Source: a virus
Taxonomy: Duplodnaviria; Heunggongvirae; Uroviricota; Caudoviricetes
Length of the DNA stretch: 57,411 nucleotides
Direction: 5' to 3' (one strand)
Virus record (IMG/VR): IMGVR_UViG_3300042465_005697
Location: 92,280-149,690 of that record
How positions within the stretch are numbered: the first letter of the stretch is position 1; each line of letters starts with the position of its first letter. The notes under the pieces were generated by a model, which ran no database searches, was not told the DNA's origin, and saw only the letters and a list, made by a program, of their open reading frames with translations. Positions 1 to 57,411 of the stretch are shown piece by piece. A program made the translations under genes and the position numbers.

Positions 1-1542
1 TATAATGGTGGTACTGAACAAACACCAGTAAATGATTATGTTGGTAATGGTACTCACTACAAACCAGTTGGAGCACCTGATGGTCCTAGTGTTGATGGTA
101 CAGGTAACACAGGTATTGGAGCTGGTTACTCACCAAACGCAGGTGCATATACAAAAAACCTTTATGATTTATTCTATGAAGGTTCTGAAGGTCAATTAGA
201 TCCTCCAGGATTGTTTGATTACTCAAAAGGTAAATGGTCGGCAATCACTACTGATGCAACTATGTTACAATGGGTTAACGGAACTATTGATAACGGACTT
301 AATATTACTGAAACAACTAACGTTAGAAAAGTAATTGTTAAAATGTGTGGTTTCAGAGATCTTGGTGTTGGTAAATTAATCGGACCTGATGGAAATGAGA
401 TTGATACTGAAAGTTTCTTATCTGACTTAAGAGTATTCCAAAAAACAGGTGATGGATTATCGGCTTCAACAACACCTTGTAATGTATTGAGAGATACAAA
501 TGGTGATCCTAATTCTTTATTATTTAGAGTTGTAACTCAACAATATGGTAAAGGTATTGTTGCTCCAACATCTAACCAACAAGGTACTAGTTTCCCAAGT
601 ACGGGTAATGGTGGATCTTACAATAATATCTGTTCTCAAGATGGTTGTATCTATCTTGAAGTAGATTTATCTTGTCCAGCATGTGTTACTTGTGGTGAGA
701 CTATGGATGGTTACACAGGAACTACAATTTTTTCTGCGGCATCTGCAACATCATTCTCAACTGTTTATAGATCATACGCTAATATGGAATTTGAAGACCA
801 AATTGGTGAGGTTTCTTTTGACTTAGAGTCTGTAACAGTTTCTGTAACTGAAAGAAAATTAAGAGCACAATGGTCTCCAGAAATGGCACAAGACGTTGCG
901 GCATTCCACAACATTGATGCTGAAGCTGAATTAACGGCTTTATTATCAGAACAAGTTGCGGCTGAAATTGACCGTGAGATCCTTCGTGACTTACGTAAAG
1001 GTGCGGCTTGGAACTTACGTTGGGATTATAATGGATGGAGAAGATTGTCTTTAACAACTTCTTACACTCAAAAAGATTGGAATCAAACTTTGATTACTGC
1101 GATCAACCAATTGTCAGCACAAATCCACAAATCTACATTGAGAGGTGGAGCTAACTGGATCGTTGTTTCTTCTGAGATTTCTGCAATCTTTGATGATTTA
1201 GAATACTTCCACGTATCTAATGCGTCTCCTGAACAAGACCAATACAATATGGGTATTGAAAGAGTTGGGACATTAGCAGGACGTTACCAAGTTTTCCGTG
1301 ACCCTTACTTCCCACCAAACACAGTTTTGTTAGGACATAAAGGAACGTCATTGTTAGACACAGGTTACATCTACGCACCGTATGTACCATTACAATTAAC
1401 ACCTACAATGTACAATCCGTTCAACTTTACTCCGATTAAAGGAATAATGACGAGATATGCGAAGAAAATGGTCAACAACAGGTTTTATGGCCGCATTACC
1501 GTTGATGGTGTTCGTACATTCGATTTAAGAGAATTGAGATAA
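1..1542 (+). CDS. gp23: Major capsid protein, T4 gp23 family (5' partial; frame is open from base 1)
   Basis: Frame 1 has no stop from base 1 (YNGGTEQ...) to TAA at 1540-1542. Contains gp23 signatures RKLRAQWSPEMAQDVAAFHNIDAEAELTALLSEQVAAEIDREI, YIYAPYVPLQ and GIMTRYA. Confidence 0.95.
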   Translation, partial: YNGGTEQTPVNDYVGNGTHYKPVGAPDGPSVDGTGNTGIGAGYSPNAGAYTKNLYDLFYEGSEGQLDPPGLFDYSKGKWSAITTDATMLQWVNGTIDNGLNITETTNVRKVIVKMCGFRDLGVGKLIGPDGNEIDTESFLSDLRVFQKTGDGLSASTTPCNVLRDTNGDPNSLLFRVVTQQYGKGIVAPTSNQQGTSFPSTGNGGSYNNICSQDGCIYLEVDLSCPACVTCGETMDGYTGTTIFSAASATSFSTVYRSYANMEFEDQIGEVSFDLESVTVSVTERKLRAQWSPEMAQDVAAFHNIDAEAELTALLSEQVAAEIDREILRDLRKGAAWNLRWDYNGWRRLSLTTSYTQKDWNQTLITAINQLSAQIHKSTLRGGANWIVVSSEISAIFDDLEYFHVSNASPEQDQYNMGIERVGTLAGRYQVFRDPYFPPNTVLLGHKGTSLLDTGYIYAPYVPLQLTPTMYNPFNFTPIKGIMTRYAKKMVNNRFYGRITVDGVRTFDLRELR

Positions 1543-1566
1543 TCAAAACCTTAATAAATTACCCTC

Positions 1567-1596
1567 AAAGGAGACAAGAAATTGTCTCCTTTTTTT
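1567..1596 (+). terminator. Rho-independent terminator after the capsid gene
   Basis: Perfect stem aaaggagacaa-gaaa-ttgtctccttt running into a T tract. Confidence 0.9.
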
Positions 1597-1638
1597 ATTT
1601 AAATTAAATAACAATTGATTTTTTGGTTGAATGTTGTA

Positions 1639-1646
1639 TATTTATA
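1639..1646 (+). promoter_or_regulatory. TATTTATA motif (putative phage late promoter)
   Basis: 3 nt upstream of ATG 1650; one of 15 gene-oriented copies. Confidence 0.55.
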
Positions 1647-1649
1647 ATT

Positions 1650-2336
1650 ATGAAGAAATATATTCCATCACAAAAAGAAATAGATGTTATTCTTAAGATG
1701 TACAATGAGGATTTAATTGGGAGTCAAACAATATCTGAAAAATTAGGATTAAACAAACAACAAATATTAAGAATACTTAAAGAAAATGGTGTTATTCTTG
1801 GACCATCCGGTAGGAGAAATATTGGAGGTAGAAAAGTTTCTATAAAAAAATACGAATCAAAACCTGAAACAAAAAAAAGAAAAAGTGAAAATCACAAAAA
1901 ATGGGCAGAACAAAATAAAGAACATTTAAATAAATACATTAAAGAATACCGAGAAAAAAATATTGATAAAATTAGAAAGACAAAACGTGATTATCAACAA
2001 CATCTTAGAGATACTGACCCCACCTATAAATTAATCTCTTATTTCAGAACCGCAATATATCAGGTATTAAAGGAGAGTAATGTGGAGAAGAACAAACATT
2101 ATTTTGATGTATTACAATACACACCTAAACAATTAATAGAGCATTTAGAATTACAATTCACAGATGGTATGACATGGGATAATTATGGTGAGTGGCACGT
2201 TGACCACATTAAACCAATTTCGTCTTTTAACATAATAGAAATGGGTGACAATGAATTTATGAAATGTTGGTGTTTGAATAATCTCCAACCAATGTGGGGT
2301 GAGGAAAATATTCGTAAATCTAATAAAGTAGTATAA
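1650..2336 (+). CDS. Free-standing HNH-type endonuclease with N-terminal HTH and basic linker
   Basis: HVDHIKPISSF...CWCLNNLQPMWGEENIRKSNK. N-terminus GSQTISEKLGLNKQQILRIL is HTH-like. ATG 1650 preferred over the track's TTG 1623. Confidence 0.8.
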   Translation: MKKYIPSQKEIDVILKMYNEDLIGSQTISEKLGLNKQQILRILKENGVILGPSGRRNIGGRKVSIKKYESKPETKKRKSENHKKWAEQNKEHLNKYIKEYREKNIDKIRKTKRDYQQHLRDTDPTYKLISYFRTAIYQVLKESNVEKNKHYFDVLQYTPKQLIEHLELQFTDGMTWDNYGEWHVDHIKPISSFNIIEMGDNEFMKCWCLNNLQPMWGEENIRKSNKVV

Positions 2337-2405
2337 ATGATAATTAAATGTGATAATTTATTCATCTATTATGGTAATTTATTGTTTATCTTATTTAACA
2401 TCATA

Positions 2406-2413
2406 TATTTATT
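2406..2413 (+). promoter_or_regulatory. TATTTATT motif
   Basis: 14 nt upstream of ATG 2428. Confidence 0.45.
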
Positions 2414-2427
2414 TAAAAACACATATT

Positions 2428-3549
2428 ATGAAAAAACACATTTTAACTTTAATTTTAGGTCTTTTTACTTTTATGGGTATTGGTCAAACAATATTATATA
2501 ATGATAATTGTGAGACCATAGGATATAATTGGTATGGATATCCAACAAATCCACAATTCCCTAGTGTTTATTCCACGTATTTTGGTGGAACCACTACGAT
2601 AGATGATAGACCTCAAAATAAACCTCTATATGTTAGTAACTCAACTTCATTTGGGTTATATGGTCTTGGGGATAATACTTCAGGGTCAGAATTTGAAAGA
2701 TATCAGTTACCTAACATCACAGGGTTAAGTCTGTCAAAAGTTTATAGGTTTAGTTTTAAATTGATGGCATATGCTGAGAACTTTTCAGGATTTAATGGTA
2801 GTGGTTTAGATGTATCAGATTCCGTTACTGTGAGAGTTTCAGTAAATAATGGACCCTATGTTATTGAATCTATAATCAAAGGATGGTCTAATTCTTATTG
2901 GAGTTTTGATGCCACTGGTGTAATTAACGAATCCGCAAATGGGTTACCAAATATATATAGACCTATAACAGGTGGTAATCAAGAAACAACAGGTTTTGGA
3001 TTTTCAACTTATAATCTAACAATCACAAATATCACTCAGATTCGAGTTAGAATTGATATGAGATCTAATTATGGTGGACTTAACTATGGTGAGTGGTGGG
3101 TCATTGATGATATGAAATTAATTGAAGAGTCGGCACTCCCAATTGAACTACTATCATTTGAAGGTTCCAAAAAAGAAGAATATAACGTATTAAAGTGGCA
3201 AACGGCATCTGAACATAACAATAGTCATTTTATTTTGGAGAGATCAGTTACGGGTGATTACACAGAGAAGGATGTTATAAATGTTGTTAATGGTGCTGGT
3301 AATAGTACTCAATTACTTGATTATGATTTTGTGGATACGGATGCTCCTGAATCAATTAATTATTATAGATTAACTCAAGTTGATTATGATGGTAATTTTA
3401 AACAGTATGGTCCAATATCAATTGATAATAGGGTAACAAGAAACATTGTTAAGTATTTTAATATAATGGGACAAGAAGTTAATGAATATGATAGGGGATT
3501 AATTATCCTACAATATGAGGATGGGACAGTAGAAAAGGTGATTAGATAA
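2428..3549 (+). CDS. Secreted Bacteroidota-type protein with signal peptide and T9SS-cargo-like C-terminal domains
   Basis: Signal peptide MKKHILTLILGLFTFMGIG followed by Q. LPIELLSFEG...LKWQTASEHNNSHFILERS...NYYRLTQVDYDG domain. CTD-like tail YFNIMGQEV...GLIILQYEDGTVEKVIR. Confidence 0.75.
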   Translation: MKKHILTLILGLFTFMGIGQTILYNDNCETIGYNWYGYPTNPQFPSVYSTYFGGTTTIDDRPQNKPLYVSNSTSFGLYGLGDNTSGSEFERYQLPNITGLSLSKVYRFSFKLMAYAENFSGFNGSGLDVSDSVTVRVSVNNGPYVIESIIKGWSNSYWSFDATGVINESANGLPNIYRPITGGNQETTGFGFSTYNLTITNITQIRVRIDMRSNYGGLNYGEWWVIDDMKLIEESALPIELLSFEGSKKEEYNVLKWQTASEHNNSHFILERSVTGDYTEKDVINVVNGAGNSTQLLDYDFVDTDAPESINYYRLTQVDYDGNFKQYGPISIDNRVTRNIVKYFNIMGQEVNEYDRGLIILQYEDGTVEKVIR

Positions 3550-3559
3550 TTACCTTTTT

Positions 3560-3775
3560 TTATTTAGATAAAACTCTAATTGATTTTGATATAATTTCTG
3601 ATTCACCTATACTAAAGGCACCTCTTTTATGTGCCGATTTTACTGCTTCAACCAAATAATATATTGAGTGTTCTTTATCCATAGTTGATAATAGTAGATC
3701 TAAATGATCTTCAGTTAATAAATTAATTGTTCCGAATAGGTTACCGAATAACTCTTCTTTTTTTTCTTCTTCCAT
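3560..3775 (-). CDS. Small hypothetical protein
   Basis: Clean ORF filling the gap between two plus-strand genes; ATG at 3775 (track uses TTG 3781). Confidence 0.65.
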   Translation of the reverse strand: MEEEKKEELFGNLFGTINLLTEDHLDLLLSTMDKEHSIYYLVEAVKSAHKRGAFSIGESEIISKSIRVLSK

Positions 3776-3790
3776 TTCCAAAATATTTGA

Positions 3791-3798
3791 TATTTATA
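3791..3798 (+). promoter_or_regulatory. TATTTATA motif
   Basis: 21 nt upstream of ATG 3820. Confidence 0.5.
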
Positions 3799-3819
3799 AT
3801 AGTAAGTAATTATTTGATA

Positions 3820-4509
3820 ATGTTAAAGGATATCATAAAAAAAGTATTAAGGGAAGCAACTTCTGAATCGGGAAGTAGGGGGTCATATGTTGCACCACTA
3901 CAACCGGGTATTAGAATCTTCAAGAAGAACGAAATGGGACCGTTTACAATACCCGTTTCCAAATATGATAGTCCTATGTTAGAATTTGATAGTTATGACG
4001 GGAAAATGGACGAAACGAAGAAACAAATCAAGAAGATAGAATCTAAGGCTAAGAAAGTTTCCAATTATATTAAAAATCATCCAGAATCAACTAATAGTGA
4101 TGATGATGGTAACAGTATTAATCAAACTCCTGGTAAAAATTTAAAGATAGTTCCAATCAAAGAAGATTTGGGGGTTTGGTTTGGTACAAAGAAAAAACCA
4201 AAAGGATCTACACAACCAAAAGGACCGTGGGTTAATATTTGTCGTAAAAAAGAGGGTGGTGGTCATCCCCCTTGTGGTAGACCTGATGCTGATCCAAAAG
4301 GATATCCTAAATGTAGAGCAAAGAGTGTTGCCTCTAAAATGACTGATAATCAAAAAAGAAATGCGTGTTCTCAAAAGAGGAGGGAAGAAAAGAAGGATAA
4401 TCAAACGGGTAAGGGACAAAAACCTGTTATGACATCATATAAAACAAAAAAGGAATCAATTGACTCCTTGGTTGGTAAGATTATATCAGAGATTAGAAAT
4501 TTTATCTAA
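3820..4509 (+). CDS. Hypothetical protein, putative protease-processed internal head protein with a basic Cys-containing C-terminal domain
   Basis: Starts MLKDIIKKVLRE|A and has an internal PIKE|D. C-terminal EDLGVWFG...WVNICRK...PPCGR...YPKCRA domain is very basic. Confidence 0.6.
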   Translation: MLKDIIKKVLREATSESGSRGSYVAPLQPGIRIFKKNEMGPFTIPVSKYDSPMLEFDSYDGKMDETKKQIKKIESKAKKVSNYIKNHPESTNSDDDGNSINQTPGKNLKIVPIKEDLGVWFGTKKKPKGSTQPKGPWVNICRKKEGGGHPPCGRPDADPKGYPKCRAKSVASKMTDNQKRNACSQKRREEKKDNQTGKGQKPVMTSYKTKKESIDSLVGKIISEIRNFI

Positions 4510-4908
4510 TACATCGGTCAAAGAGTTTTTTATCTGAGAATTTACCTGAGTTTCCATATCAATTCTACGTTTATCGGTTTCTTTATCAAATATAAAATTT
4601 AATCTTGTCCAATCTCTATCGCTTAATTTTACGTTATAGTGGTATACGTGGTTTGTGATATCAACTCTACGATCAGAAAATGTAATGAAAATATCTAATT
4701 CATCATTTTTTAAATATTTTTTATCTGATAGGGGGGCAATCATAAAATCTGTGGATTTATGATTAATAATTTTTAAACAAATTTTAAAACAAGTTTTCTC
4801 ATAAGAAGAAACATCTTCTTTATATGTTGGTATTATTTTGGATCTTTGTGACCACAAAAAAAACTTCATTTTTAATCTTTTAAAAAATCTTATAATTCGT
4901 ATTCTCAT
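4486..4908 (-). CDS. Hypothetical protein
   Basis: 140-aa ORF with normal composition, preceded by a host-type promoter-like motif; start position uncertain. Confidence 0.6.
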   Translation of the reverse strand: MRIRIIRFFKRLKMKFFLWSQRSKIIPTYKEDVSSYEKTCFKICLKIINHKSTDFMIAPLSDKKYLKNDELDIFITFSDRRVDITNHVYHYNVKLSDRDWTRLNFIFDKETDKRRIDMETQVNSQIKNSLTDVLDKISNL

Positions 4909-4924
4909 TTTTACTATTTTTATG

Positions 4925-4956
4925 TAAAGATAAGTAAGTTTTTTTAATAAGACAAA
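4925..4956 (-). promoter_or_regulatory. Bacteroidota sigmaA-like promoter (TTTG-N20-TATCTTTA)
   Basis: Minus strand reads TTTG (4956-4953), 20-nt spacer, TATCTTTA (4932-4925): one mismatch from the TTTG/TAnnTTTG consensus. Confidence 0.4.
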
Positions 4957-4961
4957 TTATT

Positions 4962-5486
4962 TTAACAATAAGCACCTGAACAATGTCTTTTACCGTCAAG
5001 ACCTTTAATTTTTCCTTTACATACTTGAACCGCATGACCATTACTATATGCACTTGGAAATACGTCATATTTAGCCTTAGCTGATGCTAATCCTCTTGCA
5101 CAAAGTTTTGTTCCTGTTTTTTTTCTACCCTCATTCATTTGGTACATTGCCAATGCCTTATCAGGGTCTTTTTCAGTCATTGCCAAATCATCAATTATAT
5201 TATCATCATCTTCCATCATTTCACCACTTTCGGTTTCATTCATTAAGAAATCAAATACTTGATCCATATTGTTCTTTGCTTCAGAGATATGATCTTGAGC
5301 CCAATCGTGACCGTTCTCCAATATAGATTCCACCTTAGATTGGTCCATATCTAACAACATTTCACATTGTCTTTTCATTTGTTCAAGATTTGAGAAGAAC
5401 ATATATCTACTAGACTCTTGTTCATTAATAACTCGTTTAATGATTCTACTTAAATCTGATTCGTTTAATTTAATTATTCTTTCCAT
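4962..5486 (-). CDS. Putative internal head protein with I/L-x-E propeptides and basic C-terminal domain
   Basis: MERIIKLNE|SDLSRIIKRVINE|Q start; C-terminal KLCARGLASAKAKYDVFPSAYSNGHAVQVCKG. Confidence 0.6.
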   Translation of the reverse strand: MERIIKLNESDLSRIIKRVINEQESSRYMFFSNLEQMKRQCEMLLDMDQSKVESILENGHDWAQDHISEAKNNMDQVFDFLMNETESGEMMEDDDNIIDDLAMTEKDPDKALAMYQMNEGRKKTGTKLCARGLASAKAKYDVFPSAYSNGHAVQVCKGKIKGLDGKRHCSGAYC

Positions 5487-5489
5487 CTT

Positions 5490-5879
5490 TTAGTTATTTA
5501 ATCCGTTAGGACCACCTAATGCGATCATATTTAATTCTGTTACTTGTGTTCCATAACCATCTGTCCATTCAGGGTGTGGTGGTATAAAGGTTGTTACTGT
5601 TGTTCCTGAAACATCACACGTTTCTTGACAAATAGTTACTTCTGTTCCCGCACTTCTTGGTGGTTCAACACAACTCGTACAACCTGTGTATTCTACACTC
5701 AAAGAATCTATTGTGTCGATTGTAGATTCTTCACTTTCAGAATCAACTAAAAAACATCCAGGATTTGTTGTTCCGGTGAATGTTATATAATATGTTGAAC
5801 CTGTGTTAGCAGTAAATGATCCCGAATCAACAACAATTTGTCCCGTACCATCACAAGGTGTTAATGATATAATTGCCAT
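5490..5879 (-). CDS. Small Cys-rich structural protein, paralogue of the upstream 676-aa protein
   Basis: One CxxC module plus a C-terminal PPHPEWTDGYGTQVTELNMIALGGPNGLNN shared with 5911..7941. Confidence 0.7.
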   Translation of the reverse strand: MAIISLTPCDGTGQIVVDSGSFTANTGSTYYITFTGTTNPGCFLVDSESEESTIDTIDSLSVEYTGCTSCVEPPRSAGTEVTICQETCDVSGTTVTTFIPPHPEWTDGYGTQVTELNMIALGGPNGLNN

Positions 5880-5896
5880 AATAATTTTTTTTTATT

Positions 5897-5904
5897 TATA
5901 AATA
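5897..5904 (-). promoter_or_regulatory. TATTTATA motif (within palindrome TATTTATAAATA at 5893-5904)
   Basis: 17 nt upstream of ATG 5879. Confidence 0.5.
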
Positions 5905-5910
5905 TCTCGT

Positions 5911-7941
5911 TTAATTATTTAATCCGTCTGGACCACCCAAAGTTATCATATTTAATTGTGTAACTGCGGTTCCGTATGCGTCCGTCCATACTGGATGGGG
6001 TGGGGATACTTGTGTTACCGTTGTTCCACTTGGACCACAAACTTCAATACATAATAATGTTTCAGGTCCGGCATTTCTTGGGAATCTAGTATTAGCAAAA
6101 GTGCAAGTATCACAATTTAAATAAAATGAATAAGGGGTAATAGTTGGGTAATCACCCGGTAAAGGACAAGTATTTAATATAGTACTACACTTATCGTATT
6201 GGTACAAGGTATATGTGTTTAAACCCAAATTATATACGTATTCGTACCAAATATTGAAAGGAAGTGATACATACGAATTAATTGATGAATTACATTCTTT
6301 AACGCTTAAATTGATTGTAGTTGTTGAATCACAAGTTTCACAATCAGAATATGATATTGTATCGTCAGTTTTATAAATATTACCGATATAATAATGTTGT
6401 AATGGGTCATAAACATCCGTTAATGTTGCGCAAGCAAAATCTGATGTCCCATATTTTAATTTAACTATATCGCCCTGACCAAACCCAACTGGAGTTATTA
6501 CCACAATTGTCTCCCGTGTTAAACAAGTCTCGGCAACCCAAACAAAATAACCGTTTTCACATTCAGCACATCCGTTATATGTGTTAAAACTATAATAATA
6601 TTGATTTGGGGTACCACCACCAATACCTTTTATTTTGCAACAAATGTTTAATGTTGGATTGTAAAATGTTGTATTAATAATACCATCATAATAGTAGTAA
6701 CTATAAATATATCCTGTTGATCCAACTTCGGTAACTGTTATTTCTATAATATCTTCTGCAGTACCACCAAAGTCTGTACCATATAATGTTATTGTGTCAC
6801 CAACATTATATCCGTAACCTCCTGATTGGGTACTCACAATGGATACTAATCCACCGCTTACATTAATGTAGAATAACACATATTCGCCATTACCATCAGT
6901 TGTCCCTGTTATAGAATAATAATCACCATCAGTTAATGTACCTGTTGTTGCAGTATACGTAAAAATAGTGACAGGACCTGTAGCATCACAGGTGGCATAT
7001 TCATAAACTATACCATTACATTGTATACAGGATTCGCAATCAGGTGTAACATCGTAATTTAAAAATTCTGTGGTTACCGTAACTCCGGATTCTGTTAAAT
7101 CCCCTATTAAATAACAAGAACCATCAATTGATAAATTTGATGCGTCTCCGTAATCAAAAAATAACGAAGCCCATGCAACCTCAACATCCCCTGTTGAACA
7201 ATTTGTAATTATTCTTTTATCAGAAACAATGTCTTGACAATCCTGACATTGTTGATCACTTTCAAAAACCCCTAAATCAGCAACAAATGTTGAGTTATAT
7301 TCGAAAGGTAACACTGACCCCACGACCCCACAAAATTGATCACCAATATCATTGACAAAGGTAATTATATGACCTTCTAATATTGCGGGTAAACTCACAT
7401 AATATACACCTGAAGTTAAACACTCAACAACCTCATAAACCAAATTATTTGATTGATAACACTCGGAACAACCCGTATATGTTGTTAATGAAATACTGTT
7501 AATAACCGATAAATCGTCAACCGTAATTTGATCATTAAAAACACCAAAACTTCTAATTGTAAAACAATCTGTAAATGTTCTTTCACTTCCAGATGGTATC
7601 AGTGAAATATAAATAGAGTCACCTATGTTTGAACCCACAGGTAAATCAGAAACACTAATTGCGTATGTAGATGCACGACTATAACATGATTCAACAATAA
7701 CATAATCATTATTATCTATTAAACATTCCGAACAATCAAAATACTCAACAAATGTATGAGTTGGGGTACTACCCGGACGAATTGATCCCACAACCACACA
7801 AAACTTTTTTATTGGTGACGATATGTCGGTAATATATACTGTGTCCCCCGAGGTTATTGCCGATAATGTATCATCCACATTTACAGTTAATGATAATTGA
7901 CCATCACATTGTTTACCACTAAAGCTTATTAAATTTGCCAT
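5911..7941 (-). CDS. Cys-rich repetitive structural protein (fibre or appendage)
   Basis: Repeated modules ending in CxxC (FDCSEC, YTGCSEC, QQCQDC, PDCESC, YNGCAEC, YSDCETC, YLNCDTC); Thr/Ser/Gly rich. Confidence 0.7.
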   Translation of the reverse strand: MANLISFSGKQCDGQLSLTVNVDDTLSAITSGDTVYITDISSPIKKFCVVVGSIRPGSTPTHTFVEYFDCSECLIDNNDYVIVESCYSRASTYAISVSDLPVGSNIGDSIYISLIPSGSERTFTDCFTIRSFGVFNDQITVDDLSVINSISLTTYTGCSECYQSNNLVYEVVECLTSGVYYVSLPAILEGHIITFVNDIGDQFCGVVGSVLPFEYNSTFVADLGVFESDQQCQDCQDIVSDKRIITNCSTGDVEVAWASLFFDYGDASNLSIDGSCYLIGDLTESGVTVTTEFLNYDVTPDCESCIQCNGIVYEYATCDATGPVTIFTYTATTGTLTDGDYYSITGTTDGNGEYVLFYINVSGGLVSIVSTQSGGYGYNVGDTITLYGTDFGGTAEDIIEITVTEVGSTGYIYSYYYYDGIINTTFYNPTLNICCKIKGIGGGTPNQYYYSFNTYNGCAECENGYFVWVAETCLTRETIVVITPVGFGQGDIVKLKYGTSDFACATLTDVYDPLQHYYIGNIYKTDDTISYSDCETCDSTTTINLSVKECNSSINSYVSLPFNIWYEYVYNLGLNTYTLYQYDKCSTILNTCPLPGDYPTITPYSFYLNCDTCTFANTRFPRNAGPETLLCIEVCGPSGTTVTQVSPPHPVWTDAYGTAVTQLNMITLGGPDGLNN

Positions 7942-9407
7942 TATTTCTTATTTACAATTTGGAATTTTATTTGTCTCTTATAAGTATTTATTTCTCCGGA
8001 AGAAACCACCTTTAAATCAATATAATATTCGTTAGGTATTTTATCTCTAGTATCAAATATGAAATAATACTCATTAGATGAACGGTTAATCTTAGTCCAG
8101 TCTTGAACTTGAACTTCCGTTTGTCCTTCTCGTACATACACTCTATAGAATGCGTCCACATTAGGTTGTAATTGATTTGCGGTGTAAGCCTTTTTAATAA
8201 CAACACCAATTTTTCTAACATCCGTATTTAAAATTTTCTCATCTTGTTTTACACCATAAAAATCAAAACCATAGATTGATGGTTCTTGAGATGTAATACC
8301 AATTTGGATTGATTTTTTTAATGGATAAACAACAAATTCATTCTCAACGTCAGGTAATGTAAAACCATTCAACACAATACCACTCCAAGTATCGGTAAAC
8401 ATACACGGAGTATGATATCCCCCAGGAGGAAATGCGGGTATGGTAATTTCATAGACACCTTTAGTTCTTCTACAAGAAGTTAAACCCGTTAATCCCGGTA
8501 TTGGATCCCCGTTTTGATCGCTAATTGTTACCGTTGGGTTATTGTCTAAATTTTGGAAGTCACCATCTTCATAGATGTATAAATACAATTTATTAACTTT
8601 ACCTAAAGAGAAACTATTTCTATCGTCCTCAATTAAGTCATTATAATTTGTTTCTAAAAATGGTTCATAAAATGTTTGTGTATGACGAGTAAAGAACCCA
8701 ACTTCATATGTTCCAATTGTTCCCGTTAAGTTTTCAACTTGAGGTAAATACGCAATTCCCCAACCAGAAACATCTAAACCAAATTGTAATATATTATTAA
8801 TTTCTGAGGTCATATCAAATTCAACATTTTCATCACCAAATTCAAAATGTTGTGTTGCAACAATTGTTAATGCGGAAAACGGATATAACCCTAAATTGTT
8901 ATTATTATATATCCCTGGTTCTCCCCAATTTTGAATAGTTGTTGTTGCCGACCAATTTGATGGTCTATCAGAATAATTCTTATCCGTTGGGATTTGTGTT
9001 GCAAGATCAGCGAAATCATACCCAACACCTTCATCCCAATATTGTTTGGTATAAGGATTCACTTCTAAATTTGGTATTCTAAATAATATAAGATCAAAAG
9101 ATGTTGCCCTCAATCTACCCGATGAGGTTGATGTATTTAACAAATCTCTATCAAAGAAAGATGTGTTGGTCATCCTTAAGGTATGGGTCATCCCATTATT
9201 ACAAGTGATTTCGGCAATGGTACCGCCAGTATATTTTTCTCGTAATAAATTAAGATCTAAGTCAAAGATAAAACGACTAAACCCAATCGGGTTTGCAATA
9301 CCTCCATTACCATAAAATAGTTCAGTCACAGGGTTTTGTCCTGTGTTTGTAAAACTATTGGATATGATAGTATTATTCTTACTAAAATATGAATTGTTGA
9401 TTGACAT
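7941..9407 (-). CDS. Putative structural (baseplate/tail) protein
   Basis: 488-aa beta-rich ORF in an operon with the spike gene, preceded by TATTTATA; no specific family recognised. Confidence 0.55.
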   Translation of the reverse strand: MSINNSYFSKNNTIISNSFTNTGQNPVTELFYGNGGIANPIGFSRFIFDLDLNLLREKYTGGTIAEITCNNGMTHTLRMTNTSFFDRDLLNTSTSSGRLRATSFDLILFRIPNLEVNPYTKQYWDEGVGYDFADLATQIPTDKNYSDRPSNWSATTTIQNWGEPGIYNNNNLGLYPFSALTIVATQHFEFGDENVEFDMTSEINNILQFGLDVSGWGIAYLPQVENLTGTIGTYEVGFFTRHTQTFYEPFLETNYNDLIEDDRNSFSLGKVNKLYLYIYEDGDFQNLDNNPTVTISDQNGDPIPGLTGLTSCRRTKGVYEITIPAFPPGGYHTPCMFTDTWSGIVLNGFTLPDVENEFVVYPLKKSIQIGITSQEPSIYGFDFYGVKQDEKILNTDVRKIGVVIKKAYTANQLQPNVDAFYRVYVREGQTEVQVQDWTKINRSSNEYYFIFDTRDKIPNEYYIDLKVVSSGEINTYKRQIKFQIVNKK

Positions 9408-9420
9408 TTACAGTTTTTAC

Positions 9421-9428
9421 TATAAATA
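9421..9428 (-). promoter_or_regulatory. TATTTATA motif
   Basis: Plus strand reads tataaata; 13 nt upstream of ATG 9407 on the minus strand. Confidence 0.55.
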
Positions 9429-10967
9429 TCAATTGATTCTAATATTTTTATTTAAAATTGTATTATCTGCATTATTCAGTACTGACTCTATTTCCGGAAC
9501 CGATGTTCCATCAGTTGCAATAGGAACTGGAGTGGTTCCAGCAAATCCGTGAACGTGAGACACTAAAAATTTAGTTATTAACTTTAAAAACTTCATTAAC
9601 TCCTCACCCCTAACCATAGAGTTTGTACTTGTTCCCTCACCTATTGATACTAACTTATCTTGGGGGATACCATATAATGTTTCTTTTAAATCTACAGTAA
9701 ATCCCCCTGAAGATCGGTGACTCAATAAAAATAATTTATCTGCTCCCATTACAGAATATGTTATTGGGTTAACAATGTAATCTCTTTTATTAACTTCCTC
9801 AATATTTACGTTAGGTAAAATACCCAATCTTGGGGGACTTACCGCCCAAACCAAACCATACCCCTTTTCTTTATATCCATTACTTAATGTGATTCTATTA
9901 TATAGAATAGATGCCTTTGCAGTTCCACCTAAATGATTAATTAAATCAAATACATCACTAATAATATAACTATAAGTATTTGAATCTGGACCATAAAAGA
10001 ATGGAAATTGTTCTTCAATAAAATAAGTGGGATATCCATCAATATTAATATTACCGTTATTAACACCTTTAATAAATGAGTTAATTAATTCTGAAGTTTC
10101 AAATAAAGTTTTTCCGGTAAAATCTATTTTATAGTTAGGTACAAATGGTTGACCCAATAATATATCAGTATTAACTGTTATATTTGATACTTTTATCAAA
10201 TCACTATTTGTATTTGATAAGTTATAAAATTTAATAACCCCATCATATGTAAATCCAGTCGCATCTAAATTATTGATTGTCCATTGGACATATGATTTTG
10301 TGTTTATATCTTTATATGTTTCTGTGGTTATAGTTTCGGTACCCGTTGAAACATTTTCTAATTCATAACTTGATAATTGTAAAAACGATCTTCCATCATT
10401 TCTAACAACAGGAACATTATCATTACCTGAACTTAAATATTTCCCCGATCTAATCAGTGCCGTTGAATTATTATCACCTTCACTATCTACCAACACAAAA
10501 TCACTACTACCTCTTCCTAAAAATGCGTTATCACCAGGTTTTGGATATACACCTTCTAACCCTATTTTTATTTTTCCTGTTGTTGGATCAACAGTTGATT
10601 CGGCTTGTTTAAAATTTTCCCCACTTGCTAAAACAGATTGAGAACTATTATAAGATTCAAATTTATTATTCCAAGGTCTTGATATTGGTCCTTGAGTATA
10701 AAATTTATTAGCGTCTTTTCTTTCATCTTTATTTACATAAATAATAAATACCGACTCACCTGTTTTAGGTATTTGTGAAATATAGTAAGGTAAAAGAGGT
10801 AAAAATATTAAAGGGTCTTTTGGCCCCCATTTATCTGCATCAGTCCAACCTGTAGGGTAAACAAATGCCATTTGTTCATCCTTAGGCATAATTCTAATTC
10901 TACCAATATGTAATGGATCATTAACATCCATTACCGTCCCAAGAAACAACATCTTATTATTTTCCAT
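9429..10967 (-). CDS. Baseplate central spike/hub protein (gp5/gpV-like)
   Basis: N-terminal OB-fold pattern FLGTVMDVNDPLHIGRIRI...LPLLP...IPKTGESVFII; C-terminal SHVHG (HxH) spike-tip motif. Confidence 0.75.
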   Translation of the reverse strand: MENNKMLFLGTVMDVNDPLHIGRIRIMPKDEQMAFVYPTGWTDADKWGPKDPLIFLPLLPYYISQIPKTGESVFIIYVNKDERKDANKFYTQGPISRPWNNKFESYNSSQSVLASGENFKQAESTVDPTTGKIKIGLEGVYPKPGDNAFLGRGSSDFVLVDSEGDNNSTALIRSGKYLSSGNDNVPVVRNDGRSFLQLSSYELENVSTGTETITTETYKDINTKSYVQWTINNLDATGFTYDGVIKFYNLSNTNSDLIKVSNITVNTDILLGQPFVPNYKIDFTGKTLFETSELINSFIKGVNNGNINIDGYPTYFIEEQFPFFYGPDSNTYSYIISDVFDLINHLGGTAKASILYNRITLSNGYKEKGYGLVWAVSPPRLGILPNVNIEEVNKRDYIVNPITYSVMGADKLFLLSHRSSGGFTVDLKETLYGIPQDKLVSIGEGTSTNSMVRGEELMKFLKLITKFLVSHVHGFAGTTPVPIATDGTSVPEIESVLNNADNTILNKNIRIN

Positions 10968-11169
10968 TTCGTGATTGATACTCTTTTAATAGAGTGTCAT
11001 AACTTAATTCTAATTTATCAATATGATTAGTCAACTTAATAAGGGTTTCTTTTGTTAAGTCAAAATCTTTTTGTATGAAATCCATTGCCAATTTCAAGTC
11101 TTTATTGGGACTTGTTTTATAATTTTTAATGATCTCAACTATTTCGGTTGAATGTATTTTATTTTCCAT
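10957..11169 (-). CDS. Small coiled-coil hypothetical protein
   Basis: 70-aa ORF coupled to its neighbours, with a heptad-like pattern. Confidence 0.65.
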   Translation of the reverse strand: MENKIHSTEIVEIIKNYKTSPNKDLKLAMDFIQKDFDLTKETLIKLTNHIDKLELSYDTLLKEYQSRNGK

Positions 11170-11171
11170 AA

Positions 11172-13097
11172 TTATATAAATAAACCTGAGGCACTTTTTG
11201 GTATTGTTTGAAACAACGGTGTCACACTTAATGGACCAATTCCAATATCAACTCTACCATTTTCTGTAGTTTCTTTATCAATACCATCAATAATTGCCTT
11301 AATAGAAATTAACGTTAAATTTGGACTTCCATCTGGCATTGGGCCTGTTGGTAACCCAAGTTTTTCAAATTCACTAATAACATTTAAAAATGCCCCTGTT
11401 TTAGAATAACCCTTCCTTAGTTTAGTCGCCAATAATAATGGTAATGGTAATTGTTCTGTTGTTGATTGTATTTGAGCTAACAACGCTTGTAAATCATTAA
11501 TAATTGACTTACATTCTCTAAAATCTTTAATAAGTTTGGCAATTGACATAATAAGTGCAACTAACGACAAAATCATAGCCGTTCGTTTTTTTGTTTTTTC
11601 ATTGGCAATATCAGAAATAATTCCAGCAATTAATAATTTAATGTCTTTCTTAATAATATCAAATATAATTTTTACAAATAATGCGGTAATTTTTGAAACA
11701 AGTTCTGAAAAATATGTTTTTAATTTTTCAGCAAAATCCATAAATGAATTAATATCATCAACAAATGTTTGACCTATTGATTTTGCCATTATCATTATTG
11801 GTAAAATTACTTTTGGTGATAATATTGCCATTACCAATGCTTTTGGAAATTCCTTAAGAAAATCTAAATCAATATTAATTTTAAGAGGGAAAAACCCATT
11901 AGTTATTGTGTCCGTAATATTAGCCGCATCATTTATTGTGTTGTTATTATTTTTACCATCCACATAATTTAATTCGTCAACAGAACTAATTATTGAGTCA
12001 ACATCAACAGGTAATTTAACAGTTCCACATTCCTCAAATTCAACAATACCCAATTTAATATCGGACACTTTTTGGTCTATTATTCTTAAATCAATTTCTG
12101 TAAATTCAAAAAACGATTTATCAATATTATCAAATTCAGATACTTTTGAAACACCACTTACATCAATTTCGGTTGTTGCATCAAAACATAACCCCAATAT
12201 TCGTTTAAGTATTAATAGAACTTTATTTAAATCCCCAAGATTTACATCCCCATCACCTTTTTTAATTGATAATGATCCGGTAAGTTGATTGATTAAATTT
12301 GCAAAAATGTTTTTAAAATCAACAACTTCAATTGTATTATAGTAGTCTTCAAGAAATTCAACAATTTTATTTGACTCCCTATTTTTTAAATCTATTTTAT
12401 AAAAGTTTCCTTGAACAAGACCACCAAAAGGATCAACATATGACTCAACATAAGTAATATCAAAAAGTTGTTGTCCTGAAGTCCCTATATAATTTAATGT
12501 TGCTGGAACAGAATATGGTTGGTTGATATTCTGCATTCTATCGTATAACGACTTATTAAATGAAAATGGAAATGTTCCATATTGAATGCTCTCTTTTTCA
12601 TATGTGATTTTACCAACACTACTTTCAGGTTCCTCCTTTAAGAAATTGGTTAAATCAAATGATTTTACTTTTAAATAGATTGATTGATTACCAACATATG
12701 TTTGATCTTGAGCACAACCAATTGCACTTGTACCCAAACTATTAAGTATATCTTTAATTTGTGGTTTAAGTTCGGCTATTGCGGTAACAAAAACTTTCTT
12801 TAAATATTTTACGGTTTTTGTTTGACCACTTTTCTCACCACCTTTTGATAATATCTTAGTTAAATCTAAGAGTTGGTCAAATTGGTTTTTTTTTGCGTCT
12901 TTACGATCTTGTTCAAATTTATCTCTTTTCTTTTTTAAACTTGAAAGTTGTTCTGATGAGTATTTTTTTGCCGTCTCTAATGACTCACCTTTTCTTTTTT
13001 TAAGGTCATCGGCATCCTTTTTAATGTCCTTATACTTTTGTGTTGTAGATACCTTCTCCTTAACCGTCTTATATCCATCATTTATATCTAATGCCAT
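11172..13097 (-). CDS. Large hypothetical protein (basic N-terminus, helical C-terminus)
   Basis: 641-aa ORF in an operon with the spike gene; family not recognised. Confidence 0.7.
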   Translation of the reverse strand: MALDINDGYKTVKEKVSTTQKYKDIKKDADDLKKRKGESLETAKKYSSEQLSSLKKKRDKFEQDRKDAKKNQFDQLLDLTKILSKGGEKSGQTKTVKYLKKVFVTAIAELKPQIKDILNSLGTSAIGCAQDQTYVGNQSIYLKVKSFDLTNFLKEEPESSVGKITYEKESIQYGTFPFSFNKSLYDRMQNINQPYSVPATLNYIGTSGQQLFDITYVESYVDPFGGLVQGNFYKIDLKNRESNKIVEFLEDYYNTIEVVDFKNIFANLINQLTGSLSIKKGDGDVNLGDLNKVLLILKRILGLCFDATTEIDVSGVSKVSEFDNIDKSFFEFTEIDLRIIDQKVSDIKLGIVEFEECGTVKLPVDVDSIISSVDELNYVDGKNNNNTINDAANITDTITNGFFPLKINIDLDFLKEFPKALVMAILSPKVILPIMIMAKSIGQTFVDDINSFMDFAEKLKTYFSELVSKITALFVKIIFDIIKKDIKLLIAGIISDIANEKTKKRTAMILSLVALIMSIAKLIKDFRECKSIINDLQALLAQIQSTTEQLPLPLLLATKLRKGYSKTGAFLNVISEFEKLGLPTGPMPDGSPNLTLISIKAIIDGIDKETTENGRVDIGIGPLSVTPLFQTIPKSASGLFI

Positions 13098-13102
13098 AAT
13101 TA

Positions 13103-13468
13103 TTATAATTTATAATTTTTATCTTCAGATATATCCTTCTCAATTAAATTTTTAATTATATCATCATCTAAATCAATATCCGAAAGGGTAAAGTCATCCT
13201 GTTTCTCAGTTGACTTTTGCCACATTTGGGATTGTAATTTTGAAAGGGTTAATTTTTTCTCAACACAATCGTTTATAATCTTTTGTTGTTTTTCAATAAC
13301 AGGACCAATAAGTTGCATATCTTCTGGTTCCTTCATCATTGTAAGCATTTTATTTTGAATCCTAATAGCGGTATTTCTTTGTTCCACAAGTTCATTGTAG
13401 ATCTCTTGCATCAATGATAACATTGATTCTTTGGTTAAATTAATTTGTTTTTTTTGTGGTCTTGCCAT
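13103..13468 (-). CDS. Helical hypothetical protein
   Basis: 121-aa ORF preceded by TATTTATT. Confidence 0.7.
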   Translation of the reverse strand: MARPQKKQINLTKESMLSLMQEIYNELVEQRNTAIRIQNKMLTMMKEPEDMQLIGPVIEKQQKIINDCVEKKLTLSKLQSQMWQKSTEKQDDFTLSDIDLDDDIIKNLIEKDISEDKNYKL

Positions 13469-13471
13469 AAC

Positions 13472-13479
13472 AATAAATA
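13472..13479 (-). promoter_or_regulatory. TATTTATT motif
   Basis: 3 nt upstream of ATG 13468. Confidence 0.45.
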
Positions 13480-13488
13480 GTGAAAACT

Positions 13489-14235
13489 TTATTTTAACAT
13501 ATCTTGAATTAGTTGAAAATACATTTTCTTATATCTTTTAATAGAACTTCTAATTTCCTTCGTTGATAAATTTGTCATTTCCCTCAATTCAAAAAGGATA
13601 ACATTTTTATTAAATTTATTATTGGTTGTATCTAAAAATATGTTTTTATAATTTTCAAACATATCATAAAGGGCTTGACCTAACTTAATTTCCTGTTCAG
13701 TGATTTGTTTATCACCCATAGTGTCAGTTAACTTTTTAAGGAAATTTTTAATTATTTCCTCAGTTGTTATACCATCATTCTCTATATAATAGATCATATC
13801 GGGACTATGTTGTAAGTCCGAAGATATGTCCTCATATGAGATTTTTCTATTTGTTTCTTTTTGGTCTTTCATTATTTGACCCATCAAATAGTTTTTACAA
13901 ATTGTCCCAAAATATGAATAAGCCTTTTTTTCTTTTGCCGGCTTAAACTTGTCTATTTTAGTCATTAAGAATGAGTGTGTATCTACATGAACTTCTTCAA
14001 AGTTCATATCTTTTCTATACAATTTGTATCTTCGTATTATTGATGATATCATTTTGTCTAAAGGATGTTTTAAAAACTCGTTGTAAATTTTATTCTTCTC
14101 TTCAAAAGTCTCTGCGGTTAGATACATTCTAACCGCATTTTCCTCTCTTTCGTCAAAATAATTATTAGGTTTTGGTTTTCTTCCTTTCTTTTTTACATCA
14201 TTTGTGTCGTTTAAAATGGTTTCATTTTCGGTCAT
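13489..14235 (-). CDS. Phage sigma factor, T4 gp55-like (late transcription)
   Basis: PNNYFDE near the N-terminus. KIDKFKPAKEKKAYSYFGTICKNYL resembles gp55/sigma region 2 (NFD.EK..N..AY.T.I..N.F). C-terminal HTH-like LREMTNLSTKEIRSSIKRY. Confidence 0.7.
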   Translation of the reverse strand: MTENETILNDTNDVKKKGRKPKPNNYFDEREENAVRMYLTAETFEEKNKIYNEFLKHPLDKMISSIIRRYKLYRKDMNFEEVHVDTHSFLMTKIDKFKPAKEKKAYSYFGTICKNYLMGQIMKDQKETNRKISYEDISSDLQHSPDMIYYIENDGITTEEIIKNFLKKLTDTMGDKQITEQEIKLGQALYDMFENYKNIFLDTTNNKFNKNVILFELREMTNLSTKEIRSSIKRYKKMYFQLIQDMLK

Positions 14236-15056
14236 TAAACTTCTTGAGGTTCATACTTTATCTCTCTTTGATTAATAAACAAATATTCTTTCTTTGCCAA
14301 ATCAATCCAAAATCTTACCTCATCCTCACTTAATCTGTTATCACCATTTTTATAATTCCAGAATATAGATCCTTCTCTTAGATTGGTGTGTTTATAACCG
14401 ATCTTAGGTATAGTCATAAAATTAACAGAGTTTTGTGTCATTCTTAATAAGAACTCATAACCAAATGTTAATTTAAACGATGTCTTCATCATACCATAAT
14501 CAATAAACGATTCTTTTTTAATCATCATACCTGATATTTGGAAATTCTGATAAGACAATAATGTCTCATTAGTTAAGACACCCATCTCTTCTGAGAAGTT
14601 TGCTGCGAATGTTGCCTCATTTGTGAATCCAACAAATACACCTTTCTCATCAACATCAACTACGATAGGTAGAAACGCATCAACTTTAGGGTAGATATCA
14701 GCATAACTCTTAAAGTTCTTTACCCAAATGTTTGAAAATTCATCATCAAATTCAAGGATTGATACCCATTTAGATGTTGCAACTTTAACTCCGTGATTTA
14801 CTTGACCACAGAAGTTAGGTTCCTTTGCCCAATTTTCAAACTTTACGTTCATACCCTCAAAGTCATAAGACTCTAAATGGTTTTTTAAAAATGTCTCATC
14901 AGTATGAACAATAATTAATTCATCTATTGCGACTTTTTGAGTTTTTATTGACGTGATCGCTTTGTTGAAATAATCTTCAAAGAATCCGTTATTTCCTGAT
15001 TTAATTGGTAGGATTACCGAAACTGTATTATTTTCCATATTATTCAATTGTTTCAA
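14235..15056 (-). CDS. Glycosyltransferase, GT-A/GT2-like
   Basis: VSVILPIK start, ELIIV strand, VSILEFDDEF DxD-like motif. Confidence 0.8.
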   Translation of the reverse strand: MKQLNNMENNTVSVILPIKSGNNGFFEDYFNKAITSIKTQKVAIDELIIVHTDETFLKNHLESYDFEGMNVKFENWAKEPNFCGQVNHGVKVATSKWVSILEFDDEFSNIWVKNFKSYADIYPKVDAFLPIVVDVDEKGVFVGFTNEATFAANFSEEMGVLTNETLLSYQNFQISGMMIKKESFIDYGMMKTSFKLTFGYEFLLRMTQNSVNFMTIPKIGYKHTNLREGSIFWNYKNGDNRLSEDEVRFWIDLAKKEYLFINQREIKYEPQEV

Positions 15057-16101
15057 ATTTTATTAGTTGATCTTCAAAAGAAGTTAATCTTGTTTTAATC
15101 ATTTTTTCAAATAACGAGATTACGTTGTTATCAAATTCTTCCTTATTGGAATAATTTAAAATAGTTTTTTCCATTTCTTCAAAAATGACTGGGTTAATAT
15201 TATCTTCCAACCAATTTTGGATATAATCTGCAACAACATCAACCATCATATTTGGGTTATTGATCCAAATACCGTTATCCTCTGTCATCCATTCAGGTTG
15301 TAAGTTAGGAACTAAACCAATGACAGGTATTCCCATCTTAAATGACTCCAACGGGAACGTCCCAAATGCACTTGTAGGATCAATCCATACTGAACAGAAA
15401 CTTTCTTTCATTGCTTCAGCAAATTCAACTTCAGATAAACCTCTTAGATCTCTAAATGTGATCCAACGATATTGTGGGAATTTAGAATAAAAAGATTTAA
15501 TCATATTAACCGTATCTCTATGGTCTCTTGTGTGTACTGAAATTACTGTTTTAGGTGGAAACACTTGTTTTTCAAAAACTTCAGATATTACAGGTGAAAT
15601 AACTTCACTTGAAATTCCTCTCATTACTGACTCAACATATTCCTTTTGTCTATCTGATGTCGTAATACATTTATAGAAACCTAATTTTGTCCAAGTATCA
15701 CCAGGGTTTAAAGTTTCAAAGATGTGATCATATGATTGACATAAAACAATTTTACCACAAGGTAATTTTGTAATTTGATCCATAACGAAACCATAAATTT
15801 CAGGGATGATGATAAGATCTTCAGGTGATATTGCCAAATTTGTTCCCTCAATTGCACTATGTGGTAAATGAGTCATATAGTCTTCAGACAACCAACTACC
15901 AACACCGAAATAATCAGGTTTTTCATGCAAGATCATTGCATTATAACCATTCTTTTTTAATGTCATTGCCATTTGATAAATGTATCTAACTGAAGCTTTT
16001 GCGTTACCTTTTGTGTCTTGCACCAAAAAGTAGATTCTTGATGATTTGTCCTTCATATTTTGAACGGACTTTTCAAGTTTTGATATTTGTTCTTGATTCA
16101 T
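15040..16101 (-). CDS. Glycosyltransferase, GT-B/GT4-like
   Basis: C-terminal SAFGTFPLESFKMGIPVIG matches the GT4 E.FG...LEA..G.PVI motif. Confidence 0.75.
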   Translation of the reverse strand: MNQEQISKLEKSVQNMKDKSSRIYFLVQDTKGNAKASVRYIYQMAMTLKKNGYNAMILHEKPDYFGVGSWLSEDYMTHLPHSAIEGTNLAISPEDLIIIPEIYGFVMDQITKLPCGKIVLCQSYDHIFETLNPGDTWTKLGFYKCITTSDRQKEYVESVMRGISSEVISPVISEVFEKQVFPPKTVISVHTRDHRDTVNMIKSFYSKFPQYRWITFRDLRGLSEVEFAEAMKESFCSVWIDPTSAFGTFPLESFKMGIPVIGLVPNLQPEWMTEDNGIWINNPNMMVDVVADYIQNWLEDNINPVIFEEMEKTILNYSNKEEFDNNVISLFEKMIKTRLTSFEDQLIKFETIE

Positions 16102-16105
16102 ATTG

Positions 16106-16366
16106 TTATAGTTTATTTATTATTTTCTTAATTAATAGTGTATTAAATGCAAATTTAAAGGGTAAAGGTAATTCACTTGAATTCATTCCCAATTTTTCAT
16201 CAATCTCGTCTGTTTGTTCCATTACGATTTCTAACATAAATTTAACAGTTTCGTACTTTACCAAATGTATTTGGTTATCCGTTTCACCCGATACTGGATC
16301 AATTGTTGTATAATCCTCAATAGCGTCTAAGTCAATATAATAATGTTCGCCTAAAATTTTAAACAT
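16106..16366 (-). CDS. Hypothetical protein
   Basis: 86-aa ORF tightly packed in the operon. Confidence 0.65.
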   Translation of the reverse strand: MFKILGEHYYIDLDAIEDYTTIDPVSGETDNQIHLVKYETVKFMLEIVMEQTDEIDEKLGMNSSELPLPFKFAFNTLLIKKIINKL

Positions 16367-17045
16367 ATTCTTTAATTTTTTTAATCAATTCCTCAAATTC
16401 AGATAACGATGAAATTTGATATTCGGAATTTATTTGTTTATTGTAGTCAGTGTTAAATTTTATTACCATTTTATCTGACGGATGGTTTAATAATAAGTCA
16501 GGGTTTGCCGTAAGTAAAATGTCTACATTATCCCACATTGAATTTTTTGTTTGATTACTGTAAAAAAATACTTGTTCAACCAAACACCCAAATTTAGATA
16601 AGAAAAATAGTGATGAAGGTTTTGACCTACCAATCTCATCAGAAAAAATTATGATATCATTTTCTTCTCTTAAGTTGTGATATAATTCATTTAAATAATT
16701 GAAGGTTGATGTTTCGGTGGATGAGGCATGACCAAATAATTCCATTGTATATTCCTCAAACATAAATGAATATAATTCTTCTTTTGATTGGAAAGAAAAA
16801 TGTTTTTCCAAATCCAACGAATCAACATCACTTAACACTTCATATTTAAAATAATTAACATCCACATTTTCAGTTAGACCCAAAACCTCTTCAGTATCTC
16901 CCGAAAACGTTAATTCATATGTTTTATCTTCAGAAATATACGCAAGAGAGTCCAATAAATGTTTTTCGTATAATTGTTTGAATTTACCAATGGTGTCCCT
17001 TAAAACACCATTAATCTCAATCCCTATTCTCTTTGTCATATTCAA
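16359..17045 (-). CDS. HAD-superfamily 5'-nucleotidase-like protein with degenerate motif I
   Basis: RIGIEINGVLRDT aligns with the usual RIxIDIDGVL; VDILLTANP occupies the motif IV region. Confidence 0.6.
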   Translation of the reverse strand: MNMTKRIGIEINGVLRDTIGKFKQLYEKHLLDSLAYISEDKTYELTFSGDTEEVLGLTENVDVNYFKYEVLSDVDSLDLEKHFSFQSKEELYSFMFEEYTMELFGHASSTETSTFNYLNELYHNLREENDIIIFSDEIGRSKPSSLFFLSKFGCLVEQVFFYSNQTKNSMWDNVDILLTANPDLLLNHPSDKMVIKFNTDYNKQINSEYQISSLSEFEELIKKIKEYV

Positions 17046-17760
17046 ACAATATTTTAGTGATTAATGGGTTTCTAACGTTCTTAGCGTCTCTAAAATCGTA
17101 AACACCGATATCAGAAACATTCTTGAATTTTTGTATTGCGTCGTATAGTCCCGATTGTTTTTTATCTTTATATCTGTCCGTTTGTTCAAGATCTCCCGAA
17201 ATAAAGAATTTACTGTTATACCCAATTCTTGTTAGTAACAATTTCATTTGGTTAGGTGTTGAATTTTGTGCTTCCTCAAAAATAAGAATTGAGTTATCAA
17301 TATTCATTCCCCTCATATATGCCAAAGCAAATACCTCAATAATTTCAGCCTTCTTTAATTCTTCCCTTGCTTCTTTACCAATAATTTTATTTAATAAATA
17401 ATAAGAGGGGAAGATATAAGGATCCAATTTTTCCTCAAGGTTTCCTGGTAATGATCCCAACTTTTCTTCAGCCTCAACTGCCGGTCTAACAATGATAATT
17501 TTTTCATATGAATTGTTTGGATCCATTAATAAATCCACCGCCGCTTTCATTGCAATAAAACTTTTACCAACACCCGCAGGACCTGAAGCAACCGTAATTT
17601 GATTATTCTTTAAAATGTTATAATAATCTTCTTGGTGTTCAGATAAAAATTTGTTTTTTTGTTTTCGTTTAATTACCGAGTTAATGAAGTCCTTTCTTGA
17701 AAAGGGTTTAGAGTCTATGGACTCTGGTTTAATTGACGGGTCTAATTTTTTTCTTGTCAT
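17017..17760 (-). CDS. phoH: PhoH-family ATPase
   Basis: GPAGVGKS Walker A, RPAVEAEEKLGSLPGNLEEK, AYMRGMNI, FEEAQN, LTRIG, SGDLEQTD. Confidence 0.95.
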   Translation of the reverse strand: MTRKKLDPSIKPESIDSKPFSRKDFINSVIKRKQKNKFLSEHQEDYYNILKNNQITVASGPAGVGKSFIAMKAAVDLLMDPNNSYEKIIIVRPAVEAEEKLGSLPGNLEEKLDPYIFPSYYLLNKIIGKEAREELKKAEIIEVFALAYMRGMNIDNSILIFEEAQNSTPNQMKLLLTRIGYNSKFFISGDLEQTDRYKDKKQSGLYDAIQKFKNVSDIGVYDFRDAKNVRNPLITKILFEYDKENRD

Positions 17761-17827
17761 TTAAATTTAATTGATTGTTTATTACTATAATAATAAATTG
17801 AATTTACAAAAAGAAAATCGTTATGGT

Positions 17828-18532
17828 TTAAGATCTCTCAAACCCCTCCTCAATGTGAGAACAAGTTATTTTATTAATTAAGGTACTTTTTAAATTATTT
17901 TCTAAAATGTATTTTCCACATCTATACCATAATTCAGCATCTGCGGGTAAACCAACAACACCAGTTTCATCAAATAAATCTCTATATTTTAGAGGTATTG
18001 TTTTAAAATTCATACACACCGATGAATGAATTAAAGTTTCAGGTTTAGGAATGAAATCAACATACAACTCATCAGTGTTAATTTTAGGGAAAACTAAATT
18101 ATGTACGTATCTTGATTTCGTACAAATCCAATCAGAATTGTTTAACTCAATACATTGCTTAATTGTCTCTAAATGTGATGAATCCCACTCATCGTCATGA
18201 TCTAAATGACAAATATAGTAGTTACCTTCAGACATAGAGAGATCAACACCATAATTTGTTGCGTTAACACCACCATAAGACCATATTGCAAATTTATTAC
18301 TATAAAAATCTCGTTCTTTAGCGACATCTAAATTAACAAACGTTATTTTACTTTGATCGTAATTAGATATTAATGACTCAACCTCATTAGGGTGTTCATA
18401 CCTATCCCCAATTAAGTAAATTTTAAAATCCTGATGGGTTTGATTAAATACAGAATCTAAAGCTCTTTTTAGGTAGGTCAGTGTTGATCCATCCCATCTA
18501 TAATATGTTGGAATTACAATTGATAATTTCAT
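17828..18532 (-). CDS. Glycosyltransferase family 2
   Basis: LSIVIPTY, SVFNQTHQDFKIYLIGD, YICHLDHDDEW. Confidence 0.85.
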   Translation of the reverse strand: MKLSIVIPTYYRWDGSTLTYLKRALDSVFNQTHQDFKIYLIGDRYEHPNEVESLISNYDQSKITFVNLDVAKERDFYSNKFAIWSYGGVNATNYGVDLSMSEGNYYICHLDHDDEWDSSHLETIKQCIELNNSDWICTKSRYVHNLVFPKINTDELYVDFIPKPETLIHSSVCMNFKTIPLKYRDLFDETGVVGLPADAELWYRCGKYILENNLKSTLINKITCSHIEEGFERS

Positions 18533-18537
18533 TTTTT

Positions 18538-19128
18538 TTATTTTATTTTTTTTGCCGGTGTTCCAACATATGTTCCAGACTCATTTATGTTTTTAACAAC
18601 ACCTGTGTTTAAACCGATTGTAGACAAACTATGAATATTTATATTTTGTTTTACACATGAATTTGTCCCAATATATACACAATCATATATTGTACAGTTA
18701 CCGGATATTTTAGCTCCAGGTGCCGTTGTAAAGTAGTCACCAATTTTACAATCATGACCAATTGTGGTTTGTAAATTTAAATGTGCGTGTTTACCTATTG
18801 TGATATTTGTAGTTAAAATACATCCGGCACATATGATACTACCTTCTCCAATAAAAGTATCGTTTCCTAATATTTGAGCACTTGGGTGAATAAATTTAAA
18901 ATATTTAGTATCTTTAGGAAGTCTTTGGGTCATATCAAACCTATCTTTTGGGTCTCCAATTGCAACTATAACTTCATATTTTTTTGAATCAAATTTTGAT
19001 AACGGAAATATATAATCGTCATTTTCTTTCCAATATTCGTCATCAACAAAACATTTTATTTTTGGATCTCCAATATGTGATTTTATTTCTCTTGCGAAAC
19101 CACCACCACCTATTAACGCTTTTTTCAT
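18538..19128 (-). CDS. Sugar N/O-acetyltransferase, PglD/NeuD family (hexapeptide repeats)
   Basis: LIGGGGFARE, VIVAIGDP, FIHPSAQI, IGEGSIICAG, TIGHDCKIGD, YVGTPAK. Confidence 0.9.
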   Translation of the reverse strand: MKKALIGGGGFAREIKSHIGDPKIKCFVDDEYWKENDDYIFPLSKFDSKKYEVIVAIGDPKDRFDMTQRLPKDTKYFKFIHPSAQILGNDTFIGEGSIICAGCILTTNITIGKHAHLNLQTTIGHDCKIGDYFTTAPGAKISGNCTIYDCVYIGTNSCVKQNINIHSLSTIGLNTGVVKNINESGTYVGTPAKKIK

Positions 19129-19138
19129 ATTATAGATT

Positions 19139-19870
19139 TTAAGTTAACCAAAATTCAACATTTTGCCAAACTTCGTTTAAAGTGTAATTATTTATTGGGT
19201 CCTGTATAGTCCCTATTTTTTTAGATTCATTTTCAATGAGATATGGGACTTCATCAAGAGTATTATATTTTAATAAACTACGCAAATCAACTTGAGTATT
19301 CATAATGGTTTTAATTCCCATGAGACCTAAATCACAAACAGTTGTTAAACCACTATCTGTTGTAAAATTTATAGAAACAAAACTTTTTTTATAATATTCT
19401 TCCACAACATTTTGAAATGGTATTGGGGGGTCTTGGGATAGTGTGATAATTTCGTAATTAATTTTTTTTTGTAACTCCACAATAATTTTACTTCCCATCT
19501 GTATATTATCTTGAGGTCTTCTAAGATATACAAATACTTTATCATTTAAAATAGTGGGGGTTATAATCTCATTATTTCTAGTCTCAATCCATCCATGCTT
19601 AACTGATATGTCAGATGGTATTTTAGCAAATGGACTATAAAACGAAATAACATTTTTTTTATCTATTGATGATAAAAAAGTATCTGTTTTATCCGCAAAA
19701 TAAAGTAATTTATAACCTTTATGGTTATTAATTAAATCCACTTGTTGTGATACCCCAAAAAACAAGCAAGGAGCATATGGGTCAATATAATCATTTAAAC
19801 CCCATTTTTGTTTAATTCCTTCTTTAAAATAGATAACATTTTTTGCTACCGATACTTGCTCAAACTTCAC
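19139..19870 (-). CDS. Hypothetical protein, possibly GT-B-like
   Basis: C-terminal SGLTTVCDLGLMGIKTI resembles GT-B motifs; located in a sugar-gene cluster. Confidence 0.45.
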   Translation of the reverse strand: MKFEQVSVAKNVIYFKEGIKQKWGLNDYIDPYAPCLFFGVSQQVDLINNHKGYKLLYFADKTDTFLSSIDKKNVISFYSPFAKIPSDISVKHGWIETRNNEIITPTILNDKVFVYLRRPQDNIQMGSKIIVELQKKINYEIITLSQDPPIPFQNVVEEYYKKSFVSINFTTDSGLTTVCDLGLMGIKTIMNTQVDLRSLLKYNTLDEVPYLIENESKKIGTIQDPINNYTLNEVWQNVEFWLT

Positions 19871-19875
19871 TTATT

Positions 19876-20496
19876 TTAATTTTTTTTATGAACAGAAAAA
19901 TCACCATACGATTTAATTAATGTTGATTCTTTATTTAAATGGTTGTTAATTGAGTTGATAACACCAGGCCATGTTATGTCGTCCATTATTATATACCCAC
20001 CTTTTTTAATTAAGGGTAAATATAATTGAATATCTTTGGTAACATATTCCTCATCATGATTCCCATCAATATGGATAATATCAATAGACTCCATTTTTAA
20101 GTTATTATAATAATCTTCCGACTTACTTTTTACTAAAGATACGGTATTTTTTAAGTCATTTTCATTTATGACTTTTAATAACCCATCATAAAGTTTATCT
20201 AAAACAATTTGATCTTTAAATAAAACACCATAAATATGGTCATTTAACGATTTATTTGGGATTTCATTTTTTAATGTATCCATTGAATATGGGTCAATAC
20301 CAATTACCAAACCTTTAGTAATTTCTAAAGCTTCGGCAAAATACATTAATGACGCTCCTTTGAAAACCCCAATCTCAACACATAATTGAGCTTTAATTTC
20401 CATAATAAGGTTTTTAATGACATTTCCTTTAGTTTCGTCACATCGACCACCACTATCGTATTGGTCTTTAATAATTAAATCATGTAAGTTTCTCAT
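19876..20496 (-). CDS. Class I SAM-dependent methyltransferase (Methyltransf_24-like)
   Basis: CVEIGVFKGAS, VIGIDPY, IDIIHIDGNH, KKGGYIIMDD. Confidence 0.9.
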   Translation of the reverse strand: MRNLHDLIIKDQYDSGGRCDETKGNVIKNLIMEIKAQLCVEIGVFKGASLMYFAEALEITKGLVIGIDPYSMDTLKNEIPNKSLNDHIYGVLFKDQIVLDKLYDGLLKVINENDLKNTVSLVKSKSEDYYNNLKMESIDIIHIDGNHDEEYVTKDIQLYLPLIKKGGYIIMDDITWPGVINSINNHLNKESTLIKSYGDFSVHKKN

Positions 20497-21127
20497 TATT
20501 ATTAGTATAAATTTTAAATTTAGATAAATCAGGGTAGGGTAATTCTAAATCTTGATTATGTTTAGGTGTTCCATCAAGATTATAGAATTGATTCATTAAT
20601 AAAAGGCCTCTAGCCGCCAACTCTGGCATCATGTAAAAATTCCACCCAATCATATCAAAATGATCGTCATGGTATGAACATTCACGTCTACCACTATATC
20701 TCGCTCTTTTAAACCAAAGATACGCATCGTGATCGTCAGTTAAAATTGCGCCTCCTTTAGATAATTTAAAATGTTTATATGGTCCTGTAAATGAAATACA
20801 CATATGAGTATTTTGAATATACATATTGTTAGTAAATCTTAATGCCGAATCCCAAATCTTAGTTGGGTATAACTGGTAGGCACCTTTTAATGTTTTACCT
20901 TCAGTATGTTTAAATTTAACTTTTCCTCCCGCATGAATAATTTCACAAGGTACTGAAGGGTATGTTCTTGACGGTATTTCAATTTCCATATTTTTTACAT
21001 TTTCATACATTAAACATAAAAATAATGCATTACTTTGATTATCTACCGTGATCACATATGGTGATCCAGTGTAATCGGACAACGATTTCTCAAAGTCCTC
21101 AGTTATTTTATAAATACCATTTGCCAT
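20480..21127 (-). CDS. DegT/DnrJ/EryC1/StrS-family sugar aminotransferase, short form
   Basis: FEKSLSDYTG, IEIPSRTYPSV, WDSA, CISFTGPYKHFKLSKGGAILTDD, GWNFYMMPELAARGL; only 215 aa. Confidence 0.8.
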   Translation of the reverse strand: MANGIYKITEDFEKSLSDYTGSPYVITVDNQSNALFLCLMYENVKNMEIEIPSRTYPSVPCEIIHAGGKVKFKHTEGKTLKGAYQLYPTKIWDSALRFTNNMYIQNTHMCISFTGPYKHFKLSKGGAILTDDHDAYLWFKRARYSGRRECSYHDDHFDMIGWNFYMMPELAARGLLLMNQFYNLDGTPKHNQDLELPYPDLSKFKIYTNNNEKLT

Positions 21128-21129
21128 AA

Positions 21130-22641
21130 TTAAACAATTACTATATTGTGTTTTATTTTTTCAAAACTATTTTTTATTTTAGGAAATAAAATGTTATTAT
21201 AATCATAAGTTAATTTTTTTAAATTATCTTCATCTTCATTTCTTGTTGATGATTCATAATGATATGCAACGCAATTACTATTAATATAATTAATATAGCC
21301 ATTATTTATATTTTCAATATTTAATTCTACATCTTCAAAACAAGACGTATATTGCTCATTAAACATTCCTAATTTATTAAATATTTTATTTCTTATCATT
21401 AATAATCCCCCTGTGTTACCAAACACACTTCTAATATTGGTATTGAAATTATAATAATTGTGTAAATTATAATGACCTACTTGGATAGTTTTAGTGTTTT
21501 GGTTAAATCCAATCAACACACCGTCGTGTTGTATCGTATTATCTCCAAAGTGTAATCTACACCCAACAGTACCAACCCCATGATGCGTGTTAAAAACATC
21601 TAACATACCTGTAATAACATTATTAAGGATTTTAATATCATTGTTACAAAACAGTAAAAATTCATAATCATCCAATACGTGATTTTTAACTACGTCGTTA
21701 TTAATTTTAGCAAAATTATAATAATCGTATTCAATTAATTTTATATTTGTATAAACACCAATATCCAATTTTAGTTGTTCTTTTTCTTCGTCGGTTGATC
21801 CTGTATCCGCAATAAATATGTCAAATAAATTAGAGTTACAATTATCATAGAATGAATGAATACAATCCATTAACATATTAATTTTACCTTTTGTTGGTAT
21901 TATAATGGCAACTTTACCAAATTTTTTAAATGTTTTTTCTTTAATCTCCGGAACATAAACAGATTCGGGTTTAAGGTCTAATGGTAATTCACTTCCCCAC
22001 TTCTCAACGAACTTATCTTTGCTTTCCCAAAATTCTTGGTTTGGTCTTCCAACAGATTGATGTGTTATCTCAAATGATGAGGTTACACCAATCTTAACTC
22101 CCGATAAGTAATTTGGTACACAGAATAGGTGATCGTAGAAGTGGAACTTACCAATGGTTGTATCAAACATATGGTTGCACTTTGTTTTATCAAATGACAT
22201 AAACAAACCATCAATCGTTACTACAGGAATTAAAAATGGTAATTTTGGTGAATATTTACTTAAGAATTTTTTTTGACCATCAGGATGATGATAAACTTGT
22301 CCTACCATAGTTTGATTCATTCTATCCCAATAAACTCCTGATTCGGGAAAATAACAAGAACCTGCTTTTCCAATAATACCATAGTCGGGATTATCTTCAA
22401 AATCTTTTAATAATTTTTTACCCCAATTTTTTTCAAGTTTAATGTCGTTATGACAACAAACTACAATATCATATATTGATTCGGTAACACCTGAATTATA
22501 TACATTAGATAATGAATGTTCATTATGATTTTCATATTCTAATATTTGAACATCCTTTAACCCAACAGTTTGTAACAAATGTTGTCTAAATTTGTTATTA
22601 TATTCTTGATCTTTATGTGTTGAATATATTATTGTTATCAT
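21130..22641 (-). CDS. Tandem double glycosyltransferase (GT2-like + GT2)
   Basis: Two GT-A domains: IVVCCHNDI...TIDGLFM...FHFYD, then VAIIIPTKG...LLFCNNDI...FEDVELN. Confidence 0.85.
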   Translation of the reverse strand: MITIIYSTHKDQEYNNKFRQHLLQTVGLKDVQILEYENHNEHSLSNVYNSGVTESIYDIVVCCHNDIKLEKNWGKKLLKDFEDNPDYGIIGKAGSCYFPESGVYWDRMNQTMVGQVYHHPDGQKKFLSKYSPKLPFLIPVVTIDGLFMSFDKTKCNHMFDTTIGKFHFYDHLFCVPNYLSGVKIGVTSSFEITHQSVGRPNQEFWESKDKFVEKWGSELPLDLKPESVYVPEIKEKTFKKFGKVAIIIPTKGKINMLMDCIHSFYDNCNSNLFDIFIADTGSTDEEKEQLKLDIGVYTNIKLIEYDYYNFAKINNDVVKNHVLDDYEFLLFCNNDIKILNNVITGMLDVFNTHHGVGTVGCRLHFGDNTIQHDGVLIGFNQNTKTIQVGHYNLHNYYNFNTNIRSVFGNTGGLLMIRNKIFNKLGMFNEQYTSCFEDVELNIENINNGYINYINSNCVAYHYESSTRNEDEDNLKKLTYDYNNILFPKIKNSFEKIKHNIVIV

Positions 22642-23246
22642 ATTCCAGTACTTCCGAATCCTTTTTCTCCTCGGTCTTTATTATTTATGTTATCAACCTT
22701 TGTTAATTTGATCCATTTACCTGAAACCACAGGACTAATAACTGCTTGGGCAATTTTTTGTCCTTTGTTAATTGTAATATTATTTTTTGTCGTATTAAAT
22801 AATATAACTTGAATTTCTCCTGTATATCCTTGATCCACCGTCCCTGGAGAATTTAATACCATAAGACCTTGTTTTAACGCCAAACCACTCTTAGACCTCA
22901 CCTGTACCTCATACCCGTCAGGAATATCAATATGTAACCCCGTTGGAATTAATGATCTACCAAACGATTCTATTTCAATTTCTTCAGTTGAAAACAAATC
23001 AAACCCATAATCTGTTGGGTAAGCATATGACGGATCAATAGAATCAACGTTGGATTGAGAATACTCAACCTTCATTTTTTGTTCAAAGTTTGCCATATCT
23101 CGTTCAAGTTCGGCAACATCAACACCAAAGATATCCATTATGTTTTGGTAGTCAGGTTCTTCATCACCAAACATATCCTCAAGTTCTTGGAGATTTTCTA
23201 GTTGATTAAGTAAGTCTCCAAGATTTTCTTCTTCTTCGTTAATCAT
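22638..23246 (-). CDS. dut: Trimeric dUTPase with acidic N-terminal extension
   Basis: GFDL, RSKSGLALK, NSPGTVDQGYTGEIQV, KIAQAV, RGEKGFGSTG. Confidence 0.95.
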   Translation of the reverse strand: MINEEEENLGDLLNQLENLQELEDMFGDEEPDYQNIMDIFGVDVAELERDMANFEQKMKVEYSQSNVDSIDPSYAYPTDYGFDLFSTEEIEIESFGRSLIPTGLHIDIPDGYEVQVRSKSGLALKQGLMVLNSPGTVDQGYTGEIQVILFNTTKNNITINKGQKIAQAVISPVVSGKWIKLTKVDNINNKDRGEKGFGSTGI

Positions 23247-23962
23247 TTTAATTCCTTTAATTTTTTAATAGTATCAACCAGTACCACAACATCTTTTTCG
23301 CAGTAATCTGAAATCTCTTTTAACATATTTTTATTCCAATAGTAGTCGTGAACTTTATCTCCCGTCACTTCACCATCTTTTGGTGTTGGTATATCCAAAC
23401 AAGTACACATAAGATCCAACGATCCGATAGATGTGTAAGAACCATATTGCCAAATCTCTTTGGTGTCAATTGCCTTAACTTCCCAAGGTTTTGTATCATA
23501 CGATGGTAAAAGTTTTGACGGCATAATCCCATTTATAATCATTCGTTTTGCCATCATCGGAATATCAAAATTCTTTAGGTTATGACCGCAAAGATAAAAA
23601 TCCAATTTATGGCAACGATTTAACAAATCCCTAACTTGGATTAACACTTCCTTTTCGTCATCCCCAGAGAATGTTTGTTTTTTAACATCTCCATTGTCCA
23701 TAACAAAAGCCATAGATACACAAACAATCTTTGCAAATTCAGGAACAAGAGCTGCTCTTTTAACAAAAACTTTGTTTTTCAATTCAACCTCAGATTCATC
23801 ACCAGTGTTATCCTCTGGAAATCTTTTTAAGAACCAATCAAAATACTTATCAAACTGATCGGCAATGTTTGGATTGTTTTCTTTACAGGTGTCATAATCT
23901 TTACAACCACCCACAGTTTCTACATCAAGAAACAAAATTTTTGTTATTGGTATGTTAATCAT
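23243..23962 (-). CDS. Stand-alone 3'-5' exonuclease (DnaQ/PolB-exo-like)
   Basis: FLDVETV (ExoI), CGHNLKNFDIP (ExoII), YCEKDV (ExoIII). Confidence 0.9.
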   Translation of the reverse strand: MINIPITKILFLDVETVGGCKDYDTCKENNPNIADQFDKYFDWFLKRFPEDNTGDESEVELKNKVFVKRAALVPEFAKIVCVSMAFVMDNGDVKKQTFSGDDEKEVLIQVRDLLNRCHKLDFYLCGHNLKNFDIPMMAKRMIINGIMPSKLLPSYDTKPWEVKAIDTKEIWQYGSYTSIGSLDLMCTCLDIPTPKDGEVTGDKVHDYYWNKNMLKEISDYCEKDVVVLVDTIKKLKELK

Positions 23963-23965
23963 TTT

Positions 23966-25195
23966 TTATTTAATTATTGATAAGTAAAATTCTTTTCTAT
24001 CTATTGTTACCTTATTAAGGTCGTAACGGTCTTTAACCGTTTCGTATAATCTTTCACCCATATCGGTAATCATATTTGGGTTATCAACCAACTTCTTAAT
24101 ATATTTTGCCCAATCACTATGGTTATTATTTTTATTAACCAATAAAGCATTACCATCAGTAAAATTACCATTATTAAGTGAATGTTTCAAATCAATCGTG
24201 TATGGTCCAACATTAGATGCAATCAATGCCTTTTTATAAAATCCTGCCTCAATAACTTTAAGTTGTGATTTCATTCTGTTAAATACGTGATCAACAATTG
24301 GTGATAAAGAAATATCAAACTTAGAGTAGTTCTTAGCATATGTTGTTGTTGGTTTTGTCCATACTCTAACATAATTTTCATTTTGCCATCCAGGATATTC
24401 ACCATCCTCAAACTTATCCAAATACTCCTTATATTTTGGTGTAACAATTTTATATTTGTCGGTAAAAATTTCTTCATACTTAACCCAAACAGTTTCTTCA
24501 GGTTTAATTGCCCGTTTTGTTTCTTGGTTTGTTTGTTTGTTAATTTCTGTTACCGTCCCTCTTGTGTCAAAACCACAAACATAATATTGTATTTTATCTT
24601 TGATTGGTGATAATTTTGAAACCATACCATCTAACAATTTTAAATCGTGTAAATGTGATGATCCACCCAACCAACCAACTCTTACTTTATCAGATGGTAA
24701 TGTTGGTTCATTAAATTGAGATTCCTTTGGGTTAATTGCGTTTGGAAATACAAAAACGTTTTTATTAAATTTTTTAATTTCAAATGCAAAAATCTCAGTT
24801 GTTGTTGTAACGTAAGATGAAACCTTAAGATTTGCAATAATTTTTTCGTGAATCTTATTATTTAAAATTAATTGTTGAATTGGGTGTTCCTTTGTTGGTA
24901 ACCAATAATCATCAATATCTGCAATAACAATTATTCCCATAGATTTAAGTTTCTCAATCAATGCGGGACATTTATCATAATCGGTTCCGATAGTTCTATG
25001 GTAATGAACAATATGGTATTGCAACCAATAATTCATATCGTCAATTCTTGGTTGATAATCTATTTCAACATGAAAATCATCAGGATATAAATTTTGTAAC
25101 ATTACATGGGGGTCGACAGAGCGAAATTTACCTCAGCCAACCCCAGAAGTGTCACTTGGGAGAACCAATACTCTGATTCTCTCACGACCATTCAT
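23966..25195 (-). CDS. GT-B glycosyltransferase with an in-frame TGA at codon 21 (candidate recoded gene)
   Basis: ATG 25195 is in frame with the track ORF starting at 25102: MNGRERIRVLVLPSDTSGVG-TGA(25135-25133)-GKFRSVDPHVMLQN. C-terminal DISLSPI...FNRMKSQLKVIEAG is GT4-like. Confidence 0.75.
25109..25144 (-). other. mRNA hairpin enclosing GGC-UGA-GGU
   Basis: GGGGUUGGC (25144-25136) pairs fully with GUCGACCCC (25117-25109): 9 bp including 2 GU pairs. After a U-U mismatch, GAG pairs with CUC. Confidence 0.7.
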
Positions 25196-25199
25196 GGGG

Positions 25200-26108
25200 T
25201 TATTTTGCGTCATATTTTTTAATTAGTTTATTTATTATTGTGTGATCCTCCTTTAAATCAGATTCCCACACTATTTCTAAATTATAACCCTTTTCTCTTA
25301 TTAAGTCAATCTTGTTTTTATCATACTCCCACAATTCTTTCGCAGTCTTTTGTTTTTTTTGGTTAAAATAATCGGGACCATATTTTTTTGGATTACAATG
25401 CCAATAATCACCATTATATTCAATAACCAAATTTAATGATGGGATAAAAATATCACATATTTTAGTTTCAACCCTTAATGAGTGTTGAACAACATATCCC
25501 ATTTTTCTAATTTCAACAACTATTTCTTTTTCCTTTTTAGATCTTATAACGGATTTAAGTTTCCCTAACCTCCTCGTTTCCTTCATCGTATCAGACATAA
25601 TTTTTCTTGCGTGTTCCATTTCACCATTATCCCATTTTTTCTTTAGATTAATTGATGATTTTTTCCTCCACATTAAATTTGCCATACTATTTTTATTACC
25701 GGTTGCCTTACCCTTACGATTTTTAGAAATTTTTTCCTTTGATTCTTTAGAATGTGTTTTACCAAAAAATGGGTTGCCCTCACCAATTTGGCGAATAAGA
25801 CTACATTTTTTACATAACGAATTTTTTAAATTAAAATAATTTCTACAAGCAATAGTCCTATCTTTTGATGTTGTCTTAACATCAAAACCACAATCAGGAC
25901 ATTTCCTCAAAATAACATATTTGTTATCATTTTTGATTATTTTTAAAGAATTACATCTATCTCTTTTTCTGGTTACGTTATGTTTTTTAAGTATTTTTAA
26001 AATTGTTGGTTTTGACACGAATAATTCTTTTGCCAACACTAACGAACTTTTACCCCCCAAGTATTCTTTAATAATAAATTGTTCGTTTAATTCTATTTTT
26101 TTTGCCAT
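25200..26108 (-). mobile_element. Free-standing homing endonuclease gene: HTH + Zn-ribbon + NUMOD3 + Vsr/DUF559-like PD-(D/E)xK nuclease
   Basis: CPDC...CKKC; GNPFFGKTHSKESKEKIS (NUMOD3); CDIFIPSLNLVIEYNGDYWH...WE.YD..K...IVWE (Vsr/EDxHD-like). Confidence 0.85.
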
Positions 26109-26125
26109 AATTAATGTGTATATAT

Positions 26126-26133
26126 TATAAATA
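26126..26133 (-). promoter_or_regulatory. TATTTATA motif
   Basis: 17 nt upstream of ATG 26108, downstream of a terminator. Confidence 0.55.
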
Positions 26134-26167
26134 GTCCCGTTCTATCAAAAGGTAAAATACTAATAAC

Positions 26168-26197
26168 AAAAAACCCCCAATCTTAAGAATGGAGGTT
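26168..26197 (-). terminator. Rho-independent terminator
   Basis: Minus strand AACCTCCAtTC-ttaa-GAtTGGGGGTT, running into a T tract, after the stop at 26230. Confidence 0.7.
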
Positions 26198-26229
26198 AGC
26201 CGATGTAATAAAATACAAAGGGGTGCGTA

Positions 26230-26841
26230 TTATTCTGAAACTTTACGAACTCTTAATAGTTTTCCTTCAAATATATGTTGGCCAACTCTGAATTTAAAAA
26301 CTTCATTTGATTTTTTTGTGGATTCAACTAACAGACCATTTTCTTTAAGAACGTCTTGTACTGTTTCCCTAACGATACTTCTAATATCATCTGAGGATAT
26401 TGAGACTGATGGTTGTGTTTGTTGTGGTTGTTGTGTTCTTTTTGGGACATTCTCATTAATTAAATCACCATTTGCTTTTGTATTCATTAGACGAGATGCT
26501 TTCTCAATTAGATCACTTGATAACACTGAATTATTTACCGATGAATTTGGTTGTTGTATTGGGTGTTCCATCATTAACCTTTTAATTTCATCTGGTAGTT
26601 TTGAATTTGCTATTCTATCTGCTGATGGAACTTCTGTATTCATTTTTTGTATTGGAGCCTCTGTTAGGTATTCCTGTGGTAAATTATAATTTGCCGATAC
26701 TGGTGAGAAGTCCTCAACCATTGGTGATGACATTGATTGTGATGGAATTGATTGTGATCCACCTCTACCCATTGTATCATGCTTTTGCATGATTTGTTTG
26801 GATATAATTAACTTATTTATTAAATCTTGTTCTGCTGACAT
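26230..26841 (-). CDS. Hypothetical protein (Q/P/S-rich, low complexity)
   Basis: 203-aa ORF coupled to the WYL gene. Confidence 0.7.
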   Translation of the reverse strand: MSAEQDLINKLIISKQIMQKHDTMGRGGSQSIPSQSMSSPMVEDFSPVSANYNLPQEYLTEAPIQKMNTEVPSADRIANSKLPDEIKRLMMEHPIQQPNSSVNNSVLSSDLIEKASRLMNTKANGDLINENVPKRTQQPQQTQPSVSISSDDIRSIVRETVQDVLKENGLLVESTKKSNEVFKFRVGQHIFEGKLLRVRKVSE

Positions 26842-26842
26842 A

Positions 26843-27250
26843 TTAAACTATATTTTGTTCTTCATTATTATCAAAGACTGCATTAACGATAACGCTATTC
26901 ATACTTTTATCCCCATTTGGGTTATACCCTTGTCTTGGTTCATTAAATGTATCTGCGGTTGGTCTAAAGGAAACAATTTTATCTACTCTAAAAAATCTCC
27001 AACTTGGTAGAGGTTTCTTACCTAAATACGCTTTATGTGAAGCTCCTTCTAAATCCCACGCTCTTAATACAGGATTACCCGCTTTACTATAACCAAAACA
27101 CACAGGTTCTATGGTTCTTAACCCATTTCCCCCAGGTTCATCACCTTGGTAATATATTACAACTTTTTGTCTTTTCTTAATTGCATCAACGATTGAGTCT
27201 ATTGATGCTACCTCAAGAATAAGTTTTTTTAAAGAGTTGTAAAGTTTCAT
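26843..27250 (-). CDS. Stand-alone WYL-domain protein
   Basis: VVIYYQG...LRTIEPVCFGYSKAGNPVLRAWD...WRFFRVDKIVSFRP matches the WYL pattern (R.IEP..L....YL.A.....R.FR.DRI). Confidence 0.75.
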   Translation of the reverse strand: MKLYNSLKKLILEVASIDSIVDAIKKRQKVVIYYQGDEPGGNGLRTIEPVCFGYSKAGNPVLRAWDLEGASHKAYLGKKPLPSWRFFRVDKIVSFRPTADTFNEPRQGYNPNGDKSMNSVIVNAVFDNNEEQNIV

Positions 27251-27537
27251 TATACTGAAGGTGTGGTATAAGGTTTATCTATTTGGAATTCATTAATTTT
27301 AATTTCATTTTTTCTTTCCAAAGTATCTACTGATGATCCACCTTTACTTGTATCCAAGAAAGATCCTGTTCCTTTACCGAACTCATCACCATCTGACATT
27401 GCATCTTTGTTTGTTGATGAATATTGGTTAACGGTTTTATAATCATTCTTTGGGATTAATTTTTGTCTTTGTTGTTCTGCGATTTGAGATAATTCATTAT
27501 CTGGTTGTGCAAAATCTAATCTTTCTGTTTGTGCCAT
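27250..27537 (-). CDS. Small hypothetical protein
   Basis: 95-aa ORF, TAATG-coupled to the next gene. Confidence 0.7.
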   Translation of the reverse strand: MAQTERLDFAQPDNELSQIAEQQRQKLIPKNDYKTVNQYSSTNKDAMSDGDEFGKGTGSFLDTSKGGSSVDTLERKNEIKINEFQIDKPYTTPSV

Positions 27538-27538
27538 A

Positions 27539-28006
27539 TTAAATTAATTTTTTCATTATTTCGTTTATTCTTTTAAGGCTTTCCGTGATTTTAATATCAT
27601 CATTATAACCTGAATGACTTTTGGCGTCTCTATTCATATTTGATAACCACCCCATATCATCAACCAATTGGTCGTTAATATCATCTGGCATTACATCTTT
27701 AACTTCTTGGTTTGTGTGGGTATTGTTTCTCATATGGTCAATTGTTGTTGTGATCCAATTGCTCATATAATCACCACCATTTAATATAAATGGGGCATCT
27801 TCCTTTTCTCCCTCATAATGTTTAAACCAATTCTGTATTCTTTCTAACTGTTGGAAGGTCACTTTCCCATTATCTCTTAAGAAATTATTTCTTTTGTGTC
27901 CTTCAATTGTTGCATCAGAATTTGGAACTTGATCAAAGCAATGATGTAAATGTTTAATTACTTCTTCTGGTAATTCAACAACTTGTCCGTATAATTCTTT
28001 ATTCAC
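27539..28006 (-). CDS. Hypothetical protein (GTG start)
   Basis: 155-aa ORF overlapping the upstream stop; ends KITE|SLKRINE|IMKKLI. Confidence 0.7.
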   Translation of the reverse strand: MNKELYGQVVELPEEVIKHLHHCFDQVPNSDATIEGHKRNNFLRDNGKVTFQQLERIQNWFKHYEGEKEDAPFILNGGDYMSNWITTTIDHMRNNTHTNQEVKDVMPDDINDQLVDDMGWLSNMNRDAKSHSGYNDDIKITESLKRINEIMKKLI

Positions 28007-29447
28007 CTACTTTAAGTATTTTAATTAATTGATTTATATTGATTCCTTCTTTTTCTGCAATTCTTTTAATTGATTGTAGGTTTCTTTTCAATATTTTTGT
28101 TACGGGTGTTTCATCATCACCATCTTTATTTATAACGTCTTCAGAATTTTTCTTTTTCTTTAAAAGAATTTCATCAATCATTTTTATCATTTTTTCTTTT
28201 TCAACTTCGGATAACTTTCTTTTTGTTTTGTTATTCTCATTTAAAAAATCTTCCATTTCGGTTTCTTTAAATATTTTGGTATCTATGTGTTTAATGATTG
28301 GTAAACTTTCAAATAAAAAACTTGGTCGATCAAATGAGTCAACAGAATTTGTATCAACCTTATCAAGATCTTTTTTAAAGAAAATTGGGTTACCTCTTAA
28401 CATAAATATGAAATAATCAAAATCCATATTTAATTTATTTTTAAAATGTGGTATGCCGGCAACTTTAAATGTTTGTGTTAAATAATCTTTTTTGCTAACT
28501 AAGATTTCAAGAACTTTACCCATTAAAAATTTTTTGGTAATACCATCATATGTAATTTCTAAATAATTAACCGAACCCATTTTATTAATAATGTTTATTC
28601 TGTATTCATCACTTAATTTTAATTCTTTTCGTATTTTAGATTCCTCATCACTTTCATCATTTAGTTGGTCATCAATTTCGGACAATCTTCTTTTTGTAAA
28701 ACAATTTTTACATATTCCTCGTTTCTTTTCTCTTTTCAATTGATCGTCAAGTTTTGGATCAAATCCCATCGTTTCCAATCTATCGTTTCTTTCAAACGGA
28801 TCTTCAATTCCCATTTGTTGTAATACCTCATCAGCGTCATCATATGTTTCCAAATCTTCTGTTTCTTCATAACCAAATGCGTCGGACATATTAATTTCAT
28901 CAAGTAATTTTTCATCATCACTATCAACTGATTCACCATAAAAAACTCTATAACCACGAACAAAAGGATTGTTTGTTTGTCTTGTTGCAATAACGGTTTG
29001 ATCTTGAGTTTTTCTTGGGTGTAACCCTAATTGTAAAATAGGAATTGCTGAACCACCAAAGGTACCATCTGAATCAACAAGTTCGGTCATTTCACCATCC
29101 GTTGTCTCTTCTTCCTTATTTTTATATTTTTCAGGTATTTTTGTGTTTAATTTCATTCCCAACTTCTCACCTAACTTCACAATAAATGGTGTTGCAATTG
29201 TTGAACCTGGTATGATTTGAAATGCAATAAGTGGTATTAATTTTAAAAGGTCGGATGATTGATCTTTAATAAATTCTTTATCCTCCTTATCTATTCTAAA
29301 ATCTTTATTTTTTAAATATTCTTTCGCTGAAGACATTAATATTCTAATTAACAGTCTTGTTTGTTTTGCCTCACTAACGGCAACATCTTTATACTTCTTA
29401 ATGTCAGAAGTAACCTTATCTATTGTTTTATTTTTTGTTTCGTCCAA
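27999..29447 (-). CDS. Mosaic hypothetical protein with an N-terminal LETM1-like domain
   Basis: EDKEFIKDQSSDLLKLIPLIAFQIIPGSTIATPFIVKL resembles bacterial LETM1-like domains; start uncertain (TTG 29447). Confidence 0.6.
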   Translation of the reverse strand: MDETKNKTIDKVTSDIKKYKDVAVSEAKQTRLLIRILMSSAKEYLKNKDFRIDKEDKEFIKDQSSDLLKLIPLIAFQIIPGSTIATPFIVKLGEKLGMKLNTKIPEKYKNKEEETTDGEMTELVDSDGTFGGSAIPILQLGLHPRKTQDQTVIATRQTNNPFVRGYRVFYGESVDSDDEKLLDEINMSDAFGYEETEDLETYDDADEVLQQMGIEDPFERNDRLETMGFDPKLDDQLKREKKRGICKNCFTKRRLSEIDDQLNDESDEESKIRKELKLSDEYRINIINKMGSVNYLEITYDGITKKFLMGKVLEILVSKKDYLTQTFKVAGIPHFKNKLNMDFDYFIFMLRGNPIFFKKDLDKVDTNSVDSFDRPSFLFESLPIIKHIDTKIFKETEMEDFLNENNKTKRKLSEVEKEKMIKMIDEILLKKKKNSEDVINKDGDDETPVTKILKRNLQSIKRIAEKEGININQLIKILKVGE

Positions 29448-29502
29448 AATGTCGTAGGTTTTATTGCATTTTTAATTATGAATAATCATAAGTTATTTTT
29501 AC

Positions 29503-29531
29503 AATAAATACTTTGTTTTGTTGTATTTATT
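29503..29531. promoter_or_regulatory. Divergent pair of TATTTATT motifs (9-bp inverted repeat, 11-nt spacer)
   Basis: AATAAATAC (29503-29511) and GTATTTATT (29523-29531) sit at the point where gene direction switches. Confidence 0.6.
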
Positions 29532-29540
29532 TAAAAAAAG

Positions 29541-31760
29541 ATGGCTCAACAGAATATTAATCAATACGTGTATCCGAAATTACGATTAAATGTCGTAAAT
29601 GAGTGTATGGATATGTCCTTGGCGTCCGATGAGGTGAATTATAATCAAGAGGTAGTTTTCTCACCATATTTGATTGCCGAAACTTTTGGGGATAGATTAC
29701 CAATAAATATAGATATTAATAACCCATTAACGGTTCAACCTTTGGATCTATTTTATAAACAATATAATTATAATAATATTTTTGTTTCTCAAAACTATTA
29801 TAACCCAGATAATTTGGATTTAACTTGTTTTTCTTCATCAACGGCTTGCGATATTGGTTTAACGGGTATTGATAATGGTTTGGTTACTTCTATGACGGGA
29901 GAGACAATTAATTTTACAAATGGATTATATTCAGATTTTTTAAAGTTTGAAAGATTATATTTTGATAGAAGATTTAAAATGTTCCAAGTAACGGGATATA
30001 CATCTCAAAATGAAAGATTTTCGGCAATACCTGACACAACATTATATGAAGTGGTTAGTACAGGAACAACTGTTGGTAGATATCACGAATTATATGGTGG
30101 GTTCTACCAAGGGTTTTATAAATTATTTGGATATGACTACAATATTTTTCCTGAACGGATGAATAAAGGTTGGGCGGTTGAGATGTTATTAAAACCAAGA
30201 TTGACTGATTATTTTTTCCCTTCATCGGGTGAAACAACTTTAAATGAAATATATCCACAAAATAAGGACATCTTCTTTTATTTTGGGGCAAGGGCTGAGA
30301 ATAAGTTTTATCATCACGCTGACGGAAATCCAAATTGTTTTACGGGATATACAAGGGTTACAAGTGGATTACAAGAATGTATTTCAACTTGTGCTTGTTG
30401 TAATAGGACTGTAACAAATAGTAGGTGTATATATGTTTATCCACCAAGATCTGTAAATAATCAACACGATCCTCATTTAAATTATGGTTGTGATATCTGT
30501 GGTGGAACTACGGGTAAGACAATGACTTGTGGGTGTGATTGTAATGAACAACCTTGTGAGACTTGTGGGTGGGAATGTTTTACACATACTTGTGGATCAA
30601 TAATAGAACCAACACCAACACCGGTTCCAACACCTGAACCAACACCAACTTGTGATACTTTAACTCCTGTTTGTACTCCAACCGTTTGTGTTACTTGTAC
30701 GGGGTGTACTGAATGTATTGATTGCCCATCAACAGGGTTTACATCGGTTGAGAATACTTGTGAGACGGATCCATTACTTGATTCAATGTCAAATGCTTTG
30801 GCAATAAAATTATGTGGGGATCATAACAATCCACAGATTGGTGTTAAAGTTTTAAGATGGACTGGTGAATGTAAAACAACGGGATCTTGTGTAACGGGTC
30901 AAACTTATGTTACCGGATATACTATTGATGAATATTGTTCTCCTCCGATATACCCTTATTGCTTATTAAAAAATCCTCCGTATTTGGATTTGGAACATTG
31001 GTTTCAAGTTGATGTGGTATGGGAAAGATATACTTGGTTGGATATTTGTGATTTATGGTGGAGAGGTGGTCTTGGAGATATTACCAAAACGGAATATTTG
31101 GATTCTCTTGCAAACAATACAATGGCGTTAATTAAACCTCCGATCACTAATGGTAAGGAAGTTGCCGAAACGATTGATTTAGTTAATTTGGATCAGTCTT
31201 GGTTGGATGATGTTAATTTTAGAATGGGTAGATTAAAAATTTATGTTAATGGAAAGATACATTATACAATAGAAAATTTTGAGGAGATTATACCTAGAGC
31301 GTTAAGTACGGATAAGGAAAAACAATTGGGTGTTCCATTTAATATATCTTGGGGTGGTGGAACTCAGGGTCTTCGTGAGAATTTAACATTCTCTGCTTGT
31401 TCTGCAACCACGGGTCAATATATCCAAGATCCTGAATCATTTCCAAATAATGTGTTAAGTGGATCATCATTATCGGGACTTAGTACCAACATTTTAATAG
31501 AACAGAATTTTGCCGGAACATTTGAAGGTGGTATATCACAATTTAGAATGTATATAACTCCGTTATCGGCACCTGAAGTTAAACATAATTTTCTTTTATT
31601 AAAAGAAAAATTTAATATGTTTAACCCTGATTGTCCTGATTGTAGTACGACAATATGTCTTCCTAACGACTTCACGTATGTTTTGGTTGATCTTAATTTT
31701 TTAATAACTCAACAAAATTTCTACATAATGACACAAAATTATGTGAATTTAGTTGCATAA
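29541..31760 (+). CDS. Cys-rich structural protein with Pro-Thr linker and lectin-like beta domain
   Basis: Central C-rich tract (CISTCACC...CGCDC...CVTCTGCTECIDC) and PTPTPVPTPEPTPT. C-terminal LKIYVNGK...FNISWGGG...GISQFRMY...LSAPEVKHNF is ConA/LamG-like. Confidence 0.65.
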   Translation: MAQQNINQYVYPKLRLNVVNECMDMSLASDEVNYNQEVVFSPYLIAETFGDRLPINIDINNPLTVQPLDLFYKQYNYNNIFVSQNYYNPDNLDLTCFSSSTACDIGLTGIDNGLVTSMTGETINFTNGLYSDFLKFERLYFDRRFKMFQVTGYTSQNERFSAIPDTTLYEVVSTGTTVGRYHELYGGFYQGFYKLFGYDYNIFPERMNKGWAVEMLLKPRLTDYFFPSSGETTLNEIYPQNKDIFFYFGARAENKFYHHADGNPNCFTGYTRVTSGLQECISTCACCNRTVTNSRCIYVYPPRSVNNQHDPHLNYGCDICGGTTGKTMTCGCDCNEQPCETCGWECFTHTCGSIIEPTPTPVPTPEPTPTCDTLTPVCTPTVCVTCTGCTECIDCPSTGFTSVENTCETDPLLDSMSNALAIKLCGDHNNPQIGVKVLRWTGECKTTGSCVTGQTYVTGYTIDEYCSPPIYPYCLLKNPPYLDLEHWFQVDVVWERYTWLDICDLWWRGGLGDITKTEYLDSLANNTMALIKPPITNGKEVAETIDLVNLDQSWLDDVNFRMGRLKIYVNGKIHYTIENFEEIIPRALSTDKEKQLGVPFNISWGGGTQGLRENLTFSACSATTGQYIQDPESFPNNVLSGSSLSGLSTNILIEQNFAGTFEGGISQFRMYITPLSAPEVKHNFLLLKEKFNMFNPDCPDCSTTICLPNDFTYVLVDLNFLITQQNFYIMTQNYVNLVA

Positions 31761-31773
31761 CTAAAAATGTAAA

Positions 31774-31781
31774 TATTTATA
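31774..31781 (+). promoter_or_regulatory. TATTTATA motif
   Basis: 14 nt upstream of ATG 31796. Confidence 0.55.
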
Positions 31782-31795
31782 AAAAAAACAAAATT

Positions 31796-34700
31796 ATGTC
31801 AGACGTTAGAATAACCGACTTACCATTAATTTTATCAGGAGATATTAGATCAAATAATGTTCTACCAATTGTAGATGTTGATAATGATATCACAGATAGA
31901 ATTACATTAGACCAACTTAGAACTTATGTTAATAGTGGTGAAACATTTTTATATGAAGTGGGTTCAGGAACTAGCTCAACTCAAAGAGTTGGAGTTAGTG
32001 GATCCGCAATTGGTGATTATTCTATAGTTGCTGGAGGTTCAGGAAACACCGCTTTATCGTCAGGATCAACAATTGGTGGTGGATTTTTTAATACGATTTC
32101 ATCGTGTAGTGGTTATTATGGTAATGGTGGAGGATCGTCAGTCATAGGTGGTGGATTTTGTAATACCGCAGATTCTAACATAACAACAATTGGTGGTGGT
32201 TGGTGCAATACCATTACATCATCAGGTTATGACTCAACAATTTCTGGAGGTAGATGTAATACTGCCAATTGTGGTACATCAACAATTGGTGGGGGATATT
32301 GTAACACATCAACTTGTTATGATACATTTATCGGTGGTGGTGGAGATAACGTTGCTGGTGGTAATGGGTCTGTTGTTACAGGTGGCGAACAGAATACTTC
32401 GTTATCTGATAGTTCAACAGTAAGTGGTGGTCGTTATAATACGATTGGAACTTTATCGGGCGATTATGATATTCTAGGACAAACTATTGGTGGGGGTTCT
32501 TGTAACACAATATCATCTTATAGTGGATATTACACACTTGGTGGTAGCACAATTAGTGGTGGATATTGTAATACAACGGTTTCATCATATAGGGGAGGTC
32601 AAACAATTGCTGGGGGATGGTGTAATGTAACGTCAAGTGATTATGCAACTGTAAGTGGTGGTTATAGAAATACAAATTCATCTGACTACGGATCAATAGG
32701 TGGTGGTGCAAACAACACAATATTAACAAATTCTGACTATTCTACAATTGGTGGTGGTGACGACAACACAATACTTCCAAATAGTGAGGTAGGAACAATA
32801 TCAGGTGGCGAAAATAATACACTTAGTGGTGATTACTCAACTATTAGTGGGGGATATTATAACAAAATATTTGGAGATTATTCAACCGTAAGTGGTGGAT
32901 ATTGTAACACATCAAATAGTAATTGTTCAACTATAAGTGGTGGTTATTGTAATATGGCGGGTGTTAGAGGAACGATAAGTGGGAATTATAACCAAACATA
33001 TTCTGGTGGAACGTTTAATGGTAATTATGGTTCATATTCTCCAACCTCAACATCATCAGGTTATGGTAATGGAGGAACATTCTCCTTTAATTTTAATACT
33101 GGAACATTGTCTAACGTTTATGTTACCTCAATTGGTCAAGGTTATGTTCAAGGAGATACCTTATTATTTGATGGTACTTTATTTGGTGGAACAAGTGGTA
33201 CTGATAATGTAACAATTCAAATTAACGTTACATCAATTGGTAATAATTCTAGTATAGGTGGTGGATATCGTAACACGTCAAGTGGGTGTAGTTCAACCGT
33301 AAGTGGTGGTAGAAATAACACATCAAGTGGTGGAAGGTCAACTGTAAGTGGTGGATATCTTAACACATCAAGTTGTTATGATTCAACCGTAAGTGGAGGT
33401 TATAGAAATAAATCAATTGGTGGTAGTTCAACCATAAGTGGGGGTTATAGTAACACATCAATTGGTGGTAGTTCAACCATAAGTGGAGGTTATAGAAATA
33501 CATCATTTGGTAATATTTCAACCGTAAGTGGAGGTTATAGAAACGTGTCAGGATTAATCGGAATGATAGATTCAATTTATGACCAAACATATTCTGGAGG
33601 AACGTTTAATGGTAATTATGGTTCATATTCTCCAACCTCAACATCGTCAGGTTATGGTAATGGAGGAACATTCTCTTTTTATTTTAACTCGGGAACATTA
33701 TCTAACATCTATCTAAATTCAAAGGGTCAAAATTATGTTCAAGGGGATACCTTATTATTTGATGGGACTTTATTTGGTGGAACAAGTGGTACTGATAATG
33801 TGACAATTCAAATTAATGTAGAGTTAGGTGGTAATTATTCAACGGTAAGTGGGGGATATCGTAATACATCAAGTGGTTATGCATCAACCGTAAGTGGCGG
33901 ATATTGTAACACATCAAGTTCTTACCAATCAACGGTAGGTGGAGGTTATAGAAACACAATTAACCAATTCTCAACTTGTTCTGGAAAATATATTATTGCC
34001 GGTAACACAGTTGGTGGTGGAAATAATAACTTAATTAATTCAAATAGCGCATATTATGGAGATGCTGGTGGTGTAACAATTAATGGTGGTTACCTTAATA
34101 GAACAAACTCAGGTTATTACGGATTTAACACAATCGGTGGTGGTGTAGGTCATGACGCAAACCTTGAATACTCAACAGTAAATGGTGGGGCTTTTAACTC
34201 ATCAACACAATCATTTACAACAGTAGGTGGTGGAGTTTTTAATACTAACTCATCATATGTTTCCACAATTAGTGGTGGTTATAATAATACCATTGGAACT
34301 TTATCTTCTTACTATGATCTTATTGGTCAAACTATTGGTGGGGGTTCTTGTAATACAATGTCATCTTATAGTGGAAAATACGCAAATGGTGGATCAACAA
34401 TAAGTGGTGGGTATTGTAACACAACACTTTCTTCTTATTATGGTGGATCAACAATTGGTGGGGGATGGAATAATTTAACATCAAGTAATTATTCAACCGT
34501 AAGTGGTGGTGTGTTTAACACATCAAGTGGGTGTCATTCAACCGTAGGAGGTGGGGCATCTAATACATCAAGTTGTTATAATTCAACAATAAGTGGTGGT
34601 AGAAGTAACACATCAAGTGGTGGAAGTTCAACTGTAAGTGGTGGATATGGTAACTCATCAAATAGTGATTATTCAACTATAGGTGGAGGATATCGTAACA

Positions 34701-35554
34701 CATCAAGTGGTCATTCTTCTTTAATTGGTGGAGGATGTTATAACATCACTGAAAACCAATTAGACACAATTGGTGGTGGTGGAAAAAATACAACAATACT
34801 AAGTGGTGGTGTTGTAGGTGCGGCAACCATAAGTGGTGGATATAAAAACACATCCGGAAACTATTATACATTTAATGGTAGTGGATGTAATAATATTGTA
34901 TTAGGTGAGTATTCGTCAATAGTTGGTGGTCAAAACAACCTAAACATTTCAGGTTTAGTACAACAAGTTTCGTTTAATTCGGGTGATGCTTCTGCAATAT
35001 CAGATAACACATATTCGGTTTATCCAACAAATGTTGGTGGTTATGGTTCTGGTTTACAAATTACATTTGATGTAAATACTGGAGTTGTAAGTAATGTTAA
35101 TGTTGTAAATGTTGGTATAAGATATGAACAAGGACAACAAGTTTTAGTTTCTGGAAACACTATTGGTGGTTTATCTCCGGCAAATGATTTATATTTTGAT
35201 CTAAACTCTGTAATTGACGGTAATTATTCTTTTATTGGTGGTGGTTTAAATAATACAACAAGTGGTTGTTATTCTTTTATTGGAGGTGGTAGAAATAACA
35301 CATCAAGTGGTTATCTTTCAACGGTAAGTGGTGGTAGATTTAACACATCAATTGGAATTTATTCAAGTGTTTTAGGTGGATCTGGAAATACGTTAACAAA
35401 CGATTCTTCCTTTATTGTTGGTGATAGTATAATATCAAATAGAGTTTGTTCAACGTTTGTTAATAATTTATCAATTATGAATATACCAACAAGTTCCGCA
35501 GGATTACCAACAGGTTCAGTTTATAGTGACTCTTGTGTTTTGAAGATTGTTTAA
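31796..35554 (+). CDS. Tail fibre/adhesin with ~14-aa Gly/Ser/Asn beta-solenoid repeats
   Basis: Fibre-type N-terminus MSDVRITDLP...VLPIVD...RITLDQL; dozens of STVSGGYRNTSSG-type repeats; three inserted globular modules. Confidence 0.85.
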   Translation: MSDVRITDLPLILSGDIRSNNVLPIVDVDNDITDRITLDQLRTYVNSGETFLYEVGSGTSSTQRVGVSGSAIGDYSIVAGGSGNTALSSGSTIGGGFFNTISSCSGYYGNGGGSSVIGGGFCNTADSNITTIGGGWCNTITSSGYDSTISGGRCNTANCGTSTIGGGYCNTSTCYDTFIGGGGDNVAGGNGSVVTGGEQNTSLSDSSTVSGGRYNTIGTLSGDYDILGQTIGGGSCNTISSYSGYYTLGGSTISGGYCNTTVSSYRGGQTIAGGWCNVTSSDYATVSGGYRNTNSSDYGSIGGGANNTILTNSDYSTIGGGDDNTILPNSEVGTISGGENNTLSGDYSTISGGYYNKIFGDYSTVSGGYCNTSNSNCSTISGGYCNMAGVRGTISGNYNQTYSGGTFNGNYGSYSPTSTSSGYGNGGTFSFNFNTGTLSNVYVTSIGQGYVQGDTLLFDGTLFGGTSGTDNVTIQINVTSIGNNSSIGGGYRNTSSGCSSTVSGGRNNTSSGGRSTVSGGYLNTSSCYDSTVSGGYRNKSIGGSSTISGGYSNTSIGGSSTISGGYRNTSFGNISTVSGGYRNVSGLIGMIDSIYDQTYSGGTFNGNYGSYSPTSTSSGYGNGGTFSFYFNSGTLSNIYLNSKGQNYVQGDTLLFDGTLFGGTSGTDNVTIQINVELGGNYSTVSGGYRNTSSGYASTVSGGYCNTSSSYQSTVGGGYRNTINQFSTCSGKYIIAGNTVGGGNNNLINSNSAYYGDAGGVTINGGYLNRTNSGYYGFNTIGGGVGHDANLEYSTVNGGAFNSSTQSFTTVGGGVFNTNSSYVSTISGGYNNTIGTLSSYYDLIGQTIGGGSCNTMSSYSGKYANGGSTISGGYCNTTLSSYYGGSTIGGGWNNLTSSNYSTVSGGVFNTSSGCHSTVGGGASNTSSCYNSTISGGRSNTSSGGSSTVSGGYGNSSNSDYSTIGGGYRNTSSGHSSLIGGGCYNITENQLDTIGGGGKNTTILSGGVVGAATISGGYKNTSGNYYTFNGSGCNNIVLGEYSSIVGGQNNLNISGLVQQVSFNSGDASAISDNTYSVYPTNVGGYGSGLQITFDVNTGVVSNVNVVNVGIRYEQGQQVLVSGNTIGGLSPANDLYFDLNSVIDGNYSFIGGGLNNTTSGCYSFIGGGRNNTSSGYLSTVSGGRFNTSIGIYSSVLGGSGNTLTNDSSFIVGDSIISNRVCSTFVNNLSIMNIPTSSAGLPTGSVYSDSCVLKIV
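32991..33819 (+). repeat. 238-nt direct duplication inside the fibre gene (32991-33228 and 33582-33819)
   Basis: Both copies encode QTYSGGTFNGNYGSYSPTSTSSGYGNGGTFSF.FN.GTLSN.Y....GQ.YVQGDTLLFDGTLFGGTSGTDNVTIQINV. Confidence 0.95.
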
Positions 35555-35566
35555 TATATTCTTATC

Positions 35567-36028
35567 ATGAGAAGAAATGTAAAATACGACGGTAATAATG
35601 AATTACGTAAAAAAATAATTGAGTTTTGGGTTAGTGAGAACGCAATTAACTTAGAAGAATCTGAACGTAGAGTTGATGATGTAATCTTTGTTGAGTTTTA
35701 TAATGATGAGATTATTGGTTTATGTTCTGGAATCCAAATGAATGTTCCTGAGTTATCCGGCAATTTTTTATATTACCGAACATACACCTCCACAAAATGG
35801 AGAAATCTTAAAATAGCACAAGGATTATTTAACGAGACGTATAATTTATTAAACAATTCTGAAACAAATTTATCGGGAATATATGTGGTATTTGAAAGTC
35901 CGATCTTGAATGAGTTCAATAAAAAATATGTTCTTAAGGATTATTCTAACTTAACATTAATTAAAATTAACGAACAAGGTCAACAAGTTAGAGTGTCGTA
36001 TTTTGATAATAAAACCATCACACAATAA
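35567..36028 (+). CDS. Hypothetical protein, possibly GNAT-like
   Basis: YYRTYTSTKWRNLKIAQGLF resembles GNAT motif A (weak match). Confidence 0.45.
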   Translation: MRRNVKYDGNNELRKKIIEFWVSENAINLEESERRVDDVIFVEFYNDEIIGLCSGIQMNVPELSGNFLYYRTYTSTKWRNLKIAQGLFNETYNLLNNSETNLSGIYVVFESPILNEFNKKYVLKDYSNLTLIKINEQGQQVRVSYFDNKTITQ

Positions 36029-36073
36029 GTTCGTCTTAATTCACTTTAATAAATATCTTAATATATTTCAAAT

Positions 36074-36820
36074 ATGTTTGTAACTGTTTGTAATAAAGAA
36101 TATCTTATTGGGTTTGAGGTGATGTTAAAATCATTAATTGATAATAACCCAAGGGTTGTAAATGAAAATATACCATTCATAATTATAAGTAATGATATTA
36201 GTGAGGACGATTTGTTTGTTAGCAAACAAATCCATAACAATATTGACATTAAAAATTTCAATCAAACAAAATATTATGAGATTGATGAGTTAAAGAAGAT
36301 TAAAATGGCATTTGGGGATTACACCAAATATGAAATATTCTCAATTCAAGACACAAATAAAATCATATTTTTAGATTCCGACACTTTAATTTTAGGGAAT
36401 ATTGATTACCTCATAGACTTTAAAGAAGACTTTGGTGCGGTAAGAGAATTATATATTGACCAACATAATACGGGTGTTATGGTTATTGGGAAAAAATATC
36501 TAAACAAACAAATTACAAATGATTTAATAAATCTTACGCAAAGATACGGAATTACAGAACATTTAGATCAAGATATAATTAATAATTATTTTACAGATGT
36601 TATTACAGATATCCCAATCTCATACAATTATTTAAAAATATATTCAAAACAAATATTCCAAAACACCGGATTACCAAACCATATTAAGATTTTACATTTT
36701 ATTGTTAAAAAACCTTGGCAAAACAAACCATTAGTTTTATTGGAAGAAGGGACATTATGGCAAGAAAGATATTGGTTTGAATACCATTCAAAAATATTAA
36801 AATTAAATTATAATGGTTAA
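36074..36820 (+). CDS. Glycosyltransferase family 8
   Basis: IIFLDSDTLILGNID, NTGVMVI, DQDIINNYF, ILHFIVKKPW. Confidence 0.9.
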   Translation: MFVTVCNKEYLIGFEVMLKSLIDNNPRVVNENIPFIIISNDISEDDLFVSKQIHNNIDIKNFNQTKYYEIDELKKIKMAFGDYTKYEIFSIQDTNKIIFLDSDTLILGNIDYLIDFKEDFGAVRELYIDQHNTGVMVIGKKYLNKQITNDLINLTQRYGITEHLDQDIINNYFTDVITDIPISYNYLKIYSKQIFQNTGLPNHIKILHFIVKKPWQNKPLVLLEEGTLWQERYWFEYHSKILKLNYNG

Positions 36821-37730
36821 ACGTCATTACGATCAAAGTGAGTTGTTGGATTATGTTGAGTTGGATCCAAAGACAAAAACATTAGTTGATAAAACAATAT
36901 TACTTCATTTTGATTCTTTTTGTTTGGGTGATACAATTTGTTTTGCATCATTAATAGACCCATTTATTAATTTCCACAAACCAAAAAAAGTTTTAATCTC
37001 AACATTTTTTCCCCATCTTTTAGTATCAACAAATTTAAGTTATGAATTTATTAATGCAAACCAAAAGAAAAGGATTGTTGTGGATAAACTTATTAATGTT
37101 GGTTATGATAAGGGTAGTTTATCTCATACGTTAGGTGGAATGTTTTATGCTGCAAAGGAAAAGTTAATGATACCCCAGGACACAAAACCTGTTAAACCAC
37201 CAATGATATTAAAATTTAGGAACCCAAAACCTAATAAAATAACAATTGGTCCTGAATCATTAAAAGATATTGCCAAATGGACAAAGGATGGTTGGCAATC
37301 GGTTGTTAATAAATTGGTTGAACATAAATACGATGTTTATAATGTATCCTATGAAAATACGATGAACTTACAAAATGTAACACCAATTCACGGAAATGAT
37401 GATATTAATATTTCAATAGACCATATTTTAGATTCAAAATTTTTTATTGGATTATCTTCAGGTCTTGCTTGGGTTGCATGGGCATATGGTGTTCCCGTTG
37501 TTATGATCTCAGGATTTACAAAAGACCATAACGAATTTGATTGTTTTAGGGTTAGAAACCATAATGTTTGTAATGGATGTTTTAATGTGGTGCAAAACAT
37601 AAAAACAAAATGCCCAATATTCTTGGGAACAAATCGTGAGAACGAATGTCATAAGACAATAACACCTGATATGGTTATTGACCAAATTAATAATGTAATC
37701 AAGTTTACAAACAACGAATATAAACTATAA
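36813..37730 (+). CDS. GT9-like glycosyltransferase resembling autotransporter heptosyltransferases (TibC/AAH)
   Basis: FIGLSSGLAWVAWAYGVPVVMISGFT...VCNGCFN...KCP...NECHKTITP, including the four-Cys motif. Confidence 0.7.
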   Translation: MVKRHYDQSELLDYVELDPKTKTLVDKTILLHFDSFCLGDTICFASLIDPFINFHKPKKVLISTFFPHLLVSTNLSYEFINANQKKRIVVDKLINVGYDKGSLSHTLGGMFYAAKEKLMIPQDTKPVKPPMILKFRNPKPNKITIGPESLKDIAKWTKDGWQSVVNKLVEHKYDVYNVSYENTMNLQNVTPIHGNDDINISIDHILDSKFFIGLSSGLAWVAWAYGVPVVMISGFTKDHNEFDCFRVRNHNVCNGCFNVVQNIKTKCPIFLGTNRENECHKTITPDMVIDQINNVIKFTNNEYKL

Positions 37731-37738
37731 TTTTTTAT

Positions 37739-38626
37739 ATGGAAAAAAAATACTCATTATTTCATATTGAGGGTGGTTTAGGTAAACACGTTTGTGCAAC
37801 GGCAGTTGCTAAATGTATTAAAAATAATCACCCCGATAGAGAATTGATTGTTGTATGTGCATATCCCGAAGTTTTTTTAAATCTACCATTTGTAGATAGA
37901 GTTTATCGGATTGGTATTACCCCTTATTTTTATGAAGATTATGTTGAGGGTAAGGATACTTTAATTTTTAAACACGAACCTTATTTCACGGACGAACATA
38001 TACACAAAACATTACCACTTATTGAGAGTTGGTCAAAATTGTTTAATTTAAACTACCAAGGAGAAACTCCTGAACTTGTTTTTAATGTAAGACAAAAACA
38101 AATTGGATACAATAAATGGAAGAGGGAGAGACCAATTATGGTTATCCAAACCAATGGTGGTCCGTTAAATGAACAACCATATCCATATTCTTGGACTAGA
38201 GACATCCCTTATGAAGTTGCCGAACAACTTGTTAAAACTTTTGAGAATGATTACCATATCATCCAAATTTGTAGAGACAAGTCAAATGGAATACCAGGAA
38301 CTGAAGTAATAACAGAACAAATGTCCAATATGGAATTGTTTTGGTTATTGGCAATGTCAGATAAAAGAATTTTAATTGACTCTTGTTTGCAACACGCATC
38401 AATGGCAATGGGATTACCATCAACGGTATTGTGGGTTGGAACATCACCAAAAACATTTGGATATAACATCCATAAAAATATCATTGCAAATATCCCTAAA
38501 ACTGTTAAGTCACCAGATAGTTATCTGTTTGATTTTAATTTTAATGGACTGACTCACGAATGTCCTTTATTAGATTTTAATATATTTGATATTAATGAAA
38601 TAATTTACGAAACAAAAACAACTTAA
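37739..38626 (+). CDS. GT9-like glycosyltransferase
   Basis: GGLGKHVCATAVAKCIK...RELIVV; LIDSCLQHASMAMGLPSTVLW. Confidence 0.8.
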   Translation: MEKKYSLFHIEGGLGKHVCATAVAKCIKNNHPDRELIVVCAYPEVFLNLPFVDRVYRIGITPYFYEDYVEGKDTLIFKHEPYFTDEHIHKTLPLIESWSKLFNLNYQGETPELVFNVRQKQIGYNKWKRERPIMVIQTNGGPLNEQPYPYSWTRDIPYEVAEQLVKTFENDYHIIQICRDKSNGIPGTEVITEQMSNMELFWLLAMSDKRILIDSCLQHASMAMGLPSTVLWVGTSPKTFGYNIHKNIIANIPKTVKSPDSYLFDFNFNGLTHECPLLDFNIFDINEIIYETKTT

Positions 38627-38627
38627 T

Positions 38628-39446
38628 ATGGTACAAAAGATATTCTTTCAAAGTTCCCTACCAAGAGCGGGATCAACATTACTACAAAATGTTATGGGGC
38701 AAAATCCTGACTTCTATGTAACCCCAACATCGGGTGTTTTAGAGTTGGTGTATGCCGCAAGAAACAATTATACAAATTCACCCGAATTTAAAGCCCAAGA
38801 CACAGAGTTAATGAAAGACGGGTTCCTTTCTTTTTGTAAGAATGGGATGGAAGGGTTTTTTAATGGTGTAACAGATAAACCTTATGTTATAGACAAAAGT
38901 AGAGGTTGGGGTGTTCATTATGGGTTTTTAAATTCATTCTACCCAAACCCTAAGATCATTTGTATGGTTAGAGATTTAAGAGGTGTTTTTGCTTCAATGG
39001 AAAAAAACTTCAGAAAAAATCAACATATGGATTCAGGTTTGGTAAATCACGCAACTATGGTTGGTACCACAACAGAAAAGAGAATTGATACTTGGGCTCA
39101 AAGTCAGCCCGTTGGTATGGCAATTGAGAGATTACAACAAATGTTTAAGGAGGGTGTTGATAAAAAAGTGTTGTTTGTTAAGTTTGAAGATTTTACTTCC
39201 AACCCGGCAAGTGAGATGAGAAGAATTTATGAATATTTGGAACTTCCTTATTTTGAACACGACTTTAATAATGTTGAACAGATGACTAAAGAAGATGATA
39301 GTGTTTATGGTATCTATGGTGATCACAAGATAAAAAACAAAATAGAACCATTAAGAAATGATTTTAACGATGTTTTGGGTGTTAATGCTAGTAACTGGAT
39401 TAAAACAAACTATAAATGGTATTACGATCAATTTTTATATTTTTAA
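38628..39446 (+). CDS. PAPS-dependent sulfotransferase
   Basis: 5'-PSB loop SSLPRAGSTLLQ; 3'-PB motif MVRDLRGVFAS; VKFEDF. Confidence 0.9.
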   Translation: MVQKIFFQSSLPRAGSTLLQNVMGQNPDFYVTPTSGVLELVYAARNNYTNSPEFKAQDTELMKDGFLSFCKNGMEGFFNGVTDKPYVIDKSRGWGVHYGFLNSFYPNPKIICMVRDLRGVFASMEKNFRKNQHMDSGLVNHATMVGTTTEKRIDTWAQSQPVGMAIERLQQMFKEGVDKKVLFVKFEDFTSNPASEMRRIYEYLELPYFEHDFNNVEQMTKEDDSVYGIYGDHKIKNKIEPLRNDFNDVLGVNASNWIKTNYKWYYDQFLYF

Positions 39447-39449
39447 TTT

Positions 39450-39890
39450 ATGATTTATTGGCTTACGGGACAACCGTCCCACGGAAAAACAGTTTTAGGT
39501 GAAATGATGAAAAATCATCTTGAGAAAACACAAGAACAACCATACAGAATTGATGGTGATGATCTTAGAGATTTATTTACAAACAAAGATTATTCTATGA
39601 AAGGTAGGGTAACAAATGTGGATGCCGCTCAGAAGATTGCACATTATTTACATAACCAAGGATATACTGTAATCGTAACTTTGGTTTCACCTTATTTAGA
39701 TCAACGAGAAGAGTTTAAACAAATGCTCGGTGAAGGTATTAAGGAAATTTATATTCATTGCAATGAACCAAGAGAGAGAGATGATTTTGCGGTTGCAGGT
39801 TATCAACCACCACAAAAAAACTTTATTGATATTGATACAACAAACGATACTCCAGAAGAATCATTAAAACTAATATTAAAAAATATATGA
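39450..39890 (+). CDS. cysC: Adenylylsulfate (APS) kinase
   Basis: WLTGQPSHGKT, IDGDDLR, VIVTLVSPY...REE, YQPP. Confidence 0.85.
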   Translation: MIYWLTGQPSHGKTVLGEMMKNHLEKTQEQPYRIDGDDLRDLFTNKDYSMKGRVTNVDAAQKIAHYLHNQGYTVIVTLVSPYLDQREEFKQMLGEGIKEIYIHCNEPRERDDFAVAGYQPPQKNFIDIDTTNDTPEESLKLILKNI

Positions 39891-40351
39891 ATTGGGAAGT
39901 AAAAAATCACGGTGGAGAACCAACAAATAATTCGGATAAAAAATATGCAATCTTTATTGGGAGATATCAACCACCACATTTTGGGCATTTAAATCTTATA
40001 GATCAAAAATTAAATGAAGGTATACCGGCACTTATTATGGTTAGAGATATTGCTCCTGACGATAAAAATCCTTTTACCACAGAACAAACAGTTTCTATGT
40101 TAGAGAAATATTATCATTCAAAGAATAAAGATGTTAAGGTTATGGTTATTCCTGATATTGAGTCCGTTAATTATGGTAGAGGTGTTGGTTATGAAATAAA
40201 TGAATTTACTCCACCAGACAATATCGGGTTTATTTCTGCAACAAAGGTTAGAGAATCAATAAAAAATGGTGAAGATGGGTGGAGAACTATGATTGATGAT
40301 TCCATTCAAGACGATGTAATTAAATATTTATCATATGAAATCACAAAGTAA
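39887..40351 (+). CDS. HxGH nucleotidyltransferase (cytidyltransferase-like; candidate ATP sulfurylase)
   Basis: FIGRYQPPHFGH, ISATKVR. Confidence 0.8.
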   Translation: MNWEVKNHGGEPTNNSDKKYAIFIGRYQPPHFGHLNLIDQKLNEGIPALIMVRDIAPDDKNPFTTEQTVSMLEKYYHSKNKDVKVMVIPDIESVNYGRGVGYEINEFTPPDNIGFISATKVRESIKNGEDGWRTMIDDSIQDDVIKYLSYEITK

Positions 40352-40775
40352 AACTTATCAAATAAGATTCAATACTGTATCTACAGGTGAAAACGATAGA
40401 TGGAGATTAATTGAGAACGGAAATGAAACATTAGTTTCCGACATTTATATTGATGGACACACTTATACAACGAAAGATTGGATAGAGGATATCCAAGATT
40501 ATAAATGGCACATCAGTTGTGTTGGGCATTGTAAAGTTAAAAGTAATTGTGCTTACATCACAACAATTAAAGAAGAATCGGTATTATTAAGACATATTCT
40601 AAAAACAATTAGTTATAGATTGTTAGGAACATTAACTACCGTTATTGTTGCTTTAAGTTTGGGTGCAACTACAGAAGTGTCCGCATTATTAGGTGTGGGT
40701 GAATTGTTAATCAAACCTGTTATTTATTTCTTTCACGAAAGACTATGGTATAAGTTTATTAAGATTAAAAAATGA
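40335..40775 (+). CDS. Protein with C-terminal DUF2061-like membrane domain
   Basis: ILKTISYRLLGTLTT...ELLIKPVIYFFHERLW. Confidence 0.75.
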   Translation: MKSQSKTYQIRFNTVSTGENDRWRLIENGNETLVSDIYIDGHTYTTKDWIEDIQDYKWHISCVGHCKVKSNCAYITTIKEESVLLRHILKTISYRLLGTLTTVIVALSLGATTEVSALLGVGELLIKPVIYFFHERLWYKFIKIKK

Positions 40776-40785
40776 TTTGAGGTTG

Positions 40786-40793
40786 TATTTATA
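40786..40793 (+). promoter_or_regulatory. TATTTATA motif
   Basis: 11 nt upstream of ATG 40805. Confidence 0.55.
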
Positions 40794-40804
40794 GTCTAAG
40801 AACT

Positions 40805-41614
40805 ATGGATCAAACAATTACAATTCAAAGCATAAATTATTCTGGTGAAAGTGCCGAAATAATTTTTAATCCTGATAATGACCCAATTGTCATTAATTTA
40901 AGTGCTCATACGTTACCTTATTTTTTTGATTCTTCATTATTAACTCCACCGAGAGAAATTTATGGGACTTATAGTATTTTGGTTGATAATTGCACATACT
41001 TTCTTAACGTCCCAAGGTTAACACCAACACCTACACCGACGAGAACTCCAACGAGAACTCCAACACCAACTCCAACGCCAACAGTCACACCGACACCAAC
41101 GTTTGATCCGTGTAAGGTTCCGACACCAACACCAACGGTAACAAATACGCCAACAGTTACGCCAACACCAACATCTACGCCAGCACCAAGTTGTACTGAC
41201 CCTTGTTTCTGTGTAACAAAAACGCCAACACCGACACCAACACTTACACCAACAAATACTCCAACACCAACAACTTTCCCGGATAGTCCTGGGATTTATT
41301 ATGGTAAGTTTAATAATACCACAATAACAAGTGCGGACACAGGATCTTTGACGTTTATTTATACTAATAACCCACAAGATAGTTATGTAACATTTAATGT
41401 AGGTTTAGGGTATGGTTACATTCTTATCCCAACATATATACCACAACCAACAGGTTTTAGAAATAGTACCTTTGGTTGTTCAGGGTTTGTGATACCAACA
41501 AATAATATTGGGACGGTAGTTATAGTAGATGCGAATGGTATATTAATAACATATAACATATATAGAACATTTAATACTTTCGGAGGTCAAACCGATAGTT
41601 GGATGTGTAGTTAA
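40805..41614 (+). CDS. Structural protein with mucin-like Pro-Thr repeats
   Basis: About 85-aa TPTPT tract punctuated by Cys. Confidence 0.75.
41021..41274 (+). repeat. Pro-Thr coding microsatellite-like repeat ((acacca)n variants)
   Basis: Imperfect hexamer repeats encoding TPTPT; similar tracts at 30609-30650, 46373-46429 and 46652-46717. Confidence 0.9.
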
Positions 41615-41628
41615 AAAAATAAAGAATT

Positions 41629-43743
41629 ATGATGAGTTTTAGTCTTTCAGGGGGAGTTGAAGTTTTCGGGTTTATATCACCATCGGAACCAACAGATACA
41701 TATCCAGTTATAGATCCAATTTATGGTATTGACGGTTTAAGAAACGTGGATACGATTTTAGATTTAGATAATATACCTGATTTACGAAGACGTGCGGGTA
41801 TGGTTGTGGGGGTTAGTGGTGGAACCGAATATTACAAATTAAATCCTTCTCCGTGGAATTTTGATTTTACCGATTGGTCTGTGTTTAACTCTAGTAGTGA
41901 TTACTTACCGTTATCGGGAGGTACAGTTACGGGTTCAACAATTTTTACCCAAGGACTAACCGCAAATACAATATCGGCAACAACATATGATAATTTACCC
42001 ATTACAGGGGCAACAAGTGTAGGAACGGGACTTACAATCTTTGATAGTGTTGTTGATAGAACAATACAAATAAATACCATTACCGGTGATGATTTAGGTA
42101 AAATACTTGCAACCACAACAAACAATACCATACAAGTAGGTATTAATGAAGAAAATTTAGATTTATGGCCATTAGTCGTTCAAGGAAATAGATTGTTAAG
42201 TGGTGGTGTATCATATGTTAGTGGGTTAACATTTAGTGTTAGTCCAGTCCAATATATTATTGATGGATCAATTTATACCATACAATCACCTACAACAGTT
42301 GTATTAAATTCTGGTGACACTCTATACGATAGAATTGACGTTATTGTTGCTGACATTAGTGGTAATACGATAGTCGTCCAAGGAATCCCTTCAACAAACC
42401 CTGAAAAACCAGACATAGATGAATCTATTGAGGTTGAGGTTACTTTTGTAATTGTAAGGGCAAATAGTGTGACCGCAGATATTGATGGGTTTATAATTTA
42501 TAATGAAAATTTGGGGTCTCCAGCTGAATGGAATTTTGGTGTTGGGGGAACCCAATCGGCAAGAATAATTGGATCATCAACAGGAAATACATATAGTGGA
42601 ACAACATCAATTAGGGTTAGTGGAGTAACTGCATCAAACTATAATACATATTTTAGATTGACGGGAAATACGTCTGTAGATACCAATAACTATGCAACCT
42701 TACAATTCGCACTTAAAAATTTATCAGTAAACACTATTCAAAATAGGATTAGAATAAGATTTTTAACAACAGGTGGAACACAAAACGGTAGTGTGGTTTA
42801 TATGAATGCCGCAGGAACTTCAGGGTATGTACAATATAGTAGTACTAACACATCAACTTGGCAACTTATATCAATACCATTATGGAGATTTTATTTAACA
42901 AACACTAATGTTCAAGTTGTTGAAATAGCGTTTTACCCATTAAATGGAAGTGTTACCTCAAATTATTATTTTGACCTTATTGAGTTTGTTGAAGGTACCT
43001 CATCATCACCACCATCAAATTCGTGGACAAAAATTAAGGGGGATAGTGCCACAACAATAATTGCACCCAACCCAAATGCGACGTTAACAATTTCAGGTGG
43101 AACAAATATTAGTTCATCAATATCTGGATCATCTACCGTTGTATTAAATTTGGATAATAACATTTTACTTAATAGTGTTAGTGCAACAACAATAAGTGGG
43201 GGAACATTTTATGGAAACGGAGCATTATTAACAGGATCAGGACAAAATATTGTAACCATAATTGGTTCGGGTTCGACCTTACCATTATTTACAATACAAG
43301 GATCTAGTGGTGAATTATTTAGCGTTACCGATAGTTTAACGGGATCTTTATTTAGTGTTAATGATATTTCAGGACTCCCAATACTTGAGGTGTTTTCAGA
43401 TAATACAACATTAATGGGTGATTATTTATCACCGTCTTTAAACACAACAAAAAGAGTTAGTGCGGGAATAGGAACAACCGCAATCTATTCTATACCTATT
43501 AGTGCCTACACAGGTGCGTTTTTTGACTATACGGTTAGTGACGGGACAAATTTAAGGTCTGGAAACATTATGTCCATATTTAATAACTTAACAATAAATT
43601 ATAAAGAGGACTCAACAACAGATATTGGTAACACAAGTGGTATAACATTTAATATGATAATAAGTGGTGGGACATCGGCAGTATTGCAAACATCAGGAAC
43701 AACTGCTGGGTGGACAGTAAAAACAATAGTAAGAAGTATATAA
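41629..43743 (+). CDS. Tail fibre-like structural protein
   Basis: G/T/S-rich; YLPLSGGTVTG motif; C-terminal fibre-type LFSV.DISGLPILEVFSD...AFFDYTV region. Confidence 0.7.
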   Translation: MMSFSLSGGVEVFGFISPSEPTDTYPVIDPIYGIDGLRNVDTILDLDNIPDLRRRAGMVVGVSGGTEYYKLNPSPWNFDFTDWSVFNSSSDYLPLSGGTVTGSTIFTQGLTANTISATTYDNLPITGATSVGTGLTIFDSVVDRTIQINTITGDDLGKILATTTNNTIQVGINEENLDLWPLVVQGNRLLSGGVSYVSGLTFSVSPVQYIIDGSIYTIQSPTTVVLNSGDTLYDRIDVIVADISGNTIVVQGIPSTNPEKPDIDESIEVEVTFVIVRANSVTADIDGFIIYNENLGSPAEWNFGVGGTQSARIIGSSTGNTYSGTTSIRVSGVTASNYNTYFRLTGNTSVDTNNYATLQFALKNLSVNTIQNRIRIRFLTTGGTQNGSVVYMNAAGTSGYVQYSSTNTSTWQLISIPLWRFYLTNTNVQVVEIAFYPLNGSVTSNYYFDLIEFVEGTSSSPPSNSWTKIKGDSATTIIAPNPNATLTISGGTNISSSISGSSTVVLNLDNNILLNSVSATTISGGTFYGNGALLTGSGQNIVTIIGSGSTLPLFTIQGSSGELFSVTDSLTGSLFSVNDISGLPILEVFSDNTTLMGDYLSPSLNTTKRVSAGIGTTAIYSIPISAYTGAFFDYTVSDGTNLRSGNIMSIFNNLTINYKEDSTTDIGNTSGITFNMIISGGTSAVLQTSGTTAGWTVKTIVRSI

Positions 43744-43744
43744 T

Positions 43745-44476
43745 ATGAGTTTTAATTTTTCACCAAAAATTTCGTCATTAGATAGTTTAATTTACTATCT
43801 TGATGCATCTAACCCGAGATCATATATTTCAGGGTCTACGACTTGGTATGATATAAGTAGAACCGGAGTGAATGGGACATTAGTTAATGGACCTACATTT
43901 AGTAGTGAAAATGGTGGGAGTATTGTTTTTGATGGTATAGATGATTATATTGGGTTATCTCAAATAACCGCAAACCAAACCATTGGTAATTATACAATAT
44001 CATTATGGATAAGTTTTACAAACACAATAACCCCATCAAACGTAATTAATTTTATGTTAATGGAAGCTCAAAACACTTTGCTTGGTGGTGTTGATAATTA
44101 CATTTCTTTACTAGGTAATACCACCGTTCCTGGAACAAATGGTCGCATACTATTTCAAACCTTTAATCCATTAAGTGTTCTATATAGTACTACTAATACA
44201 TGGATTGGGGGTCAATGGTATAATATTGTAGGTACTTATGATATATCAACATCTAGACAATCTATTTATGTAAATGGAATTTTAGAGGGGTCAACAACAA
44301 TTGCAAATTGTTACTTTAATACAAACACTTATTTTAATTTGGGTACATACACCGTACCTCCTAAACAATGGTTTTTTAATGGAAAAATGGCAAACTTTAT
44401 GGTTTATAAAAAAACATTAAGTTCTGATGAGATACTACAAAACTATAACACAATAAAACCTAAAATAACTAAATAA
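43745..44476 (+). CDS. LamG/concanavalin A-like lectin domain protein
   Basis: YYLDASNPRSYISGSTTWYD...GTLVNGPTFS...IVFDG...WYNIVGTYD...YVNG...Y.K.LSSDEILQNY. Confidence 0.85.
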   Translation: MSFNFSPKISSLDSLIYYLDASNPRSYISGSTTWYDISRTGVNGTLVNGPTFSSENGGSIVFDGIDDYIGLSQITANQTIGNYTISLWISFTNTITPSNVINFMLMEAQNTLLGGVDNYISLLGNTTVPGTNGRILFQTFNPLSVLYSTTNTWIGGQWYNIVGTYDISTSRQSIYVNGILEGSTTIANCYFNTNTYFNLGTYTVPPKQWFFNGKMANFMVYKKTLSSDEILQNYNTIKPKITK

Positions 44477-45165
44477 TGTCTGGAAGAGTATCATATTATG
44501 GTGGGATAGTTAAAGATGGTTTAATTATAGATGTTGATGTTGCAAAATTAGATTCATACCCAAAAAGTGGTATTATATGGAATGATGTTTCAGGTCAAGG
44601 TAATAATTTAACTTTATCAGGACCTGTAAATTATCAACAGGATAATAATCTTTTTTTCCTTAATGGTTCAACAACCTATATGTACAGTAATAATTTTTTT
44701 CCAATTGAGGGTCCTGCAACAATATGTCTTCTTTGTAAACCAACGGCAACTGGGGGTAGAACATTTGTGTCAATATCAAATGTTACAGGAACTGTTGGAC
44801 CTTTTTCCGCATTCCAATTTGGGTATAGATCTGGTTTAGGGAATGCGTTAAGTGTTTGGAAATATGGTGGGGCGGTATTATCATCGTCAGGTGTGTTAAC
44901 TACTGGTGTATGGGCCTATATCTGTGTATCATATTCAACAACATCAATTAAAACATATATTAATGGGGTTTTAAGTAATACTGTTTTATCGCCCGTTTTA
45001 CAAACAGGATTGGGCAGATTTTTAATTGGGACATATAGACACTTACCAACACCATTAGAAGTTATGTTTGGAGATATTGTAATGTCTCAATATTATAATA
45101 GAATATTGAGTGATAGTGAAATCACTCAAAACTTTAACGCAATAAAGGCAAGAAAGGGATTATAA
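44476..45165 (+). CDS. LamG/concanavalin A-like lectin domain protein
   Basis: IVKDGLII...SYP.SG..WND...W.YICVSY...YING...YNRILSDSEITQNF. Confidence 0.85.
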   Translation: MSGRVSYYGGIVKDGLIIDVDVAKLDSYPKSGIIWNDVSGQGNNLTLSGPVNYQQDNNLFFLNGSTTYMYSNNFFPIEGPATICLLCKPTATGGRTFVSISNVTGTVGPFSAFQFGYRSGLGNALSVWKYGGAVLSSSGVLTTGVWAYICVSYSTTSIKTYINGVLSNTVLSPVLQTGLGRFLIGTYRHLPTPLEVMFGDIVMSQYYNRILSDSEITQNFNAIKARKGL

Positions 45166-45168
45166 ATT

Positions 45169-45441
45169 ATGGAAACACAAGATTATGAAAATAGACAATT
45201 TATGATATTCAATATGTCTGAATTAACTCAAATTGATTTTACCCAAGTTGTTGAAACTTCTGAGGAAACTGTTAGGCAATCAATTGATAATACAAAAACA
45301 TTTGTAAAGTGGGATGGTATAACTCCTGAATGTGTAGAAGGTTTATCCACAAAGGAAGGACCATATAACTACGATGAGATTTTATTAATCTTATCAACCC
45401 CTGAATGGACATCTAACAATCGGATAATATGGGAACAATAG
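45169..45441 (+). CDS. Small acidic protein embedded in the LamG cluster (possible assembly chaperone)
   Basis: 90-aa ORF overlapping the next gene. Confidence 0.65.
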   Translation: METQDYENRQFMIFNMSELTQIDFTQVVETSEETVRQSIDNTKTFVKWDGITPECVEGLSTKEGPYNYDEILLILSTPEWTSNNRIIWEQ

Positions 45442-46133
45442 AAGGTGGTGGAAATATTATAACTGATGGTTTAGTCCTATATTTAGATGCCGCAAATCCA
45501 AAATCATATATTTCAGGCTCAACAAATTGGAATGATTTAAGTAAATCATCTAATAATGGAACATTAGTTAATGGTCCAACATTTAATCCCACCAATAAAG
45601 GTAGTATTGTTTTTGATGGAACAAACGATACAACAACGTTTAATTCATCATCAAGTCTTCAATTTTTAAATACCTCACCATATACACTCAGTATATTTGT
45701 GAAAATATTAAGTTCCGATGCGACTTTTTCCGGATTTTTAAATAGGGAAAGTGGATCATCAAGAAATGGTTATAATCTTTGGTTTTATAGAGATAGTATT
45801 AATCAAGTGGCTATCGCTTCCGAAAGATTTGGTGGGACAGGTCAAAAAGTGACTTACATACTTTTAGATAATAATCAATGTATTAATGTTTGGAATCAAT
45901 ACACAATAACTTATGATGGAACAACTTTAAGTTTTTATTTAAATGGTGTGTTTAAACATAGTGTGTTAGCTGATGGGAATATAACAAACACATCTAAAAC
46001 TTTAGAGATTGGTAGTCGGTTAACAGATTACGCAAATTGTGAAATTTCTAACGTAACAATACATAGTAGATCACTATCGTCTTCAGAAATAATTCAAAAT
46101 TATAACTTAACAAAATCACGTTTTGGTTTATAA
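45429..46133 (+). CDS. LamG/concanavalin A-like lectin domain protein
   Basis: IITDGLVLYLDAANPKSYISGSTNWNDLS...GTLVNGPTF...WNQYTITYDG...YLNG...LSSSEIIQNY. Confidence 0.85.
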   Translation: MGTIEGGGNIITDGLVLYLDAANPKSYISGSTNWNDLSKSSNNGTLVNGPTFNPTNKGSIVFDGTNDTTTFNSSSSLQFLNTSPYTLSIFVKILSSDATFSGFLNRESGSSRNGYNLWFYRDSINQVAIASERFGGTGQKVTYILLDNNQCINVWNQYTITYDGTTLSFYLNGVFKHSVLADGNITNTSKTLEIGSRLTDYANCEISNVTIHSRSLSSSEIIQNYNLTKSRFGL

Positions 46134-46135
46134 AG

Positions 46136-46143
46136 TATTTATA
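46136..46143 (+). promoter_or_regulatory. TATTTATA motif
   Basis: 10 nt upstream of ATG 46154. Confidence 0.55.
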
Positions 46144-46153
46144 ATAAACAAAA

Positions 46154-47542
46154 ATGCCACACACAATAGAAATAACAGGAGCAACCGGAACACCACCATA
46201 TTCAGTTTATGTATGTGATTCAACATTCACGTATTGTTATCTTATTACAGGATCAACGATAATACCCCCAACATTTATCTTTGATGTTCCATCACCGTTA
46301 GATGTTGCTTCTTCAGTTATTGTTAAGATTGTTGATGCAAATGGTTGTGAAACGTTTGAACCATATTCTTGTCCTCCGACACCAACACCAACACCAACAA
46401 TTACACCCACGCCATCATCAACACCAACGGATCTGTGTTATTGTTTAATGGCGGTTAATTCGTCTATGGTTGCAGGTTCGTTTGATTATATTGATTGTGA
46501 TGGGGCATCACAAAAAAACATACCAGTACCAATTGGTGTGACGTATTATGCTTGTGGTTGGGCACCAACTAATTTAGTAAATGTAAATGTGGGTATTGGG
46601 GACTTATGTTCTTTAAGTAGTTGTGTCCCACCATTACCAAGTATGTCGGCAACACCGACACAAACACCAACTCCAACGGTTACACCTACAATTACCCCAA
46701 CACCTACACAAACACCTTTACCAATTGCCTTTGTAGGTTTTTGGAGAACACTAAACACATCTGGAGGTTCAAGTGGTAGTAATCAAGTTACATTACCATT
46801 AAATTCTTCAGGAACATATAACTTTGTTGTTGATTGGGGTGATGGTGGTCCGACTGACACAATAACCCTTTGGAATGACCCTTTAACGACACACACATAT
46901 GGAGTGTCAGGTGGCTATACAATAACAATTACAGGAGTAATAAATGGTTTTAGATTTAATAACACTGGTGATAGATTAAAACTATTAAATGTAACGCAAT
47001 GGGGACCACTTAATGTTGGTAATTTTGGTAATTATTTTAGAGGTTGTTCAAATTTAGATTTAAGTGGTGTTTCGGATGTTTTAGATATGGTTGGGACAAC
47101 TAATTGCGTTGAGTTCTTTAGAGGTTGTAGTTCATTAACATCTATAAATAATTTAGAGTTTTGGGATGTATCGTCAGTAACACTTATGAACGGTATGTTT
47201 AGTCAATGTACTACGTTTAATCATAATATATCAACTTGGGATGTATCTTCAGTAACAAATATGAATAGTATGTTTGTTGTAAGCACATCATTTGATCAAG
47301 ATCTAGGTTCGTGGGATGTTTCATTAGTAACCACTATGTTATTAATGTTTGGTTCAGTAACATTATCAACACCAAATTACGATTCACTTTTAAATGGTTG
47401 GGCATCACTTGGTGGATCATTACAAAGTGGTGTATCGTTTAACGGAGGAAATTCTGTTTATACGATTGCAACATCCGGTGTTAGTAGAGCATACCTTACT
47501 GGTACCAAATTATGGACAATAAGTGATGGTGGAGGAATTTAA
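46154..47542 (+). CDS. Structural/surface protein: two Pro-Thr tracts plus BspA/DUF285-type repeats
   Basis: TPTPT tracts; VDWGDG; WDVSSVTLMNGMF / WDVSSVTNMNSMF / WDVSLVTTMLLMF repeats; NYDSLLNGW. Confidence 0.8.
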   Translation: MPHTIEITGATGTPPYSVYVCDSTFTYCYLITGSTIIPPTFIFDVPSPLDVASSVIVKIVDANGCETFEPYSCPPTPTPTPTITPTPSSTPTDLCYCLMAVNSSMVAGSFDYIDCDGASQKNIPVPIGVTYYACGWAPTNLVNVNVGIGDLCSLSSCVPPLPSMSATPTQTPTPTVTPTITPTPTQTPLPIAFVGFWRTLNTSGGSSGSNQVTLPLNSSGTYNFVVDWGDGGPTDTITLWNDPLTTHTYGVSGGYTITITGVINGFRFNNTGDRLKLLNVTQWGPLNVGNFGNYFRGCSNLDLSGVSDVLDMVGTTNCVEFFRGCSSLTSINNLEFWDVSSVTLMNGMFSQCTTFNHNISTWDVSSVTNMNSMFVVSTSFDQDLGSWDVSLVTTMLLMFGSVTLSTPNYDSLLNGWASLGGSLQSGVSFNGGNSVYTIATSGVSRAYLTGTKLWTISDGGGI

Positions 47543-47594
47543 ATTTCTTATTTAGTTTTTTAATTAGTTTTTTATTCTTATCTAAAACTAATTA

Positions 47595-48842
47595 ATGAAG
47601 ATTTTTATTCAAATTGCGTCCTATCGTGATCCCCAACTTATACCAACAATTAAAGATTGTATTGAGAAATCAAAAAACCCTGAAAATTTAAGGTTTGGGA
47701 TTTGTAGACAATATCACCCTGAAGATGGTTTTGATAATTTATCCGAGTATGAAAACGATAAACGTTTCCGAATAATTAATATTCCGTATGAAGAATCTAC
47801 GGGAGTATGTTGGGCAAGAAACCAAGTACAACAACTATATAAGGGAGAAAAATATACCCTCCAATTAGATTCTCATATGAGGTTTGATCAGGATTGGGAT
47901 AAGACCTTAATTAAGATGATTAAGGACTTACAAAAGAAAGGACATAAGAAACCATTATTAACGGGTTATGTGTCGTCGTTTGATCCTGAAAATGACCCAC
48001 AGGGAAGAGTTACAGATCCTTGGAGGATGTCCTTTGATAGATTCACACCTGAAGGTGTTGTTTTCTTCTTACCCGAAGTAATTCCAAATTGGAGAGACCT
48101 ATCAGGACCGATCCCGTCAAGATTTTATTCTGCACACTTTGCATTCACATTAGGTGAGTTTTCAAAAGAAGTTCAACACGATCCCGAATATTATTTTCAC
48201 GGAGAAGAAATATCAATTGCGGTAAGAGCATATACTCACGGGTATGATTTATTTCATCCACATAAAGTTGTTATTTGGCATGAATATACTCGTAAAGGTA
48301 GAACCAAACAATGGGACGATGATAAGGAGTGGTATAAGAGAAATGAATCTTGTCATAAAAAGAATAGACAAATATTGGGTATTGATGGTGAAACATATGA
48401 TGGAGATCTTGGTAAATATGGTTTTGGAACTGAACGAACATTAAAAGATTATGAACAATATTCTGGGGTTTTATTCTCAAAACGAGCAGTTCAACAATAC
48501 ACAATTGATAAACAATACCCACCAAATCCACACACATACAAAACAGAAGAAGAATGGTTAGATAGTTTTACATCGGTATTCAAACATTGTATTGATGTGT
48601 CATTTAATAGTGTTCCTGAAACTGATTATGATTTTTGGGTTGTAGCATTTCACAACGAAAAGGATGAAACATTACATAGACAAGATGCCGATGTGAATGA
48701 AATAAACAGAATGAAACAAGACCCTGATGGATATTGTAAAGTATGGAGAGAGTTTAATACAACAGAAAAACCAAAGTATTGGGTTGTTTGGCCACATAGT
48801 TTATCAAAGGGGTGGTGTGATAGAATAACAGGAAATTTATGA
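47595..48842 (+). CDS. GT60-like (Skp1/polypeptide GlcNAc-transferase-like) glycosyltransferase
   Basis: IFIQIASYRDP, GVCWARNQVQQLYKGEKYTLQLDSHMRF, YFHGEEISIAVRAYTHGYDLFHP...WHEY. Confidence 0.8.
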   Translation: MKIFIQIASYRDPQLIPTIKDCIEKSKNPENLRFGICRQYHPEDGFDNLSEYENDKRFRIINIPYEESTGVCWARNQVQQLYKGEKYTLQLDSHMRFDQDWDKTLIKMIKDLQKKGHKKPLLTGYVSSFDPENDPQGRVTDPWRMSFDRFTPEGVVFFLPEVIPNWRDLSGPIPSRFYSAHFAFTLGEFSKEVQHDPEYYFHGEEISIAVRAYTHGYDLFHPHKVVIWHEYTRKGRTKQWDDDKEWYKRNESCHKKNRQILGIDGETYDGDLGKYGFGTERTLKDYEQYSGVLFSKRAVQQYTIDKQYPPNPHTYKTEEEWLDSFTSVFKHCIDVSFNSVPETDYDFWVVAFHNEKDETLHRQDADVNEINRMKQDPDGYCKVWREFNTTEKPKYWVVWPHSLSKGWCDRITGNL

Positions 48843-49576
48843 AGATAGAGGATATACCAAAATTCATAATAAATTTAAAAAGAAGACCCGATAGACTAGA
48901 ATCCATAAAAAAACAAATGGATTATGTTGGTTGGGAATTTGAGGTCTTTGATGCCGTTGATACAAATTCTTATATGGGGTGTGCATTGTCCCATTTAGGG
49001 ATTTTAAGAATTGCTAAAGAAAGAGGGTATAAAAAAGTTATGATTATTGAAGATGATTGTTTTTTTATGCCATACGCTAAAGAATTAATTGATGATTTAA
49101 ATAATGTATTACCAACCTTAGAATATTTTTATTTTAATTTATCCCCAACTTTAAATAGACATATCAATCTATCTGAAATTTCCAACTATATTCTTGATAT
49201 GAAAAATTTACCTGAAAAACAAAATCCAATTTTTAGAGAAATATACGCAACAAATATGGTTATTTATGATTCATTAATATATGATGAAGTTTTTAAAATA
49301 GAAAAAACTAAAGTTGGGAATGGTGATTTTTATTACGCTATTGATGTTTTTATTTTTGATAATATCATAAATAAGTATCCGTCTTATTGCCCGCATATCC
49401 CTTTATGTTGTCAAGGAAATGATCATTCAGATGTTGGTAATGTTATTTATGATACATTTTACACGCAAACTTATAATTGGAACTCATATAGCCCTTGTAA
49501 AATACCTACAAAATTTTTAAACCTAACTGAAAATAAACAAAAAATTAATAACAAAATCTATGAAACCATCTGTTAA
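48839..49576 (+). CDS. Glycosyltransferase family 25-like
   Basis: FIINLKRRPDR...FDAVD...GCALSH...VMIIEDD. Confidence 0.85.
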   Translation: MKIEDIPKFIINLKRRPDRLESIKKQMDYVGWEFEVFDAVDTNSYMGCALSHLGILRIAKERGYKKVMIIEDDCFFMPYAKELIDDLNNVLPTLEYFYFNLSPTLNRHINLSEISNYILDMKNLPEKQNPIFREIYATNMVIYDSLIYDEVFKIEKTKVGNGDFYYAIDVFIFDNIINKYPSYCPHIPLCCQGNDHSDVGNVIYDTFYTQTYNWNSYSPCKIPTKFLNLTENKQKINNKIYETIC

Positions 49577-50444
49577 ATTTATTACCGCAATTTATAGTGA
49601 TTTATTTGGAACAGAACTAGGTGGTAGACCTAATCGGTTTAATCATTATAGATGGAGTTTATTATCACTTTTAAAAATGAGTGATGCTGATTTTGTATGT
49701 TACACTTCCGATAGGGAATATGATAGTTTAATTAAATTTTTCTACGATGAATTTAGTATCCCAAAAAACAAATTGGAGATTAAAATATTTGATATAGCAA
49801 AAACGAGGTATACAAATATTATAAATAAATTTAAAGATGTTGAATTTACAAAAAATGGTGATAGGTGTGTTGAAATACAATTTATGAAATTTGATTGGAT
49901 TTCATTGGAAGATATGACGTATGATTATTATTTTTGGATTGACTCAGGACTTTCACATTGTGGGTTAATTCCAAATAGATATTTGTCTTTAACTGGTAAC
50001 AATAATAGAGGTTATTATGAATCAAAATTATTTAACAATAAATTTTTAGAAAATTTAATTAAAAACACTGGTGATGAATTTACAATAATTGCAAAAGAAA
50101 ACGAAAGAAATTATTGGTCAGCAACTGTAGATAAAACACATTACACAAATTATGATAGAAGTTACCACGTTATTGGTGGGTTATTTGGTGGTAAAAAAGA
50201 ATTGTGGGGTATTATACCTGAAAAATTTAATAACTATGTTAATGTGGTTTTAGAAAATGATAAAAAAATATATCACGAAGAACATATAATGTCATTAATG
50301 TATAGAAATGATGAAGATTTGTTTTATGTGTATGATTTTGATACTTGGTGGCATGATGATGAAAAAATTCAAGGGTTAGATATTATTGAACACACAAAAA
50401 TTAATAAAAGTTTTTATAAAATTTTAGAAGAATTAAACAAATAA
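49560..50444 (+). CDS. HtrL/YibB (WlaTC)-like glycosyltransferase
   Basis: YYFWIDSGLSH, IGGLFGG, EEHIMSL. Confidence 0.7.
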   Translation: MKPSVKFITAIYSDLFGTELGGRPNRFNHYRWSLLSLLKMSDADFVCYTSDREYDSLIKFFYDEFSIPKNKLEIKIFDIAKTRYTNIINKFKDVEFTKNGDRCVEIQFMKFDWISLEDMTYDYYFWIDSGLSHCGLIPNRYLSLTGNNNRGYYESKLFNNKFLENLIKNTGDEFTIIAKENERNYWSATVDKTHYTNYDRSYHVIGGLFGGKKELWGIIPEKFNNYVNVVLENDKKIYHEEHIMSLMYRNDEDLFYVYDFDTWWHDDEKIQGLDIIEHTKINKSFYKILEELNK

Positions 50445-50446
50445 GT

Positions 50447-52126
50447 ATGATAACATTAGTAACAGGTTTATGGGATATAGGTAGAGGAGACCTTGATGAA
50501 GGTTGGTCAAGATCATACCAACATTATTTGGATAAATTCAAAGAGTTGTTAAGTGTAAACAATAACCTCATCATTTTTGGTGATCAAGAGTTAAAAACTT
50601 TTGTGTCTCAACACAGAGATGATAGTAATACCCAATTTATTTTGAGGGATTTAAGTTGGTTTAAAAATAACGAATACTACCCCATCATACAATCAATACG
50701 AACAAACCCAGAATGGTTTAACCAAGTTGGTTGGTTAGGTGGATCAACACAATCAAAATTGGAAATGTATAATCCTTTAGTTATGTCTAAAGTGTTTTTA
50801 CTTAACGATGCAAAGATATTGGATAAGTTTAATTCGGATAAATTGTTTTGGGTTGATGCTGGTTTAACAAATACCGTTCATTCAGGGTATTTTACCCACG
50901 ATAAAGTATTGGATAAAATTGATAAGTTATCTGATAAATTTTTATTTGTTTCTTTCCCATATGATGCGGAAACTGAAGTTCACGGGTTTAACTATAATGA
51001 AATGAAACGACTAACAAATGCAACACCTAATATTGTTTGTCGTGGGGGGTTTTTCGGTGGAGATAAGGATACCATATCACAAATGAATAGTTTGTATTAT
51101 GGTATATTAATGGATACCCTTAAACGGGGATTTATGGGAACAGAAGAAAGTTTATTTACAATCCTTACTTATCAATATCCAAGTTTAATTGATTATTGTG
51201 AAATCAATTCAGATGGTTTAGTATATAAATTTTTTGAGGATGTTAAAGATAATACAACAAATGTTAAAAATTTTAATGTAGAGTTAAAACAAGTTCAAAG
51301 TAATAATGGTTTAGATATTTCAAAAGTTGGTCTTTACGTTATCACATTTAATTCCCCAAAACAGTTTGAAACCTTAATTCAAAGTATGTTAGGTTATGAT
51401 CCTAATTTTATCACACGAACCAAAAAGTTTTTGCTTGATAATTCAACGGACTTAACTACAACACCACGTTATCTTGAACTATGTGAAGAGTATGGTTTTG
51501 AACATATTAAGAAAGTTAATTTAGGTATTTGTGGGGGGAGACAGTTTGTTTCAGACCATTTTAACGATTCTGATTTAGAAGTTGGAATTTTCAGTGAAGA
51601 CGATATGTTTTTTCAAAATAATCCAAATGAAACTTGTAGAAATGGTTTTAATCGTTACACCCCTAACTTATATCAAAAATGTTTGGAGATATTACAAAAA
51701 GAAAACTTTGATATGTTGAAGTTGAATTTTAGTGAATATTTTGGTGATAACTCCACTTGTTGGCCGTGGTATAATACTCCTCAAGATTTCAGACAAAAAC
51801 ATTGGACGAGCAACCCTAAATTACCGGTACAAGGGTTAGACCCTAATGCTCCTTTAACGGAATTTAAAAATATCAAATCACATAAAGGGTTACCTTATGC
51901 GACAGGTGAAATTTACTACTGTAATTGGACTCATTTTTTTACAAAAGAAGGTAATCGTAAAATGTTTCAAGAAACAAAATGGGATAGGCCGTACGAACAA
52001 ACGTGGATGAGCCACATTTATCAAGAAACAATAAAAGGAAAAATTAAATCTGGTTTATTGTTATTAACACCAATAGAACACAATCGCTTCCATCATTACG
52101 CAGCGGAATTAAGAAAAGAAAGTTAA
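50447..52126 (+). CDS. HtrL/YibB-like domain fused to a second GT-A-like domain
   Basis: TLVTGLWDIGR, FWVDAGL, RGGFFGG, GTEESLFT; second half FLLDNS...IFSEDD...RPYEQTW. Confidence 0.7.
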   Translation: MITLVTGLWDIGRGDLDEGWSRSYQHYLDKFKELLSVNNNLIIFGDQELKTFVSQHRDDSNTQFILRDLSWFKNNEYYPIIQSIRTNPEWFNQVGWLGGSTQSKLEMYNPLVMSKVFLLNDAKILDKFNSDKLFWVDAGLTNTVHSGYFTHDKVLDKIDKLSDKFLFVSFPYDAETEVHGFNYNEMKRLTNATPNIVCRGGFFGGDKDTISQMNSLYYGILMDTLKRGFMGTEESLFTILTYQYPSLIDYCEINSDGLVYKFFEDVKDNTTNVKNFNVELKQVQSNNGLDISKVGLYVITFNSPKQFETLIQSMLGYDPNFITRTKKFLLDNSTDLTTTPRYLELCEEYGFEHIKKVNLGICGGRQFVSDHFNDSDLEVGIFSEDDMFFQNNPNETCRNGFNRYTPNLYQKCLEILQKENFDMLKLNFSEYFGDNSTCWPWYNTPQDFRQKHWTSNPKLPVQGLDPNAPLTEFKNIKSHKGLPYATGEIYYCNWTHFFTKEGNRKMFQETKWDRPYEQTWMSHIYQETIKGKIKSGLLLLTPIEHNRFHHYAAELRKES

Positions 52127-52785
52127 ATTAATTTACCACCTTTTTTTAAATTATCAATTGCCCATAGTGGTTGGAGATTTGTATAGTGGCACAAATTATA
52201 AACCTCATCTTCAGTTTTTGCGGAAGATAAAGGTATTATATGGTCTATGTGAATATGCCGACCCATTAAATCCCAAGACATACCTTCAGTAAATTTTTGT
52301 TCTAAATACTCTTTAAGTTGTATCGGAGAACAACCGACAATTTCAAAAGAAGTTTTTGTTTTGTTTTTTAATACTGAATAAATTCTTGTTCGGACATTAA
52401 AAATTAATTTTTTTAATGGATCGGTTTTTCTAAGAGTCTTATTTCTATTGTTGTAGTATTCATTCATTTTTTCTTTATTACGTTCCGACCATTTTTTTGA
52501 AGTTTCTCTATATTTTTCAGCATTTAATAGATACCGTTCTTTAGTTTTTCTATTTAGATCTTCAAAATTTTTTAAATGGTATTCTTTATTATAGTTAGGA
52601 TTTTTATTATACCAATTTTTTATGGTTATTTTTCTTTTTTCAATATTATTTTTTCGATAAACTTTACCTTCAATTTTACGGCATTGTTTACAAGAAGATC
52701 TCAAATTATCTTTAGATGAGTTATTTACACCAAATTCGCAAATCTCTTTTTCTTCCTTACACTTACTACATATCTTTGTTTGCAT
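52123..52785 (-). CDS. Free-standing HNH-type endonuclease with N-terminal zinc finger
   Basis: KICSKCKEEK...SSCKQC; HIDHIIPLSS...CHYTNLQPLWAIDNLKKGGK; same family as 1650..2336. Confidence 0.85.
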   Translation of the reverse strand: MQTKICSKCKEEKEICEFGVNNSSKDNLRSSCKQCRKIEGKVYRKNNIEKRKITIKNWYNKNPNYNKEYHLKNFEDLNRKTKERYLLNAEKYRETSKKWSERNKEKMNEYYNNRNKTLRKTDPLKKLIFNVRTRIYSVLKNKTKTSFEIVGCSPIQLKEYLEQKFTEGMSWDLMGRHIHIDHIIPLSSAKTEDEVYNLCHYTNLQPLWAIDNLKKGGKLI

Positions 52786-52921
52786 AATACTCTTTTAATA
52801 ATTTATTAAGTAATGTTGATTTTTTAACTTTTTCTTTAACCATTCGGTCAAATAAATCACGGTCTAAACTTATCCCAAATTTAACTTTTCTATCTTCTTC
52901 TAATTTTGTTGGTCTTGCCAT
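52766..52921 (-). CDS. 51-aa ribbon-helix-helix (CopG/Arc-like) protein, absent from the ORF track
   Basis: Translated by hand: MARPTKLEEDRKVKFGISLDRDLFDRMVKEKVKKSTLLNKLLKEYYANKDM, ending in TAG. Overlaps the HNH start by 20 nt. Confidence 0.75.
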   Translation of the reverse strand: MARPTKLEEDRKVKFGISLDRDLFDRMVKEKVKKSTLLNKLLKEYYANKDM

Positions 52922-52925
52922 ATTA

Positions 52926-52933
52926 TATAAATA
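52926..52933 (-). promoter_or_regulatory. TATTTATA motif
   Basis: 4 nt upstream of ATG 52921. Confidence 0.55.
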
Positions 52934-52998
52934 TCTCGTTTATTGTTAAAGTTTCACCATAACTAATAATAAATAAAAAATATTTTCCTTTTATCAAG

Positions 52999-53006
52999 TA
53001 TTTATA
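52999..53006 (+). promoter_or_regulatory. TATTTATA motif
   Basis: 14 nt upstream of ATG 53021; divergent from the 52926 copy. Confidence 0.55.
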
Positions 53007-53020
53007 GTAAAAACAATTAA

Positions 53021-53437
53021 ATGGAGTGGTACATAAAGAAAAATGCGACCTTACCGGTTTTAAAAATCCAACCAGTTAAGGATGGTCGTAGTGACTATAA
53101 TAAATTTATGGATATGATCGAAACATCGGCGATTTTCTTTTCTATGGTAAATACTGAAACGGGAATACCCAAGATCACAACAAGGGCGGCAGGGTTTGTT
53201 GAAAAAATACAACTTGAACCAAATGCAACACCCGAATATTATATCTATTATAAATTTACATCAAGGGATACAAATAAGGTTGGTAGATACGAAGGTCAAT
53301 TCTTATTAAGAAATGATGAAGGAACATTAATTTTACCGATCAGAGAACAATTATTTATCAACATTCAAGAAAGTTTTATTGCTGATGACTTACCATATGA
53401 AAGTTGTTATGTTATTGAATTTCCTTGTTGTAATTAA
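53021..53437 (+). CDS. Small beta-rich structural protein (possibly BppU-N-like)
   Basis: MEWYIKKNATLPVL...VGRYEGQF...ILP pattern; weak match. Confidence 0.5.
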   Translation: MEWYIKKNATLPVLKIQPVKDGRSDYNKFMDMIETSAIFFSMVNTETGIPKITTRAAGFVEKIQLEPNATPEYYIYYKFTSRDTNKVGRYEGQFLLRNDEGTLILPIREQLFINIQESFIADDLPYESCYVIEFPCCN

Positions 53438-53458
53438 AAACATTTACTAAAATCGGTA

Positions 53459-53466
53459 TATTTATA
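53459..53466 (+). promoter_or_regulatory. TATTTATA motif
   Basis: 30 nt upstream of ATG 53497, with an A-rich leader. Confidence 0.5.
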
Positions 53467-53496
53467 TAAAAACATAAAACAAACAAAACAAAAAAA

Positions 53497-53733
53497 ATGA
53501 AAGTAGAAATTGCAAACCCAAAAACTATGGTTGTTGTTGCTGAACAAACAAAAACATTTAACTCATTAACAATTAGACGTATGGTTGATTTCCCAGGACA
53601 AAAAAAGGTTATCGTTCATATTGAGGAAGCAAACGAACCTGTTGTATTATGGGAAGGTGCAGCATATGACGCTATTGGTGAATGGACAAATGCTGATGTT
53701 ATTGCAAAATTAAACACACTTTACACGGCATAA
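53497..53733 (+). CDS. Small hypothetical protein
   Basis: 78-aa ORF with its own motif upstream and a hairpin downstream. Confidence 0.7.
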   Translation: MKVEIANPKTMVVVAEQTKTFNSLTIRRMVDFPGQKKVIVHIEEANEPVVLWEGAAYDAIGEWTNADVIAKLNTLYTA

Positions 53734-53742
53734 GAAATATTT

Positions 53743-53779
53743 AATATCCCCCGATGTTATTTAATGTTGGGGGGATATT
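53743..53779 (+). terminator. Strong stem-loop, probable terminator
   Basis: AATATCCCCC...GGGGGATATT 10-bp stem with GU-rich extension; the T tract lies about 11 nt further on. Confidence 0.55.
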
Positions 53780-53823
53780 GATAACTAACCTTTTTTAGAA
53801 TATATTTAAGTGTATAAGGTAAA

Positions 53824-53840
53824 TGTCGGCAAGTACGACA
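53824..53840 (+). promoter_or_regulatory. Small hairpin in the DNA polymerase leader
   Basis: TGTCG-gcaagta-CGACA, 4 nt upstream of ATG 53845. Confidence 0.4.
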
Positions 53841-53844
53841 GATA

Positions 53845-56799
53845 ATGAACCAACTTAAATATATTAAAATGATATCAGCAGAAGAAATTAAGGCCTTTCT
53901 TGAGGGGTCTGATCCTGAACAACACATTGTTTCAGTGGAATTTGATTACGCATCCAATTGTGTATATAAAATCAAAGAAGTTCCCGGTCAAGGGAAAACA
54001 ATACAAAAAGAAAGTTTTATTGCGTTTGCTTGGGTAGGAGATCTACGTGGGTTAAATTTTTATGGTTCATCAAAAGATAACCAAAAAGAGGCGATGACCA
54101 AATATGGTATTGTGATTGAGAAATTACGAACCGATGGTAATGAACGATTAGAGAATGGTTTAACATTTTTGGTTAAGTCATTAAAAGGATATAGAGAACT
54201 TATACAATTCTTTAAGGATGGTGGTTTAGATCCTTGGGGTGAGAAATGTAAGGATAAGATAACGGTTTTATCACCGGTGGAACAATACCTTGTTTCAAAA
54301 GAAAAACGATTATTTAAGGGGTTTGAGGAATACAACGATATTACCAGATTTGGATTTGACCTTGAAACGACCTCTTTGGAACCAAAGGATGGTCGTATCT
54401 TTATGATTGGGATGAAAACCAATAAAGGGTTCAAAAAAGTAATAGAATGTTCAAATGAAGATGAGGAGAGACGAGGTCTTGTGGAATTCTTCAGAACAAT
54501 AGATGAACTTAAACCATCAATTATTGCGGGATATAACTCAGCAAACTTTGACTGGTTTTGGATATTTGAGAGATGTAAGGCTCTGAATTTAGATATTAAG
54601 AAAATTGCAATATCATTAAACCCAAAGAAAACAATATCCCAAAAGGAATCAATGTTAAAACTTGCAAATGAGGTTGAAAGATTTAATCAGGTTCAATTGT
54701 GGGGTTATAATGTAATTGATATTATTCACTCAGTTCGTAGATCACAGGCAATCAATTCAAACATTAAAGAAGCGGGTTTGAAATACATCACAAAGTTTAT
54801 TGATGCCGAAGCCAAAGATCGTATATATATTGACCACACAAAGATTGGTCCTATGTATGCCGACAAAGATGATTATTGGCTAAACATAGAAAATGGTAAT
54901 TACCGTAAATGTGGTGTTGATTCCAAGATTGATGAGGTTTGTTTTAGACGAGGAGACACTTACATAAAAACAACGGGGGATGATATTGTTGAGAGATATC
55001 TTGACGATGACCTTGAGGAGACATTGATTGTTGATGACGAATTTAACCAAGCAACGTTTCTATTGGCATCATTGGTTCCAACAACTTATGAACGAGTTTC
55101 AACCATTGGAACTGCATCTCTTTGGAAGATGGTTATGTTAGCATGGTCATATAAACATGGGTTGGCAATTCCAAAGAAAGAAGAGAAAAGAAACTTTGTT
55201 GGTGGTTTATCACGTTTATTAAAGGTGGGATATTCTAAAGATGTATTAAAACTTGACTACTCTTCACTATATCCATCAATTCAGTTAGTACACGATATAT
55301 TTCCTGAATGTGATATTACAGGGGCAATGAAAGGATTTTTAACATACTTCCGTAATTCTCGTATTATGTTTAAGAATTTGGCGGCAGAATATAAAAACAC
55401 CGATAAAAAGAAATCAACGTCTTATGACCGTAAACAATTACCTATTAAGATTTTCATCAACGCATTCTTTGGATCGTTATCGGCACCTCACGTATTTCCT
55501 TGGGGGGATATTAATATGGGTGAACAAATAACTTGTACGGGAAGACAATACTTAAGACAGATGTTAAAGTTCTTTAGTAAAAGAGGATATAGTCCGCTAG
55601 TTTGTGACACCGATGGGATGAACTTCTCACTACCTGAAGGTGGTGTTGATGGTAGATATTATGTTGGAAAAGGTTTAAATTGGTTAGTTAAGGAGGGGAA
55701 AGAATATTCTGGTTATGATGCAGATGTTGCAGAATTTAACGATTTATTTATGAAAGGTGAGATGGGTCTTGATTGTGATGGTACTTGGGATTCTTGTATT
55801 AACTTGGCTCGTAAGAACTATGCAACGATGGAACATAATGGTAAAATTAAATTAACAGGTAATAGTATTAAGTCCAAAAAGATGCCAAAATATATTGAGA
55901 AGTTTTTGGATAAGGGAGTTAAACAATTACTTAAAGGTGAGGGTAAGGAATTTATTGAGTGGTATTATGAGTATATCCAAAAGATTTTTGATCTAAGAGT
56001 TCCATTGGCAGAAATTGCATCAAAGGCAAGAGTTAAAACAAGTGTTGATGATTACATTAAACGTAGTAAGCAAACAACAAAGTCGGGTAGTTTGATGTCC
56101 CGACAAGCACATATGGAACTTGTGATTAGAGATCAAATACAATCAAATCTTGGGGACACAATTTTTTATGTGAATAACGGAAGTAAAGCGTCTCACGGAG
56201 ATGTTCAGAAAGTTAATAAACCAAAGAAAGGTTGGAGTAAAGAACATTTAGATTTATATTTCCAAACTAATGAAAATCATAAGGAAAAGGTAAAATTCTT
56301 ACTTAAAAATGGGTGGGAACAATCTTGGGGTGACGATAACTGGGTAAGAAGTGATTCACCAAATAAAGAGGCAAACACAGGTATACCAACAGAGGGGGCA
56401 TATCAAGTGGCTTTTTCAGACATTGTTGGTTCGGTAGTTCAATTAAATTGTTATCGTATTGAACCATCTGATTTAGAAAACAACCCTGAGATGTTAGGTG
56501 AATATAATATCCAAAGAGCAATTGCAACTTTTAATAAACGAGTTGAACCATTACTTATTGTTTTTAGTAATGAGGTTAGAGATTCGTTATTAGTAAAAAA
56601 TCCAGAAGATAGAAGTTTTTATACTTCAGGTCAATGCGTATTAACAAATGGTAATCCATTTAAACCTGAAGACCAAGATGACATATATGAAAACTTAATC
56701 AAAATGGAACAAGGTGAAGTTGATTTTTGGGGATCTGTGGGTATTGACTCTAACTACATTTACGAATTGGCAGAAGAGGGTTGGGAAGAATATCTATAA
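53845..56799 (+). CDS. polB: Family B DNA polymerase (alternative start 53869)
   Basis: FDLETT, GYNSANFDW, YLDDD exonuclease motifs; LDYSSLYPSI, KIFINAFFG, VCDTDG polymerase motifs. Confidence 0.95.
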   Translation: MNQLKYIKMISAEEIKAFLEGSDPEQHIVSVEFDYASNCVYKIKEVPGQGKTIQKESFIAFAWVGDLRGLNFYGSSKDNQKEAMTKYGIVIEKLRTDGNERLENGLTFLVKSLKGYRELIQFFKDGGLDPWGEKCKDKITVLSPVEQYLVSKEKRLFKGFEEYNDITRFGFDLETTSLEPKDGRIFMIGMKTNKGFKKVIECSNEDEERRGLVEFFRTIDELKPSIIAGYNSANFDWFWIFERCKALNLDIKKIAISLNPKKTISQKESMLKLANEVERFNQVQLWGYNVIDIIHSVRRSQAINSNIKEAGLKYITKFIDAEAKDRIYIDHTKIGPMYADKDDYWLNIENGNYRKCGVDSKIDEVCFRRGDTYIKTTGDDIVERYLDDDLEETLIVDDEFNQATFLLASLVPTTYERVSTIGTASLWKMVMLAWSYKHGLAIPKKEEKRNFVGGLSRLLKVGYSKDVLKLDYSSLYPSIQLVHDIFPECDITGAMKGFLTYFRNSRIMFKNLAAEYKNTDKKKSTSYDRKQLPIKIFINAFFGSLSAPHVFPWGDINMGEQITCTGRQYLRQMLKFFSKRGYSPLVCDTDGMNFSLPEGGVDGRYYVGKGLNWLVKEGKEYSGYDADVAEFNDLFMKGEMGLDCDGTWDSCINLARKNYATMEHNGKIKLTGNSIKSKKMPKYIEKFLDKGVKQLLKGEGKEFIEWYYEYIQKIFDLRVPLAEIASKARVKTSVDDYIKRSKQTTKSGSLMSRQAHMELVIRDQIQSNLGDTIFYVNNGSKASHGDVQKVNKPKKGWSKEHLDLYFQTNENHKEKVKFLLKNGWEQSWGDDNWVRSDSPNKEANTGIPTEGAYQVAFSDIVGSVVQLNCYRIEPSDLENNPEMLGEYNIQRAIATFNKRVEPLLIVFSNEVRDSLLVKNPEDRSFYTSGQCVLTNGNPFKPEDQDDIYENLIKMEQGEVDFWGSVGIDSNYIYELAEEGWEEYL

Positions 56800-56800
56800 G

Positions 56801-57151
56801 TTAATTTAACTTTAGACCATCAGAACTGATAATGTACCAGTTGCCCTCAACAAAACTTAGATGAACACACGCACCTTTATCTAATTGTAGTTCGTCCCAC
56901 TCTTCATCAATTAAACCAACATCAGGTTTTATTAAAACGGTAGTCAAAGATTTTATGGTTACCGTTTTATTTTTTTCAGAATTTAAAGTTACTTCCGAAC
57001 TTTCAATATCTTTAATAATGACTAAAAGTTCTTCATCAATTTTATAAGTTTCTTCGGTTACTATTTTATCTATAATAACATTGGGTGGAGTATAATGTGT
57101 TTGATACCTAACTACATTTTTTCTTTGTGATATATTTTCTATTTTTATCAT
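56801..57151 (-). CDS. Hypothetical protein (beta-rich)
   Basis: 116-aa ORF, ATGA-coupled to the neck gene. Confidence 0.65.
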   Translation of the reverse strand: MIKIENISQRKNVVRYQTHYTPPNVIIDKIVTEETYKIDEELLVIIKDIESSEVTLNSEKNKTVTIKSLTTVLIKPDVGLIDEEWDELQLDKGACVHLSFVEGNWYIISSDGLKLN

Positions 57152-57411
57152 ATTACATAAATTTGTCTTGGCATTGCTCGGAACTTTAATGATTTATTTA
57201 AATTCTCAGCAATTAACGCTTCTCGTTCCATTACTTTGTCAGGTCTTAACCTTGTTAATTTACCTTCAGCACCGATTAGTTCCTCAATTAATTTTGTTTT
57301 TTCATCTTTTCCTTCAGTTGCTAGTGATGCATAATCCATAGTTAATTCAGAGTCAGGTGTTTTTAAATTACCACTATACTTACCTCTAACTTTAGCAAGT
57401 GTTTCTTTGCA
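57148..57411 (-). CDS. Neck/head-completion protein, T4 gp13-like (5' partial; frame open to the window end)
   Basis: Frame reads CKETLAKVRGKYSGNLKTPDSELTMDYASLATEGKDEKTKLIEEL, matching the gp13 C-terminal pattern (K..WG....KF.G..LP.G.T.....I...A..E..KL.EEL). Confidence 0.7.
   Translation of the reverse strand, partial: CKETLAKVRGKYSGNLKTPDSELTMDYASLATEGKDEKTKLIEELIGAEGKLTRLRPDKVMEREALIAENLNKSLKFRAMPRQIYVI

Follow-up and report, generated by a model that had tools for sequence, protein, structure and literature searches.

Introduction

Programmed translational bypassing has one well-studied bacterial example, the coding gap of phage T4 gene 60 (Huang 1988 and Bonocora 2011, as cited in bioRxiv 10.1101/2022.08.31.505936; Wills et al., bioRxiv 10.1101/2024.12.09.627546). 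It is characterized by a stop-containing insertion in a topoisomerase subunit gene, which was brought in by a cassette with an HNH homing endonuclease, MobA, and is skipped by a displacement of 50 nt between matched glycine take-off and landing codons. A 2022 survey found relatives of this element only in topoisomerase genes (10.1101/2022.08.31.505936). Beyond it, short hops from a codon over a stop to a codon for the same tRNA were obtained in engineered constructs (work of 1987, as described in Atkins et al. 2016, PMC5009743); these were unprogrammed and inefficient, and the same review states that short natural counterparts were long expected and that no natural in-frame stop-hop was known. 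Other described cases are the 'byp' elements of Magnusiomyces capitatus mitochondria (as cited in PMC5009743 and 10.1101/2022.08.31.505936) and candidate bypassing in the terminase genes of Streptomyces phages (PMC10732093).

Here we describe a glycosyltransferase gene of a lake phage that carries a stop codon between two matching glycine codons at the edge of a homing-endonuclease cassette, and whose relatives carry gaps of other lengths at the same site. We found no paper describing it. The window that we analysed is a stretch of 57,411 nt from a 149.7-kb genome of the Caudoviricetes (IMG/VR record IMGVR_UViG_3300042465_005697, positions 92,280 to 149,690 of that record), and all features below are on its minus strand.

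The interrupted glycosyltransferase gene and its cassette

A short ORF ends in GGC-TGA-GGT (25138-25130), and the same frame then runs open to the stop at 23968-23966, encoding the rest of an otherwise intact GT-B/GT4-like glycosyltransferase (Table 1). This is the only copy of the transferase in the genome. Most homologues (404-405 aa) read ...SGV-GKFRS... without the six bases, as the sequence-only reading had suggested. A sequence search of the transferase against the PDB recovered nothing; however, the AF2 model of the 97%-identical homologue has a pLDDT of 96.6, with β-1 at residues 5-10 and the following helix at residues 16-32, and Foldseek matches it to GlgM, PglA, MshA, BshA and PimA. 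The interruption falls in the most conserved N-terminal motif of the family, GVGxxR, in which R21 is invariant.

Table 1. Features of the interrupted transferase locus in window coordinates
Position (strand)	Feature	Extent or sequence
25129..26154 (-)	Mobile cassette	1,026 nt
25200..26108 (-)	Homing endonuclease gene	302 aa
25136..25213 (-)	Short first ORF of the transferase, starting 14 nt inside the endonuclease gene	26 codons from ATG 25213 to the take-off codon
25195..25202 (-)	5' arm of the long-range helix, inside the N-terminal extension	UAACCCCA
25160..25181 (-)	Inner hairpin, top of the extended 5' stem-loop	GAGAAUCA-GAGUAU-UGGUUCUC
25138..25145 (-)	3' arm of the long-range helix, ending on the first base of the take-off codon	UGGGGUUG
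25136..25138 (-)	Take-off codon (Gly)	GGC
25133..25135 (-)	In-frame stop, the whole untranslated gap proposed for this allele	TGA
25130..25132 (-)	Landing codon (Gly)	GGT
25109..25144 (-)	Stem-loop with the take-off codon and the stop in its 5' arm and the landing codon in its loop	GGGGUUGGC/GUCGACCCC plus GAG/CUC
23966..25132 (-)	Second ORF, the rest of the predicted GT-B (GT4-like) glycosyltransferase	388 codons from the landing codon, plus the stop

The TGA is not a sequencing error: it is present in independent metagenome contigs whose transferase is only 77-87% identical, in two other DNA runs and in contigs of two RNA libraries (although the latter could derive from contaminating DNA), the last two kinds showing no change or indel at 25130-25138. 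It was also recovered in 33 viral-contig matches, a count that includes repeat fetches of the same contigs and the aforementioned independent loci, and in 18 metagenome matches to a pattern that left the triplet free; all 51 carry a stop, 49 of them TGA and 2 TAA. A blastn search of the region against deposited phage genomes recovered nothing.

The six bases form the right edge of the cassette, which holds the endonuclease gene and a rewritten 5' end of the transferase gene, neither of which is found in a 97%-identical relative. Comparison of the window by blastn with an endonuclease-free relative (locus L004 of our set) showed homology over 28225-26155 (95.8%) and 25128-22427 (90.7%), with nothing alignable between them: the cassette replaces 93 nt of this relative, namely 40 nt of spacer plus the first 17.7 codons of the transferase gene. 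Gene maps of loci with and without the endonuclease gene agree with this, and the same cassette sits in transferase backgrounds from about 37% to 98% identical. The endonuclease combines an N-terminal helix-turn-helix, a four-Cys zinc finger with a NUMOD3 motif like the I-TevI DNA-binding domain and a C-terminal Vsr-like/EDxHD nuclease domain. This is supported by Pfam NUMOD3 and PHROG homing endonuclease matches, by a profile match to I-TevI (1i3j, E 4e-5), by invariant D219, E230, D234, H237 and D263, and by an AF2 model whose best PDB matches are I-Bth0305I (3r3p, TM 0.74) and Vsr (1cw0). A promoter-like site inside the endonuclease gene is confounded by the conserved GYNLE coding motif.

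The sequence-only reading placed the start of the short ORF at ATG 25195-25193, which opens MNGRERIRVLVLPSDTSGVG. However, this codon is ATG, TTG, GTG or CTG in relatives, whereas an in-frame ATG at 25213-25211 is conserved in all 32 gap-bearing alleles checked for it. Hence, the short ORF most likely starts at 25213. Counted from this ATG, the gap alleles have 26-29 codons to the take-off codon as against 17-20 in uninterrupted alleles, i.e. an N-terminus that is 6-9 codons longer in the window.

Natural variation of the gap

We collected 37 distinct gap-bearing alleles and 62 uninterrupted ones. The former comprise 17 take-off/gap/landing variants at the same residue, with displacements of 5, 6, 7, 8, 9, 10 and 13 nt (the gaps other than that of the window include TG, TGAA, TGACA, TGACTA, TGAATTA and TGAATTTAAA), and nine of the 17 shift the frame. 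Every gap starts with TGA or TAA directly after a GGY or AGY take-off codon, and a sense codon is never found in place of the stop, either in the 37 alleles or in the 51 pattern matches. Take-off and landing codons fall in the box of one tRNA (GGY/GGY or AGY/AGY) in 13 of the 17 variants and 33 of the 37 alleles; the other four variants are imperfectly matched, with GGY to GGA three times and AGT to GGC once. Where the residue is Ser, all six gap variants land on AGY, while uninterrupted alleles use TCN for 18 of the 27 Ser codons at this site. In the window GGC and GGT would be read by the same GGY-reading tRNA, although the phage itself has tRNA-Gly(UCC) but no tRNA-Gly(GCC), and the host and its tRNA set are unknown.

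One well-supported clade of the endonuclease tree holds gaps of 5, 6, 7, 8, 9 and 10 nt, which indicates that gap length drifts while the stop and the codon match are kept. The alleles are nevertheless related, and as the helix and the gap may have arisen once, counts of alleles are not counts of independent events.

RNA structures around the stop codon

Two mutually exclusive structures involve the take-off codon, as both use GGGGUU. The stem-loop holding the stop and the inner hairpin are both part of the minimum-free-energy fold. The long-range helix, which the sequence-only reading had listed as an alternative pairing, is the fold once downstream sequence is left out (dG -28.9 kcal/mol, z -3.3), and the inner hairpin is retained in it. 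As that reading had also suspected, codons in the element are rare in this genome: GGC, the rarest Gly codon, makes up 1.3% of Gly codons, CGC 0.7% of Arg, GTC 3.3% of Val and CCC 6.7% of Pro. An Rfam search found nothing.

The structure with real covariation is the long-range helix and not the hairpin that holds the stop. The helix is present in 37/37 gap alleles, whereas uninterrupted alleles have none, including the 12 of the first set, most of which have an endonuclease gene or remnant upstream, and show only short A/U- and G.U-rich chance matches in their 5' UTRs. As MAFFT alignments of all classes put the 5' arm out of register by 2 columns, we counted pairs on arms anchored to the take-off codon and treated only the flanking pairs as unbiased: these are 74% paired against 18-50% in slid registers, a value reached by 0 of 2000 shuffles. 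On a gap-free alignment of 25 alleles of the window's subgroup, 91.7% of cells are paired against 29-50% in slid registers, with 21 double-sided changes against 7.8 +/- 1.9 in shuffles (0/500). In this alignment the pair 21-71 of the long-range helix reads AU16/UG7/CG1/GC1, and compensatory changes in the inner hairpin are seen at pairs 35-56 (GC18/AU4/UA1) and 41-50 (CG20/UA5). The core CCCC/GGGG becomes CUCC/GGAG in 5 alleles, and when the take-off codon changes from GGC to AGC its partner changes from C to U. G.U pairs place the structure on the sense-strand RNA.

The stop-holding hairpin is well conserved in the window's subgroup, where dG is -15 to -26 kcal/mol (z -1.7 to -5.8, about -2 or below in all but one of the 19 alleles) and it is 96.9% paired in 25 alleles. 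However, its covariation is weak (72 of 500 shuffles reach it), and distant classes have no such fold. Hence, it is not the universal signal.

Selection on the two reading frames

Both sides of the gap show the signature of translation in the transferase frame, with a pN/pS of 0.24-0.26 for the 13 codons upstream and 0.16-0.28 for the 9 codons downstream. The gene body is as constrained as in uninterrupted alleles (dN/dS 0.04-0.14), including pairs that share one gap type and differ at 23-50% of synonymous sites and, among them, two alleles that share the 13-nt frame-shifting gap (pS 0.235, dN/dS 0.04). The ORF is intact from the landing codon in every allele not cut by a contig end, while the first in-frame start codon is often 50-260 codons away. 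Moreover, alleles whose endonuclease gene is truncated, frameshifted or gone (loci L051, L056/58, L110, L116, L127 and L047) keep the gap, the helix and an intact transferase.

A probable short translational hop

Taken together, these observations are best explained by a programmed short translational bypass carried by the homing-endonuclease cassette, a reading that we hold with fair but not full confidence because it rests on selection acting on both ORFs and on sequence comparison, without protein or reporter evidence of any kind. In this scenario translation starts at ATG 25213 and, with peptidyl-tRNA-Gly on GGC and UGA in the A site, the tRNA lets go of its codon, the mRNA slides 6 nt and the same tRNA re-pairs with GGU, after which decoding resumes at AAA 25129-25127. 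The product would read ...SDTSGVG-KFRS... (tryptic junction peptide VLVLPSDTSGVGK), the sequence of uninterrupted relatives apart from the N-terminal extension of the cassette. The forward slide is probably helped by re-folding of the extended 5' stem-loop (25202-25138) behind the ribosome; however, with a slide of only 5-6 nt the outer helix cannot form until the ribosome has moved further, and its role as a driver is thus uncertain. By analogy with MobA, the six bases probably sit in the target site of the endonuclease, so that carriers would be immune to cutting.

The sequence-only reading had proposed either a 6-nt bypass or read-through, and the comparison separates the two. A read-through product with two extra residues (...GVG-W-GKFRS...) is conceivable for this allele, as its gap is in frame, the phage encodes a tRNA-Trp(CCA), UGA is probably the leakiest stop in general, and gene callers using code 4 produced such proteins for relatives. 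Yet the same cassette lineage also occurs with TAA (loci L321, L243 and five other alleles), nine variants shift the frame and cannot be rescued in this way, the stop is never replaced by a sense codon as a tolerated two-residue insertion should allow, and neither the matched flanking codons nor the helix is explained; hence read-through cannot be the shared mechanism, and we consider it improbable here. In contrast, a hop from the codon before the stop to the next codon read by the same tRNA restores the uninterrupted protein in every class, notwithstanding the four imperfectly matched variants. A reassigned code or suppressor tRNA is contradicted: TGA ends 32 of 176 long ORFs, genes are not fragmented under code 11, and none of the 25 tRNAs has a UCA anticodon, while the TAA and frame-shifting variants again speak against it and only the translation of some relatives under code 4 by gene callers speaks for it.

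It is also unlikely that the gap is merely a selfish scar, in which homing spreads a null or N-terminally truncated transferase and the ORF looks intact only because the invasions are recent. The gap is indeed the edge of a mobile cassette, homing may spread harmful alleles, and this allele has an ATG (25102) ten codons after the gap from which gene callers report a 378-aa ORF. However, purifying selection on the body, on the codons before the stop and on those between the landing codon and the Met speaks against this, as does the persistence of the gap where the endonuclease has decayed; many alleles have Lys in place of that Met, and the truncated product would lack strand β-1 of the Rossmann domain. 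A different recoding event in each class, or termination and restart with non-covalent assembly of a 26-aa peptide and the rest of the enzyme, is unlikely as well. The short gaps are open in the frame that each class would need, a G-rich run two bases before the shift codon with a stop in the A site may recall the prfB +1 frameshift site, and split phage genes that still work are known (cited in PMC2677866). Against this, the P-site tRNA has no overlapping codon to re-pair with in a +1 or +2 shift (GGC to GCU, AGC to GCU), three different mechanisms would be needed at one homologous site, the gap-encoded residues are not conserved, and there is no ATG, GTG or TTG at or near the landing codon in the transferase frame. 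Removal of the gap by RNA editing or processing, or its absence from a sub-population of genomes, is very unlikely: contigs cannot show rare variants and a minority form cannot be excluded, but the RNA-library contigs and the two further DNA runs carry the gap unchanged with no joint or indel reported, no known mechanism removes 2-10 nt precisely, and the G.U pairs and the covarying helix fit a translational signal.

A more far-reaching possibility, about as likely as not, is that the cassette is a self-contained 'hop module', in which the endonuclease-borne 5' stem-loop, together with a stop and a repeated codon, makes ribosomes slide over any short gap. This would let a homing endonuclease scar its own target inside an essential enzyme motif without killing the gene, and the natural series of 5-13-nt gaps would then be evolution's own mutagenesis of a bypass signal.

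Comparison with described bypassing and endonuclease systems

With T4 gene 60 the locus shares a stop-containing insertion carried by a homing-endonuclease cassette, matched Gly take-off and landing codons, a 5' stem-loop upstream of take-off and the persistence of the gap where the endonuclease gene has decayed; in the window's subgroup a stem-loop with the take-off codon in its 5' arm may be shared as well, but its covariation is weak. It differs in its displacement of 5-13 nt (6 in the window) rather than 50, in its host gene, in its Vsr-like/EDxHD rather than HNH endonuclease, in that the gene is not split in two, and in that the helix abuts the take-off codon, whereas the T4 stem-loop lies 9 nt upstream of it. 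We found no evidence for a gap Shine-Dalgarno sequence, a forward barrier or a KKYK-type nascent-peptide signal, although for the last of these the P-x-x-G-R-(K/E) shared by the N-terminal extensions of gap alleles overlaps the 5' arm of the helix, so that its conservation cannot be assigned to the peptide. As there is no sequence homology, we regard the locus as an analogue and not a member of the T4 element.

The window's allele has exactly the geometry of the engineered stop-hops, i.e. codon, stop, then a codon for the same tRNA, but it is natural, conserved and accompanied by a covarying RNA structure and frame-shifting sister alleles; alleles with the endonuclease gene but no gap provide matched controls. 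At present, gene callers report these genes as truncated 378-aa proteins or translate them under code 4. The Magnusiomyces capitatus byp elements are likewise many short mobile inserts neutralised by bypassing, with imperfect take-off/landing matches tolerated in some. However, they occur in mitochondria, are 27-55 nt long, have an unused sense codon rather than a stop in the A site and are not linked to an endonuclease, and bypassing there seems independent of mRNA context. The candidate in Streptomyces phage terminase genes is also a short coding gap in a phage gene proposed from sequence comparison, but it is in a different gene, relies on the rare UUA codon, is thought to be regulatory and is not a homing-endonuclease cassette. 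On the side of the endonuclease, the nuclease fold, the conserved E, D, H and D residues, the NUMOD-type DNA-binding modules and the occurrence as a free-standing gene next to a conserved enzyme motif in phage genomes are shared with the Vsr-like/EDxHD homing endonucleases of 'fractured genes' (Dassa et al. 2009, PMC2677866) and I-Bth0305I (PDB 3r3p). Here, however, the endonuclease gene neither splits the gene nor is paired with a split intein: the damage it brings is a micro-gap in the neighbouring gene.

The gap-bearing reading frame and the authenticity of its stop codon

The short first reading frame of the glycosyltransferase gene, counted from the ATG at 25195, comprises 20 codons and ends with GGC followed by TGA, beyond which the same frame continues with GGT AAA TTT to the natural end of the gene (see table of features). 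A sequence-only reading of this region had placed here two hairpins and an alternative pairing, and all three are recovered by energy folding. The codons used in the element are very rare in this 31.5% G+C genome, with GGC accounting for 1.3% of Gly codons and CGC for 0.7% of Arg codons. While the sequence-only reading opened the frame at the ATG at 25195, this codon varies among ATG, TTG, GTG and CTG in relatives. In contrast, an in-frame ATG six codons further upstream, which lies inside the end of the neighboring gene, is conserved in all 32 gap-bearing relatives checked. Hence, the short ORF most likely begins at the latter position.

Coordinates of the features discussed in the text (positions in the window unless stated otherwise)
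Feature	Position	Strand
Conserved in-frame ATG, most likely start of the short ORF	25213	minus
Variable ATG/TTG/GTG/CTG codon	25195	minus
Take-off codon GGC	25138-25136	minus
In-frame stop TGA	25135-25133	minus
Landing codon GGT	25132-25130	minus
Stop of the continuing frame	23966	minus
ATG of the 378-aa ORF	25100-25102	
Homing endonuclease gene	26108-25200	
Point where homology with the endonuclease-free relative stops	26155	
Point where homology with the endonuclease-free relative resumes	25128	
C-rich arm of the long-range helix	25202-25195	
G-rich arm of the long-range helix	25145-25138	
Hairpin holding the stop	25144-25109	
Near-consensus sigma-70-type promoter match	25281-25309	minus
Run of co-oriented genes (and neighbors)	21130-25195	
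tRNA genes of the phage, outside the window	C1 (own genome) 45221-65267	

The stop codon is real and TGA is a normal stop in this genome. Proteins called under code 4 from two unrelated metagenomes translate to the query only with TGA read as Trp, and other contigs carry the same truncated call of 378 aa. Two further DNA runs and contigs of two metatranscriptome libraries cover 25130-25138 with no change or indel, although DNA carry-over in the RNA libraries cannot be excluded. A metatranscriptome contig (X19), about 90% identical to the window (18 differences over 188 nt) and covering 25042-25229, keeps the TGA but differs at all three bases of the ATG that opens the 378-aa ORF; thus, an expressed, or at least co-sampled, relative lacks the restart codon. 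TGA ends 32 of 176 long ORFs, and there is no sign of in-frame TGAs in other genes. The 25 tRNA genes of the phage include Trp(CCA), Gly(UCC) and Ser(GCU), but no tRNA with a UCA anticodon and no Gly(GCC). The tRNA proposed to hop must therefore come from the unknown host.

A homing-endonuclease cassette at the 5' end of the transferase gene

The gene immediately upstream encodes a 302-aa protein with three parts: a resolvase-like helix-turn-helix; a four-Cys zinc finger with NUMOD3, like the I-TevI DNA-binding domain; and a C-terminal nuclease with invariant D219, E230, D234, H237 and D263. The predicted fold of this protein best matches the I-Bth0305I catalytic domain and Vsr, and this is the Vsr-like/EDxHD family of homing endonucleases (PMC2677866). 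A phage contig whose transferase is 97% identical lacks this gene, and comparison with it shows that 1,026 nt of the window replace 93 nt of that relative, namely the spacer and the first 17.7 codons. The right edge of the cassette is the landing codon. Inside the 3' part of the endonuclease gene, about 70 nt upstream of the conserved ATG, we observed a promoter match (TTGACT, 17 nt, TATAAT; 11 of 12). It is possible that the cassette brings its own promoter for the transferase; however, TATAAT coincides with the conserved GYNLE coding motif. The transferase itself sits in a run of co-oriented genes, which includes a predicted 3'-5' exonuclease, a dUTPase and a two-domain GT2 enzyme with further transferases beyond it, and the same gene order is seen in relatives with and without the cassette.

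Diversity of gaps at a single site

To explore the distribution of the gap, we collected loci in four ways: through relatives of the endonuclease; through two DNA patterns that left the stop triplet free; through a transferase query that is blind to the gap; and through exact look-ups of homologous proteins, which added six loci. This yielded 37 distinct gap-bearing and 62 distinct uninterrupted alleles, with the former comprising 17 take-off/gap/landing variants.

Take-off/gap/landing variants by displacement, written as take-off codon, gap and landing codon
Displacement	Variants
5 nt	AGT-TG-AGC
6 nt	GGC-TGA-GGT; GGT-TGA-GGT; GGT-TAA-GGT; GGT-TAA-GGC; GGT-TAA-GGA; GGT-TGA-GGA; AGT-TAA-GGC
7 nt	AGC-TGAA-AGC; AGC-TGAT-AGC; GGC-TGAA-GGT
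8 nt	AGC-TGACA-AGC; AGC-TGAAA-AGT; GGT-TAAAT-GGT
9 nt	AGC-TGACTA-AGC
10 nt	GGC-TGAATTA-GGT
13 nt	GGC-TGAATTTAAA-GGA

Every gap starts with a stop codon directly after the take-off codon, and nine of the variants shift the frame, the 13-nt case having been checked by direct translation. In all 51 transferase-type matches to the free-triplet patterns the triplet is TGA (49) or TAA (2), and never a sense codon; the 33 viral-contig matches among these include repeat fetches of the same contigs and the loci from the protein look-ups, and hence they do not represent 51 independent alleles. One of the TAA cases (locus L321) is in a cassette otherwise like that of the window. In 33 of the 37 alleles the two flanking codons are read by one tRNA. 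The residue at this site is Gly or Ser in uninterrupted alleles, and while Ser there is encoded by TCN in 18 of 27 alleles, all six Ser-type gap variants use AGY on both sides. Four gap variants, AGT-TAA-GGC (locus L031) and those with GGY to GGA (loci L018, L023 and L028), have take-off and landing codons that one tRNA would not normally read; either mismatched landing is tolerated, as in yeast mitochondria, or these alleles work differently or poorly. In Ser-type alleles (locus L047 around 3446-3460; also L029, L054 and L199) the take-off and landing codons with the next base read AGCU...AGCU. This sequence is self-complementary and is predicted to form a four-pair mini-hairpin that brings the landing codon next to the take-off codon, though this may be a by-product of the palindrome. 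The same cassette is also carried at the same N-terminal motif by two-domain transferases of about 770-780 codons (loci L029, L039, L041, L047 and L054), indicating that the element has spread across quite different transferase architectures (37-52% identity to the enzyme of the window).

An RNA structure associated with the gap

A long-range helix pairs a C-rich stretch in the N-terminal extension with a G-rich stretch ending on the first base of the take-off codon, and is present in all 37 gap alleles. Uninterrupted alleles have no such helix, including the 12 of the first set, most of which have an endonuclease gene or remnant upstream. Compensatory changes in the helix include: CCCC/GGGG to CUCC/GGAG; four pair types (A-U, U.G, G-C, C-G) at the position next to the core; and C to U opposite the change from GGC to AGC at the take-off codon. 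The G.U pairs place the structure on the sense-strand RNA. On a gap-free alignment of 25 alleles of the window's subgroup, the whole extended stem-loop is 91.7% paired, against 29-50% in slid registers, and shows 21 double-sided changes against 7.8 +/- 1.9 in shuffles (0/500). The hairpin that holds the stop is strong and 96.9% paired in the same subgroup, but it shows little covariation and is absent from distant classes. It excludes the long-range helix because both use GGGGUU.

Selective constraints on the gap-bearing gene

The gene appears to be under selection as one protein. The pN/pS ratio is 0.24-0.26 for the 13 codons before the take-off codon and 0.16-0.28 for the nine codons after the landing codon, while dN/dS of the gene body among gap alleles is 0.04-0.14, as among uninterrupted alleles, including a value of 0.04 for two alleles that share the 13-nt gap and differ at 23.5% of synonymous sites. 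Every gap allele not cut by a contig end is open from the landing codon to the natural end, with the first in-frame start often 50-260 codons downstream, and many alleles have Lys in place of the Met that opens the 378-aa ORF in the window. Seven alleles with a truncated, frameshifted or missing endonuclease gene keep the gap, the helix and the intact gene. The genome has a single copy of the transferase. The family is large, with about 4,100 clusters at 50% identity, and in it R21 is invariant and G16 nearly so.

Evolutionary history of the gap

On the endonuclease tree the gap state needs at least three changes, for example one gain and two losses, and one well-supported clade contains gaps of 5, 6, 7, 8, 9 and 10 nt. 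The helix and gap may thus have arisen once, with gap length then drifting while the stop and the codon match were kept; allele counts are therefore not counts of independent events. Relatives of the endonuclease are also found upstream of transferase genes that have no gap, no helix and no N-terminal extension (loci L025, L027, L030, L032, L036 and L037), where the transferase ATG lies in the same AAATATG overlap with the endonuclease C-terminus. Two such groups are nested among gap-bearing clades on the tree; hence, either the gap has been lost or the endonuclease gene has moved without it.

Proposed mechanism and comparison with known bypassing systems

The only single mechanism that restores the protein in all 17 variants is translational bypassing: the peptidyl-tRNA detaches from the codon before the stop, the mRNA slides and the tRNA re-pairs at the next cognate codon. 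For the allele in the window this is a 6-nt 'stop-hop', which yields the sequence of uninterrupted relatives at the junction. The proposal of the sequence-only reading, a 6-nt programmed bypass or read-through element, is supported, and we consider a programmed short hop to be the probable, though not certain, explanation. By analogy with the 5' stem-loop of T4 gene 60 and the proposed pull from mRNA pairing at the exit of the ribosome, we infer that re-folding of the extended 5' stem-loop behind the ribosome biases the slide forward. However, for slides of 5-6 nt the outer helix could form only later, and its role might instead be to block backward movement or to time initiation. That the gap protects carriers from the endonuclease is likewise an inference, from its position at the cassette edge and from the MobA precedent.

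Full-text searches of the literature recovered no paper on this transferase cassette. Synthetic stop-hops have the same geometry, but no natural in-frame example was known according to a 2016 review (PMC5009743). The closest system is the T4 gene 60/MobA cassette. In comparison to it, the host gene, the endonuclease family, the gap length and the helix geometry all differ, and there is no homology. The element probably works like the T4 system but is not a member of it.

Follow-up and report, generated by a model that had tools for sequence, protein, structure and literature searches.

The locus raises two linked questions: how a glycosyltransferase (GT) gene with a stop codon near its 5′ end can still give rise to its protein, and why the interruption lies beside a gene for a homing endonuclease. 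The window, which is the whole stretch of 57,411 nt analysed here from a giant freshwater phage, reads GGC TGA GGT (25138–25130) at GT codons 20–22. Uninterrupted homologues read SGV--GKFRS at this place, and the window has exactly two extra codons, GGC and TGA. The original prediction had placed GGCTGA about 65 nt downstream, which agrees well with its location at 25138–25133, at a distance of 57 nt from the ATG at 25195 and of 62 nt from where the endonuclease stop codon ends. Comparison with related alleles makes it probable that the locus is a mobile cassette (26154–25130) combining a Vsr-like homing endonuclease with a GT 5′ end that is rescued by a ribosomal hop. The features on which this reading is built are collected in Table 1.

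Table 1. Features of the endonuclease/GT locus in window coordinates; all lie on the minus strand.
Feature	Position	Strand	Remarks
Terminator-like hairpin with T-run	26168–26197	minus	AACCTCC ... GGGGGTT; of the upstream 203-aa gene; flanks the cassette
32-nt element	26124–26155	minus	TTACCTTTTGATAGAACGGGACTATTTATAAT; upstream of the endonuclease start; contains TATTTATA
Inserted cassette, 1,025 nt	25130–26154	minus	Replaces 93 nt of the endonuclease-free relative L128
Homing endonuclease gene, 302 aa	26108–25200	minus	Free-standing; stop TAA at 25202–25200
GT frame part 1	25136–25213	minus	MTQNNP-MNGRERIRVLVLPSDTSGVG; cassette-borne; ends with the take-off codon
Helix 5′ arm	25195–25201	minus	AACCCCA; exact complement of 25145–25139
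Helix 3′ arm	25139–25145	minus	TGGGGTT; abuts the take-off codon directly
Take-off codon	25136–25138	minus	GGC (Gly)
In-frame TGA, skipped 3-nt gap	25133–25135	minus	Directly after the take-off codon
Landing codon	25130–25132	minus	GGT (Gly); 6 nt from the take-off codon
Optional take-off hairpin, 9 bp	25109–25144	minus	GGGGUUGGC (25144–25136) pairs with GUCGACCCC (25117–25109)
GT frame part 2	23966–25132	minus	Landing codon to TAA; resident gene; frame open to 23966

The reading of the neighbouring gene as a NUMOD3- and Vsr-like endonuclease is borne out. From N- to C-terminus the predicted protein would comprise a helix-turn-helix-like region, a CxxC...CxxC zinc finger, a NUMOD3 motif, a helical linker and a Vsr-like nuclease domain. 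Against Pfam, NUMOD3 scores above its cut-off (E = 9.7e-8; 32.3 bits against 20.4), while a weak match to the PF18741 nuclease falls below (E = 1.3e-3). The protein also matches PHROG homing endonuclease families and has weak similarity to the I-TevI DNA-binding domain (1i3j). For an AlphaFold model with a mean pLDDT of 86, the best PDB matches returned by Foldseek are Vsr endonuclease (1cw0_A and 1vsr) and the catalytic domain of I-Bth0305I (3r3p_A), each with a probability of 1.00 and, for 3r3p, a TM-score by target of 0.75 and an rmsd of 2.7 Å; the E-values are only 6e-3 to 8e-3 because the alignment covers ~110 of the 302 residues. Across 23 endonuclease homologues, zinc-finger residues C70, C73, C99 and C102 are invariant together with D219, E230, D234 and H237, which sit in the motif IEYNGDYWHCNP and which may be catalytic, by similarity to Vsr. 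By modelled fold, NUMOD module and mobility, the enzyme is predicted to be a member of the Vsr-like (I-Bth0305I / EDxHD) homing class. It shares with I-Bth0305I the same catalytic-domain fold, NUMOD-type DNA-binding modules and mobility in phage genomes, whereas I-Bth0305I is encoded in an intron and the enzyme here is free-standing between genes, with a sequence identity of about 21%. A second copy of the gene was not found in the same contig.

Comparison with L128, a nearly identical phage that lacks the endonuclease, sets the boundaries of the inserted block. In blastn the window matches L128 over 27300–26155 (95.7%) and 25129–23000 (92.9%) with nothing between, and the intervening block contains an upstream element, the endonuclease gene and a replacement GT 5′ end, together with the codons for take-off, stop and landing. 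The right edge of the block against L128 coincides with the hop site; past this edge, 7 of the first 21 nt (to about 25112) are mismatched, and the 33 nt after them match throughout. Against GenBank phages, blastn found no close relative. Close relatives are polymorphic for the endonuclease at this one site: the window, L128 as an empty site and L003, which has a different endonuclease of the same family, carry GT genes that are at least 95% identical. Spread among GT backgrounds is also apparent from comparison. Hop state changes 3 times on the endonuclease tree as against 11–15 times on the GT tree, which is the pattern expected of a mobile cassette, and of 33 endonuclease-free alleles whose 5′ end is native, none has the insert.

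Association between insert and endonuclease nevertheless has exceptions. The insert is absent beside 11 of the 33 distinct GT-linked endonucleases; two derived endonuclease subclades and one outgroup pair lack it. Conversely, the hop is retained with the endonuclease fragmented or wholly lost in L089, L094/96 and L028–30, the last of these lineages having kept the insert and a cassette-type 5′ end while losing the endonuclease. The insert is neither required by the endonuclease family nor dependent on the endonuclease once present, and cases in which it stands without the endonuclease look like loss after joint arrival. The comparisons largely support inheritance of the endonuclease gene and the insert as one mobile block, with these exceptions. 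The original prediction that the two spread together is sustained by the block edge against L128, by the tree counts and by the lack of the insert from native 5′ ends, and is qualified by the insert-free subclades and by L028–30; co-occurrence across relatives takes the form of a hop state clustered on the endonuclease tree, accompanied by a partial independence of the kind that the prediction had named as counting against it.

Upstream of the endonuclease, a terminator had been proposed to insulate the gene. The hairpin is present, but it belongs to the preceding gene and lies outside the inserted block; hairpin and T-run also occur in L128, where homology continues through the hairpin down to 26155. 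A consensus terminator scan of 24900–26400 called no terminator, this hairpin being missed because its loop is longer than the limit of the scan. The endonuclease gene had also been credited with its own TATTTATA motif. The motif is there, with a copy of this type, CTATTTATA, at 26134–26126, but as a stand-alone promoter word it was rejected, since 2 were found where 1.86 are expected by chance. It lies, however, inside the 32-nt element, which most related cassettes of both endonuclease classes retain ahead of the endonuclease gene; the composite motif of this element has a single occurrence in the 150-kb contig. The element may act as a promoter or regulatory site carried by the cassette.

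The architecture of the hop site is defined by comparing distinct hop alleles, 35 in all, of which IMG/VR and assemblies supplied 27 and a separate metagenome scan 8; as these alleles are kin, counting them overstates how many events were independent. Over the roughly 35 distinct cassette alleles, 18 versions of the site are seen. Those with a 3-nt gap are GGC TGA GGT, GGT TGA GGT, GGT TGA GGA, GGT TAA GGT, GGT TAA GGA, GGT TAA GGC and AGT TAA GGC. The others are, at +5, GGT TA GGT and AGT TG AGC; at +7, AGC TGAA AGC, AGT TGAC GGC and AGC TGAC GGC; at +8, AGC TGACA AGC and GGC TGAAT GGT; at +9, AGC TGACTA AGC and GGT TAACCA GGC; at +10, GGC TGAATTA GGT; and at +13, GGC TGAATTTAAA GGA. The take-off codon is GGC, GGT, AGC or AGT in every hop allele and never GGA or GGG. 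It is followed directly by a stop in 18 of 18 variants, with TGA, TAA and TAG all used, and the landing codon lies 5 to 13 nt from it across gaps of 2–10 nt. Landing codons are cognate in 15 of the 18 variants; the other three are AGY to GGC, where tRNA-Ser(GCU) can pair via a first-position G·U, and the reverse pairing of GGY to AGY is absent from all 18. The second metagenome scan contributed four new variants, every one obeying the rule of take-off, stop and matched landing.

Shifts of +5, +7, +8, +10 and +13 change the frame, so that the conserved protein can be regained only if the tRNA re-pairs at the matched codon. The product expected after hopping, SGVG|KFRS, is the same as in uninterrupted homologues, and the normal protein would be restored in this way in every hop allele. 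The comparison gives strong support to the proposal that recoding rescues GT translation, the 6-nt form being one of 18 variants with a stop and a matched landing codon throughout. Two codons ahead of take-off, Gly is encoded by GGG or GGA in all 27 of the 27 hop alleles compared, as against 17 of 33 uninterrupted ones. A search for the same arrangement of a codon, a stop and a matched codon in the genes downstream of 24 more distant endonuclease homologues that are not GT-linked (L101–L124) gave chance-like matches only.

Two starts are available to the GT frame. The statement that the endonuclease ends 4 nt before the GT start is true for ATG 25195, from which it is separated by CCCC (25199–25196), but a GT frame beginning at the alternative in-frame ATG, 25213, has a 14-nt overlap with the 3′ end of the endonuclease gene. 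Many relatives have CTG or CTT at the codon equivalent to 25195, leaving the 25213-type ATG as the sole usable start, and GT translation may begin there, within the endonuclease gene. Both parts of the frame bear the marks of selection when alleles are compared. In part 1 the amino acids are kept while Ser alternates between AGY and TCN codons, which shows protein-level selection on this frame, and part 1 carries a strand and Gly loop (VLVLPSD..GVG) conserved in all homologues. Part 2 matches PHROG 7162, a glycosyltransferase family (E = 2e-44), has a weak Pfam match to Glyco_trans_1_4, and in the window is 97% identical to the gene of the endonuclease-free relative. Between hop alleles, the dN/dS of part 2 is 0.10–0.35 with dS of about 1–1.9, and GT frames stay intact down to about 40% identity, which indicates that the downstream GT is under purifying selection despite the stop. 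In public pipelines such GT genes are called as truncated (378 aa) or are translated by the wrong code, with TGA as W; for P0033, P0042 and P0084, protein and DNA agree only with TGA=W. P0016 (378 aa, 98% identity) was considered as an interrupted allele and rejected, its contig merely beginning inside an uninterrupted gene.

A further signal lies in the RNA around the site. The 7–11 nt directly 5′ of the take-off codon are predicted to form a helix with a segment 55–63 nt upstream. The helix was examined by a register search, used because MAFFT misregistered the 5′ arms of two spacing classes, and in an ungapped subset of 10 deep-clade alleles. Exact complements of 5–11 nt were found at a fixed distance in all hop alleles but one; the helix of L050, with G for A in its 5′ arm, appears only with G·U pairs allowed. 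In uninterrupted alleles the best complementary run is 0–6 nt, at scattered places. Within the deep-clade subset 95.4% of cells are paired compared with 31–46% when the arms are slid, and covariation is 0.197 against 0.053, with 0 of 500 shuffles as high. Compensatory changes include GGGG/CCCC against GGAG/CTCC, and at the pair beside the take-off codon, which involves the wobble base of a Val codon, all of CG, AU, UA and GC are seen. A consensus fold of the whole −45 to +60 region over all alleles gave nothing useful. By the register search and the subset, there is a covarying helix abutting the take-off codon that is specific to hop alleles, and its role in hopping is a matter of conjecture.

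The take-off hairpin, which is predicted in the minimum-energy fold of the window, would hold the stop and landing codon in its loop and would compete with the 5′ helix for the G run. Across 25 alleles 81% of its cells are paired, with covariation no higher than in shuffles; all 9 pairs form in 10 of the 27 hop alleles but in none of the 33 uninterrupted alleles. Stimulation by the G run in a Shine-Dalgarno-like manner, by analogy with prfB, was set aside, because Shine-Dalgarno sites are scarce in the genome (8 of 130 genes) and the G run is unlikely to act in this way. The likely host type also barely uses Shine-Dalgarno pairing.

These observations can be assembled into a model of the hop. 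A ribosome at GGC would hold peptidyl-tRNA-Gly in the P site, and its A site would be occupied by UGA, which is decoded slowly. The tRNA would release GGC, the mRNA would slide forward by 6 nt, and the tRNA would re-pair with GGU, so that decoding restarts at AAA and yields a product ...SGVG-KFRS... (junction VLVLPSDTSGVGK) with no extra residue. Re-formation of the 5′ helix behind the ribosome probably promotes the forward slide, an idea modelled on T4 gene 60, in which pairing of mRNA leaving the ribosome drives bypass. The hop output may be small, given the low efficiency of synthetic stop-hops.

Competing accounts of the stop codon differ in how they treat the remainder of the family. Were the TGA read through, or reassigned to Trp or Gly, the GT would simply gain Gly-X (VLVLPSDTSGVG-X-GK) without any hop. 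Taken alone, the in-frame 6-nt insert of the window is compatible with this, UGA is generally the leakiest stop codon, and public gene callers already use TGA as W for such genes. Related alleles with TAA or TAG, or with shifts of +5, +7, +8, +10 and +13, could not be rescued in this way, and the matched second codon and the helix would be left unexplained; moreover, no suppressor tRNA is present among the 25 tRNA genes of the contig, and TGA terminates 9 of 61 long ORFs of the window. We consider this account very improbable, and the allele comparison excludes readthrough for the hop-allele family. Equally slim is the chance that endonuclease insertion has killed the GT, or has divided it into a peptide of 20–26 aa and a re-initiated protein. 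A precedent for division exists in T4-like phage genes split into working pieces by homing endonucleases (topoisomerase and NrdA, as reviewed in 10.1101/2022.08.31.505936), and the window has an in-frame ATG (25102) ten codons past the landing codon. Yet 12 of 27 hop alleles lack any ATG, GTG or TTG in the first 20 codons past landing, part 1 bears the conserved strand and Gly loop, the low dN/dS at saturated dS and the intact frames are not those of a dead gene, and neither version explains the matched codons. That the extra bases are missing by the time of translation, through RNA editing, slippage during transcription or a DNA subpopulation lacking them, or are an assembly error, is scarcely credible, and nothing in its favour was found. 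The hop site is found in more than 40 contigs from many samples, the independent DNA runs X3 and X5 have the same letters with no indel, and no homopolymer run is available at the site to support slippage. One RNA-library contig (X19; 25042–25229, no gaps) spans the site, still carries the insert and has no reported joints, though it may be contaminating DNA, and such contigs are no proof of transcription; a second, X17, was discarded as bridging because it extends only 18 nt past the site.

What the insert does for the cassette is a separate matter. In the model favoured here, GT alleles that lack the endonuclease would be cut by it close to the conserved Gly-loop codons, the ensuing repair would copy the cassette in, and the insert at the cassette edge would protect cassette-bearing genomes from renewed cutting. 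Such self-immunity against the cassette's own endonuclease, which the original prediction ascribed to destruction of the recognition site by the insertion, is suggested circumstantially by the position of the insert at the cassette edge and by the precedent of T4 MobA. Alternatively, the hop may be real while the insert is a junction scar of the first cassette recombination, rescued by the hop and hitch-hiking without any protective effect. This would suit an insert placed exactly at the cassette edge, derived endonuclease subclades that manage without it, and its persistence after endonuclease loss, as expected of something hard to remove. We regard it as unlikely, in that the endonuclease clade has retained the site through many changes in gap length and in that, in T4, the analogous insert rather than flanking polymorphisms blocks MobA (10.1101/2022.08.31.505936).

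The closest parallel to a hop-rescued, endonuclease-bearing cassette is T4 mobA/gene 60, a mobile cassette with an insert that prevents nicking by MobA (Bonocora et al. 2011, as reviewed in bioRxiv 10.1101/2022.08.31.505936). In both systems an endonuclease gene stands beside an insert within a conserved gene, take-off and landing codons match (both Gly in T4 and in the window), and a stop follows take-off directly. Both cassettes also bring their own flanking coding sequence, have been inserted repeatedly into related phages, and have lineages in which the bypass persists although the endonuclease has decayed or gone. The differences are substantial. The gap here is 2–10 nt (a shift of 5–13 nt) rather than 50 nt, the take-off codon is GGY or AGY rather than GGA, the interrupted gene encodes a glycosyltransferase rather than the large subunit of topoisomerase II, and the endonuclease is Vsr-like with NUMOD3, in contrast to the HNH-type MobA. 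The best-supported signal here is the covarying helix 5′ of take-off, whereas the conserved element of gene 60 is its take-off stem-loop and its 5′ stem-loop is not conserved; there is no sign here of a Shine-Dalgarno element in the gap, and the present hop is a prediction from sequence comparison. The GT cassette is an analogue of T4 mobA/gene 60, not a member by descent.

Other systems share single aspects of the locus. Free-standing T4 seg/mob endonucleases (such as SegF and MobE; 'intronless homing') similarly lie between two genes, with presumed cleavage of the neighbour gene in endonuclease-free relatives and co-conversion of the flank. Their protection usually comes from target sequence differences, on which the insert-free subclades here, such as L003, also appear to rely. 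They differ in belonging to the GIY-YIG and HNH nuclease families and in having a recoding element only with MobA. In the byps of Magnusiomyces yeast mitochondria, many short non-coding inserts are likewise skipped via matched take-off and landing codons; these are mitochondrial, have gaps of 27–55 nt and to our knowledge are not linked to endonuclease genes. Synthetic stop-hops of +5 and +6, in which 9 nt specify one amino acid, were reportedly obtained in E. coli by Weiss, Dunn, Atkins and Gesteland in 1987. They resemble the GT site in their matched codons around a stop and in frame-independent re-pairing of the peptidyl-tRNA 5 or 6 nt downstream, but were engineered, whereas the site here is natural, conserved over deep divergence and provided with a dedicated RNA helix. 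Their efficiency is described as low in the 2022 survey (10.1101/2022.08.31.505936). According to a 2016 recoding review (PMC5009743), no natural in-frame stop-hop was known.

On balance, and with only modest confidence, we favour the view that the GT cassettes are a second independent family of bypass elements borne by homing endonucleases and the first natural, maintained stop-hop, with helix-driven hops of 5–13 nt, probably in phages of a Bacteroidota-type host, and with the insert serving as immunity. Gene 60 has been the model for ribosomes skipping mRNA, and the 2022 survey still calls the T4 cassette 'unique' (Manning and Atkins, 10.1101/2022.08.31.505936). If the present reading is correct, the coupling of a homing endonuclease to bypass arose at least twice, and bypassing would offer selfish DNA a general means of changing a conserved target site while leaving the protein unharmed. 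The family would then also provide very short gaps in a naturally occurring series, from +5 to +13 and accompanied by covarying signals, that is tractable for studying tRNA release and re-pairing, and would let one ask whether an upstream helix can push the ribosome forward.

In the window, the glycosyltransferase (GT) gene that follows the endonuclease gene reads MNGRERIRVLVLPSDTSGVG from its nearer ATG, meets a TGA and continues as GKFRSVDPHVMLQN..., open as far as 23966. An alternative in-frame ATG lies upstream, and many relatives can start the GT only at its equivalent. The gene, assigned to the glycosyltransferases by PHROG 7162 (E 2e-44), has thousands of homologues in the protein collection, the nearest full-length of which (404–405 aa, 80–97% identical) have SGV--GKFRS where the window has SGVG*GKFRS. 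Proteins with GVGWGKFRS are obtained from their DNA only when TGA is taken as tryptophan, and each has an endonuclease gene upstream; the tryptophan is therefore a gene-calling artefact, and diverged phages conserve the TGA. For the public GT proteins P0033, P0039, P0042, P0080, P0084, P0088 and P0089, callers give either TGA as tryptophan or a truncated 378-aa protein, and both types of call are artefacts of annotation caused by the hop site.

Coordinates of the cassette, its signals and related features
Feature	Position	Strand	Remarks
Endonuclease ORF	26108..25200	minus	302 aa, TAA stop
32-nt element TTACCTTTTGATAGAACGGGACTATTTATAAT	26155-26124	minus	contains TATTTATA; 5' of endonuclease start
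GT ATG	25195	minus	four bases after endonuclease TAA
Alternative in-frame GT ATG	25213	minus	overlaps endonuclease 3' end
Helix arm TGGGGTT	25145-25139	minus	
Helix arm AACCCCA	25201-25195	minus	
Hop-site TGA	25135-25133	minus	
Sigma-70-like site TTGACT-17-TATAAT	25281-25309	minus	11/12 matches
Equivalent site in L003, a near-identical phage	L003:1669-2470		holds short endonuclease, 254 aa, that overlaps GT start
25-tRNA gene cluster	contig G000 C1:45221-65267		all outside window

Sampling of IMG/VR gave 42 GT loci and 80 endonuclease loci, and some 60 of the latter have a GT directly 3' (37–80% identity to that of the window). Inserts in these relatives fall at the identical GT codon and share one architecture, in which a take-off codon (GGC, GGT, AGC or AGT) is directly followed by TGA, TAA or TAG and then by a matched landing codon 5, 6, 7, 8, 9, 10 or 13 nt from take-off. 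The landing codon specifies the same amino acid as the take-off codon, except for AGY to GGC in three cases. A separate scan of metagenome contigs, made as a replication, contributed eight further alleles and four variants not seen before (GGT-TAACCA-GGC, AGT-TGAC-GGC, AGC-TGAC-GGC and GGC-TGAAT-GGT), in all of which the rule held, bringing the total to 18 site variants and approximately 35 distinct alleles. In every case, a P-site tRNA that paired anew with the matched codon would restore the conserved protein as ...GVG|KFRS... or ...GVS|YFRS.... The AGY-to-GGC pairs could be held by tRNA-Ser(GCU) through a first-position G.U; the reverse, which would require an A-C mismatch, occurs in none of the 18 variants. 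The take-off codon ends in a pyrimidine in all hop alleles, and uninterrupted alleles often have GGA or GGG at that codon. The original prediction that recoding rescues GT translation is thus supported by comparison across the 18 variants.

Other explanations for the interrupted frame account for less of this family. Readthrough of the stop codon could not repair shifts that are not a multiple of three, and an alternative code is opposed by the lack of a suppressor tRNA in the contig, by TGA being an ordinary terminator of this genome and by the use of all three stops at the hop site. Were the GT a pseudogene, one would not expect the dN/dS of 0.10–0.35 found in the part from the landing codon onward (part 2) between hop alleles, with dS near or above 1, nor a whole deep GT clade that carries hops of five different gap lengths with frames intact. 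A two-piece gene with re-initiation fits poorly with the 12 of 27 hop alleles that have no start codon in the 20 codons past the landing site. Assembly error is countered by retention of the insert in independent DNA contigs. Against removal at the RNA level, a contig from an RNA library spans the insert, extending 91 nt to either side of it and having no reported joints, a weak argument given that RNA libraries can contain DNA. Comparative sequence evidence therefore supports a ribosomal hop as the only explanation that covers the whole family of sites.

In hop alleles, the take-off codon is immediately preceded by 7–11 nt complementary to a stretch 55–63 nt upstream; in the window the two are TGGGGTT and AACCCCA, respectively. 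Nearly all have exact complements of 5–11 nt in this fixed geometry, with 5-nt cores in four alleles (L047, L069, L133 and L050, the last visible solely when G.U pairs are allowed), and no comparable complement was found in uninterrupted alleles. Compensatory changes include GGGG/CCCC versus GGAG/CTCC and CAG/CTG versus CCG/CGG, and all four Watson-Crick pairs are seen between the wobble base of the Val codon adjoining take-off and its partner, itself a wobble position. When ten deep-clade alleles are aligned without gaps, pairing holds in 95.4% of helix cells, compared with 31–46% when the partner is slid, and the covariation score of 0.197 (0.053 in shuffles) was matched by none of 500 shuffles. 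Synonymous sites are more conserved before the hop site than in part 2, for example pS 0.00 versus 0.64 between the window and locus L048. A second candidate hairpin in the window (9 bp, take-off codon in the stem, stop and landing codons in the loop) has no covariation support. For gene 60, pairing of mRNA exiting the ribosome has been proposed as a driver of forward bypassing (bioRxiv 10.1101/2024.12.09.627546). By analogy, we conjecture that, with the take-off codon in the P site, the 5' helix would be melted and that on re-forming at the ribosome exit it would pull the mRNA forward.

The coordinates and labels originally assigned to the endonuclease ORF, its NUMOD3 and Vsr-like character, the GT and the stop are all confirmed. 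The ORF has a Pfam NUMOD3 match better than cut-off and also matches PHROG homing-endonuclease families; CxxC...CxxC and the motif D219...E230-YNG-D234-YW-H237 are invariant in 23 homologues, and the best PDB matches of an AlphaFold model (pLDDT 86) are Vsr endonuclease and the I-Bth0305I catalytic domain. The terminator-like hairpin predicted to insulate the gene is present at 26197-26168 but is not part of the cassette, since it also occurs in the endonuclease-free relative, outside the insert. Likewise, TATTTATA does not stand as a motif by itself, the bare word occurring at chance frequency, but it does as a piece of the conserved 32-nt element. That element is kept upstream of the endonuclease in most related cassettes, including those with endonucleases 40–80% identical, its composite motif occurs once in the 150-kb contig, and it may serve the cassette as its own promoter or operator. 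The sigma-70-like site within the endonuclease 3' end, some 85 nt before the GT starts, could be a cassette-borne GT promoter or a mere effect of coding; that it matters in a host with non-sigma-70-type promoters is doubtful.

Comparison with L128, a near-identical phage without endonuclease from a 127.6-kb contig (GT 97% identical), delimits the cassette. Identity is 95.7% down to 26155 and 92.9% resuming from 25129, and 1,025 nt of the window (25130-26154) stand in place of 93 nt in L128 (L128:2961-3053). The block therefore comprises the 32-nt element, the endonuclease gene, a different GT 5' end (MNGRERIRV... versus MKEKVKV...) and the insert. Past the right edge, the first 21 nt contain seven mismatches and the 33 nt after them contain none; the edge is thus at the hop site or approximately 20 nt past it. 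In L003, the third of these near-identical phages, a shorter, different endonuclease of the same family takes the same place and the insert is absent. One intergenic site is thus found in three states among phages with GTs at least 95% identical: empty, occupied by the long endonuclease together with the hop, or occupied by the short one with no hop.

On the endonuclease tree the GT-linked enzymes all fall in one group and the hop state changes three times, looking ancestral to a strongly supported 31-sequence clade and lost in two derived subclades, whereas on the GT tree it changes 11–15 times, with endonuclease-free alleles scattered in between, as would be expected of a cassette moving among GT backgrounds. 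The insert is absent from all 33 alleles of an unbiased GT sample that lack the endonuclease and have a native 5' end. The predicted joint spread of endonuclease and insert is supported by these observations and by the block relative to L128, with the insert-free endonuclease subclades and the endonuclease-free L028-30 as exceptions. The cassette can be seen at stages of decay: L089 and L094/96 retain the hop beside endonuclease fragments, and in L028-30 the endonuclease is wholly gone while the 5' end of cassette type, the helix arm and a +5 hop persist. In L028-30 the place upstream of the GT is occupied by a 253-aa leucine-rich-repeat-like protein of GTPIQSLPDNLYVGG repeats on the opposite strand (L028:1508-2269). 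In T4 it is reportedly the bypass insert, rather than nearby polymorphisms, that blocks MobA (Bonocora et al. 2011, reviewed in bioRxiv 10.1101/2022.08.31.505936). Given this precedent and the position of the insert at the cassette edge, the leading idea is that it would protect cassette-bearing genomes from their own endonuclease; a credible alternative is that the insert is a scar of recombination which hopping rescued. As insert-free endonuclease subclades exist, there are other routes to coexistence with the enzyme besides the insert.

The source IMG/VR viral contig has 149,690 bp (completeness estimate 51%), of which the window takes up 92280-149690; GC content is 31%. Contigs of relatives reach 256–304 kb, which indicates a jumbo phage; the stretch recurs across many studies of freshwater and lake metagenomes. 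Across the contig, a Shine-Dalgarno-like word precedes just 8 of 130 long ORFs, position -3 is A in 68% of them and A is also enriched around -11. Few Shine-Dalgarno words together with A at -3 are typical of Bacteroidota hosts, and this upstream pattern suggests a host of that type. The contig's tRNA cluster includes tRNA-Ser(GCU) and tRNA-Gly(UCC) and lacks tRNA-Gly(GCC), so the tRNA expected at the window's GGC take-off would be the host's. The conserved block around the GT gene (window 21130-23962; L128:4222-7218) holds a DnaQ-like exonuclease (PF10108), a dCTP deaminase/dUTPase-like gene and further GT2-type transferases. The GT may act in nucleotide or DNA sugar modification, which would account for its being a conserved homing target.

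The T4 mobA/gene 60 cassette has a similar working arrangement but is no relative: here the host gene is a GT, the nuclease family is different, the gap is 2–10 nt rather than 50 nt and the conserved RNA element differs. At the ribosome level, the GT hop resembles the synthetic +5 and +6 stop-hops (Weiss et al. 1987). A 2016 review knew of no natural in-frame stop-hop (PMC5009743), a 2022 survey called the gene 60 cassette unique (bioRxiv 10.1101/2022.08.31.505936), and the literature collection searched yielded neither a natural stop-hop nor a comparable site described in a glycosyltransferase gene. The GT hop cassette is of high interest for the recoding and mobile-element fields.

Follow-up and report, generated by a model that had tools for sequence, protein, structure and literature searches.

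In the viral DNA analysed here, a gene for a relative of the glycosyltransferase TibC comes right after the gene for a tail fibre made of adhesin-head repeats, and we therefore suggest that the phage itself probably glycosylates this fibre. Glycosylation of the fibre by the phage itself is the best reading of the locus and the one towards which we modestly lean. It builds on the observed repeat architecture of the fibre, the family of the enzyme, the conservation of its catalytic and iron-site residues, and a gene order that recurs in other phages. Table 1 lists the features in the window, i.e. the whole stretch of 57,411 nucleotides that was analysed.

Table 1. Position of the fibre gene, the transferase genes and their neighbors in the window
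Feature	Coordinates	Strand	Basis or remark
739-aa Cys-rich conserved protein, Pro-Thr linker	29541..31760	+	constant gene just upstream of variable fibre genes
TATTTATA motif, candidate promoter	31774..31781	+	15 nt 5' of fibre start codon
Fibre protein, 1252 aa, proposed acceptor	31796..35554	+	motif counts, 15-residue period, UspA1 match
153-aa small ORF, weak GNAT-like match	35567..36028	+	Pfam E 0.095
GT8 glycosyltransferase, 248 aa, DxD motif LDSDT	36074..36820	+	PF01501 E 1e-18
Minimal TibC/Aah-like (BAHT-like) glycosyltransferase, 305 aa	36813..37730	+	PDB, TIGR04414 and Foldseek matches
GT9-fold protein, 295 aa, motif IDSCLQHASMAMGLP, no iron finger	37739..38626	+	predicted fold
Sulfotransferase, 272 aa	38628..39446	+	PF13469 E 9.8e-23, PF00685 E 1.3e-13
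Short adenylyl-sulfate (APS) kinase, 146 aa	39450..39890	+	PF01583 E 2.8e-18; NCBIfam APS kinase models E down to 4e-20
HxGH nucleotidyltransferase, 154 aa, motif PHFGH	39887..40351	+	PF01467 E 2.8e-7
DUF2061 membrane-type protein, 146 aa	40335..40775	+	PF09834 E 8.4e-13; final gene ahead of next TATTTATA

The dozens of SGG and IGGG repeats that the first-pass annotation had reported for the fibre are indeed present: the protein contains 44 [VI][SG]GG motifs (23 [VI]SGG and 21 [VI]GGG) compared to about 2 expected by chance (2.3 +/- 1.5, maximum 9, in 1000 shuffles of the fibre's own residues). Forty-three of the 44 can be extended to [VI][SG]GGxxN, 28 of the 48 spacings obtained with a looser motif are exactly 15 residues, and the consensus 15-mer reads [IV]-[SG]-G-G-Y-x-N-T-S-S-[GS]-x-x-S-T. 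In phmmer the fibre matches, in register and over 115 residues, the head of UspA1 from Moraxella catarrhalis, a trimeric autotransporter adhesin (PDB 3PR7, E 3.5e-16), and among solved heads the 15-residue period is peculiar to UspA1 (PMC9543794). Judged by their sequence, the repeats are a 15-residue left-handed beta-roll of the UspA1 type, i.e. that of a trimeric adhesin, and a trimer is predicted. The protein is laid out as an N-terminal anchor, ~45 Ser/Thr-rich repeats of this type and a C-terminal tip, with three ~90-aa domains inserted at about residues 395-480, 592-680 and 1040-1140; its N-terminal ~50 residues are common to the differently repeated fibre of locus L001. The likeness to the UspA1 head thus consists of in-register repeats, the unusual period and an extra Gly, whereas the phage fibre lacks the neck, stalk and membrane anchor, has the three inserts and a phage-type N-terminal anchor, and at several aligned positions carries Ser or Thr where UspA1 has Lys, Glu or Ala.

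An AIDA-I/TibA type for these repeats had to be given up, as a UspA1-type roll was found rather than a 19-residue helix. That the helix is the known substrate of TibC, and the fibre a 15-residue trimeric roll, speaks against fibre glycosylation. TibA is heptosylated at Ser313 (NSGG) and Ser322 (NTSAA) (PMC4358343), and the fibre repeats contain the similar motifs (V/I)SGG and NTSS.

The 305-aa protein, which contains SSGLAWVAWAYGVPVVMISGFT, is by sequence and predicted fold a true relative of TibC and Aah, as the first-pass annotation had maintained. A single-sequence phmmer search of the PDB returned TibC only (E 1.2e-14), and a profile covered TibC residues 91-385 (E 1.8e-24). TIGR04414 matches with E 1e-31, compared to E 0.005 for the heptosyltransferase I model; the score, 110.2 bits over model positions 80-374 of 374, is below the equivalog cut-off of 200 bits. 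In the structure comparison that had been proposed, Foldseek aligned the predicted fold to TibC with E 1.9e-17 and TM 0.76-0.78 and to WaaC/WaaF with E 1e-7 to 1e-5 and TM about 0.5, i.e. TibC scores ~ten orders better. A WaaC/WaaF-type LPS heptosyltransferase was accordingly rejected, sequence and predicted fold both being far nearer TibC. The phage family itself is 54-96% identical. The suggestion that the phage follows TibC logic stands as far as kinship is concerned, but the TibC-like domain family reaches far beyond autotransporter partners and is common in multidomain proteins of 600-2000 aa that also carry GT4, FkbM and additional GT9 domains. This wide distribution, too, counts against the fibre as target.

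The iron site, whose absence would have counted against the earlier proposal of fibre glycosylation, is in place: the Cys residues of C253-x2-C256...C267...C279 align with the iron-binding Cys339/342/358/370 of TibC and are invariant in 17/17 members of the phage clade, and iron binding is predicted; in the wider TibC-like family all four are kept in 115 of 169 domains. The catalytic Asp of TibC (TLGD110LLGW) corresponds to D40 (CLGD40TICF), which like W220 (TibC W305) is invariant in the 17 clade members, as are the SSGLxW motif and E241 in the clade; the catalytic column is Asp in 156/158 domains of the wider family. Two parts of TibC are missing. The beta-barrel (TibC residues 1-97, PF21129) gives no Pfam match, the alignment begins at TibC residue 91, and the catalytic domain has only some 20 residues in front of it. 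At the beta-hairpin thumb (TibC Phe265, Val266) the profile alignment has an 8-residue gap, and the predicted model passes from strand 174-179 to strand 190-193 without a hairpin. On sequence and model, the enzyme is therefore a minimal form that keeps the catalytic domain and the iron finger without barrel and thumb, so that a dodecamer ring is unlikely. In TibC, removal or mutation of either barrel or thumb ends activity (PMC4358343).

Only one of the four ADP-heptose contacts of TibC is kept (Trp305); T226 is replaced by L150, K230 by A154 and R286 by S201; in the wider family T226 is kept in 132 and K230 in 146 of 158 domains. Loss of the barrel, the thumb and three of four donor contacts, together with the TIGR04414 score under the cut-off, weighs against the enzyme acting on the fibre. 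The same losses of barrel, thumb and donor-binding residues could mean that the protein has lost its transferase activity and works as a fibre chaperone or in fibre assembly, its binding to repeat proteins being retained. We consider this highly improbable given that the catalytic Asp, SSGLxW, W220 and E241 are invariant in a strongly conserved family. Moreover, beside the lost K230 position lie the invariant Lys151 and position 155, mostly occupied by Lys or Arg, and from the alignment these two residues might substitute for K230. As three of four contacts are changed and heptose pathway genes were not found in related near-complete phage genomes, ADP-heptose is not assured as the donor. The donor sugar may be a different one, and the caution expressed on this point by the first-pass annotation was well founded.

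The pair of fibre and TibC-like genes comes from a large freshwater T4-like phage. The end of the fibre gene is 1.26 kb upstream of the TibC-like gene on the same strand, and the GT8 gene, the four-Cys GT9-like gene and the second GT9-like gene follow the fibre as had been described. After the fibre gene there are two gaps of 12 and 45 bases; from 36074 to 40775 the genes are tightly packed on this strand, neighbors overlapping or standing apart by no more than 8 bases. On the fibre strand the TATTTATA motif is absent between 31796 and 40786, where its next copy lies. It also occurs 12-22 nt 5' of the ORF starts at 40805, 46154 and 53021, and its overall enrichment is weak (24 found vs 15.3 expected). 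The 153-aa ORF is not conserved in the clade; among the compared loci only the closest relative, L024, has a copy. The best NCBIfam matches of the HxGH nucleotidyltransferase are NMN adenylyltransferases, all under their cut-offs, and its assignment as HldE-like was rejected, TIGR02199 having matched nothing in the contig.

The GT8 gene is found in 23 of 26 loci with 71-84% identity; the TibC-like gene follows it immediately in all of these but L019, which has about 780 bases between the two. The gene for the 295-aa protein is found in 24 of the 26 and the sulfotransferase gene in 17. The earlier description of the 295-aa protein as a second GT9-like protein is supported by its predicted fold but not by a link in sequence. 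The AlphaFold2 model (pLDDT 75.6) has a GT9-type GT-B fold, and Foldseek placed it nearest 3TOV (E 1.8e-10), followed by WaaF (1PSW; 5.8e-10), TibC (5e-8) and WaaC (8.7e-8); by sequence it has no Pfam, NCBIfam or PDB match, and hhalign gives a probability of 0.5% against the TibC-like clade. It shares the GT9 fold with WaaC/WaaF (PDB 2H1H, 1PSW) and differs in having GGLGKH, a Lys standing at the place expected for the catalytic Asp motif; the heptose pathway was, moreover, not found in the phage.

Two GT9 enzymes and a GT8 enzyme are the mix that assembles LPS core. The transferases could thus modify glycans on the surface of the infected host (LPS core, capsule or O-antigen), e.g. for a superinfection block or a change of the cell surface, with their proximity to the fibre reflecting a pile-up of accessory genes in a variable region. 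The window is rich in further sugar genes, including GT2, GT1/4-like, GT25 and a GT60-like GlcNAc transferase as well as a PglD-like acetyltransferase, a DegT-like aminotransferase and a sugar methyltransferase, and many TibC-like domains occur in polysaccharide-type multidomain proteins. We nevertheless regard action on host glycans as unlikely: the nearest characterised relatives of the 305-aa enzyme glycosylate protein, not lipid, and Gly/Ser/Thr repeat fibres adjoin the enzyme in three fibre architectures and in an unrelated cyanophage, which a random pile-up does not predict.

This recurrence was seen as follows. One or more variable repeat fibres followed by GT8, TibC-like and GT9-fold genes are found in this order in 23-24 of 26 viral loci, in which the enzymes are 58-96% identical while the fibres fall to 31-59% identity or have another repeat type; most of this synteny is from one phage clade and the loci are therefore not independent. 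The co-occurrence of fibre and TibC-like gene that the first-pass annotation had proposed to look for was found: among 50 related records, six with UspA1-type fibres could be evaluated and all six have the gene (Fisher p 0.002 when records are counted singly, about 0.01 after assumed dereplication of the double-negative class). In all four sampled relatives lacking such fibres, a giant Ser/Thr collagen-like fibre is the immediate neighbor of a multidomain TibC-like gene. G036 has a fibre with both SGG-rich and collagen-like character at about 5 kb from its TibC-like gene, and Microcystis phage Mel-JY01, which is unrelated, has a collagen-like ORF about 1.7 kb upstream of its own. Exceptions to the pairing, which count against the fibre as target, are L021/L022 and two huge phages, LR756501 and LR756504, with no repeat fibre within 10-12 kb of the TibC-like gene.

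Alternatively, the enzymes could glycosylate another phage protein, for instance the 739-aa Cys-rich protein or, at 40805-47542, one of the Ser/Thr-rich or Pro-Thr proteins. Several neighboring proteins have 23-28% Ser+Thr, and no partner in the locus is more conserved than the 739-aa protein, which has 174 relatives in viral contigs (57-94% identity) and precedes the fibres in all loci with upstream flank in the data (14/26). Many phages with the 739-aa protein, however, have no stand-alone TibC-like gene in the examined stretch, and it is the repeat fibre that lies closest upstream of the transferases and has SGG/NTS motifs like the mapped TibA sites. Another acceptor thus appears quite unlikely to us. 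The 739-aa protein is probably structural (PHROG 'virion structural protein', a weak match, E 0.009), and we put it forward as a context gene and not as a substrate.

Returning to the fibre as acceptor, we suggest a model in which (i) the fibre gene and the genes that follow would be expressed late as a single module, (ii) the fibre would form a trimeric UspA1-type left-handed beta-roll with exposed repeat positions predicted to be filled with Ser and Thr, (iii) the 305-aa enzyme would start O-glycosylation by placing a sugar on Ser hydroxyls of the repeats in the host cytoplasm during folding of the fibre, (iv) the GT8 and GT9-fold enzymes would then lengthen the sugar, and (v) the sulfotransferase, using PAPS from the APS kinase, may sulfate it in this phage. 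The acceptor, the Ser sites, the order of the enzymes and the sulfation are those we infer.

The closest parallels are TibC-TibA and Aah-AIDA-I of E. coli (TIGR04414; PDB 4RAP/4RB4; PMC4358343), in which the enzyme acts on adhesin repeats in the cytoplasm before export. The phage enzyme shares the TibC-type GT-B catalytic domain with its catalytic Asp, conserved Trp and four-Cys iron finger, its gene adjoins that of a repeat-rich, adhesin-like beta-solenoid protein with similar SGG and NTS acceptor motifs, and it is likewise predicted to be a cytoplasmic enzyme with a protein target bound for the outside. It differs in the absent barrel and thumb, the changed T226/K230/R286, the score below the family cut-off and the partner, a predicted trimeric 15-residue beta-roll fibre and not a type Va autotransporter.

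In our literature search no paper was found on phage TibC-fibre pairings. In mycobacteriophage virions, phage-encoded glycosyltransferases act on the phage's own virion proteins in the host, as we propose here; the targets there, reportedly described by Freeman et al. in 2023, are said to be capsid and tail-tube C-terminal extensions. The enzymes are of other families, compared to a BAHT relative, a proposed fibre target and possible sulfation in the present case. The likely benefit to the phage would be a glycan coat that stabilizes, shields or tunes its receptor-binding fibre.

The 305-aa protein encoded behind the repeat fibre groups with TibC in every test, in line with the proposal of the first-pass annotation that it would be closer to TibC/AAH than to the LPS heptosyltransferases WaaC and WaaF. 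TibC was its sole significant match among solved structures in a single-sequence search (E 1.2e-14), and a 17-member profile of the enzyme clade matched TibC with E 1.8e-24, aligned over TibC residues 91-385. Among NCBIfam models, TIGR04414 (Aah/TibC O-heptosyltransferase) was matched with E 1e-31, at a bit score of 110 against a 200-bit cut-off, and LPS heptosyltransferase I with E 0.005. Foldseek with an AlphaFold2 model (pLDDT 82.9) returned TibC with E 1.9e-17 and TM 0.76-0.78, and the LPS enzymes WaaF and WaaC and the GT9 structure 3TOV with E 1e-7 to 1e-5 and TM about 0.5.

Mapping the features with demonstrated importance in TibC (PMC4358343) onto the phage clade, we find that (i) the catalytic base D110 corresponds to D40, W305 to W220 and the iron ligands Cys339/342/358/370 to C253/C256/C267/C279, all invariant, (ii) the stereoselectivity position P300 is Ser, as in Aah, (iii) the beta-barrel (residues 1-97) is absent and an 8-residue gap takes the place of the beta-hairpin thumb, and (iv) the donor contacts T226, K230 and R286 are Leu, Ala and Ser, respectively. 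In the wider TibC-like family the T226 column is Thr in 132 of 158 domains and the K230 column Lys in 146 of 158. TibC activity is abolished or greatly reduced by barrel deletion, thumb mutation or a change of K230 or R286 (PMC4358343); a non-catalytic role of the phage protein, weighed with these losses on one side and the invariant base and Trp on the other, appears highly improbable. Given the lost barrel and thumb and the changed donor contacts, we conclude that the enzyme is a true TibC relative of a minimal kind, which probably differs from TibC in oligomeric state and perhaps in donor. Two cysteines that flank the catalytic Asp, C37 and C43 (C-L-G-D-T-I-C), are invariant in the stand-alone phage clade, where the wider family has Ser/Ala and Ala, and could constitute a further metal or redox site.

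The fibre is rich in Gly (20%), Ser (17%), Thr (11%) and Asn (10.5%) and contains 23 [VI]SGG and 21 [VI]GGG motifs (2.3 +/- 1.5 after shuffling of its residues); with a looser motif, the spacing is exactly 15 residues in 28 of 48 cases, with the consensus [IV]-[SG]-G-G-Y-x-N-T-S-S-[GS]-x-x-S-T. A sequence search of solved structures matched it to the head domain of the Moraxella protein UspA1, a trimeric autotransporter adhesin (E 3.5e-16), and the repeats align in register (phage STVSGGYGNSSNSDY, UspA1 STIGGGDYNKTKGRY). The UspA1 head is a left-handed parallel beta-roll; where 14 residues per layer are normal for such heads, UspA1 unusually has 15, including an extra Gly (PMC9543794). The in-register match and the 15-residue layers identify the fibre, as judged from its sequence, as one of the trimeric adhesin-head type and not a 19-residue right-handed helix such as that of AIDA-I and TibA, a candidate rejected because there was no TibA match and the period is 15. 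The AAH/TibC-type pairing first proposed for this locus thus stands in that a TibC-like enzyme lies beside a repeat fibre, whereas the fibre is UspA1-type rather than an AIDA/TibA helix and the enzyme has been pared down. In contrast to UspA1, several aligned Lys, Glu or Ala positions of the repeats are Thr or Ser in the fibre. An Atlas feature search with the fibre repeats gave no usable match.

Three non-repeat domains of about 90 residues (residues about 395-480, 592-680 and 1040-1140) break up the beta-roll; the second nearly duplicates the first (TYSGGTFNGNYGSYSPTSTSSGYGNGG...), and all three inserts may be ligand-binding modules. Phage fibres are expected to combine a constant anchor with exchangeable distal parts, and the first ~50 residues are common to the fibre of a related phage, in which the repeats are quite unlike these and 17 residues long, N[IV]A[IL]GxxSLxxNT[TS]Gxx. 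N-x-S/T sequons number 55 (36.9 +/- 4.9 in shuffles). N-glycosylation of these was set aside because general family searches, run without a dedicated GT41 model, returned no HMW1C/GT41-type match and because the Asn at the sequon position is also kept in the UspA1 repeats.

The TibC-like family is broad: about 557 close homologues were found in metagenomes, many labelled autotransporter O-heptosyltransferase by JGI, and an exhaustive profile search gave 1147 cluster representatives, 346 of them with E < 1e-30. Many members are 600-2000-aa proteins with one to three TibC-like domains plus GT4 or FkbM methyltransferase domains. Since the four Cys are kept in 115 of 169 family domains, the iron finger marks a broad clade, and a protein acceptor cannot be proved from family membership alone. 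A literature search for phage-encoded enzymes like the bacterial autotransporter heptosyltransferases (BAHT) found no paper. The TibC-like profile matches in the related records G024-G029 and G036 were flagged with one TAA stop inside 705-719-aa frames.

Co-occurrence of fibre and enzyme in related phages, which the first-pass annotation had put forward as a check, was borne out in two samples. In 23-24 of 26 viral loci gathered through the enzyme, the order variable repeat fibre(s), GT8, TibC-like, GT9-fold is kept; the enzymes are 58-96% identical and the fibres go down to 31-59% identity or are of another repeat type. Among 50 records reached through a conserved 739-aa gene upstream of the fibre, UspA1-type repeats occur in seven; all six that could be evaluated hold a TibC-like gene, and the seventh contig stops just past GT8. 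A TibC-like domain, in multidomain form, is held by 13 of the 43 records without such repeats (Fisher p 0.002 at record level, about 0.01 when dereplication of the double-negative class is assumed). For a neighbourhood check, we retrieved five records that carry a multidomain gene. Four of them lack UspA1-type repeats, and in these the multidomain gene directly adjoins a giant collagen-like fibre of Gly-X-Y type whose Ser+Thr content is 37-56%. In G036, where such repeats do occur, about 5 kb separates the gene from a fibre that is SGG-rich as well as collagen-like. The unrelated Microcystis phage Mel-JY01 has a collagen-like ORF about 1.7 kb upstream of its TibC-like gene. Taken together, the 26 loci and the sampled records show a TibC-like enzyme repeatedly paired with a Gly/Ser/Thr repeat fibre, across three fibre architectures. 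No repeat fibre was found within 10-12 kb of the TibC-like gene in the related-phage stretches L021/L022 (fibre 66 kb off) and two huge phages (LR756501 and LR756504). It is unlikely that the transferases modify host glycans, and less likely still that another phage protein is the acceptor.

The deposited Mel-JY01 annotation places genes on the strand opposite the collagen-like ORF. In the related-phage stretches L110, L112, L113 and L114, and also in L005 (14940-20909) and L027 (2-3052), multidomain TibC-like genes have giant ORFs as neighbours; these reach about 2,980 aa at most, contain hundreds of unbroken Gly-X-Y triplets and are 37-56% Ser+Thr.

The second GT9-like call, the 295-aa protein, has no match by sequence (PDB phmmer, profile search, family models, hhalign against the TibC clade). 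A GT9-like assignment is supported at the level of predicted fold (pLDDT 75.6), with 3TOV (E 1.8e-10) and WaaF (E 5.8e-10) the best matches, followed by TibC and WaaC; the four-Cys finger is absent. Motif counts, family matches and predicted folds together confirm the gene series first read here, an SGG-repeat fibre followed by GT8, a four-Cys GT9-like and a second GT9-like protein. The orthologue of the 295-aa GT9-fold gene in the related-phage stretch L019 (4881-5750) has an in-frame stop codon. In the 304-kb relative G001, a sulfotransferase-like and a GT9-fold gene form a second such pair (52% identical; L033, 16824-18800) between two further repeat-fibre genes; the transferases seem to travel with fibres.

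The earlier caution that the donor may not be ADP-heptose proved apt. GmhA and both HldE domains have no match in the 149,690-base contig (~51% complete by CheckV, the window being its final 57 kb), and neither GmhA nor HldE domain II was matched in four near-complete genomes of related phages (290-322 kb). With the donor contacts also changed, either ADP-heptose from the host or a different nucleotide sugar could be the donor. A 154-aa nucleotidyltransferase was rejected as an ADP-heptose-forming HldE domain: its best matches were NMN adenylyltransferases below cut-off, and TIGR02199 gave nothing. No recognisable ATP sulfurylase was seen, and APS or some other activated donor might be the product of the PHFGH nucleotidyltransferase. 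The sulfotransferase gene occurs in 17 of 26 loci, which would make sulfation an optional addition.

The Gp23 major capsid protein and family B DNA polymerase mark the phage (GC ~31%) as T4-like. Eight genes follow the fibre on its strand with small overlaps or gaps. A DNA similarity search of 31000-40000 against catalogued phages, and PHROGs for the fibre and TibC-like protein, gave no match. TATTTATA lies 15 nt 5' of the fibre start and does not recur on this strand until after the DUF2061 gene. It stands 12-22 nt before many start codons on the coding strand, with weak enrichment (24 found, 15.3 expected), and may be a late promoter or ribosome-loading element of this phage group; its spacing here fits one transcription unit. 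No convincing terminator separates fibre and transferases, and a sigma-70 promoter scan did no better than shuffles. Replication-type genes (PhoH, dUTPase, exonuclease) surround a second cluster of sugar genes. The motif LPLSGGTVTG(S/D)TIFTQGLTANT, shared with the related-phage protein L001:6768-8375, suggests that a gene downstream probably encodes a further fibre.

Features of the window, in order along the sequence
Feature	Position	Strand	Remark
Gp23 major capsid protein	1-1542		
TATTTATA copies	5897-5904, 9421-9428, 26126-26133	-	
Second sugar cluster	13489-25102	-	several GT2 genes, GT1/4-like proteins, PglD-like acetyltransferase, DegT-like aminotransferase fragment, sugar O-methyltransferase
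TATTTATA copies	31774-31781, 40786-40793, 46136-46143, 52999-53006	+	
Fibre, 1252 aa	31796-35554	+	
153-aa ORF		+	
GT8	36074-36820	+	E 1e-18
305-aa TibC-like enzyme	36813-37730	+	
295-aa GT9-fold protein	37739-38626	+	
Sulfotransferase		+	E 1e-22
Short APS kinase, HxGH (PHFGH) nucleotidyltransferase, DUF2061 protein	39450-40775	+	APS kinase E 3e-18
Probable further fibre	41629-43743		
Family B DNA polymerase	53845-56799		

We favor, with moderate confidence, a model in which (i) the fibre would fold in the cytoplasm, (ii) Ser in its repeats would be O-glycosylated there by the minimal TibC-like enzyme, (iii) GT8 and the GT9-fold enzyme would extend the glycan, and (iv) the sulfotransferase and APS kinase may add sulfate to it. 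A complex prediction of the enzyme with fibre residues 485-592 scored 0.01 (mark 0.32), which has no bearing on binding, for or against. In a bolder and rather doubtful version, 31796-40775 would be a self-contained operon for a sulfated, heptose-free O-glycan on Ser of an adhesin-type beta-roll fibre, initiated by a minimal non-dodecameric BAHT branch with a re-tooled donor site; if so, bacteriophages would gain their first sulfated glycoprotein fibre, and protein O-glycosylation a new enzymatic branch.

The nearest precedent is virion glycosylation in mycobacteriophages, whose enzyme families and target proteins differ from those of this module; there, particle self-glycosylation has reportedly been shown so far mainly on capsids and tail tubes. 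If our model is true, self-glycosylation extends to receptor-binding fibres in abundant freshwater phages, the BAHT enzymes that glycosylate adhesins include a large viral branch that is simpler in architecture and probably uses a different donor, and phage fibres and bacterial trimeric adhesin heads are tied by common descent. The minimal enzyme could be a compact tool for repeat-protein glycosylation. Glycan coats on fibres could affect host range, protease resistance and recognition by grazers or immune systems, and would be undetectable by purely sequence-based host-range prediction.

Follow-up and report, generated by a model that had tools for sequence, protein, structure and literature searches.

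An uncultured, freshwater, T4-like jumbo phage encodes a predicted GT60-type polypeptide glycosyltransferase directly behind a gene for a Pro-Thr (PT)-rich, fibre-like protein. Since the enzyme is placed right after PT fibre-like genes, the phage may well sugar-coat its own appendages; we give about even weight to the reading that predicted phage enzymes O-glycosylate candidate acceptors, the linkers of virion fibres, in the host cytoplasm. Phage virion glycosylation as such is already known, and a GT60-type lead enzyme with PT linkers would be a variant of it. The stretch analyzed here (the window; 57,411 nt) lies on a contig of 149,690 bp (149.7 kb), and a complete relative of the phage has a genome of 304 kb; a member of the Bacteroidota is the probable host.

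Pro-Thr proteins in a block of fibre-like genes

PT tracts were located across the whole contig by a fixed rule (12-aa window with at least nine P+T, at least four P and at least three T). Only three of its 324 ORFs of at least 60 aa carried such a tract, and all three are on the same strand, inside one block of fibre-like genes. The first-pass annotation had described three genes with TPTPT tracts, and this rescan placed all of them at the same positions.

29541–31760, + strand: 739-aa Cys-rich protein, one short PT tract (aa 356–371; nt about 30606–30653)
31796–35554, + strand: fibre-like protein, 1252 aa, built of SGG/IGG 15-aa repeats
40805–41614, + strand: PT protein, 269 aa, three PT tracts at aa 70–160
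41629–43743, + strand: tail-fibre-like protein, 704 aa
43745–46133, + strand: three Laminin_G_3 (concanavalin-like) proteins and a 90-aa ORF (PF13385, phrog_8510)
46154–47542, + strand: PT protein, 462 aa, PT tracts at aa 70–92 and 167–190

The 739-aa protein keeps 60–78% identity among relatives and gave no Pfam, PHROG or cultured-phage match. The 269-aa protein consists of a conserved 70-aa N-terminal domain, its three PT tracts and a conserved C-terminal domain, and the 462-aa protein runs from an N-domain through a PT tract, a second domain and another PT tract to a DUF285/BspA-like repeat. No signal peptide or TM segment was predicted in the PT proteins; in related loci, their N-terminal domains are conserved and their C-terminal modules swapped. 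Their neighbours are the DUF285/BspA-like domain, the Laminin_G_3 proteins (PF13385 at E 4e-17, 9e-12 and 4e-16), whose region matches phrog_8510 'virion structural protein', and the 704-aa protein, which shares modular N and C ends with other loci and whose residues 534–604 have 45% identity to a Flavobacterium phage vB_FspM_immuto protein annotated as tail fiber. A structural-type role for the PT proteins is plausible from this setting.

The DNA beneath the PT tracts is a degenerate hexamer repeat (65–70% matches), so it is their protein sequence that has been retained. Related complete genomes held 26–43 real matches to TPTPTP versus none for a reversed-pattern control. In many proteins, PT tracts serve as plain flexible linkers.

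The motif TATTTATA lies 10–14 nt before 31796, 40805, 46154 and 53021. The repeat fibre is the first gene after the copy at 31774–31781, and the 269- and 462-aa PT genes have theirs 11 and 10 nt upstream, respectively.

The GT60-type enzyme and its companions

The 462-aa PT gene directly precedes the first of four glycosyltransferase genes:

47595–48842, + strand: GT60-type polypeptide HexNAc-transferase-like enzyme (PF11397)
48839–49576, + strand: GT25-family glycosyltransferase (PF01755, E 1.2e-14)
49560–50444, + strand: single-domain HtrL_YibB-like protein (hhalign)
50447–52126, + strand: tandem enzyme, 559 aa, HtrL_YibB (aa 2–249) plus a second GT-A domain (aa about 290–545)

In the 52-nt gap between the PT gene and the GT60-like gene, we found neither a TATTTATA motif belonging to the latter nor a terminator. 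Because the motif stands before 46154, with none before GT60 and no terminator in the gap, the two genes are probably co-transcribed.

The GT60-like family assignment made at first pass was upheld by HMM (PF11397/GT60, E 4.2e-73; score 247 bits, cut-off 21), and identity as a GT60-type polypeptide glycosyltransferase was borne out by sequence, catalytic motif and fold. Beyond its GT-A catalytic domain (aa 1–311), the enzyme has an extra, beta-rich domain of ~100 aa at the C terminus, and D92-x-H94 and H229, which we take to be the DxH-plus-His metal site of GT27/GT60 enzymes, are invariant among 40 homologues (36–88% identity). The best Swiss-Prot structural match of the predicted model (pLDDT 95.6) was Dictyostelium Gnt1 (E 1e-25, 25% identity), the Skp1-hydroxyproline GlcNAc-transferase; the next 29 Swiss-Prot matches and the top 43 PDB matches were polypeptide GalNAc-transferases throughout. 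Since these matches consist of Gnt1 and polypeptide GalNAc-transferases, the characterized neighbours of the enzyme all glycosylate protein.

A GT25 and two HtrL/YibB-like genes had also been proposed to follow GT60, and PF01755 and HtrL_YibB (E 8.4e-19, residues 2–249 of the tandem enzyme) agree. The 49560–50444 protein had no Pfam match; hhalign aligned its family with the HtrL domain of the 559-aa protein (97.5% probability, E 7e-12, 221 columns), and an Atlas feature search likewise pointed to HtrL. The tandem enzyme is kept in 77 of 80 related loci, and the GT25 slot is variable, with a homologue in just 5/80. An HtrL-GT60 fusion protein exists (P0151) and GT60 adjoins HtrL in four lineages; we count both in favour of the two enzymes being functionally coupled.

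No signal peptide or TM segment was predicted in any glycosyltransferase of the set. No Wzx-, Wzy- or WecA-type ORF turned up on the window's own contig, where the most hydrophobic ORF has 4 TM-like segments, and the complete relative G001 had no ORF with at least four. By signal/TM prediction for the contig and G001, the enzymes are all soluble and unaccompanied by export machinery. Neither the contig nor any of five complete relatives yielded a prolyl hydroxylase, making a hydroxyproline route unlikely here; in some bacterial relatives, GT60 is fused to P4H-type domains.

Taken as a mechanism, 46154–52126 would be one unit, transcribed from the motif before the PT/DUF285 fibre-like gene through the four soluble glycosyltransferase genes. 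The GT60-like enzyme would act in the cytoplasm of the infected cell, moving HexNAc, most likely alpha-GlcNAc from UDP-GlcNAc, onto Thr-Pro linkers, at Thr, in freshly synthesized virion proteins of fibre or adhesin-like type, which may include its upstream neighbour (46154–47542), ORF 40805–41614 and others in trans. The conserved HtrL+GT-A tandem enzyme would then extend the glycan, as might the variable enzymes (GT25 and HtrL-like). What we infer from these genes is the acceptor, the sugar, the sequence of steps and any advantage for the phage; as to benefits, protease shielding, mimicry and receptor tuning are speculation.

Recurrence of the module and the nature of its substrate

The same three-gene module occurs in Xanthomonas phage XacN1, which infects a gammaproteobacterium and is only distantly related to the window's phage. 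ORF334 is 48% identical to the GT60-like enzyme, ORF332 29% identical to the HtrL-like 49560–50444 protein and ORF330 41% identical to the tandem enzyme, with a carbamoyltransferase where the window has GT25. A 3313-aa PT protein follows the baseplate wedge genes of XacN1, about 9 kb from GT60, and TPTPTP tracts number 29 genome-wide versus 0 in the reversed control. XacN1 virions yielded at least two periodic-acid-Schiff-positive glycoprotein bands, the proteins behind which were not named, and ORF328/ORF334 were put forward as the glycosylating enzymes (PMC5852040). Its authors neither recognized ORF334 as GT60-type nor linked it to PT tracts.

A PT ORF lies within 10 kb of GT60 in about 72 of 80 related loci, and PT tracts occur in 20 of the 33 distinct upstream-gene architectures despite swapped C-terminal modules. 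Within the lineage this synteny is largely inherited, since the upstream genes share an N-terminal domain. The neighbourhood is found again in phage lineages with no more than 41–80% GT60 identity; on contigs G028, G015, G025 and G029 (44, 41, 61 and 68% identity), a PT tract is 1–3 kb away. Among viral contigs of at least 30 kb, drawn unbiased, PF11397 was present in 7/36 bearing (TP)5 versus 0/37 bearing (GS)5 (Fisher p = 0.005), a comparison confounded in that the PT contigs were mostly jumbo-phage fragments and the controls mostly small complete phages. Against a co-occurrence of GT60 with PT genes, TARA marine T4-like contigs have the GT60-HtrL pair (GT60 51% identical) flanked by regA and DNA polymerase, inside the replication module, with no PT ORF within 10 kb of GT60. 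Contigs L088 and L086 likewise had no PT ORF within 10 kb, and in complete relatives, additional PT genes stand some 70 kb from GT60 with no glycosyltransferase alongside. The proposed co-occurrence holds in several divergent lineages and in the (TP)5 enrichment, and fails in the marine contigs and for the distant PT genes. The first-pass reading of virion O-glycosylation is partly supported, by the GT60 family, solubility, recurrent PT neighbours and XacN1 staining; the marine contigs and the distant PT genes speak against a strict PT-GT60 link.

These exceptions bear on a second explanation, which we consider unlikely: that the GT60-HtrL pair glycosylates some other protein, either a virion component (capsid, tail) or a host protein during takeover, and that PT tracts are plain linkers whose nearness to GT60 reflects a shared edge of the plastic fibre region by the DNA polymerase gene. 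Such a target would fit the marine pair, which lies between regA and a polymerase of gp43 type and lacks a PT gene in the 10 kb around it, the proximity of the pair to DNA polymerase in the window and XacN1 as well, and the PT genes 70 kb off. Median identities in related loci are 77% for GT60, 65% for the HtrL tandem enzyme and 71% for DNA polymerase, and fibre genes are far less conserved than any of these; such conservation suits a core function, not necessarily tied to variable fibres. Moreover, Gnt1, the closest characterized relative, has a single cytoplasmic protein, not mucin-like tracts, as its target. However, PT proteins flank GT60 at 41–80% GT60 identity and in XacN1-like phages, GT60 is enriched among PT-tract viral contigs, and the several extending or modifying enzymes accompanying it are more than the tagging of a single host protein needs. 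GT27 enzymes prefer acceptors with Pro at +1 and +3 of Thr, and the TPTP repeat sets Pro at these positions.

It is more doubtful that the cassette remodels the host envelope (LPS core, capsule or another surface glycan), with superinfection block or receptor masking as the outcome. The GT25, GT8, GT9 and HtrL/YibB families are named after LPS-core genes, the window has sugar-nucleotide tailoring genes and a sulfotransferase, and in cyanophages with many glycosyltransferases, LPS-type genes have been read as envelope remodelling (PMC12801897). Nevertheless, by structure and by sequence, the lead enzyme has only polypeptide transferases as its nearest relatives, and we found no candidate for an initiating phosphoglycosyl transferase, flippase, polymerase or ligase, the complete relative having no ORF with four or more TM-like segments. 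In addition, the GT9-fold gene upstream scores best against protein heptosyltransferases, not LPS ones, and the cassette is embedded among fibre-like genes with which it is probably co-transcribed.

Glycosylation of phage DNA (hypermodified hydroxymethyl-pyrimidines) for restriction evasion is highly improbable: although the phage is T4-like, the pair stands beside DNA polymerase in three lineages and adjoins a dUTPase/dCTP-deaminase-like gene in marine contigs, and base-J-glucosyltransferase-related GT-A DNA glycosyltransferases exist in phages (bioRxiv 10.1101/2023.12.21.572611), no hydroxymethyl-pyrimidine route was found in the complete 304-kb relative, and the structural matches listed for the GT60-like model include no DNA glycosyltransferase. 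The window's own contig has no thymidylate-synthase-family gene, and complete relatives (n=5) have one each, far from GT60 in four (about 164 kb in G001, about 133 kb in G002–G004). Both thymidylate synthases inspected are of the ordinary ThyA type, one retaining the canonical PFNIASY and PPCH motifs and the other being closest to B. subtilis ThyA, its 60 listed PDB matches including no dCMP hydroxymethylase. A Tet/JBP domain search gave none, and control genomes were equally silent.

Known glycosylation systems and an upstream unit

With the CAZy GT60/PF11397 family, typified by Dictyostelium Gnt1, the window enzyme shares the GT-A fold and conserved DxH plus distal His. Gnt1 is soluble and cytoplasmic, as predicted for the phage enzyme, which is, however, phage-encoded, just 25% identical and extended by the ~100-aa beta-rich domain absent from Gnt1. 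Protist polypeptide alpha-GlcNAc-transferases (Dictyostelium, Trypanosoma cruzi) start mucin-type O-glycans. Golgi GT60 enzymes of protists serve Thr/Pro-rich mucin domains (PMC8724618), which the candidate phage acceptors, Thr/Pro-rich tracts, resemble. The animal GT27 polypeptide GalNAc-transferases are a sister fold with a common DSH metal motif; they start glycan chains at Thr within Pro-rich tracts and, like the phage enzyme, combine a catalytic with a C-terminal accessory domain. Sequence identity is only 10–17%, and animal GT27 enzymes, type II membrane proteins of the Golgi, carry a ricin-type lectin domain; the phage C-terminal domain is predicted to be beta-rich.

As reported in citing work (PMC12619734), mycobacteriophages (Freeman et al., 2023, Cell Host Microbe) use their own glycosyltransferases to modify their own structural proteins in the host cytoplasm, with glycans attached at the C-terminal ends of capsid and tail-tube subunits. 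The candidate acceptors here differ in being PT linkers internal to fibre-like proteins, and the enzyme in the lead is GT60-type. Giant viruses (chlorovirus capsid glycans; mimivirus R699, collagen-type) also encode soluble enzymes for virion proteins, although they infect eukaryotes and differ in lead enzymes and acceptors. The best PDB matches of the 559-aa HtrL+GT-A protein were mimivirus R699, human LH3 and ColGalT1, a likeness of tandem GT-A architecture only (TM 0.26).

The first-pass annotation had listed a GT8 among the extending enzymes. This gene is part of another unit further upstream, where it follows a different fibre and adjoins an Aah/TibC-like enzyme. The two genes, and the sulfation genes located after them, are:

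36074–36820, + strand: GT8 glycosyltransferase (PF01501, E 1e-18)
36813–37730, + strand: GT9-fold enzyme nearest to the protein O-heptosyltransferases Aah/TibC of autotransporters
38628–40775, + strand: sulfation set of four genes, as follows
38628–39446, + strand: sulfotransferase
39450–39890, + strand: APS kinase
39887–40351, + strand: small HxGH nucleotidyltransferase
40335–40775, + strand: DUF2061 membrane protein

The GT9-fold enzyme matched TIGR04414 (E 1e-31) at 110 bits, under the 200-bit equivalog cut-off, and LPS heptosyltransferase I at only E 0.005. Lying after the repeat fibre, upstream of the PT-GT60 region, it would make a second pairing of a repeat protein with a protein glycosyltransferase in the block, and by analogy this unit may follow the same logic as the PT-GT60 unit. 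The window also holds a DegT fragment, a PglD-like acetyltransferase and an O-methyltransferase, which are sugar-nucleotide tailoring genes.

Gene organization of the glycan-rich window

The contig of 149,690 bp was estimated by CheckV to be 51% complete, and the window represents its last 57.4 kb, beginning inside a Gp23-type major capsid gene, containing PhoH and ending shortly beyond the gene for a family-B DNA polymerase. Considering the capsid type, the family-B polymerase and the size of the complete genomes of close relatives (272-304 kb), the source of the window is a T4-like jumbo phage. One fibre-like protein has a segment in common with a tail fibre protein of a Flavobacterium phage, in agreement with a Bacteroidota host. 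Glycan genes are unusually dense across the whole window, and its plus strand holds three gene units, each opening with a fibre-like gene that is preceded, 10-14 nt before the ATG, by the octamer TATTTATA.

Gene units and motif copies in the window (PT, Pro-Thr)
Unit 1, plus strand: SGG-repeat fibre of 1252 aa (31796-35554), then GT8, GT9-fold enzyme (36813-37730), sulfotransferase, APS kinase, small nucleotidyltransferase and DUF2061 protein
38628-40775, plus strand: sulfation set within unit 1, i.e., sulfotransferase (PF13469), APS kinase, small HxGH nucleotidyltransferase and DUF2061 membrane protein
Unit 2, plus strand: 269-aa PT protein (40805-41614), 704-aa fibre-like protein and three Laminin_G_3 proteins
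Unit 3, plus strand: 462-aa PT/DUF285 protein (46154-47542), then GT60 (47595-48842), GT25 (48839-49576), 294-aa HtrL-like protein (49560-50444) and 559-aa HtrL+GT-A protein (50447-52126)
31774-31781, 40786-40793, 46136-46143 and 52999-53006, plus-strand sense: TATTTATA
5897-5904, 9421-9428 and 26126-26133, before minus-strand genes: TATTTATA
14235-25102, minus strand: second glycan island, with GT2 enzymes (one a double GT2 of 503 aa), a GT4-like enzyme, a PglD-like acetyltransferase and a TylF/CmcI-type sugar O-methyltransferase

The octamer occurs in 74 copies on both strands of the contig, and in 36 ORFs the ATG follows a copy at a distance of 3-21 nt (mostly 10-17 nt), which makes it a candidate marker of transcription-unit starts, i.e., a phage promoter or leader motif. 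It was not called a late promoter, since counts of TATAAATA were barely above chance and the major capsid gene lacks TATTTATA. A scan for sigma-70 promoters performed no better than on shuffled sequences. Since neither a separate copy of the octamer nor a terminator was found in the 52-nt gap between the PT gene of unit 3 and GT60, the two genes are predicted to be co-transcribed, as seems likely from this arrangement.

Two minus-strand genes were also noted. Within the second glycan island, a 215-aa ORF (20480-21127) matches the N-terminal quarter of DegT aminotransferases only, suggesting a truncated or split gene. Between the HtrL+GT-A gene and a conserved 138-aa ORF lies an HNH-type endonuclease-like gene (52123-52785), which is probably a mobile insertion since a homologue was found in only 6/80 related loci.

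The GT60 enzyme and its partners

The first-pass annotation had read, immediately after the last of three genes with TPTPT tracts, a GT60-like enzyme, a GT25 and two HtrL/YibB-like proteins, and this observation was confirmed in full. Profile searches placed the GT60 enzyme, the GT25 and the 559-aa protein above the gathering scores of their families; the 294-aa protein matched nothing in Pfam or NCBIfam, and its tentative assignment to HtrL came from profile alignment.

The GT60 enzyme scored 247.3 bits against PF11397 (cut-off 21, E 4.2e-73) and matched phrog_24687 (E 4.5e-170). Residues D92, H94 and H229 were invariant in an alignment of 40 sequences (homologues of 36-88% identity), and we take D92/H94 and H229 to be the metal-binding DxH motif and distal His that typify GT27/GT60 enzymes. 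The protein has a GT-A fold with DxH and a distal His, as in GT27, and its AlphaFold model is of high quality (pLDDT 95.6, pTM 0.90). When Swiss-Prot models were searched, the best match by far was Dictyostelium Gnt1, the Skp1-hydroxyproline GlcNAc-transferase (E 1e-25, 25% identity, residues 2-311). It was followed by 29 matches that were all polypeptide GalNAc-transferases (ppGalNAc-Ts), as were the first 43 matches in a structural search of the PDB; a sequence search of the PDB with GT60 and HtrL found nothing. Since its nearest structures are Gnt1 and the ppGalNAc-Ts, every characterised neighbour of the GT60 enzyme glycosylates polypeptide. Unlike Gnt1, the phage enzyme carries an extra beta-rich domain at its C-terminus (residues 312-415). 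In a review, GT60 enzymes are described as differing from animal ppGalNAc-Ts mainly by the absence of a C-terminal ricin-like domain (PMC8724618), and by analogy the phage domain may have a comparable targeting role. The enzyme class is widespread, occurring in at least about 600 IMG/VR contigs (at least 599 stretches in a profile scan) and in more than 7,000 protein clusters.

Relatives of the enzyme include two very large proteins, P0122 (2461 aa, at 10001-17386 of contig L087) and P0123 (1641 aa), in which four GT60 domains are fused to prolyl-hydroxylase-type 2OG-oxygenase domains. P0122 has two such P4H-type domains as well as an AhpC/TSA domain, and its gene sits among bacterial housekeeping genes. 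Such fusions resemble the logic of Skp1 hydroxylase and Gnt1 in one polypeptide.

The GT25 scored 55.1 bits against PF01755 (cut-off 24, E 1.2e-14) in two stretches, the better of which covers residues 7-43 only. The first 250 residues of the 559-aa protein matched HtrL_YibB (PF09612; 68.6 bits, cut-off 24.1, E 8e-19). Its score against TIGR02192 of NCBIfam (72 bits) was far under the equivalog cut-off of 265, and it is therefore a member of the HtrL_YibB family and not a YibB equivalent. The 294-aa protein could be aligned by hhalign with the HtrL domain of the 559-aa family (97.5% probability, E 7e-12), and its Atlas features lead to HtrL clusters; both point to an HtrL paralogue. The model of the 559-aa protein (pLDDT 86) shows two Rossmann-type, GT-A-type domains joined by a disordered linker (278-286). 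Its best PDB matches all have two GT-A domains: mimivirus R699, human LH3, ColGalT1, E. coli K4 chondroitin polymerase (K4CP), LARGE1 and heparosan synthase. Because the domains are arranged differently, TM scores were low (~0.26), and the matches therefore support the architecture and no specific activity.

The 559-aa protein was present in 77/80 related loci (median identity 65%), with a variable slot that holds the GT25 in 5 and a single-domain HtrL protein in 16 of the 80. GT60 and HtrL genes lie side by side not only in this lineage but also in XacN1-like phages and two marine lineages, and an HtrL-GT60 fusion protein is known (P0151). Considering this fusion and the recurrent adjacency, the two enzymes very probably act in one pathway.

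Possible linkage of GT60 to Pro-Thr tracts

The most likely reading, to which we give about even odds, is that the phage encodes a cytoplasmic protein O-glycosylation cassette. The acceptors would be PT linkers in virion proteins of the fibre or adhesin-like type, with GT60 priming on Thr and the HtrL+GT-A enzyme and variable partners extending the glycan. No signal peptide or TM segment was found in any of the glycosyltransferases or PT proteins here. When a fixed rule was applied (12-residue window, P+T at least 9, P at least 4, T at least 3), 3 of the 324 ORFs of at least 60 aa in the whole contig were selected. They were the same three genes, at the same coordinates, in which TPTPT tracts had first been noticed: those of the 739-aa (29541-31760), 269-aa and PT/DUF285 proteins. 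The first two matched nothing in PHROGs, Pfam or the cultured-phage database. The DNA under the tracts is a degenerate hexamer repeat (65-70% matches), so it is the protein repeat that is maintained.

The co-occurrence of GT60 with PT proteins, which the first-pass annotation had singled out for comparison among related phages, held within the lineage and in divergent ones and failed in some marine contigs. A PT ORF lay within 10 kb of GT60 in ~72/80 related loci, and 20 of 33 distinct upstream-gene architectures had PT tracts. A conserved N-terminal domain (~70 aa) is common to the upstream genes, whose C-terminal modules have been exchanged. Since this domain is shared, PT-GT60 synteny within the lineage is largely inherited; the informative part is the persistence of the PT linker through module shuffling. 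In contigs with GT60 at 44%, 41%, 61% and 68% identity, a PT tract lay 1-3 kb from GT60 among fibre-like genes. XacN1, a cultured Xanthomonas jumbo phage (GT60 48% identical), encodes a PT protein of 3313 aa after its baseplate wedge genes and ~9 kb away from the module, and XacN1-like genomes have 19-29 TPTPTP sites vs. 0-1 in a reversed control.

The ~70-aa domain (motif TGTPPY...VCD) was also seen as free-standing ORFs of 94-99 aa that adjoin fibre-like genes in two contigs (L421, 5806-6093 and 10639-10929; L422, 6768-7052 and 12848-13147) from lineages in which GT60 is 41-44% identical. A role of this domain in attachment, or as an adaptor, is possible.

The association was also sampled more broadly, using the first viral contigs (about 20-30 kb or longer) from a database scan for (TP)5, with (GS)5 as the control. 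PF11397 was found in 7/36 (TP)5 contigs vs. 0/37 (GS)5 contigs (Fisher P = 0.005), a comparison confounded by size, as most PT contigs are pieces of very large genomes and most controls are small complete phages. An eighth GT60-positive contig (G021; 8/36 initially) was removed since its apparent (TP)5 is a (VG)n repeat read from the opposite strand. In a complete 108-kb phage genome (L420), a 735-aa fibre-like protein (8333-10540, minus strand) with long (VG)n tracts, which resemble the (TP)n pattern when read on the opposite strand, is encoded directly beside a gene for a divergent GT60-like protein of 339 aa (29% identity).

Other observations argue against strict linkage. The GT60-HtrL pair of TARA marine T4-like contigs, whose GT60 is 51% identical, is placed between regA and the DNA polymerase gene, together with a GT10 and an FkbM-type methyltransferase. 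Neither these contigs nor two further GT60-HtrL contigs (L088 and L086) had a PT ORF within 10 kb of the pair. GT60-HtrL adjoins the DNA polymerase gene in this window and in XacN1 too, and GT60 is as conserved as the polymerase (median identity 77% vs. 71%). In the complete relatives, a second group of PT genes is located at a distance of ~70 kb; it is surrounded by SprB-repeat proteins, and no glycosyltransferase is close by. These distant genes fit action in trans and equally fit PT tracts as plain linkers, in which case GT60 would modify some other protein, a reading that we regard as fairly unlikely.

Acceptors and possible products of the cassette

Remodelling of the host envelope is an unlikely use of these enzymes. 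A hydropathy scan (not HMM) of the contig found no polytopic ORF of the Wzx, Wzy or WecA type and no ORF with more than four TM-like segments. The same scan found at least four such segments in 0/642 ORFs of the complete 304-kb relative (G001, reassembled from pieces). A phage Wzx/Wzy- or ABC-type lipid-linked pathway was thus set aside, and any lipid-linked export would be entirely the host's. Glycosylation of phage DNA is very improbable: no thymidylate-synthase-family gene was found in the contig, and although the five complete relatives have one each (~133-164 kb from GT60 in G001-G004), both of the two that were read are ordinary ThyA-type, so no hydroxymethyl-pyrimidine route was seen; a Tet/JBP search gave no match, with control genomes silent too.

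Hydroxyproline is an unlikely acceptor here, since no prolyl 4-hydroxylase (PF13640) was found in the contig or the five complete relatives, in a search whose positive controls matched. The Skp1-type route was therefore dropped for this phage, though the bacterial P0122 fuses both types of domain.

To our knowledge, experimental proof that phage enzymes glycosylate their own virions exists for only a few mycobacteriophages, with a hint in XacN1. The mycobacteriophage cases are established in work cited by PMC12619734, and the system proposed here is not categorically new. At least two bands of XacN1 virion proteins were positive by periodic acid-Schiff staining, and the authors proposed two annotated glycosyltransferases, ORF328 and ORF334, as the makers (PMC5852040). 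ORF334 is the GT60 homologue; that paper mentions neither this relationship nor PT tracts, and no relevant paper came up in a literature search on GT60 in phages. For the window, the Schiff-positive bands of XacN1, which has the same module, are indirect evidence of virion glycosylation. Since XacN1 is cultured, the idea is directly testable.

Were the O-glycosylation reading correct, a very abundant group of jumbo phages from fresh water and soil would be decorating fibre linkers in the cytoplasm with a mucin initiator of the protist type, and the logic of mucin-type O-glycosylation would reach bacterial viruses. GT60/GT27 would gain a large prokaryotic-virus branch, relevant to their origin. 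Such modification would bear on phage stability, host recognition and immune recognition of therapeutic phages, and the enzymes would provide soluble single-chain polypeptide HexNAc-transferases for bacterial glyco-engineering.

A second candidate pair of fibre and protein glycosyltransferase was observed in unit 1, where the GT9-fold gene lies ~1.3 kb downstream of the SGG-repeat fibre gene. The best match of this enzyme was TIGR04414, the Aah/TibC O-heptosyltransferases (110 bits, cut-off 200, E 1e-31; LPS heptosyltransferase, E 0.005), and it is by this measure a predicted Aah/TibC relative, not an equivalent.

A more elaborate product, a mucin- or proteoglycan-like coat built on the fibres wholly in the bacterial cytoplasm, is conceivable and distinctly improbable. 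Here GT60 would prime Thr of the PT linkers and the tandem HtrL+GT-A protein, as a bifunctional enzyme or polymerase, would add a repeating disaccharide; its best structural matches are enzymes with two domains (K4CP, LARGE1, heparosan synthase and the collagen glycosyltransferases, among others). The phage sulfotransferase would sulfate the chain, supplied by the APS-kinase/PAPS genes, and the Aah/TibC-like enzyme would heptosylate the SGG-repeat fibre in parallel. Such a coat would parallel, in a virus of prokaryotes, the biosynthesis of mucins and glycosaminoglycans in eukaryotes. Within the sulfation set, the small HxGH nucleotidyltransferase might act as ATP sulfurylase.

Separately, a weak PF13469 sulfotransferase match was observed in contig L087 (9074-9892), adjoining the bacterial gene that fuses four GT60 and two P4H domains.
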